A DNA stretch of 36,606 bases, taken from positions 1-36,606 of IMG/VR virus record IMGVR_UViG_3300020161_000625; one strand, given 5' to 3'. Below are positions 1 through 36,606 of this stretch, in pieces. Every line of letters starts with the position of its first letter. The stretch's first letter is position 1. The notes under the pieces are model-generated. The model worked only from the letters and a program-made list of their open reading frames with translations, ran no database searches and was not told where the DNA came from. Both the position numbers and the translations under genes were made by a program. The stretch is from a virus. Taxonomy: Duplodnaviria; Caudoviricetes.

Positions 1-3000
1 AACGCCGCTAAGTTCCTAAACGTCACGGTGGACCCGATTCTCCAGATGTCCACCGCCGCCCTGAAGCACGGCTACAAGGACGCCGCCTTCTTCGCTGGCC
101 TAGGGTACATGAACGACAGGGAGCGTGGCATGGTTGGAGGTGCCGCCATGGGCATGGTTTGGGGCGGATACAGCGGTGCCGTTCGTCATCTATGGAGCAA
201 CATCAACGGCTTCGTACAGCACGATAGGTTCATCAAGGACTTTGACGAGCGTCTCCTCCCCAAGTTGGAACAAGGCTGGAGCCCAGATTTTGCCGCTTTC
301 GCACGCAAAGTCGTCGCCGACGCAGACCTAGGCAAGTCCAGCAAGACTTCTGCAAATGCTAGGATGGTCCTTCAGCAGATGCACCTCATGCTTGACGCCA
401 AGCAGAAGAAGCAGGTCATCGCAGGCACCCTCCCTGCACCAGAAATGGCAAAGGTCCTCGCCGCCCGTGGCGTCGACAACCCGATGCGTTACCTTGACCC
501 AAGTGCAAAAGGCCAGTTCAGCCTAGTGCGTGACACGAGCGGTAACATCATCCCGCTAATCTGGCTTAACCCGCAAAAGTACAGGCCTGCCGACTTCGGG
601 CACGAAGTCTTGTCCCACATGGCAATCTGGAATCTCCAGACCCGTGGGCAACTTGGCACGCATCTGATTGAGTTCTTTGGGATTAAGGAGAATGAAGGTG
701 CCATTACCGACGAGAAGATGACTGAGGTCGCTCTGCGTATGTCCCTTGAGGAGGCCCTCAACAGGAAGCAGAACATGACCATCGAGGAGGCAAGGCAGGT
801 CGCCAACGAAATCTTCAATGCAGACGCAGATACCGTAGGTAGCCGTAAATACTTTGAAAGAGCGATTAAGGAGTTCAGGTCTGCTACGAATTTCAACCAT
901 TTTCACCAGACTATCGACATTAACGGCGAGCAGGTTCCTGCCATCTACGCCTCGACTAGGGGTGTCAAGGGAGAGCGTCAGTCTCCCATCCAATACATCT
1001 TTGAGGAGTTCATTGGTAAGCATGCTGAAAACATGTTTATCCACACCAACCTTCAGGACCTCGTCCTTTCCGCAGAGGACAAGCCGCTCAGGATGTACTT
1101 TGAACGCAAGTACACCGAGCGTCTTGCGAGGAACCAGACCGAACTAGAACTTGCTGGCGTCATCGCTAAATACGGTGCACCCTTGACCAAGGACGGTAGG
1201 CCTACCATTCAAGCCATGATTTACGACGACGGCGTCTACTACAGACACCCCGCCATGGACAACGTCCTCAAGAACATGCTTGAGGCCGCTAGGTCCGTCA
1301 ACGATGGCCCCATCAGCAACCTTTCTCCCGAGATGCAATTGGCCGTCGCCAAGAAGCACCGCAAGGAGTTCCTTTTCAACATCCGTGGCAATGGTGCTAC
1401 GCTCAAGGGCGAGAAAGAACGCAATGAGATGTCAGCCAACAACGCCAAGGGTGCGTTTGAGGTCATCGACGCCCTGCCAGAAGAACTGAAGCCCAAGATT
1501 ACGGTAGATGAGCACGGCAATAGGTCCGCCGACGTCTACACCATGAAGGACGAGGTCATCGACGCCATGGTGGATGGAGGATTCTTGGACCCAGAGTCTG
1601 GCCGTGTGGCCAAGGTGTTCAGGGATACCTACATGCAGTACGAGTCCAGCGGTTTCGCCACTGGCAACCTCGTGTACGGCATCAACATCGGCGACAGCCA
1701 CCGCACCTCCGTCGGCAACCTGTTTAAGCGTATTTTCGGAGACGATGTGCCAGCCACAAACAGGGTGTTTGTCCCGTTTGAACTTAAGGTCTACCTCAGG
1801 ACTACGGACGGAAACGGCAAGAACCTCAGGGCACCTAGGGGTGGCTTTACGGCCACCGTGATGGACTACACGGCCATTCACCGCAGGCAAATCAAGACGT
1901 GGTCCCGTGCTGACGTAAAAGCCCTCTGGTCTAATATCGGAGAGTTCAACGCAGACTTCCATGAGTATCTGTTGAACTTCCTGAAAGACCCTGCCAACCG
2001 TGTCGACTCTGCCACGTTGTTTAGGCCTAAGTTCGGAGCGGACGCAGAAAAGGTCAGGGACATCATGTATGAGACCTTCGGTGCCAGCAAGAGGAAGGAC
2101 GAGTCGTATTTCAACGCCCCTAGGGAAGGCTATTTCAGCAGTCACGAGAATCCGAACTTCCCGATTCATTCGCTGAAACTGGAGAACCTTATCGGCGTCG
2201 AGCGAATCTCTGCCGCACCGTTCCCCTACCACCATGGCAGGTCCTACGAGCCGCTTAGGCGTAACAAGTCCGTCGCTGGCTTTGAGGAAATCTCGGCCAA
2301 CATGTTCGGCAACGGGCAGGGCTATAGGGTAATCCGTGAACGCAACAGCGAGTCCAGCGGATGGAAGGTGTTCAGCCCATTTGGAGGCCTTGTTGGAAGG
2401 TACAGGGACAAGGACAAGGCGTTCAAGGCGGCTCAGAAGCACCTTCGCAAGGACATGGACCCAGCCGACGTGCTGGCTCTCCCCTCCGACGAAGAGTGGT
2501 CCCAGATGAACAGGCCAGAAAGGCTGAAGAGGATTCAGGAAGACAAGTTAAACTATCAGCAGTCCAAGATTCTCAAGGCAAGGGGGAGCCTGTCCGTGGA
2601 TGGCGTGAGGGAAGGCGGCATCGGCATTACCCTTCAACGTAACGAAGCCTCCGATTTCGTGAGGAAGATTTCCGACCCTAGGATGATTGGCAGGGGAATG
2701 AGCCTTCTTGATTTTTACCCTGAAAGCGAAAAGCAAAAGTTCAGGCAATACGCCATCAGCAACGGACTGCCTGAGAGATTCTTTGAAAGCATCCGAATCA
2801 GGCAAGACGACATGCCGTCCGACAAGAGGAAGGTGGACTTTGCCTTGCTTGGCTCGCCAATGGAAATCACTGAGCACAAGTCCGACTCACTCCCCACCAT
2901 CACTTTTGACAAGGCGTTCTTTGACGTCCTGTCGCAGGAAAAGGCCAATGAGGTGTTCACTGGCCTTATGGAGTCTCACCTGTCCAAGGTTGCACGCTCC

Positions 3001-6000
3001 TATCATGACGGAAACCTTTTAACCTCGTCGGTAGTCAAGAGGGTGGACAGTCTCTCCATCCAGAACAGGCCGATTCAGCAGTCTATCGCAGAGGGGTGGA
3101 AGTTGCTTTCTGACGCAAGGCTTGAGGGTAAGGAACTCCCGAAGGAATACAAAGCGGCATACGACGAAGTCGTCGCCAGACACGAGTGGTGCGAGGACGC
3201 AAAACAGCCTAGGTGGGAGCAAATTAGGAATTCTTCCAGCAACACCGAAATCAAGAAACTTTTTGATGAAGCATTGCTTGAGGGCAACAGTTCCGTCAGG
3301 CAAGCAGCCGTCAACAAACTGGACAATGTGTTTGGCGGAATTTGGAACAAGGCTGAGCACAAGGCCGTAATCGAATCACTCAGGCAACTTAACTTGGTCG
3401 ATAAGGAAGGCGTAGCCGTGCCCGTTGTGAACGCAGGAGGCCTCACCGTATTCATGTCTCCGAACATGGATTACTCTAGGAATGCTAGGGTTTTCAGGAA
3501 ATTCTTAGAGTCGCTTCCCGAATCCAAGAGGGCTGATTTCCTTTGGGTGGCCAAGGAGGCATTCAATCACACCCTCCATCAGCAATACAGCGACGTCCAG
3601 TACTCAGCCTTGGGAATCGACTCCTCTGGAATGCTGGATGTTGGAGCAAATCCGAACGTGCGGACTGGCGGAAGGCAGGTCATGCCAGAGATTGAGCCGC
3701 TTGCTGGAGCGGCCAGAAGGTCTAACTTTGTCTCTGTCAGGTACGAAGGCGACGCAAGTCAGTTGGTGACTGGAGTCGGTATTGTTTACAAGGTTTACAA
3801 TCTCAAGAGGGATTCAGTCAAGGGAGGCACAGAAGTCCCTACTGGAACCTTGCAAAACAATGCCAAGGCGTTGGCCCCGTTGCCCCCGTTCTCAGCACTG
3901 CCCAATACCATCGTCGACTATCTGACTGGTGCTAGGTTCGATAAATCCGAACTCCCAAACGTCGCCAGAGACCTTTCTTACATGCTGGTCTCTTCCGTCA
4001 AGGAGAGCGACCAGAACGTCGTAAAGGTATGGTCCCAATTCGCAAAAGACAATAGCCCGATGACCCTCGCACGGGGGCTATTCGACATTGCCTTGGATTC
4101 TGGCAATCAGGCTAGTTTTGAAATGGCCGTGTCGTTCAGGAAGTTGGCAATGGCCGCAGACGAAAACATGGCAAGGTCTAGGTTTGCTTCTAGGGGTTAT
4201 GATGCGAACCACCCCATGTATCAAGCCGAGTTACAGGCCGCACCCATGCGTTATTGGCATGAGGCTGTCGCAGACCACAATACGGATGCGGCCTCCCTTT
4301 GGGATGTCGGCGGAGAGAAGACTCTCATCGAGTTGCATTACGAATATGGCACCTCGTCCGAGTTCCACAGGCTGTTCGGTTACAATGCCGAAGCCCTGAC
4401 GAAACGTGTCGGAGCAAGCAGGGCTCGCCAGAAGAAGTTCCACGCCGCCGCAGAACAGACCTACAAGAGGAGTTTCTCCATGGGTGGCGTTGATGACCTC
4501 AGTCCCAGCAGGCGTGAAGAGGTCATTCGTTCTGGTTTGGCCAAGGAGATTAAGTTCGGCGGAAAGAACCTGCTCGTCTTTGAGTTCTCCGACGCAGACG
4601 CTTACCTCGACCTGTCTTCCGTACAGAACAAGCCCCACTTGTTGCCTTTCGCTGGCATGCCCGACGCAGAGCAGGCCTTCTCTGATTACGCATTCGAGGT
4701 GAAGCGTAGAGCGGCTGACCCGAAGTCCGAAAAGTACATCCCCTTCCACAAGCAAATCGGGAAAGACACCACCCTAGGAAAGGTCTTCGGCCACGAGACC
4801 ATGTACTACTACTACCCCGAAATGCGGGATGTCAGGGTACGATGGGTCGATGGTCATGGTGGCTACGCCTCTACCCTGCCCGACGGCGAACACATTATCG
4901 AACTTGGCATCAGGTCTTTCGCCAACTCGGAACTGAACATGAAGAACGACCCAGAAGGTCTTATCTTCAGCGACCCTCAGTCCGCCACCGCCAAGCATAT
5001 CGCCCAGAACCCGCTTGCGTCCATCATCCTGCATGAGGCACAGCACGTGCTCCAGTACAGGGCCAACATGGACAGCGAACATGGCCATTTTAACCAACTG
5101 AACAGGGAGATTACCATTGGTCACTTTGCCAACCTTCTTGGCCTGAGGACTAACTTCGCCGACGGCGAGGCCATTGGCAAGGCCATGAAGTTCAACTCCA
5201 TCTGGTCTGACGCAGACATCACCGCTACCAAGGACATCAACACTCTGGCCAGCAGGATTGCACTGGCCAAGGAATCCCCCGTCTTCAGGGAACTTAGCGG
5301 AAACGCAAGGCCCCTGCTTAAGACAGCCGTCCGCAACCTATCGGCTTTCGTGGCCGCTGAGGTTGATGCTGGCAGGATGGACGAATCCCTCTCTCGCAGG
5401 ATGCTTGCCCTAGATAGGGCTCAGGACGGCGTGCAGAATGTCCATGACGCTCTTTCCACGTACACGGAAATGATGGCGGTAAGGGAGGAACTCAGGAGCA
5501 AGTACCCGAGTTATTCCGCAAACATGCACTTCGACGTGGACTTCAGGGCGGCTACCTCTGCCCTTGGCCTCGTCAGGAGCGTGGTGGCCATCGAAAAAGC
5601 CACGCCTCAACAGCGTAAGTTGCTTATTAGGCAGGCGTTTGATGAGTTCATTGACTTGGATTACATCATGGCCCCCTCCGAAAGAATGGCCCGTGAGACC
5701 GAGAACAGGCGAATGCTCAGTCAGGAGGAACTCGCAAAGACTCCTAGGACCTATACCACGGACGCCCTGCCTCAGGGTTCTGTCCTTGGCATCATTCAAA
5801 GGGCCATGGATTCGTCCACGGTGGAAACGACAAAAGGCCTGATGGAAAAACAGACCGCCTCCCTTGACGCATTTGAAAAGGACGGGTATGTGAGCCCCAT
5901 TAAGACGGTCATGATGTCCATCGGCGGCATCGAAGGCAATGCCACCGCAGACAACACTGCGTTCACGTTGCTCGGCAAGATGTCGCTGGCTAGGTTCTTC

Positions 6001-9000
6001 CTTTCAAAGGCCAGCACCGAATACACCAACATCAGGAGGTTCTTCGTCCAGCAGAAGGGCTGGGAGGTAGTCGACGGCAAGATGACGCTGGTCACTGGCA
6101 ACTACGTGGTCTCTGGAGATTTTGATTCAGCAGTCAGGTCATTGGCCAAGAAGTTCAGGCCCGATTCCGTGGAAGAAGGTGAGCGTACCGCCTACGCTCT
6201 TGGCGGCATTGCCAAGGAAAGCGGAACCTACACCATTGCAGACATTGCTGAAATCGCAGGAATCAAGATTGAGTCTGAAGACATCCTGAGCCTCGGCAAT
6301 TCCGTCATGGATAAGGTCGCCAGCGATGAATTTCCGCCCGTATTCACGGTCAAGGAAATCAAGGGGTTGCTTGGTGACTACAATCAGGAATCGGCGTCCG
6401 TCGTCCTGCTTGACTACGTCGTCGAGAGGATGAACCCAGACAGGGTGCTCACGAAGAACGACCTGCTTAACATCATGGCGTTCAACCATTCCGACATGGA
6501 GATGCTTTACAACGTGTCCGAGATGAACATCGGCACAAACAGGGCAAAACAAGTCACTGGAAGGCCAGTCACGAAGGAGATGAAGATGAGGGTTCTCAAA
6601 CTTTACCCTCAGCAAGTCAGGAGCAAGATTGTCAGGATTCTTGAAGCGTCTCACGATGGCAACCACGGCAGGCCGTTCTATGGCCGTGGCAAAGACTACA
6701 AGTACGGAAGGTTTAAGGTACATGGAGGACAAATCACTTTCGAGGCACCTCATTTCAATGATGCGTTGTCGGCTGGAATTCCGCCTGCGGACGTAGCCGC
6801 ATTCAGGGAGAGGCTGGCTAAGGGAGTAAGCCAGAGAATCGTCCAGCACAGCGTCAACATGACGAAGAACGAGGCTTATGAAATCGCCGCAAAGATGAAC
6901 GACAGGATGGTCAGGCTTTCCATCCTGATGGAGCCTGTCATGGAAAAGGCCTATGAGTTCGTAGTCCAGCAGAACAACAGCAGTCCAGAAAGGGCCAGAA
7001 TTCTGTGGATGTCCATGATGGAGGACGTCGAAATCGCCGCCCTTAGGATTGCCTTCTCCGACCAGTACTCTGGACAGAAAGCAAACACCATGGACATCTA
7101 CGCTAGGGTTGGCGGGATGGAAGGCACGGTCAACGCCACCGAGCAGGCCGCACGTGGCCTCCAGAGAGTCTTCGGCGAAACCTCGCCAGCGGCTAAACTT
7201 AGGGAATCTGGCGGCATGAACCAAAGGGGTCGAAGCACGACCCACCCAGTCAGCGGACTCATGCCGTCACTGCATATGCTACATGGCAACTTCTTGTTTG
7301 GTAGCGTTCCAGCGGAAGGATTTGCAAGAGTGGAGTCAGGCGTAACCGTAGCCCCCGCTCAAGCCATGCACCTCAAGGAGAGGAAGTATCTTGGCATCGT
7401 CTCCGAGGCCAACATGTCCAATCAAGACACTGGCGGTGGCCTTACTGACTACCTCACTGGAGCCCAGCACGCCCTGACCGAGCAGTTCAAATACGTCCAT
7501 GGCAACTGGAGCGACGGCGACATGGGTGGCGTCATGGGCAGAATGCGTGGCTACGTCGAGGCTGTCTCCAAGAGGGCCGAAAACACGGCGGACATGAAAG
7601 AAAGGCTTTTGAGGGTCCAGACTGGCCTCAGGATGAATGAAAGCAGACAAAACCTCATTGCGGGAGAATGGCAGGGCGAGCAAATTTTCAAGAGAGTGGA
7701 CGCCCTGATGGCGGATGGCATGTCCCAAGACCAAGCGTTTGCCAGCCTTCTGAACGAACTCGACAGGAGAATCGAGATGGCGAAAGCCGACGAAGCGGAC
7801 CTCGCCGACATCTTGACGATGCAGTTGGACTCAGTGTCCTTATTTGCGGCCAACCATGGTGCGGTGATAGCGGACAAGAACGGCATGCCTAGGCACCGTG
7901 GCGGAGACGAAGCCCCGATTGAGGTAATGACCCCTCATAGGTTCGTCATGAACTCTTCAGTTCAGGCGGCTGGAACCTCAGCAATCCAAATCAGGGACAA
8001 GACCTTCGTAGATGTCGACCTGTCCCTTGCCGAGCCAGACCAGCCTACCTCCGTCGTCGTTCCTGCGATTGGCGTCGAGCAAGGCATGCCGTCCGCCGTG
8101 CAGAAGCAGATGAACATGACGGCACACGCCATCGAGGGCGTGATTACTGGACTTATCGGCTCCGCCGTGAAGCGGGACGAGCAAATGGTCCTGTCTCCGC
8201 TCAGGCAAAACCCCTTGATGCTTGGTTATCTTGAAAGGCTGAATCCAGAAAATCAGGTAGCCCAAGGTGATGGAGCCGAAATGACCACTAACGCTTACTC
8301 CGTTATCGGCGGTCAGATGTACGCAAGCCACAACACGTTCGTGTCATACCATGACATGATGACGGCTGGAAGCCGTGACCTGCTCAGGTTCGCCACGGAT
8401 AACCTTCGTGACCAAATCAACACGGACTACCAGACGGGTGGCATCTTCGGCAGTCCTGCAATGACCCGAAACGCCTTCCTAAGCGGTAATAGGCTGAATC
8501 ACGGCGTCCTTGGCCTGATGATTGCTCCTTACCTGCTGGCACATGATTCGCTCGGCTTCCCAGTCACCTCGGGCGAAAACATCTTGCACAGGTCTCGTGG
8601 CATCAGGACCGAAAAGTTCCTTGAATTGGTCGAGATGGCCAAGGAGGCCGACATGCGTGACCAGACCAAAGCCGCCGCCTTCAACTCAAAACTCACCGAG
8701 TGGATTGGCGGAATGGATGCTGGTTACCTACAGCGTCTTCTCTATGAGTGCTCTAGTGCCTCCGTAATCGACGGCGTCGTCCTCAGGATGAACATGCTCC
8801 AGATGCACGTCTTGGCCTCGGAGCACCCGACTAGGGCTGACAGGCTGAACAAGGCCAATGAAATGGGTGCCATCCATGGATTTGACGACTTTTTTGGCGA
8901 CAGTGGGTTGTACACAAGCGACGGGCTCAAGGGCAAGCACCCTGAAGTCAATCGCTACATGCACGCCAGAATCAAGGAGTCGTCCCTGAACCCCGACATG

Positions 9001-12000
9001 TGGCGGGGCGTGTTCTTCGGCCTAGCCGCCGCAAAGGAAATCGAGACCCGCAGGCCCAGCCTTCACCCCTATGTGGGGCACGGCAAGGTCAGGAACAGGT
9101 CAAAGGTGTACATGCAGGGCGAAGAGACGCTGGTTTATGGAAGGCCGATGCCTTCCCATAGGAGAAGCACTTCCGACGGCCTCGACGTGGATTCATTCCC
9201 TGTCGATAGGTACGACTCTGAGTCTGGCTTCGGCGGTGCGTATGGCACGACGAACAAGCGTAAGAGCATCGCCCAGACCGACATATTCGGCCTTGTGGCA
9301 GGCAATGAAAGCACGAGAACTCACCTACAGAGTGAGACCCCCGTCAGCCTGTTCGATGCCATCGGACACCATGTAGACTCCGTCCGTCAGGCGATGCCGA
9401 TAGACGTAGAAGGAACCTCGTCTGGAGTTAAGGACGCTTGGTATACGACAGACGTCAGCGGTAGTGTCATAACCCCCTTCACGGTAGGGACGGGCGACAG
9501 GACGTCCAATGTCACGGTGCAGACCCGCAAGCACCCGATTGGCGTCGTATCTAGGCGTAAATTACTTGTGAACAGGCTTGCCGCCGCCGCAGAGCAACTT
9601 GGCTCTGCCGAGGTTTCCGTACAGCCAGCCCGATTCACCTCCTCGAAGCGTGTTCAAGCCACGTTCAAGGGAATTTCCACCAAGGACAGGAGGGCCGAGA
9701 TGTTCTACGAGCAGGACAATGTGGCCATCGCCTTCAGCGGACAGTCCTTTGTTTCCGCAAGGTATTCGGAGAGGGACAGGCCCAGCCTTGGGTTTGCATG
9801 GAAGCGTCTCGAAGACGGACGCATCATGCTGAACATCTCGCCAGATACCAACATTGGCGGCTATCTGGACCTCACGAACGGCACCGAGTACAACACCCCG
9901 CTAGGGTTTTCGCATAGGCGTACGCTGGGATGGGACGTCGAATCTGGCATCCTGACCCCCATGTCTCCTCTGGCGATAATCAGGAGGTTCGCCTCGATTA
10001 GGGACAACAACCCTGTCGCAAGCCGTGCGGCCTCGCACATGGATTTCATCGACCCAATGGTAAGGGCTCAGTACGAGGCCAGTGCCAAGGCTACCGCACA
10101 GCGTGTCTATGGAGGCTCTAACATCAAGAGCATGTCGAAGCAGTTACTCTCCAAATACGGCGGCAAGGGAGATGCTATTTATGACGCTTACCAGAGAATC
10201 ATGAGCGGCGACAGGGTCATGGACTTTGACGACTTCACCAATGAAGACGCCAAGATTGCTAGGGTTCTTGCCATGGCAGAATTCTCCTCCATGGCCAGCC
10301 CTGAGGACGGATATGTCTCTGTCATACTCCCCGCTAACGCCACAATGGCGGACATTCAGCATGCGTTCTTCACTCAGGTAGCACACAACGGTCTCCTTCT
10401 TACCAGCGAACGATATGGCCAGAACCAGAAGAACGGAACGTTCAGAAGGGGCGGCTCTGGCTTGCCAGCGGACGGAAGCCCGCACCTGAACGGTTTTGCC
10501 ACCACGAGCGAGATTGCGTCAGTCAAGTCGGCTATCGACAACTATCTCGCCATCAGAATCGACAATAGGGCCGCAACGAAGGCACGGCCTTCCGATTTCG
10601 GCTATGCGGATACTGGTGCACAGAAGGGCACTTCGACGACCACACAGAGCATCCAGATTTCAGCCCAAAGGTATGGCCTTCTCATGCCGTCAGTGTTTGC
10701 AGACTTGGGTAAGTTGCATGAACGACTGACGTCTTCGGAGGGCGGATACTTTATGCCCGACGTCGAAAGGTCCATTGCACTCAACGGAGACAGGTCCGCA
10801 GTCATCGACCTTATCATGCCCAACTCCCCGCACCTGCAAAGGTATGCTTGGGACGCACAGGGCAAGGCCAACGTCTCTATCATCAGGAAAAGCGACAAGA
10901 GTGGATACCTCGTCGGCCACGACGTCGTCAGCGGCGTCGACAAGGCAGGCAACCCGATTAAGACCCGAAAGGTCTCCTCGTTCAGGACCGAAAGCGAAGC
11001 AAAAGCCCACGCAGACAGGGTTTCTCAGGGAGGAATCGAAGCGGAAATTCCTTCAATCTTGTTCAGGGAGGGCCAATTCAGGCTGGAAGACATCGACCCT
11101 TCCCTTGCCCACAGCCGCACAAGCGGCAAGGCTGACGTCAACGCAGGCCTCAAGTTCAACCCAGAGTTCGTCTCTGACGTTGCGGAGACTTACGACGGCA
11201 ATGAGAAGAACATCTTCACAGCCGATGGCACCTACTTCGTGGGCAACGTCGACAAGACGTTTGCAAGCCGTGCTGAGGCTAAGGCCGCTCAGGAAATGCT
11301 CCTTAGGACTGAAGCCATCACTGGCAAGGCACCGTCTAGGGACAGGATTAACCTGTCGGTGGGCGATGTCGGCGTGTATGAGCATGACATCCGCCGTGGA
11401 TTGCAGTTCGCAGTCGGAGGTTCTTACATCCAGTTCGCCCCCAAGGCACTGAGCATCCTCAGGACGGCCATGGTTCCGATGATGGAGCGTAACAAATCTG
11501 GTGCACTCAAGAAGGTCAAGAAAGCGGTCGACATTGCGACTGGCAACGAATGGTACGAGATGTTCATGGAGAATCAGGTGTCCAAGGCCGAGATGCGTGT
11601 CTTGGGTCTGGCCGAGTTCCTCTACGACCACAAGGAGCACAAGATTACCAAGCAGGAAGTCGCCAAGTTCATCTGGGCCATGTACCCGACCACTGGACGC
11701 CTCAATCACGAAAAACTACAGACGCCCTATGTGGGCAATGTGACCTCCCCTACCGTCGCCATCAGGTCCGCCGCACACAGGCTTCTGGCCGAACGCAACA
11801 GGCACTTGAAGACTATTGAGGCCGCAATCGAATCTGCACCAGAGGACCAGAAGGGCGAGATGGTCGCCTATCTGGCCAACATCCGCAAGATGCACGATGA
11901 TGCTCTCAAGTCTGCACTCGAGCAATTCTACGAAAAGGACAGGGCTGAGGCGATTGGTTCGAGGCCTGACCTTCTTGAAAACGCATCCGACATCAGCAGG

Positions 12001-15000
12001 GATGCCCTGCCAAAGCGTCAAACCGTAGACATGATGCTTAACGATTTTAGGAACTTCGACGCCATCACTGAGCCAGTCATGGCAACGTACAGGCACCTGT
12101 TCAATGACGCCTTTGCTAGGGCTAGGCTGGAGGCATCCGCCCGTCTCTCAGGATTCGACCTAGCCATCGCCGATTTTAGGACCTCGGACACCACATTGAA
12201 CGAGATTTCAAACTGGGGTCTGGCGATGAACACGTCTTATCATGGCTCTAGGATTGAGCCTCCGCCCATGAGACAGGTCACTGGCAAGGGCGTTCAGAAC
12301 CAAGTGACGCAGGCCGACGCATCTGCGTACGGACTTCAGCACGTCGACTCCGTCCCTGATTATGTCGGATACACCAGCGGCATCGGCTCCTACCGATGGG
12401 ATACCTTGTATACGGACTTGGAAATCCAAAAGGGCGAAAACTACGTCCGTAGCCTCAAGGATATGGCCAACCTCGAGTCCGACCCAGCCAAGAAAGAGGC
12501 CCTGTTGCGACAGCACAAGTCTGCTGAGCGTATCATGTCGGTCAGGAAATCTGCGAAGTCGGCCACAAGGAACAGCGGCCATAAGAACACCCCGACTGGC
12601 ACCATGCAACTTGGCCATGCACGCCACAGCGACGTCATCGTGACGGCGTATCATCGTGCCAACGCACCCATCGCAGAGGTCGCAAGTTCGCTGAAACTCA
12701 GCCGTGATACCATCGCAGTGCTTGGCATCGAGGAACTTCAGTCGGACCCATACCAAGGCTCCACCTTCGGCCCTAAGCAAAACGCCATGCTCGGCTCCAC
12801 ATTCGAGCAAGTCGAAGCCACGTCCCTAGTAAGTGAGTTCAGGCTGGTGGAACAGAAAATCGCCGACAAGGAGAACGCTAAGGCCAACATCTCCGCACCG
12901 CTTGCGTACCTCACCCACAGCACCAAGCAAAAACACAGAGACGCACTGTATAACTTCATCGCAAGGTACGAATGGGACAACGGAACTCCGCTGTTCAGGT
13001 ATCTGATTGCAAAAGATTACCTTAGCCAAAACAACGATACCTCGGTCACTTTCGACCACGGGGTTCGCCACAAGATAAGCAAGGAAGTTCAGGAACAGTA
13101 CGGCATAAAGGAAGATTACGTGCCAGAAGTCGTGTTCGACTTAAACTATGACGGAGGCGTGCACATGATTCTGTTTGAGAAGATTCATGAGGACTCGCAG
13201 GGCAACATGTCTCCGATAGAGTCAGACCTGTATTCCCTGCTCTACGGATACGGCAACAACGAGCACGCTGGACTTGTCGGAACCTCTACGAGAGCGATGT
13301 TCAGGTATTCAAGCAACACTAACCCGCATGGGTTGGCCACGCTTGTTGCAACTGTCGGCCTGCAATTCAACAAGGAGTTCATGTCTAAAATAGACGAACT
13401 CGGCCAGTACTATGAGTTGGACATGGATAGCGTTGAGAGGCCTCCCGTAGACTACGACAAGGTGGCGATGGAAAGCCTGCTAGACTTTAGGCGTAGGGTC
13501 GAGAAGGCCACTCCCGATTCACTGCCTAGCGGTCACCCAATGCGTGCAAATCATATGCTTTTCAAGCAGTGGAAGTCCACAACCCTGAGAGCCGTCAGAT
13601 ACCTTGAACTCGCTTACTACGAAGAAGGCTCCCAAATCGTTGACTTCAAGAACAAGCGTACCTCGCCGCATGTGAACAGGGGTGAATACCACACCGCCGA
13701 TACGCCTGAACTCATGGGAAGCAAGATGCCCGTCATCCTTTCTGTTGCCCGAATCAATGAATACGTTTCTTCGGCAGCATCCTACAGTAAGGAAAAGGTT
13801 ACCATCGCCCAAGCCGCTCAGAACGCCAAGAAGATACTCGACAGAATCAATGCGGGGGTGGGGCATAGATTCCTTGAACTCAGGCCTGTGCATCAGGTTG
13901 CCTTCGACCTCAGGTTGCGTGCCCAGATTCTAGGCATGGAGCCGTCTGCTTTCGTCGACCACTTGGACAGGACGAATTACCCAGACAGCGACTGGCCTAC
14001 TGGCTCGGTGACCAAGGAAAGGGCTGAAATCATGCGACTGACGTTGACCGAACCAGACAAAGTCACCGCCGAACAATTAGAACAACTTGACGAATCAGGC
14101 CACAAGTTGCTCAGGGTCACCGACGTCGACTTGGATTCGACCAGCGGATACGCATTGTCGAGGTCTAGGGTCTCCCAGCCTTCGCATGCTAGGACTATGC
14201 TTGGACGCATCTTCGAGAACAACGCCCCAGCCATCATCAATACGTACCTTGGCCACACGCCAGACCCTGAACTGGACGGGCTGAAAGCAAGGTACAACGA
14301 ACTCAAGGCCAAGTTGGGCGACTCTATCGCAGGTGAGTTTGATTACCCAGACACTATCCCGCTAGGCGAAGACAATGCCTACCGTGGCGTCATGACCAAT
14401 TGGTACGCCATGAGGGCACTCCAGTCCAGAAAGGACGCACTTGTCGTCATGGACGCACGTCACCACAGGGCACGCTACTCGTCTAACAGCAACTTCGTCA
14501 CCCTGTATAACCTCGGCGGCGGCATACTCGCACCTATTCATACTGGTAGCATGAAGAAGCGTCAGATACTCGCTGTCGGGTATATGCTTCATGAAGCCAA
14601 GAAGCAAAAGACACACGGCGGCTTTATCGAGGCCCTGCATGCTGGTCAGTTCCCTGATGCCTTCTTGTCTGGTCAGGCATCTATGGAATGGAACGGCGTG
14701 AACAACAACTTCAAGACTCACATGAGGCTTGCGGCCAATGAAATCGTGGCCCAGATGCCCGAACTCACTAGGGACTCGAACACCATGCTTATCAACGCCG
14801 TGGATACCTTGATGGACTTGGTGCTCCTCGGCGACAACAGGTTTGGAAACGACGAAATCAACAACTTGAACAAACTCATCGCCTCTGTCCGCTCTGGCAG
14901 GATGACAAAGGAAAGGGCCATCCAAGCAATCGAAGGCATGACCGACGGCAAGGACATCGCCAAGCGTGTCTTCACGCACTTTGAGAAGCCTCAGGGCGTC

Positions 15001-15912
15001 ATCATGAACGTCCCCATCGGACGCACGCATGGCTACGCCACCAACTACGGTGCACCCCTGTGGCACAACAAGTTGTATTACTCTGGCATGCAGGACACCC
15101 TTATCAATCAGGTGTCCCACGACGCCTTTGAAATTCCTGACGTCAGCATGCGTGACGGAAAGTACGTCGTCACGGACAAGAAGACGGGCAAGGTAATCGC
15201 CGAGGGCATCTCGTCGTTCGACGAAGCACAGGAGCGTGCGGCACAGAGTGCCAAGTACCTCGGTGCGGTCCCCATCGTCTCGAACTTCCTCAAGACGTTC
15301 GGCAAGATGGGGGGCTACGCCATGGAGGGCTTCATGATGGCCACTAACAAGAATGAGTCCCAGACGTCTCAGGTCCTCGTGGACACCATGAAGCATGACC
15401 TGATTGCACCTTACACTGGGATGAGCAAGACTGCTGGCATGGCTGGTGCGGCTGGCATGACCCAAAAGATGGGCAGTTCTTTCGGCAACTTCCCGATGCC
15501 TGATGCCAATAGCATGCCCGTCGAAGGCACCAGTGCTGTCAATCGAATCGAGGCTAGGCACGGGGTGTTCGGCCCAGACATGTCCGAAGACACAGTCAAC
15601 ACCGCCCTTGAGCACGCCACGGCCTTGCACGCCATGGGAGTCAGGGCTGGAGCCGACTCCGAGCAGATTGCCGCTGGCTTGCACAGGCTCGGAGGCTTCA
15701 CTGGCCCGATGCTTGTCATCAGACCCAAGTTCCCTACGGCCAACCACATGGCCGAAGCCAAGAAGGCCATCGTCCAAGGCATCCCCTTCATGTCCGTCAG
15801 CGGCGTGGACAAGCCTCAGGTAATGGCCAAGGAAGCCGCCAAGATGTACAAGTGGTACGCAAAGGGTGCCAAGAACCAGAACGAATATGAATCCAGAACC
15901 CAACTTAACTAA
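1..15912 (+). CDS. Giant virion-associated polyvalent protein (5'-truncated, >5,300 aa) with zincin-like metallopeptidase motifs and an LPD23-like region; probable internal/ejection protein
   Basis: Frame is open from base 1. Motifs: HEVLSH (601-618) with downstream EEF; FEFSD...LGKVFGHETMYYYYPEMRDVRV...ILHEAQHVLQ (HExxH at 5032-5046); GH...LGHAR...IEELQSD (12727-12747). Lies just before the lysis genes. Confidence 0.75.
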   Translation, partial: NAAKFLNVTVDPILQMSTAALKHGYKDAAFFAGLGYMNDRERGMVGGAAMGMVWGGYSGAVRHLWSNINGFVQHDRFIKDFDERLLPKLEQGWSPDFAAFARKVVADADLGKSSKTSANARMVLQQMHLMLDAKQKKQVIAGTLPAPEMAKVLAARGVDNPMRYLDPSAKGQFSLVRDTSGNIIPLIWLNPQKYRPADFGHEVLSHMAIWNLQTRGQLGTHLIEFFGIKENEGAITDEKMTEVALRMSLEEALNRKQNMTIEEARQVANEIFNADADTVGSRKYFERAIKEFRSATNFNHFHQTIDINGEQVPAIYASTRGVKGERQSPIQYIFEEFIGKHAENMFIHTNLQDLVLSAEDKPLRMYFERKYTERLARNQTELELAGVIAKYGAPLTKDGRPTIQAMIYDDGVYYRHPAMDNVLKNMLEAARSVNDGPISNLSPEMQLAVAKKHRKEFLFNIRGNGATLKGEKERNEMSANNAKGAFEVIDALPEELKPKITVDEHGNRSADVYTMKDEVIDAMVDGGFLDPESGRVAKVFRDTYMQYESSGFATGNLVYGINIGDSHRTSVGNLFKRIFGDDVPATNRVFVPFELKVYLRTTDGNGKNLRAPRGGFTATVMDYTAIHRRQIKTWSRADVKALWSNIGEFNADFHEYLLNFLKDPANRVDSATLFRPKFGADAEKVRDIMYETFGASKRKDESYFNAPREGYFSSHENPNFPIHSLKLENLIGVERISAAPFPYHHGRSYEPLRRNKSVAGFEEISANMFGNGQGYRVIRERNSESSGWKVFSPFGGLVGRYRDKDKAFKAAQKHLRKDMDPADVLALPSDEEWSQMNRPERLKRIQEDKLNYQQSKILKARGSLSVDGVREGGIGITLQRNEASDFVRKISDPRMIGRGMSLLDFYPESEKQKFRQYAISNGLPERFFESIRIRQDDMPSDKRKVDFALLGSPMEITEHKSDSLPTITFDKAFFDVLSQEKANEVFTGLMESHLSKVARSYHDGNLLTSSVVKRVDSLSIQNRPIQQSIAEGWKLLSDARLEGKELPKEYKAAYDEVVARHEWCEDAKQPRWEQIRNSSSNTEIKKLFDEALLEGNSSVRQAAVNKLDNVFGGIWNKAEHKAVIESLRQLNLVDKEGVAVPVVNAGGLTVFMSPNMDYSRNARVFRKFLESLPESKRADFLWVAKEAFNHTLHQQYSDVQYSALGIDSSGMLDVGANPNVRTGGRQVMPEIEPLAGAARRSNFVSVRYEGDASQLVTGVGIVYKVYNLKRDSVKGGTEVPTGTLQNNAKALAPLPPFSALPNTIVDYLTGARFDKSELPNVARDLSYMLVSSVKESDQNVVKVWSQFAKDNSPMTLARGLFDIALDSGNQASFEMAVSFRKLAMAADENMARSRFASRGYDANHPMYQAELQAAPMRYWHEAVADHNTDAASLWDVGGEKTLIELHYEYGTSSEFHRLFGYNAEALTKRVGASRARQKKFHAAAEQTYKRSFSMGGVDDLSPSRREEVIRSGLAKEIKFGGKNLLVFEFSDADAYLDLSSVQNKPHLLPFAGMPDAEQAFSDYAFEVKRRAADPKSEKYIPFHKQIGKDTTLGKVFGHETMYYYYPEMRDVRVRWVDGHGGYASTLPDGEHIIELGIRSFANSELNMKNDPEGLIFSDPQSATAKHIAQNPLASIILHEAQHVLQYRANMDSEHGHFNQLNREITIGHFANLLGLRTNFADGEAIGKAMKFNSIWSDADITATKDINTLASRIALAKESPVFRELSGNARPLLKTAVRNLSAFVAAEVDAGRMDESLSRRMLALDRAQDGVQNVHDALSTYTEMMAVREELRSKYPSYSANMHFDVDFRAATSALGLVRSVVAIEKATPQQRKLLIRQAFDEFIDLDYIMAPSERMARETENRRMLSQEELAKTPRTYTTDALPQGSVLGIIQRAMDSSTVETTKGLMEKQTASLDAFEKDGYVSPIKTVMMSIGGIEGNATADNTAFTLLGKMSLARFFLSKASTEYTNIRRFFVQQKGWEVVDGKMTLVTGNYVVSGDFDSAVRSLAKKFRPDSVEEGERTAYALGGIAKESGTYTIADIAEIAGIKIESEDILSLGNSVMDKVASDEFPPVFTVKEIKGLLGDYNQESASVVLLDYVVERMNPDRVLTKNDLLNIMAFNHSDMEMLYNVSEMNIGTNRAKQVTGRPVTKEMKMRVLKLYPQQVRSKIVRILEASHDGNHGRPFYGRGKDYKYGRFKVHGGQITFEAPHFNDALSAGIPPADVAAFRERLAKGVSQRIVQHSVNMTKNEAYEIAAKMNDRMVRLSILMEPVMEKAYEFVVQQNNSSPERARILWMSMMEDVEIAALRIAFSDQYSGQKANTMDIYARVGGMEGTVNATEQAARGLQRVFGETSPAAKLRESGGMNQRGRSTTHPVSGLMPSLHMLHGNFLFGSVPAEGFARVESGVTVAPAQAMHLKERKYLGIVSEANMSNQDTGGGLTDYLTGAQHALTEQFKYVHGNWSDGDMGGVMGRMRGYVEAVSKRAENTADMKERLLRVQTGLRMNESRQNLIAGEWQGEQIFKRVDALMADGMSQDQAFASLLNELDRRIEMAKADEADLADILTMQLDSVSLFAANHGAVIADKNGMPRHRGGDEAPIEVMTPHRFVMNSSVQAAGTSAIQIRDKTFVDVDLSLAEPDQPTSVVVPAIGVEQGMPSAVQKQMNMTAHAIEGVITGLIGSAVKRDEQMVLSPLRQNPLMLGYLERLNPENQVAQGDGAEMTTNAYSVIGGQMYASHNTFVSYHDMMTAGSRDLLRFATDNLRDQINTDYQTGGIFGSPAMTRNAFLSGNRLNHGVLGLMIAPYLLAHDSLGFPVTSGENILHRSRGIRTEKFLELVEMAKEADMRDQTKAAAFNSKLTEWIGGMDAGYLQRLLYECSSASVIDGVVLRMNMLQMHVLASEHPTRADRLNKANEMGAIHGFDDFFGDSGLYTSDGLKGKHPEVNRYMHARIKESSLNPDMWRGVFFGLAAAKEIETRRPSLHPYVGHGKVRNRSKVYMQGEETLVYGRPMPSHRRSTSDGLDVDSFPVDRYDSESGFGGAYGTTNKRKSIAQTDIFGLVAGNESTRTHLQSETPVSLFDAIGHHVDSVRQAMPIDVEGTSSGVKDAWYTTDVSGSVITPFTVGTGDRTSNVTVQTRKHPIGVVSRRKLLVNRLAAAAEQLGSAEVSVQPARFTSSKRVQATFKGISTKDRRAEMFYEQDNVAIAFSGQSFVSARYSERDRPSLGFAWKRLEDGRIMLNISPDTNIGGYLDLTNGTEYNTPLGFSHRRTLGWDVESGILTPMSPLAIIRRFASIRDNNPVASRAASHMDFIDPMVRAQYEASAKATAQRVYGGSNIKSMSKQLLSKYGGKGDAIYDAYQRIMSGDRVMDFDDFTNEDAKIARVLAMAEFSSMASPEDGYVSVILPANATMADIQHAFFTQVAHNGLLLTSERYGQNQKNGTFRRGGSGLPADGSPHLNGFATTSEIASVKSAIDNYLAIRIDNRAATKARPSDFGYADTGAQKGTSTTTQSIQISAQRYGLLMPSVFADLGKLHERLTSSEGGYFMPDVERSIALNGDRSAVIDLIMPNSPHLQRYAWDAQGKANVSIIRKSDKSGYLVGHDVVSGVDKAGNPIKTRKVSSFRTESEAKAHADRVSQGGIEAEIPSILFREGQFRLEDIDPSLAHSRTSGKADVNAGLKFNPEFVSDVAETYDGNEKNIFTADGTYFVGNVDKTFASRAEAKAAQEMLLRTEAITGKAPSRDRINLSVGDVGVYEHDIRRGLQFAVGGSYIQFAPKALSILRTAMVPMMERNKSGALKKVKKAVDIATGNEWYEMFMENQVSKAEMRVLGLAEFLYDHKEHKITKQEVAKFIWAMYPTTGRLNHEKLQTPYVGNVTSPTVAIRSAAHRLLAERNRHLKTIEAAIESAPEDQKGEMVAYLANIRKMHDDALKSALEQFYEKDRAEAIGSRPDLLENASDISRDALPKRQTVDMMLNDFRNFDAITEPVMATYRHLFNDAFARARLEASARLSGFDLAIADFRTSDTTLNEISNWGLAMNTSYHGSRIEPPPMRQVTGKGVQNQVTQADASAYGLQHVDSVPDYVGYTSGIGSYRWDTLYTDLEIQKGENYVRSLKDMANLESDPAKKEALLRQHKSAERIMSVRKSAKSATRNSGHKNTPTGTMQLGHARHSDVIVTAYHRANAPIAEVASSLKLSRDTIAVLGIEELQSDPYQGSTFGPKQNAMLGSTFEQVEATSLVSEFRLVEQKIADKENAKANISAPLAYLTHSTKQKHRDALYNFIARYEWDNGTPLFRYLIAKDYLSQNNDTSVTFDHGVRHKISKEVQEQYGIKEDYVPEVVFDLNYDGGVHMILFEKIHEDSQGNMSPIESDLYSLLYGYGNNEHAGLVGTSTRAMFRYSSNTNPHGLATLVATVGLQFNKEFMSKIDELGQYYELDMDSVERPPVDYDKVAMESLLDFRRRVEKATPDSLPSGHPMRANHMLFKQWKSTTLRAVRYLELAYYEEGSQIVDFKNKRTSPHVNRGEYHTADTPELMGSKMPVILSVARINEYVSSAASYSKEKVTIAQAAQNAKKILDRINAGVGHRFLELRPVHQVAFDLRLRAQILGMEPSAFVDHLDRTNYPDSDWPTGSVTKERAEIMRLTLTEPDKVTAEQLEQLDESGHKLLRVTDVDLDSTSGYALSRSRVSQPSHARTMLGRIFENNAPAIINTYLGHTPDPELDGLKARYNELKAKLGDSIAGEFDYPDTIPLGEDNAYRGVMTNWYAMRALQSRKDALVVMDARHHRARYSSNSNFVTLYNLGGGILAPIHTGSMKKRQILAVGYMLHEAKKQKTHGGFIEALHAGQFPDAFLSGQASMEWNGVNNNFKTHMRLAANEIVAQMPELTRDSNTMLINAVDTLMDLVLLGDNRFGNDEINNLNKLIASVRSGRMTKERAIQAIEGMTDGKDIAKRVFTHFEKPQGVIMNVPIGRTHGYATNYGAPLWHNKLYYSGMQDTLINQVSHDAFEIPDVSMRDGKYVVTDKKTGKVIAEGISSFDEAQERAAQSAKYLGAVPIVSNFLKTFGKMGGYAMEGFMMATNKNESQTSQVLVDTMKHDLIAPYTGMSKTAGMAGAAGMTQKMGSSFGNFPMPDANSMPVEGTSAVNRIEARHGVFGPDMSEDTVNTALEHATALHAMGVRAGADSEQIAAGLHRLGGFTGPMLVIRPKFPTANHMAEAKKAIVQGIPFMSVSGVDKPQVMAKEAAKMYKWYAKGAKNQNEYESRTQLN

Positions 15913-16186
15913 GACGCTTGAGGAACTGAAGGACGGAGGATGGATTGTCGCCATCCTCGGTGCCCTCGGTGCCCTCTGCCGATTGCTCATCAGCGACGAA
16001 TCGTACCCATTGCTTATCTGGGTGCGGCGAATCGCCGCTGGTGGCATCCTTGGCGTCGTCAGTTACTTCGCCTTACACGGGCTAGTTGAGCCAATCTACG
16101 AGGCATGCACCCATTGCATAATCGGTGCCTTCTCGCAGGAGATGCTTAAACTGCTTCAGGACAAAGTGAAGAAACTGAAGGCATGA
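15887..16186 (+). CDS. Holin-like membrane protein (99 aa)
   Basis: Two to three hydrophobic segments and a basic C-terminus (KVKKLKA). ATG at 15887 overlaps the end of the giant gene; stop overlaps the next ATG (ATGA). Confidence 0.6.
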   Translation: MNPEPNLTKTLEELKDGGWIVAILGALGALCRLLISDESYPLLIWVRRIAAGGILGVVSYFALHGLVEPIYEACTHCIIGAFSQEMLKLLQDKVKKLKA

Positions 16187-16893
16187 GGTACTTGCTCATG
16201 TTCCTACTGTGCGGGTGTGCTACCACGCCCCCGCCTGCCCCTGTCGTAGTTCAGAAAGACAACGGCAGGGATGCCTACGTGGACAAGTTGGAGCACGAGG
16301 CCAGCGAGGGTGCCGCCGCTGTGGCTGTGGCCAAGAAGAACGTGGAGGGCAAGGGCAAGCCCCTGCTGGACCTGACCGAGACTAGGCTGTCAGGCATCAA
16401 GAAGCCTACGGCTGAACAGGTGACTAAGTTTGAGGCCACGCTGGCCAACACAAAGGCGTTGGAGACGGAGCAGGCTAAGGCCAAGAAGGTGGACGAAGAC
16501 ACCACCAAGATGGCCAACCGCATCGCTCAAATCGACAAGGAGAACAACGAACTCAAGGAGAGCCTCAAGGCTATGGCCAAGCAGAAGGACTGGGACAAGG
16601 TCGTGGAGAAGTTCCTGCTCATGGCCATGGTGTTCGGGTTCGCTGGTGCGGCGTTCATCGTGGCCAACACCTTCATCGGCAAGGGACTCAAGGCAGGCGT
16701 CACCATGTTCATTCTCTCGTCCGTATGTGCGGCGACACCGTTCGTACTACAGGACATGATTGAGTCTTGGTGGTTCAAGTGGGCCTTCGGATTGTGCGTG
16801 GTGCTCGGCATGGCGTACGGCATGTATGCTGGTCTGCACACGCACAAGGAAGTTAGAACCCGCTTGCGTCCGAAAGACGAGCAATCACAGTAA
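16183..16893 (+). CDS. Lipoprotein with coiled coil and C-terminal transmembrane helices; spanin candidate
   Basis: Signal peptide with lipobox MRYLLMFLLCG/C, Pro-rich linker, K/E/A-rich helical region, about 3 TM segments; adjacent to the holin. Confidence 0.55.
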   Translation: MRYLLMFLLCGCATTPPPAPVVVQKDNGRDAYVDKLEHEASEGAAAVAVAKKNVEGKGKPLLDLTETRLSGIKKPTAEQVTKFEATLANTKALETEQAKAKKVDEDTTKMANRIAQIDKENNELKESLKAMAKQKDWDKVVEKFLLMAMVFGFAGAAFIVANTFIGKGLKAGVTMFILSSVCAATPFVLQDMIESWWFKWAFGLCVVLGMAYGMYAGLHTHKEVRTRLRPKDEQSQ

Positions 16894-16982
16894 TCTGCGT
16901 GTAGGCTGTCGTGGCCTTCATGTATGTGTCGTGGGGTGGCTAAGCCTTAAAGGACCGTTTATCGGTCCGCCTCCACGGGCAC

Positions 16983-17005
16983 AAAAAAGGGACCCGAAGG
17001 TCCCT
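16983..17005 (-). terminator. Intrinsic terminator of the - strand early region (possibly bidirectional)
   Basis: - strand AGGGACC-TTCG-GGTCCCT followed by a T run, between convergent genes. Further hairpins at 16952-16968 and 17008-17032. Confidence 0.8.
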
Positions 17006-17033
17006 GTGTTAATAGCGACTGACGTTATTAACG

Positions 17034-17483
17034 TTAGTTGTTGAGGGCCTTGAAGACGAACGAGATTTGGTCGAGCGTCTCCTTGGGCACCTGAACGAAC
17101 TGCGGCTTCACGGCCTTGGCCTTGACGACTTTCTCGGGCTTCTGGCCCGTAGGGGTCAGATGCGAGACGGTCAGAGGCGAGGCACCGTTGTCCCGACAGA
17201 ACTTCCTGAAGGCGACCTCACGGATGAGGGCGGCTCGCAGGAGGTCCGAGCGGGTGATGCCGTCTTGCAGACACTGTTCTTCGACGAGGCGAACGAGGTC
17301 CTTGGAAACCGCACAGGTCACGTTGACCTGACCGACGAGTTTCTTCAGTTCCTTGTTGTACCTCGGACGCCTGACCTTGCGTTCGGGGTGCTTGAGCCCC
17401 TTTTGCTTGGCCCAATGCGTCTGCATTGGCTGGGTGGAGCCCTCAACGTTGTGCTGGGGCGTGGTGTTTTCTTGCGGGTTCAC
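17034..17483 (-). CDS. Ribbon-helix-helix domain DNA-binding protein
   Basis: VNVTCAVSKDLVRLVEEQCLQDGITRSDLLRAAL fits the beta-alpha-alpha RHH pattern; GTG start after an AC-rich leader. Confidence 0.6.
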   Translation of the reverse strand: MNPQENTTPQHNVEGSTQPMQTHWAKQKGLKHPERKVRRPRYNKELKKLVGQVNVTCAVSKDLVRLVEEQCLQDGITRSDLLRAALIREVAFRKFCRDNGASPLTVSHLTPTGQKPEKVVKAKAVKPQFVQVPKETLDQISFVFKALNN

Positions 17484-17512
17484 GTATGTGCGTGTTCTGG
17501 GTGGAAAGGTTT

Positions 17513-17584
17513 TGGCCCTACTAGGAATCGAACCTAGATTAAGCGTTTAGGAAACGCCTGTCCTATCCGTTGAACGATAAGGCC
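17513..17584 (-). tRNA. tRNA-Arg(CCU), CCA not encoded
   Basis: GGCCTTA-TC-GTTC AACGGATA GGAC-A-GGCGT TT CCT AA ACGCT-TAAT-CTAGG TTCGATT CCTAG-TAGGGCC-A forms a complete cloverleaf. Confidence 0.95.
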
Positions 17585-17592
17585 AAAGTTGG

Positions 17593-18336
17593 TTAGAACG
17601 GAACGTCGTCGCTGGAGACGTCGGGCTTCGCAGAGCCACGGACGTCACGGATGGCGTCGAGGGAGGCACGGAGAGCGAGGTCTACGTCAGGGATAGGCTT
17701 GCCGTTGTAGGACTTCGGTTGCCATTCCTTGATGTACCAATCGAGCGAGTTCTTGGGCAGTTGACCAAGGGTCTGGCCCTTGTTCTTGCCGAAGTGCAGG
17801 ACGGTGTTCAGGGCATCGAGAATGCTCGGGTCGCCGTTGTCCACAGTCTCAACCTTGGGCTCAGCCTTGGGCTTAGAGACGGGCTTGGGGGCCTCGGCCT
17901 TGGGCAGTTGGATGAGTTTAGGTGCAGGAATGGTGCGGGTTTCCCTGTCAGACTCTGCGTCATCATCAGCCGTAGCCAGATTTGCCACGGCGGCTATGGA
18001 GTACCTTCTCAAGTACGAGACCAAAGAGCCGATGTCCTGACCCTTGACGCCTTCAGCGACGGGCATGAGGATGGTGCGGGAGACGTATCCGCCATCCTTG
18101 TGGATGACCATGGTCTCGACGCCGACCTCGCCACGATTGACGCTGTTCGACACAGGGAACTGCACGATGGCGAGTCCATGCTGGGCGAAGATTGCCTTGG
18201 TGGCCGAAATATGGGCCCCGAGGGTGGCGTAGGCGTTCTTATGGAACGGGTTCTCGGCGTCTGCTACCACGTCACGGGTGCGGGCGACGGCTTCGGCGTA
18301 GGCCTTAGCGAATTCTGGTGTGATGTTCGTGCTCAT
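17593..18336 (-). CDS. erf: ERF-family single-strand annealing recombinase with a small C-terminal FGKxKG domain and SSB-like acidic tail
   Basis: NPFHKNAYATL, HGLAIVQ, QDIGSLVSYLRRYSIAAVANLATADDDAE; C-terminal LHFGKNKGQTLGQLP...LDWY; ends DDVPF. Confidence 0.9.
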   Translation of the reverse strand: MSTNITPEFAKAYAEAVARTRDVVADAENPFHKNAYATLGAHISATKAIFAQHGLAIVQFPVSNSVNRGEVGVETMVIHKDGGYVSRTILMPVAEGVKGQDIGSLVSYLRRYSIAAVANLATADDDAESDRETRTIPAPKLIQLPKAEAPKPVSKPKAEPKVETVDNGDPSILDALNTVLHFGKNKGQTLGQLPKNSLDWYIKEWQPKSYNGKPIPDVDLALRASLDAIRDVRGSAKPDVSSDDVPF

Positions 18337-18554
18337 TATTTGGTCTGGGTGGTGATGGTGAAGGATTGGCTGTCGTTGTTGACGTGGTTGATGAGGATGA
18401 GCCTCATGTAGTCGGCTCGGGAGATGCCGATTTTCTCGGCGGTCTCGGAGAGACGCTTGGAGACTTCGGGCGGGACTTTTACCCAGAGGAGTCTGGGCCT
18501 AGTCCTCATGAGGGTTCGTTCCTCGTCGGACTTACGTTCGTTGTTTGTTTTCAT
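18336..18554 (-). CDS. Ribbon-helix-helix (CopG-like) transcriptional regulator
   Basis: LLWVKVPPEVSKRLSETAEKIGISRADYMRLIL; coupled to its neighbours by overlapping start/stop codons. Confidence 0.75.
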   Translation of the reverse strand: MKTNNERKSDEERTLMRTRPRLLWVKVPPEVSKRLSETAEKIGISRADYMRLILINHVNNDSQSFTITTQTK

Positions 18555-18859
18555 TTTGCGGGTTGGGAAAAGAGTTCCTTGAGGTGCTTGGTCAGTTCAG
18601 GGCCACGAACCTTCGGGTTCTTCCACGAGATGTAGTTCAGCCCAGTGTAATGGGACTGCCACTTGTGGCCGTAGATTTTCATGGCGTTGGAGAGCGAGCC
18701 CCACGAGGTGTAGCCTTCTTTGTACAGTTCGTTGCAGAGCCTGTAAAGGTTGTCATCGTTGGCGATGACGTGGGCCGTCCAGTAGGTCTCGTAGTTAGCC
18801 CAGCCATTGTAGGGCTGGTCTGGCACGGAAGGCTTGGTGATGTTCTTAGGAGAGTCCAT
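18551..18859 (-). CDS. Conserved phage hypothetical protein (YNGWxNYET family), 102 aa
   Basis: YNGWANYETYW...IANDDNLY motif; ATG at 18859 directly follows the upstream stop. Confidence 0.7.
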   Translation of the reverse strand: MDSPKNITKPSVPDQPYNGWANYETYWTAHVIANDDNLYRLCNELYKEGYTSWGSLSNAMKIYGHKWQSHYTGLNYISWKNPKVRGPELTKHLKELFSQPAK

Positions 18860-18860
18860 A

Positions 18861-19061
18861 TTAGTCTCTGTAGGTTTCGTTGATGAAGATGTCAAAAGAC
18901 TGCCTGAGCCTGTCGACGCAGATGTCAGAATCCTTTTGCAGGTAGACTGGCTTCTTGCGGTATTCGGCTCGCTTGGCTTTGACGTAATCCTTGAGTTCAA
19001 TCATCAACTTGCACAGGTGCTCGTTGAGGTTGTCTCGGCGTTTTTGTTGTTTCGTGCTCAT
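18861..19061 (-). CDS. Hypothetical protein (66 aa)
   Basis: Preceded by the ACACACATAC-ATG leader; abuts the next gene. Confidence 0.7.
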   Translation of the reverse strand: MSTKQQKRRDNLNEHLCKLMIELKDYVKAKRAEYRKKPVYLQKDSDICVDRLRQSFDIFINETYRD

Positions 19062-19106
19062 GTATGTGTGTGTGGAAATTGGTGGGGGCCTTTCTCCCCC
19101 GATGGA

Positions 19107-19346
19107 TTACTTTGCCTTGGCTTCGAGAGCCTGAACCTTGGCCGTCAGTTCTTCCAGACGCTCGATAAGGGCGTTGTGGAGGTGGATGACAGCAGAGGCC
19201 TTGCTCAGGTCGAGTTGGTCGAACTTGAAGCCCAGACCTTTGATGGTCGGGTTTTCGAGGTTCTGCTTCTCGGCCTTGATGACAGCGATTTCCTTTTCGA
19301 GGTCCTCGATGCGAGCATTGACGGCGTTGATGTTGATTTCGCTCAT
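19107..19346 (-). CDS. Small coiled-coil protein (79 aa)
   Basis: Heptad patterns; AC-rich leader with an upstream hairpin. Confidence 0.75.
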   Translation of the reverse strand: MSEININAVNARIEDLEKEIAVIKAEKQNLENPTIKGLGFKFDQLDLSKASAVIHLHNALIERLEELTAKVQALEAKAK

Positions 19347-19401
19347 GCGTGTGTTGTTGGTTGGTTGTCGGTTATCCCCTGCGTAACAGGGGCGAGATAG
19401 A

Positions 19402-19431
19402 AAGTTGAATAGGTTTTGTAGGTTGATGCAA
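19402..19431 (-). promoter_or_regulatory. Possible internal promoter with CTACAAAA direct repeat
   Basis: - strand TTGCAT-17 bp-TCAACT in an AT-rich gap; CTACAAAA occurs twice nearby; the -10 match is weak. Confidence 0.3.
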
Positions 19432-19599
19432 CTATCTTTTGTAGTTTTTTACAGGTTCCTGTGGCGTCCACTTGTTCTTGGCGTACAACGACTTCCACAT
19501 TTCCCGTATTCTTTCCTGCTCCGTGACCACCATTTTTCTTTCGATTGGGGTCAGCAGTTTGAGGCTCGGCTTGAGTATCTCTGGCCTACGCTTCTTCAC
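19432..19599 (-). CDS. Hypothetical protein (55 aa, MKKRRPEILKPSLKLLTP...), not in the ORF track
   Basis: GTG start overlaps the DnaC-like stop (GTGA) and the ORF fills the gap. Confidence 0.6.
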   Translation of the reverse strand: MKKRRPEILKPSLKLLTPIERKMVVTEQERIREMWKSLYAKNKWTPQEPVKNYKR

Positions 19600-20273
19600 T
19601 TGGCGGCTACACGCTCGAACAGGTCGGAGTCCTTGAGACGTGCGACGAAGGCCGCACCAGTTTCCTTGTCGTGGAAACGCTCTAACAAAGTCTCACCCGT
19701 GAGGTTTGTAGTGATAATCGTACTACGCTTGTGCATGGTACGCTGGTCCACGAGAGCGAACAGGCACGAGGCCATGCGGTCAGTCATCTTCTCCTTGCCC
19801 ATGTCGTCGAGGAATAACAGCGGCACGTTGGTCATGTGAAGCATGGTCTTGTCCCAAGTGCTGTTACCCCACGATGCGGCGATGCGAGCCTCCAGTTCAA
19901 ACATGGTCAGAAACAGGTACTTGTTCTTGTAAGGGTTCTCGTCCCACAGCCTCTTGGCAATGAACCAAGCCGTGCGGGTTTTCCCCCTACGAGTAGAGCC
20001 ATGAATAAGCAGTCCCTTGCCTTGGGGATTCCAGTGAACTGCGGTATGCCACAGTTCACCAAGCCTGTCTGGCTGGGTGTCCTCAAACAGTTCTGGCATG
20101 GGGGTCTCTGGCTTGGGCTTCTTGGGCATGCCGTGGGACAGCACCATCTTGTTCCAATGCACCATGCAAGGGGTGCACAGGGTCTCGTAGATGGCTACGC
20201 CGTCCTCGCCGTACTCACGCAGGTGAGCCGTGTTGTTGCAGTTGAAGTTACGGCACAGAGGTGCTTCGCTCAT
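19596..20273 (-). CDS. DnaC/IstB-like AAA+ helicase loader with N-terminal Cys cluster
   Basis: Walker A GSTRRGKT, Walker B LLFLDDMGKE, TIITTNL, ARL; N-terminal C-x4-C...C-x2-C; downstream of the initiator. Confidence 0.9.
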   Translation of the reverse strand: MSEAPLCRNFNCNNTAHLREYGEDGVAIYETLCTPCMVHWNKMVLSHGMPKKPKPETPMPELFEDTQPDRLGELWHTAVHWNPQGKGLLIHGSTRRGKTRTAWFIAKRLWDENPYKNKYLFLTMFELEARIAASWGNSTWDKTMLHMTNVPLLFLDDMGKEKMTDRMASCLFALVDQRTMHKRSTIITTNLTGETLLERFHDKETGAAFVARLKDSDLFERVAAK

Positions 20274-20488
20274 GGCTTGGCCCTCTTGACGAGCAGGTCT
20301 ACCTCGGCCCTGAGCCGAGAGAAACTCTCCCGCAGTTCGTGGAAGCGTTGAACGTGCTTCTCCATCTCGGTGGTCTGTTCGTCACGCTCGGACCTAAGAC
20401 GGGTGTTCTCCGTTCTGAGGGTGCGGACGAGGTCCTTGAGTTCCCCGAGGGTCTTGCCCTCAAGGCTGTTCCATTGTTCTTGGTTCAT
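20270..20488 (-). CDS. Small coiled-coil protein (72 aa)
   Basis: Heptad repeats; ATGA overlap with the DnaC-like gene. Confidence 0.7.
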   Translation of the reverse strand: MNQEQWNSLEGKTLGELKDLVRTLRTENTRLRSERDEQTTEMEKHVQRFHELRESFSRLRAEVDLLVKRAKP

Positions 20489-20493
20489 GGTGA

Positions 20494-21153
20494 TTAGAAG
20501 CCCTTGGCGTGGTCGCTGTCGCCCTTGGGGGCCTGAGCCCTAGGGTTGGCACCCATCTTGGGTTCAAACAGCCCCTGCCAGCCTTGCAGGAGGCTCTGGC
20601 GGATAGCCTCGGTGGCCTTCTTGGCCCCCCACTGGCTGAAAGCCTCATCCCAGCCAGCGATGTAGGTGTTGGTCGTAGACCAGCGTTTGGCCCTACGATG
20701 CTCCAGCCACTTGTCCCAGACCTCGGACAGTTCCTTGTCAGAACGGATAAAAGAATCCCCCACCAGCACCTCTGGTGCCTTTTCTATCTCCTTGTTTCTA
20801 TCCTTATTACTATCTGGGTGAAAATTTCTTCGCCCCTGAGATGAAGAATTCTTCACCCCTCCCGTGAAGGGTTTTTCACCCCTGTCCAAGGTATGGCTGA
20901 CAATGTCCCACAGTGTGCCATCGTCGTCCCTACGCACGTACCCACAATCCATCAGGCGACTGATGCTGTACTGAGTGTTGCGGACCGACTGGCCCATGTA
21001 CTCAGACAGGGCCTCACGGGTGGCGAAGCACCCACGCTCGTTACAGAGGATGTGGATGACCCCGAACAGGAACTTGTCGGACTGCGTCAGCCGTGCGTCG
21101 GTAAACACACGGGACGGAATCCAGACCCCTTTGATCTCGAAGTCCTTAGCCAT
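20494..21153 (-). CDS. Replication initiator with N-terminal winged HTH (lambda O-like organisation), 219 aa
   Basis: KGVWIP...LTQSDKFLFGVI...GCFATREALSEYMG...ISRLMDCGYV; C-terminal WxxWxxHR...SLLQGWQGLF; internal iterons; followed by a DnaC-like gene. ATG at 21153 is the likely start. Confidence 0.8.
   Translation of the reverse strand: MAKDFEIKGVWIPSRVFTDARLTQSDKFLFGVIHILCNERGCFATREALSEYMGQSVRNTQYSISRLMDCGYVRRDDDGTLWDIVSHTLDRGEKPFTGGVKNSSSQGRRNFHPDSNKDRNKEIEKAPEVLVGDSFIRSDKELSEVWDKWLEHRRAKRWSTTNTYIAGWDEAFSQWGAKKATEAIRQSLLQGWQGLFEPKMGANPRAQAPKGDSDHAKGF
20818..20885. repeat. Three iterons at 23-bp spacing; probable replication origin
   Basis: TGAAAATTTCTTCGCCCCT / TGAAGAATTCTTCACCCCT / TGAAGGGTTTTTCACCCCT starting at 20819, 20842, 20865, next to an AT-rich strand-asymmetric tract (about 20780-20815). 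Confidence 0.75.
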
Positions 21154-21994
21154 TGAGTTCCTGCACTCCGAGGAAGGTTGCAGTGTTGGGCTTGCCGAGG
21201 GCTTCCCACGACAGCCACATATGCAAGGCACGGCTATACTCGACGGCACCCTTGGCCAGCATCTCCTTGGAGCACTGGTACACACGGCTGTCGAACGGCT
21301 TGGTCTTGCCTACGCACACGTAGATGAACGAGGCAGGCTTGCGGATGGCGAACTCAAGGGCGTCCTTGTACAGGCCACTCTGCATAGCCCAGTTGGAATG
21401 GTACGAAGCACCGCCCACATTGCTGATGTCAGCCACGGACTTGAGGTCCTTGATGACGGCATGGTCCTCGTGCTCATGATAGCAGTCCAGTTTGCCCTTA
21501 AGGCGGACACGCTTGCCCTTGAACTCGCCCTCAGTCACGAGGATTTCGCTGATGAAGGCGGACTCGACGTACGTCTTGCCGTGCTTGCTCTGGAACAGGT
21601 TGCCCACGCTGGCCTTCATGCCTTGCATGTCCTCGTAGTCGTCGGCCTTGATGGGCTCACGGTGTCCGATGTCTGCGATGAAGTCATTCCACGTGGCCTT
21701 GCCCTGAGTGGTCCTGCGGTCACACACGGGTGCGACAGCGTAGAGTTCTGGGAAGTTGTCGGGCTCCAGCACGAAGGTGTGCAGGGCCGAGCCGAAGGCC
21801 ATGGCGTCGGTACGGTCAGGGTTGGCCCTGAGCCAGTCGGCGTGGAACGGCGAGACGGCCAAGGCCTTCTTGAGCGTGGACTGATTGAGGCAGTCCAGCG
21901 AGCGGTACTTAGCCTCTTCGAGGCCATGTACGATTTCAGACGAGACGAACTCGAACTTGAAATCAGCGAGGGTTGTTGGGTTGTAATGCTTCAT
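21146..21994 (-). CDS. PD-(D/E)XK exonuclease, RecE/exonuclease VIII-like
   Basis: SP.H, AMAFGSALHTFVLEPD, DRRT..GK, KGKLD...IKDLKS, Q...Y motifs. Confidence 0.9.
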   Translation of the reverse strand: MKHYNPTTLADFKFEFVSSEIVHGLEEAKYRSLDCLNQSTLKKALAVSPFHADWLRANPDRTDAMAFGSALHTFVLEPDNFPELYAVAPVCDRRTTQGKATWNDFIADIGHREPIKADDYEDMQGMKASVGNLFQSKHGKTYVESAFISEILVTEGEFKGKRVRLKGKLDCYHEHEDHAVIKDLKSVADISNVGGASYHSNWAMQSGLYKDALEFAIRKPASFIYVCVGKTKPFDSRVYQCSKEMLAKGAVEYSRALHMWLSWEALGKPNTATFLGVQELNG

Positions 21995-22184
21995 GTGCGT
22001 GTTTTTGGGAGAGTTGCTGGAGGGCGTGGATAGAGGCGTCTCTGACGTCCCGCATGCTAATTGCGAGGAACGGTGCGTCAGGGCTCGTGCTCTGGCTGTA
22101 CTCGACGCTCAGGTAATGAGCCATGCGAGCACACTGGAGCATACGCTTCACCTCTGGGTGACGTTGTCTTTTGTCGTGTATCAT
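21963..22184 (-). CDS. Hypothetical protein (73 aa)
   Basis: ATG at 22184 after an AC-rich leader and a GAAA hairpin. Confidence 0.55.
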   Translation of the reverse strand: MIHDKRQRHPEVKRMLQCARMAHYLSVEYSQSTSPDAPFLAISMRDVRDASIHALQQLSQKHAHEALQPNNPR

Positions 22185-22228
22185 GTGTGTGTATGAAAGG
22201 TTGTGCCCCTTTCGGGGCATTGGTCAAC

Positions 22229-22483
22229 TTATTTGAGGCCCAATTCTTTTTCGACCTTGCCCAGTTCCCGCTCGATGAGGTCCGTGGCCCAAGCGGTCTT
22301 GACCCAGTACAGGCCACGCTCGGCGTAAGCCTGCTTGACCCGTTCGAGCCTTCCCTTGAGGAAGACGATTCGGTTGGTGAACTCGGGCGACGAATTGCTC
22401 GTCGATGCGATGGTGAGTACGCACTCGGCGTGAGCCGAACGCTTCCTCATGGGCCTAATGGCCTTGGTTTTCTTGATGTTCAT
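22229..22483 (-). CDS. Hypothetical protein (84 aa)
   Basis: AC-rich leader; fits the operon. Confidence 0.7.
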   Translation of the reverse strand: MNIKKTKAIRPMRKRSAHAECVLTIASTSNSSPEFTNRIVFLKGRLERVKQAYAERGLYWVKTAWATDLIERELGKVEKELGLK

Positions 22484-22498
22484 GTGTGTGGTTGGAGA

Positions 22499-22699
22499 TT
22501 AGCGGCTGAGGCCCATCAGGACTGCCATGTCGCCCTTCATGGTCTTGCGACCACCGTTGTGGGCATGCGAGCAGATGATGACCTTGTTGCCTACGAAGGC
22601 GTCGAGGATGAGCAGGAACTGCTCAGAGACACGGCGTCCGTTGGTCTGTTTTGCCAAGGCCTTGATGGCCGAGGGCTTGATGTACTTGTATTTTCTCAT
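22499..22699 (-). CDS. Histone-fold protein (66 aa)
   Basis: IKPSAIKALAK (alpha1), GRRVS (L1), long helix, GRKTMKGD (L2); parallels RVS...GRKTIKAED of archaeal HMf and GRKTV of bacterial histones. Confidence 0.7.
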   Translation of the reverse strand: MRKYKYIKPSAIKALAKQTNGRRVSEQFLLILDAFVGNKVIICSHAHNGGRKTMKGDMAVLMGLSR

Positions 22700-22742
22700 G
22701 TATGTGTGGATGATAAAGTGATGCCCCCGAAGGGGCTGGCTC

Positions 22743-22841
22743 TTACCAGATGAGGCCGACGGTCACGCAGAGGGCTACGAGAATAGCCGTGTCGATTACG
22801 AGGGCGACGACCCAGAGGGTGCCGATTTGTTGTTTGTTCAT
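22743..22841 (-). CDS. Small single-pass membrane peptide (32 aa)
   Basis: MNKQQIGTLWVVALVIDTAILVALCVTVGLIW after an ACACATAC-ATG leader. Confidence 0.6.
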   Translation of the reverse strand: MNKQQIGTLWVVALVIDTAILVALCVTVGLIW

Positions 22842-22864
22842 GTATGTGTTGGGTTGGAAAGTTG

Positions 22865-22927
22865 CAGGCTCGGCTATGCTAGACCGACTTACGCCCCGAC
22901 GTGTTCTCACGCACGTGAAGGGACCTG
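22865..22927 (-). ncRNA. Structured RNA Z1 (three-way junction), paralog of Z2
   Basis: CAGGT/GCCTG closing stem, CCCT/GGGG plus ACGTG/CACGT arm, CGTAAG junction, TCGG/CCGA hairpin; compensatory changes relative to Z2. Confidence 0.7.
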
Positions 22928-22933
22928 TGGTTA

Positions 22934-23001
22934 TTGAGGTTCGGCCAATGCCTAACCGACTTACGCTTGGACGTGCTACCATACACGTTTCAAGACCTCA
23001 A
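22934..23001 (-). ncRNA. Structured RNA Z2 (three-way junction), paralog of Z1
   Basis: TTGAGGT/ACCTCAA closing stem, CTTG/CAAG plus ACGTG/CACGT arm, CGTAAG junction, TCGG/CCGA hairpin. Confidence 0.7.
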
Positions 23002-23006
23002 ATTGA

Positions 23007-23082
23007 TAGGCCTGTAATGCCAGTGGGCGAGCGTTCCAAGGCTCTATAGTTGGGGAACTGCCCAGTCTGCAAGTGTGGCCTA
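23007..23082 (-). ncRNA. Structured RNA Y (long interrupted hairpin)
   Basis: TAGGCC/GGCCTA, TGC/GCA, TGGGC/GCCCA, GTTCC/GGAAC stems; bounded by the same CAATTT-type spacers as the tRNAs. Confidence 0.5.
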
Positions 23083-23089
23083 AATTGAA

Positions 23090-23166
23090 ACCCCAGCAGG
23101 AGGATTACTCCTGCCTTTTAGCACATGCCGACGGTAATGCGAGATACGTTACGGTTATGCGTGGGT
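23090..23166 (-). ncRNA. Structured RNA X (three-way junction)
   Basis: CCCA/TGGG closing stem, GCATA/TGTGC arm, TAAAAG junction, GCAGGAG/CTCCTGC hairpin; CAATT spacers on both sides. Confidence 0.5.
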
Positions 23167-23169
23167 AAT

Positions 23170-23243
23170 TGGTGGAGACTAAGGGAATCGAACCCTCATC
23201 ACACGGATGCCATCCGAGTGTACTGCCATTGTACTAAGTCCCC
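23170..23243 (-). tRNA. tRNA-Ala(GGC)
   Basis: GGGGACT...CTCGG AT GGC AT CCGTG...GAGGG TTCGATT CCCTT AGTCTCC ACCA; G3:U70, A73, A32-U38, encoded CCA. Confidence 0.95.
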
Positions 23244-23247
23244 AAAT

Positions 23248-23322
23248 TGGTGGAGGCTAGGGGAATCGAACCCCTACCGAGCGGATGCAAACCGCCCGTG
23301 CTACCATTATCACTAAGCCCCC
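23248..23322 (-). tRNA. tRNA-Ala(UGC)
   Basis: GGGGGCT...GGCGG TT TGC AT CCGCT...AGGGG TTCGATT CCCCT AGCCTCC ACCA; G3:U70, encoded CCA. Confidence 0.95.
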
Positions 23323-23326
23323 AAAT

Positions 23327-23401
23327 TGGTGGATGATTGGGGAATTGCACCCCTGTATGTGTCGTGGCCTCTAATGCCTGACATAGTCGCTAGACTCACC
23401 C
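23327..23401 (-). ncRNA. Non-canonical tRNA-Ala-like RNA resembling the tmRNA tRNA-like domain (75 nt)
   Basis: GGGTGA/TCATCC-ACCA acceptor with G3:U70 and A73; GGGG TGCAATT CCCC T-arm; no normal D arm (TCTAGCGAC); elongated central arm. Confidence 0.65.
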
Positions 23402-23405
23402 GTAG

Positions 23406-23420
23406 ATTGTTAAAGAACAT
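23406..23420 (-). promoter_or_regulatory. boxA-like antitermination element
   Basis: - strand ATGTTCTTTAACAAT versus the boxA consensus TGCTCTTTAACA, just upstream of the RNA array. Confidence 0.7.
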
Positions 23421-23443
23421 GGTGCGTTAATCACCATGCATTC

Positions 23444-23471
23444 AACATGACGTTATGTAGTCCTACGTCAA
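23444..23471 (-). promoter_or_regulatory. Probable sigma70-type promoter for the RNA array and early operon
   Basis: TTGACG-16 bp-CATGTT, followed by a CATGGTG/CACCATG hairpin and boxA. Confidence 0.45.
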
Positions 23472-23520
23472 GCGTCTGTAGATAGATAGTTGTAAGTCGT
23501 TGGTCTACAACGAAATCCAG

Positions 23521-23988
23521 TTACCAGCCCATGTCCCATTCTTGGGCTGTCTGCCACTTTTGGGGGTCGTGGGAGCGTACGAACAGGGGGGAATTAGGTC
23601 CCATATGAGGACATGCCCTGAGCGTGTTGTATGATACCCACTCTTGGGCCATGTCGAATTGCTCAGGCGTCGCCTGTGTAACCAGTTTGTCGATACTGTC
23701 GTATCCGAATTCTTCATACGCATACATGAGTGCATATGCATGCTCTAGTATGTTGAGGTCATACACACAACGTAGTGAGCCCATGTTGTCCTCAGCCACA
23801 CCAACGCATGCGTAATCACACCACTCACGTGGTTCGAGCATCATCAAACTGTTGACCTGTTCCTTGTTGATGTTCTTGTTGTGGTCAATGAAGACCTCGA
23901 CGCCGCTCTTGCCATGCTTCCGCTTCAGCGGATTGGCCTGCTTTGCCTTACTCTTGGTCTTGCCCTTACCAGTGCGTTTGGTTGCCAT
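23521..23988 (-). CDS. Conserved phage hypothetical protein (155 aa)
   Basis: DYACVGV...RCVYD...AQEWVSYN...GPNSPLFV pattern; basic N-terminus; likely ATG at 23988. Confidence 0.7.
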   Translation of the reverse strand: MATKRTGKGKTKSKAKQANPLKRKHGKSGVEVFIDHNKNINKEQVNSLMMLEPREWCDYACVGVAEDNMGSLRCVYDLNILEHAYALMYAYEEFGYDSIDKLVTQATPEQFDMAQEWVSYNTLRACPHMGPNSPLFVRSHDPQKWQTAQEWDMGW

Positions 23989-24028
23989 GACGCCCACCAT
24001 TCACATACGGTCCATCAAGGGCAAGCCA

Positions 24029-24592
24029 ATGCACACAGTATACACAGACCAGCGAGCATTGGCTCATGCACTCGCTCTCATTGAGTCTGGTGATGACCCC
24101 AAGGCCAAGGGCGACCTGAACCATCCTGATGGCCCAGCCATAGGTGCATTCCAGATACACCAGAGTGCATGGGATGACATCAGCGACATGAGGCGACGTG
24201 ATGGTCTGGCTGTGCATCCTTATCACAGTGCTTATGACCCACAGATAGCACGTGAGTATGCAACCACGTTCCTGATGAAGATAGTCTCACGCTTCAGGGT
24301 ACATCACAGGGCACCGCCTAGCCCAGCCCTGCTGTATGCGTGCTACTCATTGGGCCCAAGCATACTGAACAAGATAGGCCACATGACGGACATCAAGCAC
24401 GTCATCAGTCCATATGAGCCCACAGTCGTATGCTCGTACTATGACAAGGCCCCGTGGAAGCCACTCACCTCTGTTGGTTATGCCTATTCCTTGGCCCGAC
24501 GCAAGATGGCCACAGGCACGAGGTATGAGAATCTTCTCTACGCACACCATGAATCACTCCGAAGCACAGGCATCCCGCTCCTCTGGCTCTAA
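24029..24592 (+). CDS. Lysozyme-superfamily glycosidase (destabilase/transglycosylase-like); endolysin candidate
   Basis: ALIESG (catalytic Glu)...GD...AIGAFQIH..AW.D motif; likely ATG at 24029. Confidence 0.7.
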   Translation: MHTVYTDQRALAHALALIESGDDPKAKGDLNHPDGPAIGAFQIHQSAWDDISDMRRRDGLAVHPYHSAYDPQIAREYATTFLMKIVSRFRVHHRAPPSPALLYACYSLGPSILNKIGHMTDIKHVISPYEPTVVCSYYDKAPWKPLTSVGYAYSLARRKMATGTRYENLLYAHHESLRSTGIPLLWL

Positions 24593-25013
24593 CCGAGCCA
24601 AGTTCGACATAGACTTACAGTACGGCCAGCAGGGTGAGAATTGGCTCACATGGCTGGGCACGGACCAAGCCAAGGTCGAGGTCAAGACCGAGAGGGATAC
24701 TTGGGCAACCACAGGCAATGCCGTATTCGAGTATGAGTGCAGAGGCCACAAGTCAGGCATCGCTGTCACATCGGCCGATTTTTGGGTTCACATATTCAGG
24801 CTGGGCGATGTGCCAGCCATGGCACTCGTCTTGCCGACCCAAGACTTGAAGGACTATCTCAGGGCCGCACATGCCAACCCAGCAGGCCATGGCTGTAGGC
24901 TAGTCCAAGGTGGCGATGACAATGCCGCCAAGGTCATACTCGTGCCTATCCCTAACCTGTGGAAGATAGCCTGTCGCACCTTACCGTTTGCCACCAGAGG
25001 ACCTAGCACCTGA
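24549..25013 (+). CDS. PD-(D/E)XK-fold nuclease-like phage protein (154 aa)
   Basis: FDIDLQYGQQGE...VEVKTERD.W..TGN..FEY...SGI..T.ADFW. Confidence 0.7.
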   Translation: MNHSEAQASRSSGSNRAKFDIDLQYGQQGENWLTWLGTDQAKVEVKTERDTWATTGNAVFEYECRGHKSGIAVTSADFWVHIFRLGDVPAMALVLPTQDLKDYLRAAHANPAGHGCRLVQGGDDNAAKVILVPIPNLWKIACRTLPFATRGPST

Positions 25014-25239
25014 GGCACATGGTATCATAGCCTTGGCCCAATCATCTGCCTTCCTAGCCAATCCTAGAGGGTGAATCGTGTTAGGTGTATCTAACCCGAC
25101 GTGCGAGGCATGGTAAGTCCATAAAGATAGCCCCCCATGTCAACGTACTATCTGCTCACCCCATCGGTTTGAATCGCATTACCCTAGCAGATGACCCATG
25201 ATTGGGGTCAGACTAGACATAATTCATGTTGTGCGAAGT

Positions 25240-25872
25240 TCAATCCTCACCCATCTCCTCATCATTTAAGGGGGGCGGGGGGGGTCGAACGTCGGGAATT
25301 GGGGATTCGTGAGACGGATAGTCAGGTACTACCGTTTTGTTCAAAAAATCCTTAGGGTCCTTAGCCCAGTCTAGGAAGTTCTGGGTGGATTCAGGCTTAG
25401 GCTGGGCCACCTCTAGGTCAATGACCCCCTTGTCGTCGACCCTTACCCCCTGACCCTTGGCCTTGAGCAGTTTGTCGAGGGCATCATGGCTGATACTGAA
25501 CCTATGCTCAACCACCGCCTGAGGCTGGTCTTGGAGGGCGTTTATCTTGTCGATGCTGATACCCATGGCGATGGGGATTTGGCTGACGTGAAGGGAGTCC
25601 AGTTCATCGACCAGTTTTTGGGATGCCCTCTGGACGAAGGCCTTGAGGTTGCGGACCGTCGTCGCCTTGAACTCGTCCTTGAGCCCAGTGACCTCTGGCA
25701 TGTCTCGCTTGATGGCCATGACATTGTTGGGCGACATGCGGACCGTCTTGGCCACGTCAAGGATGGGTACCCCCGACCTGAGCAGTTCCTCCACCTGTGC
25801 TCGCCGCTCCTTGCTGACCCTCTTGCCCGTGTGGTTGGAGGATGGGTTGGTATCAAGTCTCTCGTTGTCCAT
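25240..25872 (-). CDS. N-terminal HTH protein (210 aa); regulator or terminase small subunit
   Basis: RRAQVEELLRSGVPILDVAKTVRMSPNNVMAIK HTH, helical middle, low-complexity tail. ATG at 25872; the longer ORF-track call overlaps RusA. Confidence 0.65.
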   Translation of the reverse strand: MDNERLDTNPSSNHTGKRVSKERRAQVEELLRSGVPILDVAKTVRMSPNNVMAIKRDMPEVTGLKDEFKATTVRNLKAFVQRASQKLVDELDSLHVSQIPIAMGISIDKINALQDQPQAVVEHRFSISHDALDKLLKAKGQGVRVDDKGVIDLEVAQPKPESTQNFLDWAKDPKDFLNKTVVPDYPSHESPIPDVRPPPPPLNDEEMGED

Positions 25873-25915
25873 TGTTGACAACCTGTGGATACTGGGAACA
25901 ACTGTCAACCAATGG
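25869..25915. promoter_or_regulatory. Symmetric divergent control region with two opposed TTGACA hexamers
   Basis: CCATTG-TTGACA...TGTCAA-CCAATGG spans both start codons, which are 39 bp apart. Confidence 0.55.
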
Positions 25916-26397
25916 CTGAAGACGTCCCCAACTATTTTGAACGTAAGTTCATCGTGGACATCGTCCCCATCAAGACGACTCACCAGTCCGACCTCAGGAT
26001 TCTGAAGACCAAGGACAACCGCATGTTCGTCGGCAAGACGACGAAGTCGGCCATCAAGGCGTGGATGAAGGAGTTTGAACTGAAGGCGTCGAAGTACGCC
26101 CCAGACAAGCCTCTCACGGGACCGCTGGAGTTGACGCTGTATTTCGGTTTTCCGAACACTTTGGCCGACAAGGGCAAGACCGTCCATATGGACACTCGGC
26201 CCGATTTCGACAACTTGGCCAAGGCCGTGTGCGATTCGCTGACTAACTGCGGATTCTGGTTTGACGACTGTCAGGTCGTTTTCGGCAAGATTATGAAGTT
26301 TCGCACCGAGAAGCCGTTTATGGGCGTTTGGGTGAAACGGGCTGAACACATCGATTCCACGCTAATGGGGGCGGTCATCGACCATCTGTCACAATGA
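25912..26397 (+). CDS. rusA: RusA-family Holliday junction resolvase
   Basis: GPLELTLYFGFP...RPDFDNLAKAVCDSLT..GFW.DDCQVV; ATG at 25912. Confidence 0.92.
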   Translation: MAEDVPNYFERKFIVDIVPIKTTHQSDLRILKTKDNRMFVGKTTKSAIKAWMKEFELKASKYAPDKPLTGPLELTLYFGFPNTLADKGKTVHMDTRPDFDNLAKAVCDSLTNCGFWFDDCQVVFGKIMKFRTEKPFMGVWVKRAEHIDSTLMGAVIDHLSQ

Positions 26398-26888
26398 GCG
26401 ATTTCGTCCAGTGGAAGGAATCTGACGTCATCGAGCGTTTCGGGGTCCCCAAGGACGAATTGGTCATTTTCAGGAATTCCCTCACTGAGGGCGAACACTG
26501 GGAACGGATGCCTCAGGGCAAGCGACCCCTGAAGACCTGTCCCATCGCTTTCACCGAAACTGGCTGGAAGGCCGTCGTGGAGAAGTTCGGCCTCATCGAG
26601 GTCCATAGCGACGGCATCGACACCAAGGTCATGGAGCCTGCCGCCGCAGACCCTGAGGTGATGGAGAAGGCCGACGTATTGAGGGCCGACTACCCCAATC
26701 ACCGAGTGATGTTGGTCAAGACAGAGAGCGGAAAGACGGTATTCTGCAACGTTTTCGACTCAAGGCCGTTCAAACCGAAGATGCCCGTCATAGTTAAGTA
26801 TCGTGGCGGACGCTGGTATTGCGAGCATCGCCCCACCTCAATCCTCCGATTGAACACTTTGCTTAAGAGAAATTCTCAACCACAATGA
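26394..26888 (+). CDS. Hypothetical protein (164 aa)
   Basis: ATGA coupling to rusA; codon style matches neighbouring genes. Confidence 0.75.
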   Translation: MSDFVQWKESDVIERFGVPKDELVIFRNSLTEGEHWERMPQGKRPLKTCPIAFTETGWKAVVEKFGLIEVHSDGIDTKVMEPAAADPEVMEKADVLRADYPNHRVMLVKTESGKTVFCNVFDSRPFKPKMPVIVKYRGGRWYCEHRPTSILRLNTLLKRNSQPQ

Positions 26889-26926
26889 AGAAGAACACCA
26901 AGAAGAAAGGTGGCAAGCGGTGCTAA
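26885..26926 (+). CDS. Possible 13-aa basic peptide MKKNTKKKGGKRC
   Basis: ATGA overlap with the previous stop; Lys-rich like the neighbouring genes. Confidence 0.4.
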   Translation: MKKNTKKKGGKRC

Positions 26927-26949
26927 CCGCCGCCGCCAAATAAAAAGCC

Positions 26950-27399
26950 ATGGGCATGATGAAGATGATTGGCAACGTCGGACGCAAGTTCCGCACTGCC
27001 TACATGAAGACATCCCGTCGGAAGACGACGATGCCGAAGCCGATGTCGGAAGATTGGAGGGTTCGTAACCGTGCTGGAGACCCCGAAGCAGGCAACGAGT
27101 TCAAGCAACACATGCGGGATGCTGAGTACTACGTTAAGAACAGGCCAGCCCCCGCAAAGCCCGCAATGAAAAAAACGGACGCTGTCATTCCGAGGGAATC
27201 TAAAAAGACCCGCATTACTTTCAAGGGTCAGGACATGCAGAAGCGTAACTTCATGAAGTCCCACAAGATGGTCGGTGGCTACAAGTACGGCTCATTCGTC
27301 TCGAAGGAGGCCTACCGCACTGGCGGAAAGAAAGCCGTGGCCGACTCTTATGGTCGCAAGGGCTTCACGAACTACAAGACCCGCGTTTACCAGCCGTAA
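26950..27399 (+). CDS. Highly basic K/R-rich protein (149 aa)
   Basis: Large excess of K/R over D/E; in the late operon. Confidence 0.7.
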   Translation: MGMMKMIGNVGRKFRTAYMKTSRRKTTMPKPMSEDWRVRNRAGDPEAGNEFKQHMRDAEYYVKNRPAPAKPAMKKTDAVIPRESKKTRITFKGQDMQKRNFMKSHKMVGGYKYGSFVSKEAYRTGGKKAVADSYGRKGFTNYKTRVYQP

Positions 27400-27408
27400 T
27401 TTCCCAAC

Positions 27409-28101
27409 ATGCGTAAAATAGCAATCACGGGCATCCGCAAGGCCGCCCAAGCAGTGGGCCACTACCTCGGACGCAAGTCCCTGCGTGGTGTCGCCCGAGC
27501 AAACCGAACCGCCGATAAGGCATATGACGCCATTGGCAGGGGTGTTTCTCGTGCCAGCGATGCGACTGCCAACCTCGTCCGCAAAGCCTCCAAGATGGGC
27601 GATGCTTTCGACCAAGCCGCTTTTGGTGCGACTGGCAAGGCCGTGCGTAACGCCTCCGCTTCCGTCATCAGGGCAACTCGTCATGCACGTCCCCGTGCTC
27701 GTGAGACCATGGGCCAGATTAACCGCCGCAAGGGCTTGGTCAACAAGGTGTACAAACCCTCCGAAGCGGGTAACACTCGCATGACTAGGATGGGCAACAA
27801 CATCAACTTCCGTGACGAAAGCGTCCGCCCGAAGCGTGGTGGCTACATGTCCAACAGCAGGCCTCCCCGTGGTGTCAACATGCACGAGATTAAGGCACCC
27901 GACAACATCGGCGACTACCAGAAGTACTACAAGGCCCCTGCCTTCGATTACAGCAAACTGTCCTATGACGAAATCAAGCCGATGGGCCGTAGCCCCCGCT
28001 ACACCAGCAAGCAAGTCCGTGCTGGCAAGCGAGTCGCCCTTGGTGCCGCTGGCGGATACGCCGCTTCCGAATACTACAAATCCAAGAAATCTAACCGATG
28101 A
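27409..28101 (+). CDS. Highly basic R/K/A-rich protein (230 aa) with a C-terminal Gly/Ala helix
   Basis: R/K/A-rich; ends RVALGAAGGYAASEYYKSKKSNR. Confidence 0.7.
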   Translation: MRKIAITGIRKAAQAVGHYLGRKSLRGVARANRTADKAYDAIGRGVSRASDATANLVRKASKMGDAFDQAAFGATGKAVRNASASVIRATRHARPRARETMGQINRRKGLVNKVYKPSEAGNTRMTRMGNNINFRDESVRPKRGGYMSNSRPPRGVNMHEIKAPDNIGDYQKYYKAPAFDYSKLSYDEIKPMGRSPRYTSKQVRAGKRVALGAAGGYAASEYYKSKKSNR

Positions 28102-28202
28102 TTACCCTCATTGCTTCTGCCATCTGCTTCCTCGGTGGCGTGTATGTCGGTGCTCGCTACGGCGACAGGCTCAAAGCCATCTGGTATAGCATCGTAGGCT
28201 AA
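28098..28202 (+). CDS. Small membrane peptide (34 aa), not in the ORF track
   Basis: MITLIASAICFLGGVYVGARYGDRLKAIWYSIVG; ATGA overlap upstream and stop directly before the next ATG. Confidence 0.65.
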   Translation: MITLIASAICFLGGVYVGARYGDRLKAIWYSIVG

Positions 28203-28949
28203 ATGGCCGACGACAAGGATACGTACGTGCAGGGTCGGGGTAATCCGAGCCTTGACCCTACACGTACGGACCTTCAGGCGAGGAGAGACGCACTCTTCAG
28301 TTCCTCCTTCACCCGTGACAAGAACGGGACTCTGGTCGAAAAGTCTCAACTGGACGCACAGAACGCCGCCATCGACGCACGGACGTCGAAGTTCGGCACC
28401 GCAGGCTCCGCAAAGGCTTCCCTAGACCTTAACTCCAACCTGTCGGATGGGGCTAGGGCCAGCATGTCGAAGTTCGGCACCGCCGCATCGGCTAAGGCCT
28501 CTCTAGACCTAGACTCCAACCTGTCTGACGCTGGTAAAGCCGCTAGGGTCTCCCTTAATGACTTCGGCTCAAGGGAGTCCATTGAGCGTTCATTTGGCAA
28601 GAGTGCCATCCCTAAGACTGAGCGGATGCCTACCCAGAGAGACCTCTCTGGGGGAGGTGCGAAGTCTGGGATACGTAGCACTAAAAAAATTTCGTCCTTC
28701 GGACGTGGGGACCCGACTTTCAAGAGTTATAACCCGCAAGCCTTACGCTCCGACTTCTTTAGGGCGGCAGTCAGTTCGGCAAAGCATTTCATTCCGCAGT
28801 ATGGGCTGTTCGGCACTGGGTTCCACGGCGGTGCCATCAGAATTCAGCCCATGAGGTGGCAGGGAGCATTCCCCGTCATGGAGATTCAACAGTGGGATTC
28901 GGCTGGTGCCACCACCTCATACACCGAAGAGGAGGAGGATGATGAATGA
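28203..28949 (+). CDS. Hypothetical protein (248 aa) with an internal 27-aa tandem repeat
   Basis: SKFGTAxSAKASLDLxSNLSD occurs twice; acidic C-terminus; coupled to terL. Confidence 0.7.
   Translation: MADDKDTYVQGRGNPSLDPTRTDLQARRDALFSSSFTRDKNGTLVEKSQLDAQNAAIDARTSKFGTAGSAKASLDLNSNLSDGARASMSKFGTAASAKASLDLDSNLSDAGKAARVSLNDFGSRESIERSFGKSAIPKTERMPTQRDLSGGGAKSGIRSTKKISSFGRGDPTFKSYNPQALRSDFFRAAVSSAKHFIPQYGLFGTGFHGGAIRIQPMRWQGAFPVMEIQQWDSAGATTSYTEEEEDDE
28385..28525 (+). repeat. In-frame tandem duplication with an 81-bp period
   Basis: GTCGAAGTTCGGCACCGC at 28385 and 28466; similarity continues to CTCCAACCTGTC. Confidence 0.85.
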
Positions 28950-30574
28950 GCACGGACCAAATAACCGTGGCTGGGATGCAGTTGACCAAGCATCCCATCA
29001 TTCACCTGCCTTCAGAGGACGAAATCGTCCAACTGGCTAGGACGCTTGGCTCCGAGGGAGCCGCTGAGGTCCTAAAACGGCGTGAAGAGAAGATTCAGGC
29101 CGAACACAACGACCCTTACAGGCACGGCTACGAGCCCGACAGTTGGGCGGAGGCCGACAAACTGCTCATGACGGGCAACGAACTGCTCATCATGGGCGGA
29201 AATCGTGCAGGCAAGACGGAATACGCCGCCAAGAGGGTCATGCAGTTGCTCTGCACTAGGCCGAATTCCAGAATTTGGTGCTTACACACGACTTCCCAGA
29301 CTTCCATCCAGATGCAACAGGCCGTCATCTGGAAATACATGCCTCCAGAGTACAAAACGGCCAAAAAGACCAAAGTCACCAACATCCAGTACTCCCAGAA
29401 GAACGGATTCACCGACGCAACGTTCGTTCTGCCGAATCGTTCCCAGTGCTTCTTCATGAACTATGGTCAGGAGAAGAAGGTCATCGAAGGTGGCGAGCCA
29501 GACCTCATTTGGTGCGACGAACTCGTGCCTCAGGACTGGATTGAGACCTTAAGGTACCGTCTTGTCACCCGCTCGGGTAAAATGATTCTCACCTTCACGC
29601 CCATCACTGGCTTCACGCCTGTCGTCAAGGACTACGTCGCTGGGTGCCGCATTAAAAAGACGCTTCATGCGGACCTTCTGCCCGATACACAGAATGTCCC
29701 AAGCATCCCGAAGGGGCACATGCCCTACGTTGCAGAATGCAGCAAGGGCTCGGCCAATGTAATCTGGTTTCATTCAATCCTGAATAGATACTCCCCCTTT
29801 GAACAAATCAAGTTAGCACTTAGGGGTCGTGGACCTTATGAAATCAAAATCCGTGCGTACGGCTGGGCTGAATCGCTTGCAGGCTCGCAATTCCCGAGAT
29901 TCGGGGAGCCCAACATCATCCCAGCGGACCAAATCCCAGAGGAGGGCACGAATTACATGGCTGTTGACCCTGCTGGAGCACGAAACTGGTTCATGGTGTG
30001 GCTTCGCATAGACGAGTTTGGCAATAAGTTCGTCTACAGGGAATGGCCCGACATCAGCATGGGCGAGTGGGCCCTGCCGTCTGAAAAGTCCGATGGTCGT
30101 GCTGGCCCAGCACAAAAGCAGGGTGCTGGAATGGGCCTGACTGAAATCAAGGAGCACATACTTAACCTAGAGAACGGCGAGGAAATCGCAGAGAGGTACA
30201 TCGACCCTAGGGCCGCTGGCTCTCCCGTCATCAACAAAGAGGGCGGTACTACCTTGCTTCAACTGCTGGATGAAGAACCGTTGCCCATGTACTTCACTCC
30301 GTCTGCTGGCCTAAGGCTCGAAGAGGGCGTGGCCGTCATCAACGACTGGTTCTCCTATGACCAGAATCAGCCTATCTCTGCCGTCAATCAGCCAAAACTT
30401 TTTGTCTCCGAAGACTGTAAGAACCTAATGTGGTGCCTAAGGGAATGGACAGGCATCGACGGCGAGAAAGGCTCCAGCAAGGACCCTATTGACGCCCTTA
30501 GGTACATAGCCGTCATGCAACCCGACTACGGCGGCACCGACTCTTACAGGGCTTTCGGAGGAGGCTCTTACTGA
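28946..30574 (+). CDS. terL: Terminase large subunit
   Basis: Walker A GGNRAGKT, Walker B IWCDE, motif III LTFTP, nuclease AVDP, YIDP, KDPIDALRY. Confidence 0.95.
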   Translation: MSTDQITVAGMQLTKHPIIHLPSEDEIVQLARTLGSEGAAEVLKRREEKIQAEHNDPYRHGYEPDSWAEADKLLMTGNELLIMGGNRAGKTEYAAKRVMQLLCTRPNSRIWCLHTTSQTSIQMQQAVIWKYMPPEYKTAKKTKVTNIQYSQKNGFTDATFVLPNRSQCFFMNYGQEKKVIEGGEPDLIWCDELVPQDWIETLRYRLVTRSGKMILTFTPITGFTPVVKDYVAGCRIKKTLHADLLPDTQNVPSIPKGHMPYVAECSKGSANVIWFHSILNRYSPFEQIKLALRGRGPYEIKIRAYGWAESLAGSQFPRFGEPNIIPADQIPEEGTNYMAVDPAGARNWFMVWLRIDEFGNKFVYREWPDISMGEWALPSEKSDGRAGPAQKQGAGMGLTEIKEHILNLENGEEIAERYIDPRAAGSPVINKEGGTTLLQLLDEEPLPMYFTPSAGLRLEEGVAVINDWFSYDQNQPISAVNQPKLFVSEDCKNLMWCLREWTGIDGEKGSSKDPIDALRYIAVMQPDYGGTDSYRAFGGGSY

Positions 30575-30575
30575 A

Positions 30576-30782
30576 ATGACCACCAAAATCCCACCGCTCA
30601 TGAGGCTGGCCGAAGCCGCAAGGCATTATGGCCTATCCAAGACCACGCTTATCCGCCTTCGCAGGCAGGGTGCATTGAGGGTCTTCACCACCCAAGGTAA
30701 ACAGCACATGTTCTACCGAGACGACATCGAATCTTTCCTTAAACTCAATTCCACCCCTCCCGTAAATGAAGCAAAAGCATAA
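30576..30782 (+). CDS. Excisionase/MerR-like HTH DNA-binding protein
   Basis: LMRLAEAARHYGLSKTTLIRLRRQG.L....G..HMFYRDDIESFL. Confidence 0.8.
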   Translation: MTTKIPPLMRLAEAARHYGLSKTTLIRLRRQGALRVFTTQGKQHMFYRDDIESFLKLNSTPPVNEAKA

Positions 30783-33015
30783 TCAGGTCGGCTCCGACCC
30801 TCTGGCCTACCACGAGCGTAAGCCAGACATCAACACGCTCCTTGAGGAGTACGAGCGTTCCGCCTACCACGGCACCATGGTGTCCAAGATGTCGTGGGCA
30901 GACGACGTCCGCTACGCTCGCTGGGCTGGCCAGACCGACGACGGCAAAAAGCACTCGTGGGCCCGTCCTGAAGGGGACCCTGCGTTCCCGTTCGAGGGTG
31001 CGTCCGACGTCCGTGTCCGCTTGGTCGACAGGCTCATTCGTGACCAGAAGGCCATGCTGATGACTTCCTACAACGCCTCTACCCTCAAGGTCGGCGGCAC
31101 CGAAGTCAACGACGCCATGGCCGCTTCCTCGGCCACCAATCTCATGCGTTGGCTCGTGGAGACCAAGTTGAAGGCTGAGGTCCAGCGTGAGGCTGAACTC
31201 GTGGCGGACTACATGCTCACCTACGGTTGGTCCTGTGCCCAAATTACGTGGGATAGGCAGATTGGCATCAGGCGTCAGACGATGACCATGGAAGAATTGT
31301 TCGCCGTCGCCGAGCAGGAAAAGGCCATGGGTGCTGGCGGAGTCACTGGAGAACTCATCGCCGCAATCCAGAATCCGCAGAAGGAGGAGTACGCCATCGA
31401 ACTCTGCAAGCAGGTGCTCCCTCAAATGAAGCAGAAGGACATCCGTAAATTCGTGGTCAAAATGCGTGACGAAGGTCAGGGAGAACTTGAAGAAGTTTAC
31501 ATCCAGAAGAACCTTCCCCGTGTCACGGCCCTAAAGCCCTTCGACGAGGTGTGTTTCCCTCCCGAGACGTCCGACCTTCAGCAGGCACGTGTCATCTTCC
31601 GCAGGCAATTCATGACCGAAGTCGAACTTCGTGGGATGCAGAAGAACGCTGGATGGGACCCTGAGTTCATTGAAGCGGCGGTAAAGACCTCTGGTAACCA
31701 CTTTTACTTCAACGACCCGAACCTTGTTCCCACCACGACGATGCTCAACTCGAACATCCAGCGTGGCGACAACCTAATCGAGGTGGTCTGGGCCTACTAC
31801 AGGCAGTTGGACGAGAACGACATCGCATCCATCTACTACACGGTTTTCTCTCCGCACGTAGGCAACGGTACTTACGCCATTCAGGACATGCTGAACTACG
31901 CACACGGAGAGTATCCGTTCGTATCCATCAGGTTCGAGATGACGAGACGTCAAGTTACCGAAAGCCGAGGCATCCCCGAGATTTCCAAGACCGAACAGGA
32001 CGAGGTCAAGGCACAGCACGATGCGTTCCGTGACAGGACCGCACTTGAAATCATGCCGCCTGTGAAAGTGGTCAAGAGAGTCGGTGCATTGAACAGGATT
32101 GCTCCGGGTCAAGTGCTTCCAGTTTCCACCAAGGATGACTACACTTGGATGGAGCCTCCGCAGGGCAAGGCAGAGTACGCAATCAGCATCATTCAGCAGA
32201 TTGAAACGAACCTCGGAAACTTCTACGGATTCATTGTCGGAGAAACTATCGACCCTAACAAGGTAAGGATGGCCCAGCAGTTGCAGGTTAATAACTGGCT
32301 CGGATTCTGGACTCAGGTTTACAAGCAACTGTTCTCCCTGTGCCTCCAGTTCATGCCAGAAGAGGAGGTGACCCGCATCACTGGTGCTCCGCTCAAGCAG
32401 AACATGTCTGACATCCATAGCCAGTACGACTTCAACGTGCGGTTTGACGTCCGTGACACCGACCCAGAGTTCGTCATGGAGAAACTTAAGGCCATCGTGG
32501 AGACTGTCGTGCCTCTGGACAGCGGAGGCGTCATCGACAGGAACAAACTGGTCAAACTCGTCATCGAGGCCATCTCGCCAGACGCCGCAAGGGAACTGGT
32601 CATCGACCAGACCACAGCCTCCCAGAAGTTGTACAAGGACGTCATCAACGACGTCGGTATGATGATGCTCGGCAACGAGGCTCTCTACGTCGAAAACGAC
32701 CCAGCCGCCGAATCCAAGATGCAGTACCTTCAGGAAATCCTCCAAAAGAACCCGAAGGCCGCTCAGGCGGCTCAGGGAGACCGTGTCTTCCAGATTCTGC
32801 TGGAGAACTACTCCAAGAATCTCCAGATGTCGGTGGAACAGCAGAAGAACAAGACCATCGGACGCATCGGAGTCTCGCCTGCATCGGAGCAGATTCAGCA
32901 AGAAATGGGTGAAGCCATGCAGGAACAGCAGGCCGCACCTCAACAGGCCGCCCCCCAGCCCCAGCAGGGCATGGGCGGAGTACCCTCTCCCCTTCAAATG
33001 GGAGGCATGCTGTAA
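30766..33015 (+). CDS. Portal protein
   Basis: 749 aa, after terL; PFEGASD, YPFV...SRGI.E...Q motifs; Gln-rich tail. Confidence 0.8.
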   Translation: MKQKHNQVGSDPLAYHERKPDINTLLEEYERSAYHGTMVSKMSWADDVRYARWAGQTDDGKKHSWARPEGDPAFPFEGASDVRVRLVDRLIRDQKAMLMTSYNASTLKVGGTEVNDAMAASSATNLMRWLVETKLKAEVQREAELVADYMLTYGWSCAQITWDRQIGIRRQTMTMEELFAVAEQEKAMGAGGVTGELIAAIQNPQKEEYAIELCKQVLPQMKQKDIRKFVVKMRDEGQGELEEVYIQKNLPRVTALKPFDEVCFPPETSDLQQARVIFRRQFMTEVELRGMQKNAGWDPEFIEAAVKTSGNHFYFNDPNLVPTTTMLNSNIQRGDNLIEVVWAYYRQLDENDIASIYYTVFSPHVGNGTYAIQDMLNYAHGEYPFVSIRFEMTRRQVTESRGIPEISKTEQDEVKAQHDAFRDRTALEIMPPVKVVKRVGALNRIAPGQVLPVSTKDDYTWMEPPQGKAEYAISIIQQIETNLGNFYGFIVGETIDPNKVRMAQQLQVNNWLGFWTQVYKQLFSLCLQFMPEEEVTRITGAPLKQNMSDIHSQYDFNVRFDVRDTDPEFVMEKLKAIVETVVPLDSGGVIDRNKLVKLVIEAISPDAARELVIDQTTASQKLYKDVINDVGMMMLGNEALYVENDPAAESKMQYLQEILQKNPKAAQAAQGDRVFQILLENYSKNLQMSVEQQKNKTIGRIGVSPASEQIQQEMGEAMQEQQAAPQQAAPQPQQGMGGVPSPLQMGGML

Positions 33016-33018
33016 TTT

Positions 33019-33288
33019 ATGGCTGAAATCGACACCAACACCCGAGCATTTGGGTACACCAATACTGACGCAGACGCCCTTTATAAGGCTGTCTTGGTCA
33101 TAACTGACGAGAATTTCCAAAATGACCTAATCAGGGTCATGGAGGCGAAGACCGTCGGAGAGGAGAGGGCGTTCTATAGCGGCAGGGTTGCCGCTTTTAA
33201 CGACTTGCTCCGACTTTTTCAGGCCAACAGGGACTTCATGATGAAGGTCAGGGAAGGAAAGCAGACCAATCCCAACCAAAACGGCTGA
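33019..33288 (+). CDS. Small head-module protein (89 aa)
   Basis: Lies between portal and scaffold; AFYSGRV helix. Confidence 0.7.
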   Translation: MAEIDTNTRAFGYTNTDADALYKAVLVITDENFQNDLIRVMEAKTVGEERAFYSGRVAAFNDLLRLFQANRDFMMKVREGKQTNPNQNG

Positions 33289-33364
33289 CGAGCACGCAAC
33301 TCCTTGCATCTGACCCTAAACGTACAACCTTTCGACTACTTCTGCGTGCAAAGCAACGCTGACT

Positions 33365-34345
33365 ATGGACCCAAACAACACGGATAACACCGAACCTCTC
33401 GGACTTGAGCCCGAGATTAATCCGCTCATGGCCCAACAGAGCGAGCGTACCGACCTCGCCGATGATGAAAAACTCTCCCAATTCTTTGGGCGAGCCCTCG
33501 CTGACGGTCAGCAGGAAGCAGAACCTCAGGCTGTTGAACCTGAGGAAGCGGTGGATGAGGACGTTTCAGATGCGTCCGAAGTCGCAACCGAGGAACCCGA
33601 AGCAGAATCGCAAGAGCAGGAAGACGAGGAGCGACAGGTCCAGCCTAAGGGCGTGGACAAGCGTATCTCCAAGTTGACCGCCCAGCGGAAAGAGGCTGAG
33701 GAACGTGCGAAGAAACTAGAGGAAGAACTCGAATCGCTCAAGCGTCGTCAGGCCACTCCCCAGAATGCCAACAATCCCTTCGGCAAACTGGATACGGAGG
33801 AAAAAATCGAGGCCGAGTACGAGCGTCAGAAGGAAATCCGCCTGTTTTGCGAACGTTACCCCGACGGATATTACGAGGATGGCAAGGAGCCCATCGACAA
33901 GGAGCAGATTGCGAAGGCCAAGGTCAACGCTATCCGTGCCACCGAGGACTACCTACCGAAGCAGTTAGACTACGTGGAGAAGAGCAAGAACTTCAAGGCT
34001 GTTGCTCGAAAGGAATTCCCGTGGCTGAATGACCCCTCCGATAAGCGAGCCATCATGGCCAAACGCTTCATCGAGGCTGTCCCTGAAGTCACCAAGTTCC
34101 CTGACTACGAAATCTATGCCGCTCACCTTGCCACTGGCATGGTGTCCTACCATCAGCAGAAGCAGGCCTCCCGAACGGGAAATCCTGTCCAGCAGAGGGT
34201 GCCCGTCCAGCCGACCATGTCTTCCCTCCCGCCGCCTCAGGCCAAAAAGCCCGATGTCGTGAAGGCCAAGCAGGCAGAAGTCCGTTACAGGCAGTCGTCC
34301 TCACTCGACGATTTGAGCGACGTGTTCCGAAACAAGTTCATCTGA
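33365..34345 (+). CDS. Capsid scaffolding protein
   Basis: Acidic N-terminus, GVDKRISKLTAQRKEAEE coiled coil; directly before the capsid gene. Confidence 0.8.
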   Translation: MDPNNTDNTEPLGLEPEINPLMAQQSERTDLADDEKLSQFFGRALADGQQEAEPQAVEPEEAVDEDVSDASEVATEEPEAESQEQEDEERQVQPKGVDKRISKLTAQRKEAEERAKKLEEELESLKRRQATPQNANNPFGKLDTEEKIEAEYERQKEIRLFCERYPDGYYEDGKEPIDKEQIAKAKVNAIRATEDYLPKQLDYVEKSKNFKAVARKEFPWLNDPSDKRAIMAKRFIEAVPEVTKFPDYEIYAAHLATGMVSYHQQKQASRTGNPVQQRVPVQPTMSSLPPPQAKKPDVVKAKQAEVRYRQSSSLDDLSDVFRNKFI

Positions 34346-34366
34346 GAAACCAAAATCATCATCACT

Positions 34367-35773
34367 ATGGCCTCTCTATTCGAGTCCCAGTTCCAGAATG
34401 ACCGTCCTCTCAAGGGTGCCCGTATCGGTATCCGTGAAGAACTGTCCGACCTCATCACCAACGTCGACGCCAAGGAGACCCCCATCTCCTCCATGGCCAA
34501 GCGTGGCTCCAAGCCTGGAAATACCACGTTCCGCTGGCAGGTCGACCGCAACCCCGAGCCGTCCGTCGAACTCGGCATCCTTGATGGCAAGGACGTCGAC
34601 CCGACCAGCCCGAGCACCAACTCCGACTTCAAGCAGTACACCATCGGTTACCGCACTGAAGTGGAAAACAACATCCACCTGTTCCGCCGTGCGGTGCATG
34701 TGTCCAACCTGACTCAGGACATCCTCAACCTCGCTGGTGTGAAGGATGAACTGTCCCGTCAGTTGGCGAAGGCCACCATCGACCTCAAGCGTTCGATGGA
34801 AATCACCTTCACCTCGGACATCATGCCTGCTATCGACGATGGCATCACCCCCTACCGCACCCGATGCCTCACGGCTTGGATTAAGAAGGACAAGGCCACC
34901 GCTGACAGGAATGCCGACAAGTACGGCGTCCAGAATCAGGAAATCCGTACCATCAACGAGAACTTCTGCACCCCTGAGTCCTCCATCGTTGGTACCAACA
35001 CGCTCGTCGAGACCCTCAACGAGAACACGGTTCAGGACCTTATGACCTCGGTCTATGAGCAGACTGGCCAGTTCAAGAACCACGAAGCCGTCGTCGGCAC
35101 CAAACTCAAGCGTCAGTTCACGGAACTGGTCTACACGACCCGTGCCCCTGCTGGTACGCCTGCCCAGTCTGGTATCCGCTCGACCCGTGATGCGTCCGCT
35201 GACACCATCAAGGCGTCCGTCGACTACTTCGAGGGCGACTTCGGTAAGTTGGCCCTTATCCCGACCCAGTTCCTCCACGCTGGCGTGAACCCCTACACCA
35301 TCGTCGAGTACACCGAAGGTGGCGTCCAGAAGTTCAAACTGTACGATGGTCGCACTTCCACGGAAGACAACCGAGTCAAGGCCCAGACTGGCGACGGCAA
35401 CACCGCTGGCGTCATCACTTTCGGCAACGGTGGCCTCGCCGCCGCCAAGAACACGATGACCAACGCCCAGCAGGGTGCCCTGACGGCTAACAACCTCGTC
35501 ATCGCCGCCGCTACCAACAGCGAAGCCGACAGGAATGCCGCCTTCGCTCTGGCCAAGACCCGTGCCAACCTGCACGCCGACAACGCCAAGTCCAAGGGCT
35601 TTATCATCCCGTGGGACATGCTCGAAGTCCGCTACGGTGGCAACATCGCTCAGGTCAGGGAACTGACCGAAAACGGTGGCGGTCCCCGCCGCATGATGGA
35701 GGCTATGGCCGCTCTGCTGGTCCACAGCCCCCTGACGTTCGGCATGCTGGACTATCGCTCCAACCTGTCGTAA
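34367..35773 (+). CDS. Major capsid protein (DUF5309/SU10-type, HK97 fold)
   Basis: REELSDLI.NVD..ETP..S, FRWQVD, N.I..FRR...VS, LKRSME, VDYFEGDFG motifs; strong codon bias. Confidence 0.85.
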   Translation: MASLFESQFQNDRPLKGARIGIREELSDLITNVDAKETPISSMAKRGSKPGNTTFRWQVDRNPEPSVELGILDGKDVDPTSPSTNSDFKQYTIGYRTEVENNIHLFRRAVHVSNLTQDILNLAGVKDELSRQLAKATIDLKRSMEITFTSDIMPAIDDGITPYRTRCLTAWIKKDKATADRNADKYGVQNQEIRTINENFCTPESSIVGTNTLVETLNENTVQDLMTSVYEQTGQFKNHEAVVGTKLKRQFTELVYTTRAPAGTPAQSGIRSTRDASADTIKASVDYFEGDFGKLALIPTQFLHAGVNPYTIVEYTEGGVQKFKLYDGRTSTEDNRVKAQTGDGNTAGVITFGNGGLAAAKNTMTNAQQGALTANNLVIAAATNSEADRNAAFALAKTRANLHADNAKSKGFIIPWDMLEVRYGGNIAQVRELTENGGGPRRMMEAMAALLVHSPLTFGMLDYRSNLS

Positions 35774-35785
35774 TCCTACGAGGTC

Positions 35786-36136
35786 ATGGCTGGCATTCAG
35801 TCCATCCATGAGTCCATCCCTGATGACCTGCTCAAGCCTATGCTTGAGGAGTTTCGGACGGGATGGAGCCTCCGTAAGGCTCAGGCCGAAGCCACCAAGA
35901 AGGCTCTGGGTCAACTGAATCAACTTCAACACCGCCATGTTGATGGTCTTGGCCAAATGACTGCACGTATCCCAGAGGAGTCCTACCATTACTGGGGACA
36001 GAGACTGGGATACGCTTGCTGGCGGGACAACGGTTTCATGAAGAATTTCCTTCGTGACAACCCAGAGTGCAGGGTGAACTCCAAAGCGGAGAAAACCACC
36101 CTCCTCGTCGACGGCTTTGGCCGTTCCCTTTCTTAA
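35786..36136 (+). CDS. Conserved post-capsid hypothetical protein (116 aa)
   Basis: ARIP...Y..W......W.D..F.K.FLRDNPE pattern. Confidence 0.7.
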   Translation: MAGIQSIHESIPDDLLKPMLEEFRTGWSLRKAQAEATKKALGQLNQLQHRHVDGLGQMTARIPEESYHYWGQRLGYACWRDNGFMKNFLRDNPECRVNSKAEKTTLLVDGFGRSLS

Positions 36137-36606
36137 TGCGTTCCGTCAATTTCAGCGATGTCCTGCATGCCAGCCTGCAAATCTGCGGTCTGGACAGGAA
36201 CCTGACCACCCCCGAGAGGTTCGCCATGGTCCGAGACCTTGCTTCCATGCGTCTTAGGACCATCTGGGAGACTAATGAGTGGACCGACCTCAAAACCCTG
36301 ACCTTCTGCCCTGTCGTTTTGACCGACGAAAGGCGTGTCGTGACCTTCGACCCCACCATTGGGCAGGTCCTGACCATCTGGGATAAGGACCCGATGTCCA
36401 AAACGGCCACCCAAAAGGACTTCGACCTCGTCGGAGACGTCATCAACCTTCGTGACAGGACTATCAGCAACGTCTGGGTGGAGAGCCGCAAGGAATCCCC
36501 TAGGCTTTATGGCGATGCTTGGAGCACCAGCACCTCTTACAGGCCCAACGCTCAGGTTTACTACGACGCTGGGAGCGAAAGCGGCTCCCTGACCCCCGTC
36601 GCTGGC
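36136..36606 (+). CDS. Probable head-tail adaptor/tail protein (3'-truncated), not in the ORF track
   Basis: TAATG coupling; MRSVNFSDVLHASLQICGLDR...IWETNEW is open to the window edge; function inferred from position. Confidence 0.55.
   Translation, partial: MRSVNFSDVLHASLQICGLDRNLTTPERFAMVRDLASMRLRTIWETNEWTDLKTLTFCPVVLTDERRVVTFDPTIGQVLTIWDKDPMSKTATQKDFDLVGDVINLRDRTISNVWVESRKESPRLYGDAWSTSTSYRPNAQVYYDAGSESGSLTPVAG

Follow-up and report, generated by a model that had tools for sequence, protein, structure and literature searches.

What does a phage gain from a run of short folded RNAs with two tRNA-Ala genes among them, and do these RNAs share a single target? The question is raised by an array in a 36,606-nt phage record, the whole of which was analysed and is called the window here. 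The record encodes a terminase, an SU10-type capsid, Erf, exonuclease VIII and a DnaC-like loader. Its completeness is 76% according to CheckV, and related phages reach 47-49 kb. The array stands at the head of a block of small ORFs and replication genes on the - strand, which we infer to be the early region. Public sequencing runs containing the window are labelled freshwater, aquatic, lake water or wastewater. No copy, prophage or bin was found in GTDB, either by the marker protein described below or by the pattern of the tRNA-like unit U1, and plasmids gave no match. Cultured phages matched the array only through its tRNA-like part among the matches listed, and their capsids match that of this phage at less than 30%. 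In one metatranscriptome the array was covered at a depth of 3-5, similar to the adjoining genes, so DNA carry-over is possible in that data set. The phage also has a separate tRNA-Arg(CCU) at 17512-17585; AGG is its commonest Arg codon (261/587), and GCC and GCA are its commonest Ala codons.

The preliminary description of this locus reported seven consecutive folded units of 63-77 nt on the - strand, and these were recovered between 23401 and 22865 (Table 1). Its two tRNA-Ala genes were both called by ARAGORN, each a cloverleaf with an NGC anticodon, G3·U70, A73 and CCA, and the CAATT(T)-type spacers it described are present as CAAT(T/A/C). The promoter and boxA it proposed hold up in part. 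The motif TTGAC-N16-CANNNT was present in 20 of the 21 loci tested while the sequence of the spacer drifts, and a boxA-like leader is in place; a scan for the sigma-70 consensus, however, did not call the promoter, and the predicted element is recognised solely by the conservation of this motif. We take the word after the leader hairpin to be boxA-like, a name that comes from rRNA operon leaders, and the hairpin to occupy the boxB-like position, where relatives carry another hairpin. A 79-aa frame (22982-22743) that overlaps Z is not conserved, and relatives begin at the ATG at 22841; it was rejected as coding. For the 159-aa ORF upstream of the promoter, no PHROG or Pfam match was obtained.

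Table 1. Predicted features of the array and its flanks (window coordinates)
Feature	Position	Strand	Basis and remarks
ORF, 159 aa, upstream of promoter	23521..24000	-	marker for collecting homologous loci
Predicted promoter, -35 hexamer TTGACG	23466..23471	-	conserved TTGAC-N16-CANNNT
Predicted promoter, -10 hexamer CATGTT	23444..23449	-	16-nt spacer from -35
Leader hairpin	23417..23439	-	8 bp, z -3.4; just 5' of boxA-like word
boxA-like antitermination word	23408..23419	-	sequence; similar words at the same place in 22 parsed loci
U1, tRNA-like RNA	23327..23401	-	folding, alignment of relatives
tRNA-Ala(UGC), encoded CCA	23248..23322	-	ARAGORN; same gene in 5 related loci
tRNA-Ala(GGC), encoded CCA	23170..23243	-	ARAGORN; Rfam tRNA 59 bits
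X, three-way-junction RNA	23090..23166	-	folding; 7/33 loci
Y, interrupted rod RNA	23007..23082	-	two-sided changes; 12/33 loci
Z2, three-way-junction RNA	22935..23000	-	Z-family fold
Z1, second Z-family copy	22865..22927	-	Z-family fold
ORF, 32 aa, hydrophobic	22743..22841	-	first protein of predicted transcript; homologues directly after array, ending the cassette in most relatives

Homologous loci were gathered by pattern and protein searches, and all lie downstream of the same 159-aa ORF; the search pattern for the first seeds required GCAT. After removal of duplicates and truncated loci (L012, L016-22, L024-26, L028, L033, L034, L043, L045, L049-56, L058, L060, L062, L063 and L065 were left out), 33 loci of one phage family were tabulated, and as they are related and include several near-duplicates, counts over them overstate independence. 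Three loci found later, all of Arg type (L133, L134, L139), stand outside this set. Chance pattern matches (L001, L002, L004, L006), tmRNA ends (L067, L068) and a match inside a coding gene (L144) were dropped, and 20 of 25 later new loci scored below 19 bits. The slot that holds the two tRNA-Ala genes in the window has Ala+Ala in six loci, Arg(ACG) in nine, Met(CAU) with two irregular tRNA-like RNAs in four and an irregular CAC-loop RNA in four; His, Tyr, Pro and Phe+Phe occupy it in two loci each, Asn+Asn and Trp+Cys in one each. In the marker-protein tree, where long-branch warnings were confined to deep joins, a His locus (L009) falls within the Ala carriers (99/96), another (L011) is sister to an Ala+Ala locus (L031; 97/93), and an Asn locus (L039) clusters with two Phe loci (L040/41) of near-identical phages (99/97). 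Around the slot the copy number and order of the units vary freely. A terminal stem of its own closes each unit, with tRNA-type spacers on either side, and about eight more non-tRNA modules recur (V, W, Q, R, S, T, Z' and a leader junction; by blastn matching only). The cassette is a mosaic, with units exchanged rapidly between related phages.

Such turnover bears on why the units are kept. If the tRNAs were a codon supply, with X, Y and Z acting in cis to process or stabilise the early transcript, or as self-cleaving motifs in it, the match of tRNA-Arg(CCU) to the commonest Arg codon and the place of GCC and GCA as the commonest Ala codons would be expected, and Z is indeed also found directly 5' of protein genes. 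However, the identity of the tRNA changes between phages that are 93-99% alike in the marker protein, so shared codon usage is unlikely as the cause, and the separate terminal stems, the free copy number and order and the lack of any Rfam ribozyme match do not fit cis-acting elements well. We consider this explanation unlikely. The free gain and loss of units could also mean that they are neutral or selfish modules which recombine at repeated spacers and bring the phage no benefit, but compensatory change in the units is strong and their unpaired motifs are invariant, which makes this very improbable. The tandem tRNAs of the same amino acid (Ala, Phe, Asn, Arg) would raise the dose of the tRNA concerned.

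U1, the first unit, bears the marks of an alanine acceptor (G3·U70, A73 and an encoded CCA). A mini D hairpin starts at nucleotide 7 and the T loop reads UGCAAUU; the middle arm is remodelled, with CGACA left unpaired and a terminal loop that varies (AU-UAG-AG in the window). The family occurs in 19 of the 33 loci, and a related form, U1b, in three, which gives 22 U1-type loci; U1b, which ARAGORN missed, folds as a cloverleaf whose anticodon stem is long and whose loop has UGC. Among ten aligned members G3·U70 was kept in all, while acceptor pairs 4, 5 and 6 each showed two-sided change in 4/10. A73 is kept as well, and CCA is present in every member except the L036 type, which ends in UCA. 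The T stem is retained, and the 3-4-bp hairpin from nucleotide 7 shows covariation. A D loop with AG goes together with the T loop UGCAA (9/9) and one with GG with UUCGA (5/5), and this holds also for L005 and L035, which are otherwise near-identical; the coupled change suggests that a tRNA elbow, with its 18·55 contact, is maintained. On the 3' side of the middle arm CGACACA is invariant. Seven of the eight terminal loop types can be written as N-U-NNN-A-N, with the triplets UAG (window), UGA, CAA (twice), UAA, UAC and CCU, and the eighth, UA-CCC-AA, has no U33. The triplets are a lead only, as the register was chosen by eye (a script placed that of the window U1 differently) and the lineages are related.

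Two known kinds of RNA come close to U1. The TLD-only tmRNA of mycobacteriophage DS6A shares with it, in the available parts of the reports (PMC4131195, PMC11915505), the alanine acceptor marks, the T arm, the CCA and the absence of a tag frame. U1 differs by its covarying D hairpin, by a G55 T loop together with an A18-type D loop and by a long arm with an anticodon-like loop. On the Rfam tmRNA model its members scored 13-39 bits, below the gathering score of 47, and the window U1 gave no match; a plain tRNA-Ala reached 32 bits and a true TLD-only RNA, in L057, 59 bits. In spite of the alanine marks, U1 does not fit a TLD-only tmRNA on these grounds, as the D loop of a tmRNA has no stem. Allo-tRNAs, as far as the accessible text of Mukai et al. 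(PMC5389517) describes them, join G3·U70 to non-Ala anticodon-type loops, as U1 may do, and likewise occur in polycistrons of irregular tRNAs, for which a link to toxin systems was suggested. They require an 8/4 or 9/3 acceptor/T branch, whereas that of U1 is 7/5 (L005, L015) or 6 bp, mismatches and 4 bp (window), and U1 lacks a variable arm, while an internal loop interrupts its anticodon-like arm; it was not accepted as an allo-tRNA by its branch.

The likeness to TLD raises the possibility of a host takeover, in which U1 would titrate SmpB, AlaRS or EF-Tu, and Z, X and Y would titrate host RNases or RNA-binding regulators, turning translation to phage mRNA. A TLD-like molecule strongly inhibits tmRNA, maybe by titrating SmpB, according to the parts seen of the same two reports (PMC4131195, PMC11915505), and alanine identity is invariant in U1, whose members do reach 13-39 bits on the tmRNA model. 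The D hairpin and the tmRNA scores given above nevertheless point away from TLD, and a housekeeping target would leave the rapid turnover of modules unexplained, which makes a takeover of this kind rather unlikely.

The remaining units are not tRNA-like. In Rfam 15, X, Y and Z had no relevant match (window at E<=10, nine loci at E<=5, eleven at E<=2 and five at E<=5), and they match no family of another function, a check the preliminary description had called for; in the window at E<=10 the matches were to the tRNA clan only, plus sub-threshold noise. Rfam ribozyme families and Rfam CRISPR and tracrRNA families gave no match in scans of the window and its relatives. In the rod of Y, 11 of the 18 predicted pairs show two-sided change. 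X consists of P1, a P2 closed by CGY/RUG, a 6-nt A-rich linker and P3; the three-way junction with its linker was seen in 6/6 sequences, although the family is loose and its automatic alignment poor. The theta ribozyme, a tRNA-linked HDV-like RNA, is a self-cleaving nested double pseudoknot placed right after a tRNA. X follows a tRNA but parses as a three-way junction, and in Rfam it had no ribozyme match. RNAs of the pseudo-ToxI type are tandem near-identical short pseudoknot repeats, and the units here, with their differing folds, were rejected as mimics of a type III antitoxin.

Z is likewise a three-way junction. In 25 distinct sequences P1 ends in GGY/RCC, P2 follows without a linker, and a CGYAAG linker leads to the P3 hairpin. 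The GYAA makes a turn, and P2 contains an internal loop that resembles a tetraloop receptor. Pairing was present in 86.5% of cells and 16 of 21 pairs change two-sidedly (in a MAFFT alignment not fitted to structure). Two-sided changes numbered 77, where shuffles gave 23.7 (0/500), a type of test that relatedness inflates, and slid controls were 27-43% paired. Since the linker was built into the motif used for searching, its constancy is in part circular; a variant with a GGUAAA linker scored 22-24 bits. The model found 28 copies in 18 of the 28 family sources, 25 of these copies having built it. Clean folds were also detected in two unrelated phages, within long stretches that are non-coding. 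One is an actinobacterial-type provirus, where Z precedes an HNH gene (34 bits, z -4.3); in the other, a phage of 40 kb, Z lies at the end of its stretch (27 bits, z -2.7). Among 151 genomes of the phylum of G001 there was one weak match, in a coding region. As Z lies before that HNH gene and, in L005, L007, L023, L042 and L047, also between downstream protein genes, cis-acting processing or stability roles fit these copies equally.

Several more specific readings of Z were considered. We take its fold to resemble that of the c-di-GMP-I riboswitch, in which an unpaired junction G and C bind the ligand and P2 carries a GNRA terminal loop. In Z the GGY pairs with RCC in the 25 sequences, the P2 loops are not GNRA and Rfam gave no match, and an aptamer or sponge of this type was rejected. 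Kissing between the P2 and P3 loops, proposed as the cause of CAU conservation, was also discarded (own pairs 7.40 versus 7.38 when permuted, 2478/5000 as high), and so was an encoded CCA as a feature of Z, ACCA following P1 directly in only 5/29 copies. When P3 was compared with 48 real anticodon arms from E. coli and a Rhodococcus genome, the Met-CAU arm was best or tied in 8 of 21 distinct sequences, often tied with Cys and at times with others, and the Ala arm in two; one P3 loop is identical to the Met-CAU loop. That P3 may mimic the anticodon arm of initiator tRNA is a weak lead.

With the folds in hand, the alanine theme can be judged. Each unit of the window contains the tRNA-Ala anticodon-loop word NN-NGC-AU, all seven as originally listed, and it was supposed that every unit thereby displays the word and soaks up one nuclease aimed at tRNA-Ala or GCAU. 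GCAT occurs ten times on the - strand of 22861-23440, as counted before; on the + strand none lies wholly inside, where one had been claimed, the palindrome straddling the edge. The number expected from dinucleotide shuffles is 3.3 on average, not about 2, and only 4/5000 shuffles reach 10, so an excess remains; it is modest for a word chosen afterwards, since 431/5000 shuffles hold some 4-mer at least ten times and other 580-nt stretches of the genome reach 8-9. Persistence of the word in Z argues for the idea: 15 of 27 P3 loops (5-13 nt) keep GCAU while flanking loop bases vary, and in L027 the GCAU lost from the P3 loop of Z2 is present in the P2 loop. This persistence is nevertheless confined to one subfamily of Z loops whatever the tRNA, being found also beside Arg, His and irregular tRNAs, and P3 rarely has the Ala arm as its best match. 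The four parsed cassettes with Ala tRNAs hold 3-6 GCAT against about 2 expected, two of these being the tRNAs themselves, and the 18 without them hold 24 against about 26 (22 of the 33 loci parsed).

The word also fails as a loop in other units. In U1 it is partly paired, GGC being a stem strand, and GCAU stands at the middle-arm position only in the window type (2/10). In X, CU-CGC-AU is found in 2/6 sequences. In Y it is kept in 6/10 and paired, G-C-A forming one strand of a 3-bp helix that in the closest relative reads A-C-A opposite U-G-U, a compensatory change. Loss of GCAU from homologous units had been named in the preliminary description as grounds for refutation, and U1, X and Y show it. 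In addition, 16 of the 22 U1-type loci lack Ala tRNAs, and Ala tRNAs fill the slot in only 6/33 loci. GCAU as a universal motif is therefore rejected, and a single Ala- or GCAU-directed sponge is very improbable, being largely refuted. Most of the excess in the window would be due to the anticodon loops of the two true Ala tRNAs, to two Z loops and to chance. Of the preliminary description, an early polycistron of tRNAs and other folded RNAs is likely, a role in anti-defence is plausible, and alanine does have a place through the constant G3·U70 of U1; an aim at tRNA-Ala or GCAU is not supported.

Phage tRNAs reportedly serve as counter-defence against PARIS. In the accessible parts of the published accounts, T5 tRNA-Tyr defeats retron-Eco7 and tRNA-Lys defeats PrrC170 (PMC11555353), amplification of tRNA-Tyr, that of T6, overcomes Septu (PMC13096335), and phage tRNAs can escape through the anticodon loop (PMC10264068). 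The array is similar to these in having its own predicted promoter, doubled tRNAs of the same amino acid and variation among related phages. It differs in that one or two canonical tRNAs occupy one swappable slot amid several non-tRNA RNA families, and in that its role is a prediction.

T4 RNAC/RNAD, GOLLD and ROOL are linked to tRNA clusters, and GOLLD and ROOL are said to be structured non-tRNA phage RNAs of unknown function. RNAC and RNAD, late RNAs of unknown function in the sections available of PMC9697503, are the nearest precedent for extra RNAs in a tRNA-bearing phage, and by analogy their late timing would count against an early anti-defence kit. All of these are fixed single families, whereas here about ten short folds without an Rfam match are mixed at one locus. 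Racrs are reportedly small RNAs of phages that sequester a protein of host immunity, or have been proposed to, and phiTE pseudo-ToxI is said to be an RNA mimic of this type. Viral sgRNAs have been described as phage RNA decoys for Cas9, as far as the consulted part of 10.64898/2026.06.01.729453 goes. The array RNAs resemble these as small candidate baits for host immune proteins, but have no likeness to CRISPR repeats, tracrRNA (Rfam) or repeated pseudoknots.

Seven folded units are present, covariation at the level of the family was observed for U1, Y and Z, and the tRNA slot has been swapped repeatedly. The explanation we prefer is that of a modular cassette whose units are exchanged between related phages and which likely serves as an early anti-defence kit of backup tRNAs and decoys; we would give it about an even chance. 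In this mechanism host RNA polymerase would make one antiterminated early transcript, from which host RNases would free the units at the C/A/U-rich spacers, and crossovers at the repeated spacers could also exchange the modules. Any host tRNA lost to a defence nuclease would be replaced by the phage tRNAs. U1, probably L-shaped and charged with alanine, would present a changeable anticodon-like loop as bait or as a stop-gap decoder, and Z, X and Y may each be a decoy that binds a different host protein.

A bolder version is distinctly unlikely in our view. It sees an RNA-only anti-defence hotspot of about ten interchangeable new folds, with U1 as a reprogrammable alanine carrier and Z, through its lone-pair GYAA junction and variable bait loop, as a general decoy fold used in unrelated phages. 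The anticodon plays no part in recognition by AlaRS, which reads G3·U70; the U1 loop could therefore be swapped to match the destroyed host tRNA (UAG, UGA, CAA, UAA, UAC, CCU), and U1 would then either bait the nuclease or keep translation going by inserting alanine at the starved codon.

A phage tRNA operon with accessory RNAs is a known kind of locus; the RNA families within this one are new. No description of the cassette or its folds was found in the open-licence literature, and the supplements of Fremin et al. 2023 (PMC10690425) may list them. Six contig identifiers and six motifs had no match in the searched part of those supplements, and the folds may be among the candidates there.

Compared with the single tRNAs and the single CRISPR or toxin-antitoxin RNA mimics known so far, one locus here combines a swappable slot with several RNA families, which are uncatalogued and supported by covariation and whose variation is like that of the small anti-defence proteins encoded in early regions. 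U1 can in addition serve as a natural test case for a minimal scaffold of Ala identity in which the tRNA elbow has undergone coupled change. Units of 60-80 nt are suited to expression and to screening on panels of defence systems, which makes the role of the extra RNAs beside phage tRNAs testable, and in the anti-defence kit the pattern of swaps would predict which tRNA is attacked by the defence of each host.

In eight of the family loci, the homologous cassettes of one phage family, a three-way-junction leader precedes the array, and its P1 and P2 are constant while its P3 is wholly different among near-identical phages. These eight loci, together with other family loci, also carry the recurring non-tRNA modules V, W, Q, R, S and T. 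Further upstream the DNA carries one half of a palindromic motif (CAACGACTTAC), which occurs in 8 of the 9 family loci tested and, in L057, a locus of an unrelated phage, 12 times in 5 kb of sequence. Its reverse complement is similar to CGUAAGUCG, the core of the three-way-junction RNA Z, and the palindromic motif is a possible protein-binding site.

Features of the window and of the collected phage loci
Feature	Location	Strand	Remark
Three-way-junction leader	L003, L007, L008, L023, L042, L044, L046, L047		between promoter and boxA
Half of palindromic motif	window ~23502-23492	-	upstream of promoter, in relatives too
66-aa ORF	window 22499-22699	-	two genes downstream of array
tRNA-Arg(CCU)	window 17512-17585	-	separate; far end of - strand block
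5294-aa ORF	window 28-15912	+
TLD-only tmRNA, 64 nt	L057 2500-2563	-	Rfam tmRNA, 59 bits
D-armless tRNA-like RNA	L036 ~3124-3192; L059, L064, L066 ~2314-2382
Unannotated non-coding stretch	L123 1564-1682 (-); L143 343-481		upstream of Z-like RNA
~650-nt stretch	L112 ~900-1560		unrelated 40-kb phage; Z-type RNA at its end

The TLD-only tmRNA of L057 has no message domain and adjoins tRNA-like genes. In the D-armless RNA, the anticodon-like loop varies among near-identical phages (triplets CCU, CAU and CAC), and its neighbours are two tRNAs, one an irregular CAU tRNA and the other initiator-like with changes in its anticodon stem. The non-coding stretch of L123 and L143, for which no Rfam match was found, is common to phages of Arthrobacter, Rhodococcus and Microbacterium, where it lies near HNH or terminase genes, and a portion of about 30 nt also matches phages of Serratia, Erwinia and Pantoea. 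No evident gene was found on the + strand of the L112 stretch, which is possibly another RNA array.

Within the window, the separate tRNA-Arg(CCU) matches AGG, the commonest Arg codon of the phage (261/587). No Pfam match was found in the first 4991 aa of the 5294-aa ORF. The 66-aa ORF gave no PDB sequence match; it looks like a histone fold, and an ESM Atlas structure search matched bacterial clusters at TM 0.71-0.74, one of these clusters being 69% PF00808, below the naming threshold of the search. Relatives keep this putative histone-fold ORF.

Follow-up and report, generated by a model that had tools for sequence, protein, structure and literature searches.

An alanine-marked RNA with a predicted linker-less cloverleaf plan at the head of a phage tRNA array

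A 75-nt RNA gene upstream of two tRNA-Ala genes

What kind of RNA is encoded by the 75 nt that precede the tRNA genes of this virus, and what could such an RNA do? An earlier note had described the element as a tmRNA tRNA-like domain that lacks both a message and a D stem. The window, meaning the whole stretch of 36,606 bases that was analysed, is an entire virus record with an estimated genome completeness of 76%; the genomes of close relatives extend up to about 48–49 kb. Its genes include a terminase, an SU10-type capsid protein, RusA, ERF, an exonuclease VIII-like protein, replication genes and an ORF of 5,294 aa (28–15912), for which Pfam gave no match across residues 1–4,657 and which is likely a giant internal virion protein. 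A separate tRNA-Arg(CCU) follows the ERF gene (17512–17585, minus strand). The best matches of window proteins to cultured phages reach 31% for the terminase and 28% for the capsid protein. A search of GTDB genomes for a relative of the terminase found none. Ten genome matches to the pattern of the RNA family described below were tmRNA ends, tRNA pieces or chance matches, and no host could be drawn from them.

All letters listed for the element in the earlier note are present, on the minus strand. The acceptor reads GGGUGA/UCAUCC with a G3:U70 pair, a discriminator A and an encoded CCA, and the T arm combines a 4-bp GGGG/CCCC stem with a UGCAAUU loop. The RNA also holds the segment UCUAGCGAC, the complementary strands UAUG/CAUA and GGC/GCC, and the loop AUUAGAG. 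Neither ARAGORN nor Rfam detected it, with nothing in Rfam even at E≤10, and a BLAST search of the 75 nt against cultured phages gave no match. No description of such an RNA was found in a literature search, to which subscription papers were mostly inaccessible. Because the fold of the single sequence surpasses chance by no more than a modest margin (z = −1.95; 7 of 200 shuffles were as good), we searched for relatives.

The RNA heads a minus-strand tRNA array, 6 nt after a boxA-like motif, which we liken to the boxA of rRNA operons, and 4 nt before a canonical tRNA-Ala(UGC) gene (Table 1). The position as first unit after boxA, pointed out in the earlier note, holds here and in four other homologues, and does not extend to the remaining ones. 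A promoter scanner scored the minus-strand candidate at 23444–23471 below its threshold and did not list it, and a terminator was not found. Four sequencing runs, three probably DNA and one RNA, were compared, all as assembled contigs. A 216-nt contig from the RNA run covers 23186–23401 and ends exactly at G1; as contigs cannot show RNA ends and a single study is involved, we give this contig no weight.

Table 1. Positions of the RNA, its parts and the neighbouring features in the window
Feature	Position	Strand	Details
75-nt alanine-identity mini-cloverleaf RNA gene	23327..23401	minus	G1 = 23401, CCA end = 23327
Acceptor 5' strand, nt 1–6	23396..23401	minus	G1-G2-G3 invariant, 13/13
Miniature D hairpin, nt 7–16	23386..23395	minus	G7-C16, U8-A15, C9-G14; 4-nt loop, elbow A11-G12
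Long arm, nt 17–46	23356..23385	minus	UAUG/CAUA outer helix, internal loop, inner GGC/GCC stem
Arm terminal loop AUUAGAG	23369..23375	minus	not conserved in length or sequence
CGACAC motif, nt 38–43	23359..23364	minus	invariant; mostly unpaired in arm internal loop
T arm	23339..23353	minus	4-bp stem, UGCAAUU loop, G at tRNA position 55
Acceptor 3' strand	23327..23336	minus	with U70, A73, encoded CCA
tRNA-Ala(UGC)	23248..23322	minus	canonical, second array unit
tRNA-Ala(GGC)	23170..23243	minus	canonical, third array unit
boxA-like motif	23408..23419	minus	similar motifs in relatives
Leader hairpin, 7 bp	23418..23438	minus	immediately 5' of boxA-like motif; read from sequence; kept in close relatives
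Candidate promoter	23444..23471	minus	TTGACG, 16 nt, CATGTT; TTGAC recurs in relatives

Downstream of the tRNA genes lies a non-coding stretch (22860–23165, minus strand) with hairpin motifs common to the relatives; among them, a motif that includes GCGTAAGTCGG is present twice in similar form. Rfam gave no match of note to this stretch. Directly after the stretch, a hydrophobic ORF of about 32 codons (22744–22842, minus strand) is kept throughout the clade, in phages that carry the RNA as well as in those that lack it.

Conservation of the RNA within one phage clade

Exact patterns returned two near-identical copies of the RNA, and diverged copies were obtained from loci fetched through an upstream ORF of 159 aa (7 loci) and through the terminase (best 80 of 116). 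A pattern requiring the motif CGACAC, run on viral and metagenome contigs (38 loci each), gave further copies. The resulting family comprises 13 distinct sequences of 70–78 nt that are 47–99% identical; the CGACAC requirement played no part in finding eight of them and was used for the other five, whose flanking genes place them in the same phage group. Outside this group, the family model was run on 203 additional source loci; apart from the five members among them that were used in building it, nothing scored above 50 bits.

The alanine identity marks are strictly maintained. G1:C72, G2:C71, G3:U70 and A73 are invariant in all 13 homologues, pairs 4–6 covary, and the 3' end is CCA in 11 and UCA in 2. 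U70 has changed to C70 in none of the 13, although the neighbouring pairs turn over. G3:U70 and A73 are named as determinants for alanyl-tRNA synthetase (AlaRS) in the accessible portions of PMC3968760 and PMC9976931. The description of the element as a tRNA-like RNA with alanine identity marks and no message stands. With the helices pooled across the 13 homologues, 91% of cells are paired, compared with 76.5 ± 1.6% after shuffling (0 of 500 shuffles as high) and 45–57% in slid controls; the shuffle counts are not probabilities, because the homologues are related. By these sequence comparisons the 75-nt RNA is clearly non-random. The conservation of structure in related phages that the earlier note had called for is borne out, and its alternative of random decay from a normal tRNA does not agree with 13 homologues in which G3:U70, A73 and the T arm persist alongside compensatory changes.

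Contrary to what had been proposed, the D region is not stemless. In free folding, nt 7–9 pair with nt 14–16 (15–17 in the alignment), so that the first CGAC of the RNA forms the 3' strand of a covarying D hairpin of 2–3 bp, which abuts the acceptor stem without a linker. Within this hairpin 92% of cells are paired across the 13 homologues, compared with 79 ± 3% after shuffling and 6–47% in slid controls, and the alignment pair 8–16 is formed in 13/13 as CG, UA, AU or UG. Two limits apply to the D stem: position 7 can pair equally well in the acceptor or in the hairpin, and a lenient 2-bp hairpin test at position 8 is also passed by 6 of 19 phage mini-tmRNAs, the message-less tmRNAs compared below. 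The loop of the hairpin, 4–5 nt long, holds a purine-G throughout the family. Its purine covaries with position 55 of the T loop without exception (A/G in 10 homologues, G/U in 3), and the near-identical copies in L168 and L058 switch both positions together, which points to a maintained elbow. We take the contacts of this purine-G with the T loop to be those of the tRNA elbow, 18:55 and 19:56.

Among the best 80 of 116 terminase loci, 31 extend at least 5.4 kb upstream. Where the terminase is at least 86% identical, the slot is filled by an alanine-marked tRNA-like RNA in every one of the 12 covered relatives: eight are family members (66–85 bits on the family model), one is a related form in L030 (45 bits) and three are compact tRNA-Ala(UGC)-like genes (23–27 bits). 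At 79–83% terminase identity such an RNA occurs in 0 of 19 covered relatives. Of the seven loci fetched by the upstream ORF, six carry it, the exception being the close relative L018. Because L018 and all 19 of the more distant relatives do without it, the RNA is dispensable across the wider group. The ordinary tRNAs that flank it differ from phage to phage (Ala, His, Lys, Met, Phe, Tyr). Taken together, these RNAs form a real family under selection, which is uncatalogued and restricted to a single phage clade.

The three compact genes in this slot belong to sister phages with terminases 86–87% identical (L066:3810-3886, L069:2760-2836, L070:4839-4915). Their D arm is reduced and their anticodon stem is long and bulged; they carry A33, lack a variable loop and share the words GGCA and CGACAC with the family. 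In L069 the gene is called tRNA-Ala by ARAGORN. Other odd tRNA-like units, mostly missed by ARAGORN, occur in the arrays of relatives (L056, about 2870-2945; L058:4507-4579; L062, about 4340-4500; L069, about 2855-2930). By eye, alanine-marked RNAs of the same linker-less plan, with a mini D hairpin and an abutting arm but lacking CGACAC, were seen in L182, L195, L197 and L217 (each 1000-1070) and in L359:300-371; the flanks of these five loci have no match to this clade.

The long arm likewise starts without a linker, and only 1–2 nt separate it from the T stem. The first pair of its outer helix occurs as UA, CG, AU and GC across the homologues; in the automatic alignment, in which the short members are offset by one column, arm helix pairing is 72%. 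A decoding role for this arm was considered. According to the available text of PMC5389517, allo-tRNAs that combine G3:U70 with diverse anticodons insert alanine in E. coli. A non-canonical tRNA of this kind would place alanine at non-alanine codons, here Leu CUA as the earlier note had suggested, and the window copy does have a 7-nt loop with U33 and A37, while UU recurs in most arm loops of the family. However, the tip loop ranges from 7 to 10 nt in the eight long members, its triplet differs among lineages, and the UU stands at no fixed distance from the closing pair. Since loop length and sequence vary in this way, and since the five short members have a weak inner stem or none, CUA decoding is unsupported and a decoding tRNA seems highly improbable. 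The idea that the arm loops serve as bait for an anticodon nuclease was also considered and found weak, the recurrent UU having no fixed position.

The CGACAC motif of the arm behaves differently from the variable tip, being present in 8 of 8 members found without requiring it. A search of up to 1.2 kb to either side found no conserved RNA complement to it. One candidate RNA partner, some 500 nt upstream and thus around the upstream ORF, was dismissed, as it is present at only 6 of 14 family loci and absent from the window. Pairing of a 6-mer such as CGACAC with rRNA is expected by chance. The unpaired CGACA loop may instead be a docking site for a protein partner. In such a model the RNA would be a codon-independent alanine donor, whose partner on the CGACA loop plays an SmpB-like role and hands the alanyl-RNA either to stalled ribosomes or to a transferase outside the ribosome. 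Among the readings considered, only this one accounts for the invariant CGACA loop, and the invariant alanine marks, the variable tip and the missing RNA complement agree with it. Against it, the 159-aa upstream ORF has no family match and is also present in L018, which is without the RNA, and no aminoacyl-tRNA-using enzyme was recognised among the 31–32 ORFs scanned, so that we consider an alanine donor rather improbable. A more elaborate scheme, in which a mini-tmRNA or a tRNA-Ala was rebuilt into a chargeable mascRNA-like RNA whose CGACA partner would replace SmpB and deliver alanine to stalled ribosomes with neither codon reading nor degradation tagging, strikes us as a long shot.

Relation to tmRNA

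Message-less tmRNAs are on record. As far as the accessible text of PMC4131195 and PMC11915505 goes, they include that of phage DS6A (‘TLD only’), two Mallomonadaceae plastid genes and mitochondrial forms, and the 2025 database lists nine ‘standard, no CDS’ tmRNAs (PMC11915505). In the part of the 2014 paper available to us, ‘a similar molecule’ inhibits tmRNA, perhaps through SmpB titration (PMC4131195), and the corresponding part of the 2025 paper assigns tmRNA inhibition to the DS6A form (PMC11915505). The present RNA might then be a message-less tmRNA that has diverged yet can still bind and titrate the SmpB of the host, inhibiting trans-translation as is reported for DS6A-type forms. It shares with tmRNA the G3:U70 acceptor, A73, the position of the CCA and a T arm with a D-loop/T-loop elbow, whose purine-G comes early after the acceptor in both.

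The SmpB-binding site is where the likeness ends. The accessible sections of PMC8363625 describe SmpB contacts with tmRNA A15, U17, A334, C18 and G19, with A15 and U17 forming a pocket together with A334, and the tmRNA D loop has no stem according to the part of PMC3968760 at hand. For comparison we assembled phage mini-tmRNAs from pattern scans, in one of which 51 of 100 distinct sequences were TLD-like by our rule, together with that of DS6A (JN698994:28478-28560). In place of a stemless D loop the family has the covarying stem of 2–3 bp. The sequence at the place of the first CGAC is CGAC in only 2 of 13 members and UGAC, AGGC, AGUC or AGGU in the others, changing in step with the hairpin, and its GA is paired in the covarying stem. 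In tmRNA the D loop ends in UCGAC (A15, U17, C18, G19, A20), at a distance of a few nt from the elbow G; where the family keeps CGAC it sits directly after the elbow G, and equivalents of A15 and U17 are absent. An A334 equivalent is found in 3 of 13 members, paired there in the arm helix. The tmRNA junction before the T stem is a 3-nt GAC (G333, A334, C335); its GA occurs in 0 of 13 family members and in 18 of 19 mini-tmRNAs (the DS6A junction being CA), a contrast that is partly circular because the mini-tmRNA set was chosen as tmRNA-like. The second CGAC was tried as the end of a tmRNA D loop, with a C-G-closed tetraloop, and rejected; 6 of 13 members do not form the closing pair, and it is the long helix that covaries.

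Covariance models led to the same view. The alignment to tmRNA and mitochondrial tmRNA models proposed in the earlier note gave no match to the window RNA, neither with RF00023 at E≤10 nor with the mitochondrial and permuted models RF02544 and RF04321; the gene order is standard, 5' to 3'. On a model built from 18 mini-tmRNAs the window RNA scores 26.4 bits, below the 30.6 and 31.5 bits of the neighbouring tRNA-Ala genes. Across the family the range is 24–39 bits, no better than the 28–37 bits of tRNA-Ala genes, compared with 67–84 bits for seven held-out mini-tmRNAs, which are close relatives of the training set. We therefore do not file the RNA as a tmRNA domain, given the GA junction in none and CGAC in 2 of 13 members and model scores below those of its neighbours. 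As judged from its letters and profiles, the family is not a member of the tmRNA family.

Other observations keep a link to tmRNA in view. On the family model, mini-tmRNAs score 31–50 bits, somewhat above the 28–37 bits of tRNA-Ala genes, and RF00023 gives the L058 RNA 39 bits, a value inside the span of weak mini-tmRNAs. Among phage mini-tmRNAs, eroded D loops and UAC, AAC or CAC junctions are frequent, and the forms with degenerate D loops make up a continuum; the window copy can itself be read as CGAC...UAC, the full DS6A junction being CAC. At 24 of 57 loci, found with a pattern that forced the A/G55 elbow, an intact mini-tmRNA with this elbow closely precedes a terminase 33–38% identical to that of the window; this identity exceeds that of any cultured phage. 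From these findings descent from a mini-tmRNA is plausible, and the A/G55 forms beside the related terminase, together with the continuum of degenerate D loops, leave a residual tmRNA-like role conceivable. Weighed against the missing SmpB pocket, the paired CGAC and the low model scores, titration of SmpB by the present RNA is nevertheless unlikely. The other candidate for its ancestor is the compact tRNA-Ala(UGC) of the sister phages, which shares its slot and its GGCA and CGACAC words.

True message-less tmRNAs, 64–83 nt long and several of them above the RF00023 cut-off, are abundant in uncultured phages. Examples are L104:1486-1564, L110:1500-1563 and L138:976-1039, with many in L177–L233 and L245–L364; at L177, L179 and 22 more loci the A/G55-type mini-tmRNA lies a few hundred bases upstream of the 33–38% identical terminase. 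About 350 stretches are estimated to match one mini-tmRNA pattern, of which roughly half of the sampled distinct sequences are TLD-like. Message-less tmRNAs of uncultured phages thus go far beyond the nine sequences of the 2025 database.

Proposed function and comparison with known systems

Another account would be that the RNA, having arisen from a compact tRNA-Ala(UGC), is mainly a relic or a signal for processing, a landing pad for RNase P and RNase Z as in mascRNA, its alanine marks being merely inherited. The mascRNA-like plan and the compact genes in the same slot of the sister phages are consistent with this. However, U70 has become C70 in none of the 13 and A73 is kept in all of them, while neighbouring pairs turn over. 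In addition, the flanking tRNAs each carry their own processing signals, and the position of the RNA in the array varies. We regard a processing signal or relic as distinctly improbable.

We tentatively favour, short of an even chance, a non-decoding, alanylated tRNA mimic that acts as a decoy for host tRNA-handling proteins. The role was chosen by elimination, from what is observed of the RNA: its sequence and conservation, covarying helices and elbow, loss of the SmpB-site letters and a variable arm loop. A decoy is likelier than a stripped-down tmRNA because the RNA has neither a conserved anticodon nor the protein-docking site of tmRNA, and competition is the simplest role for an RNA that is kept chargeable but unable to decode. 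Of the roles suggested in the earlier note (titration of SmpB or EF-Tu, ribosome rescue or a decoy), the decoy is retained as the best reading, while its basis in a tmRNA domain is given up. In the proposed mechanism, the RNA would be transcribed with the tRNA array from the candidate promoter and probably cut out as a tRNA would be, presumably by RNase P. It would fold into an L shape as a linker-less mini-cloverleaf like mascRNA, and host AlaRS would likely load it with alanine through G3:U70 and A73. Presumably taking no part in decoding, it could compete for host proteins that read the acceptor and elbow half of tRNA. The least certain step is the target, which may be EF-Tu or a host defence enzyme that attacks tRNA; phage tRNAs counter tRNA-cutting defences, as stated in the accessible text of PMC11555353.

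These findings add an uncatalogued architecture to phage tRNA mimicry, in which alanine identity is placed on a linker-less, mascRNA-like cloverleaf. One phage clade keeps such an alanine-marked RNA while the ordinary tRNAs around it are swapped, and the standard finders ARAGORN and Rfam overlook the entire family. They also indicate that G3:U70 and the lack of an anticodon are insufficient to make an RNA a tmRNA fragment. Together with true mini-tmRNAs, the family provides a natural panel of RNAs that either have or lack the SmpB site, for studying how alanine-marked, non-decoding RNAs benefit phages. Message-less tmRNAs such as that of phage DS6A were already known; what is new is a structural variant among the alanine-marked tRNA mimics of phages.

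One close comparison is with the mini-tmRNAs of DS6A and other phages, which are also phage-encoded and combine G3:U70, A73, a T arm and one long arm with no message. They differ in that their D loop is unpaired and ends in (U)CGAC and that a 3-nt junction carries the A334 equivalent (19/19), whereas in the present family the mini D stem is paired, the junction measures 1–2 nt and the conserved CGACA sits inside the arm. Canonical tRNAs (RF00005) have a U8/N9 linker, a D stem of 3–4 bp and a 7-nt anticodon loop with a conserved anticodon; the present RNA has no ARAGORN or RF00005 match, and its loop is variable with no conserved anticodon. Compact phage tRNA-Ala genes share the alanine acceptor, the reduced D arm and little or no variable loop, but keep an alanine anticodon (UGC or GGC), of which none is conserved in the family. 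Further examples, 71–73 nt long with UGC or GGC and a strongly reduced D region, occur in other phages (L304, L311, L316, L275).

The G3:U70 allo-tRNAs, which come from metagenomes, resemble this RNA in that alanine identity is decoupled from the anticodon; in the available description (PMC5389517) they differ by an 8/4 or 9/3 acceptor branch, a long D stem and a variable arm. YrlA (RF02553) gave no match in scans of the window RNA or six family members, and its tRNA-like domain is permuted, while the present RNA ends in an acceptor with CCA. In overall plan the RNA resembles mascRNA and menRNA (RF01684), which, in the accessible text of PMC11693755, lack the tRNA linker residues, their crystal-defined layout having an acceptor of nt 1–7 and D hairpins at nt 8–18 and 8–17; mascRNA is described there as not aminoacylated, partly because of its shape. 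Compared by secondary structure, both sides have a linker-less four-way junction, a small D hairpin at about nt 8, an arm that abuts the T arm and a D-loop G that contacts the T loop. As RF01684 does not match the element, the likeness is an analogy only. mascRNA and menRNA are vertebrate RNAs of 57–58 nt that come from MALAT1/NEAT1-type precursors, are not aminoacylated and have a short perfect arm, whereas the present RNA carries the marks of alanine identity and an encoded CCA, its bulged arm holds an invariant motif, and its context is a phage.
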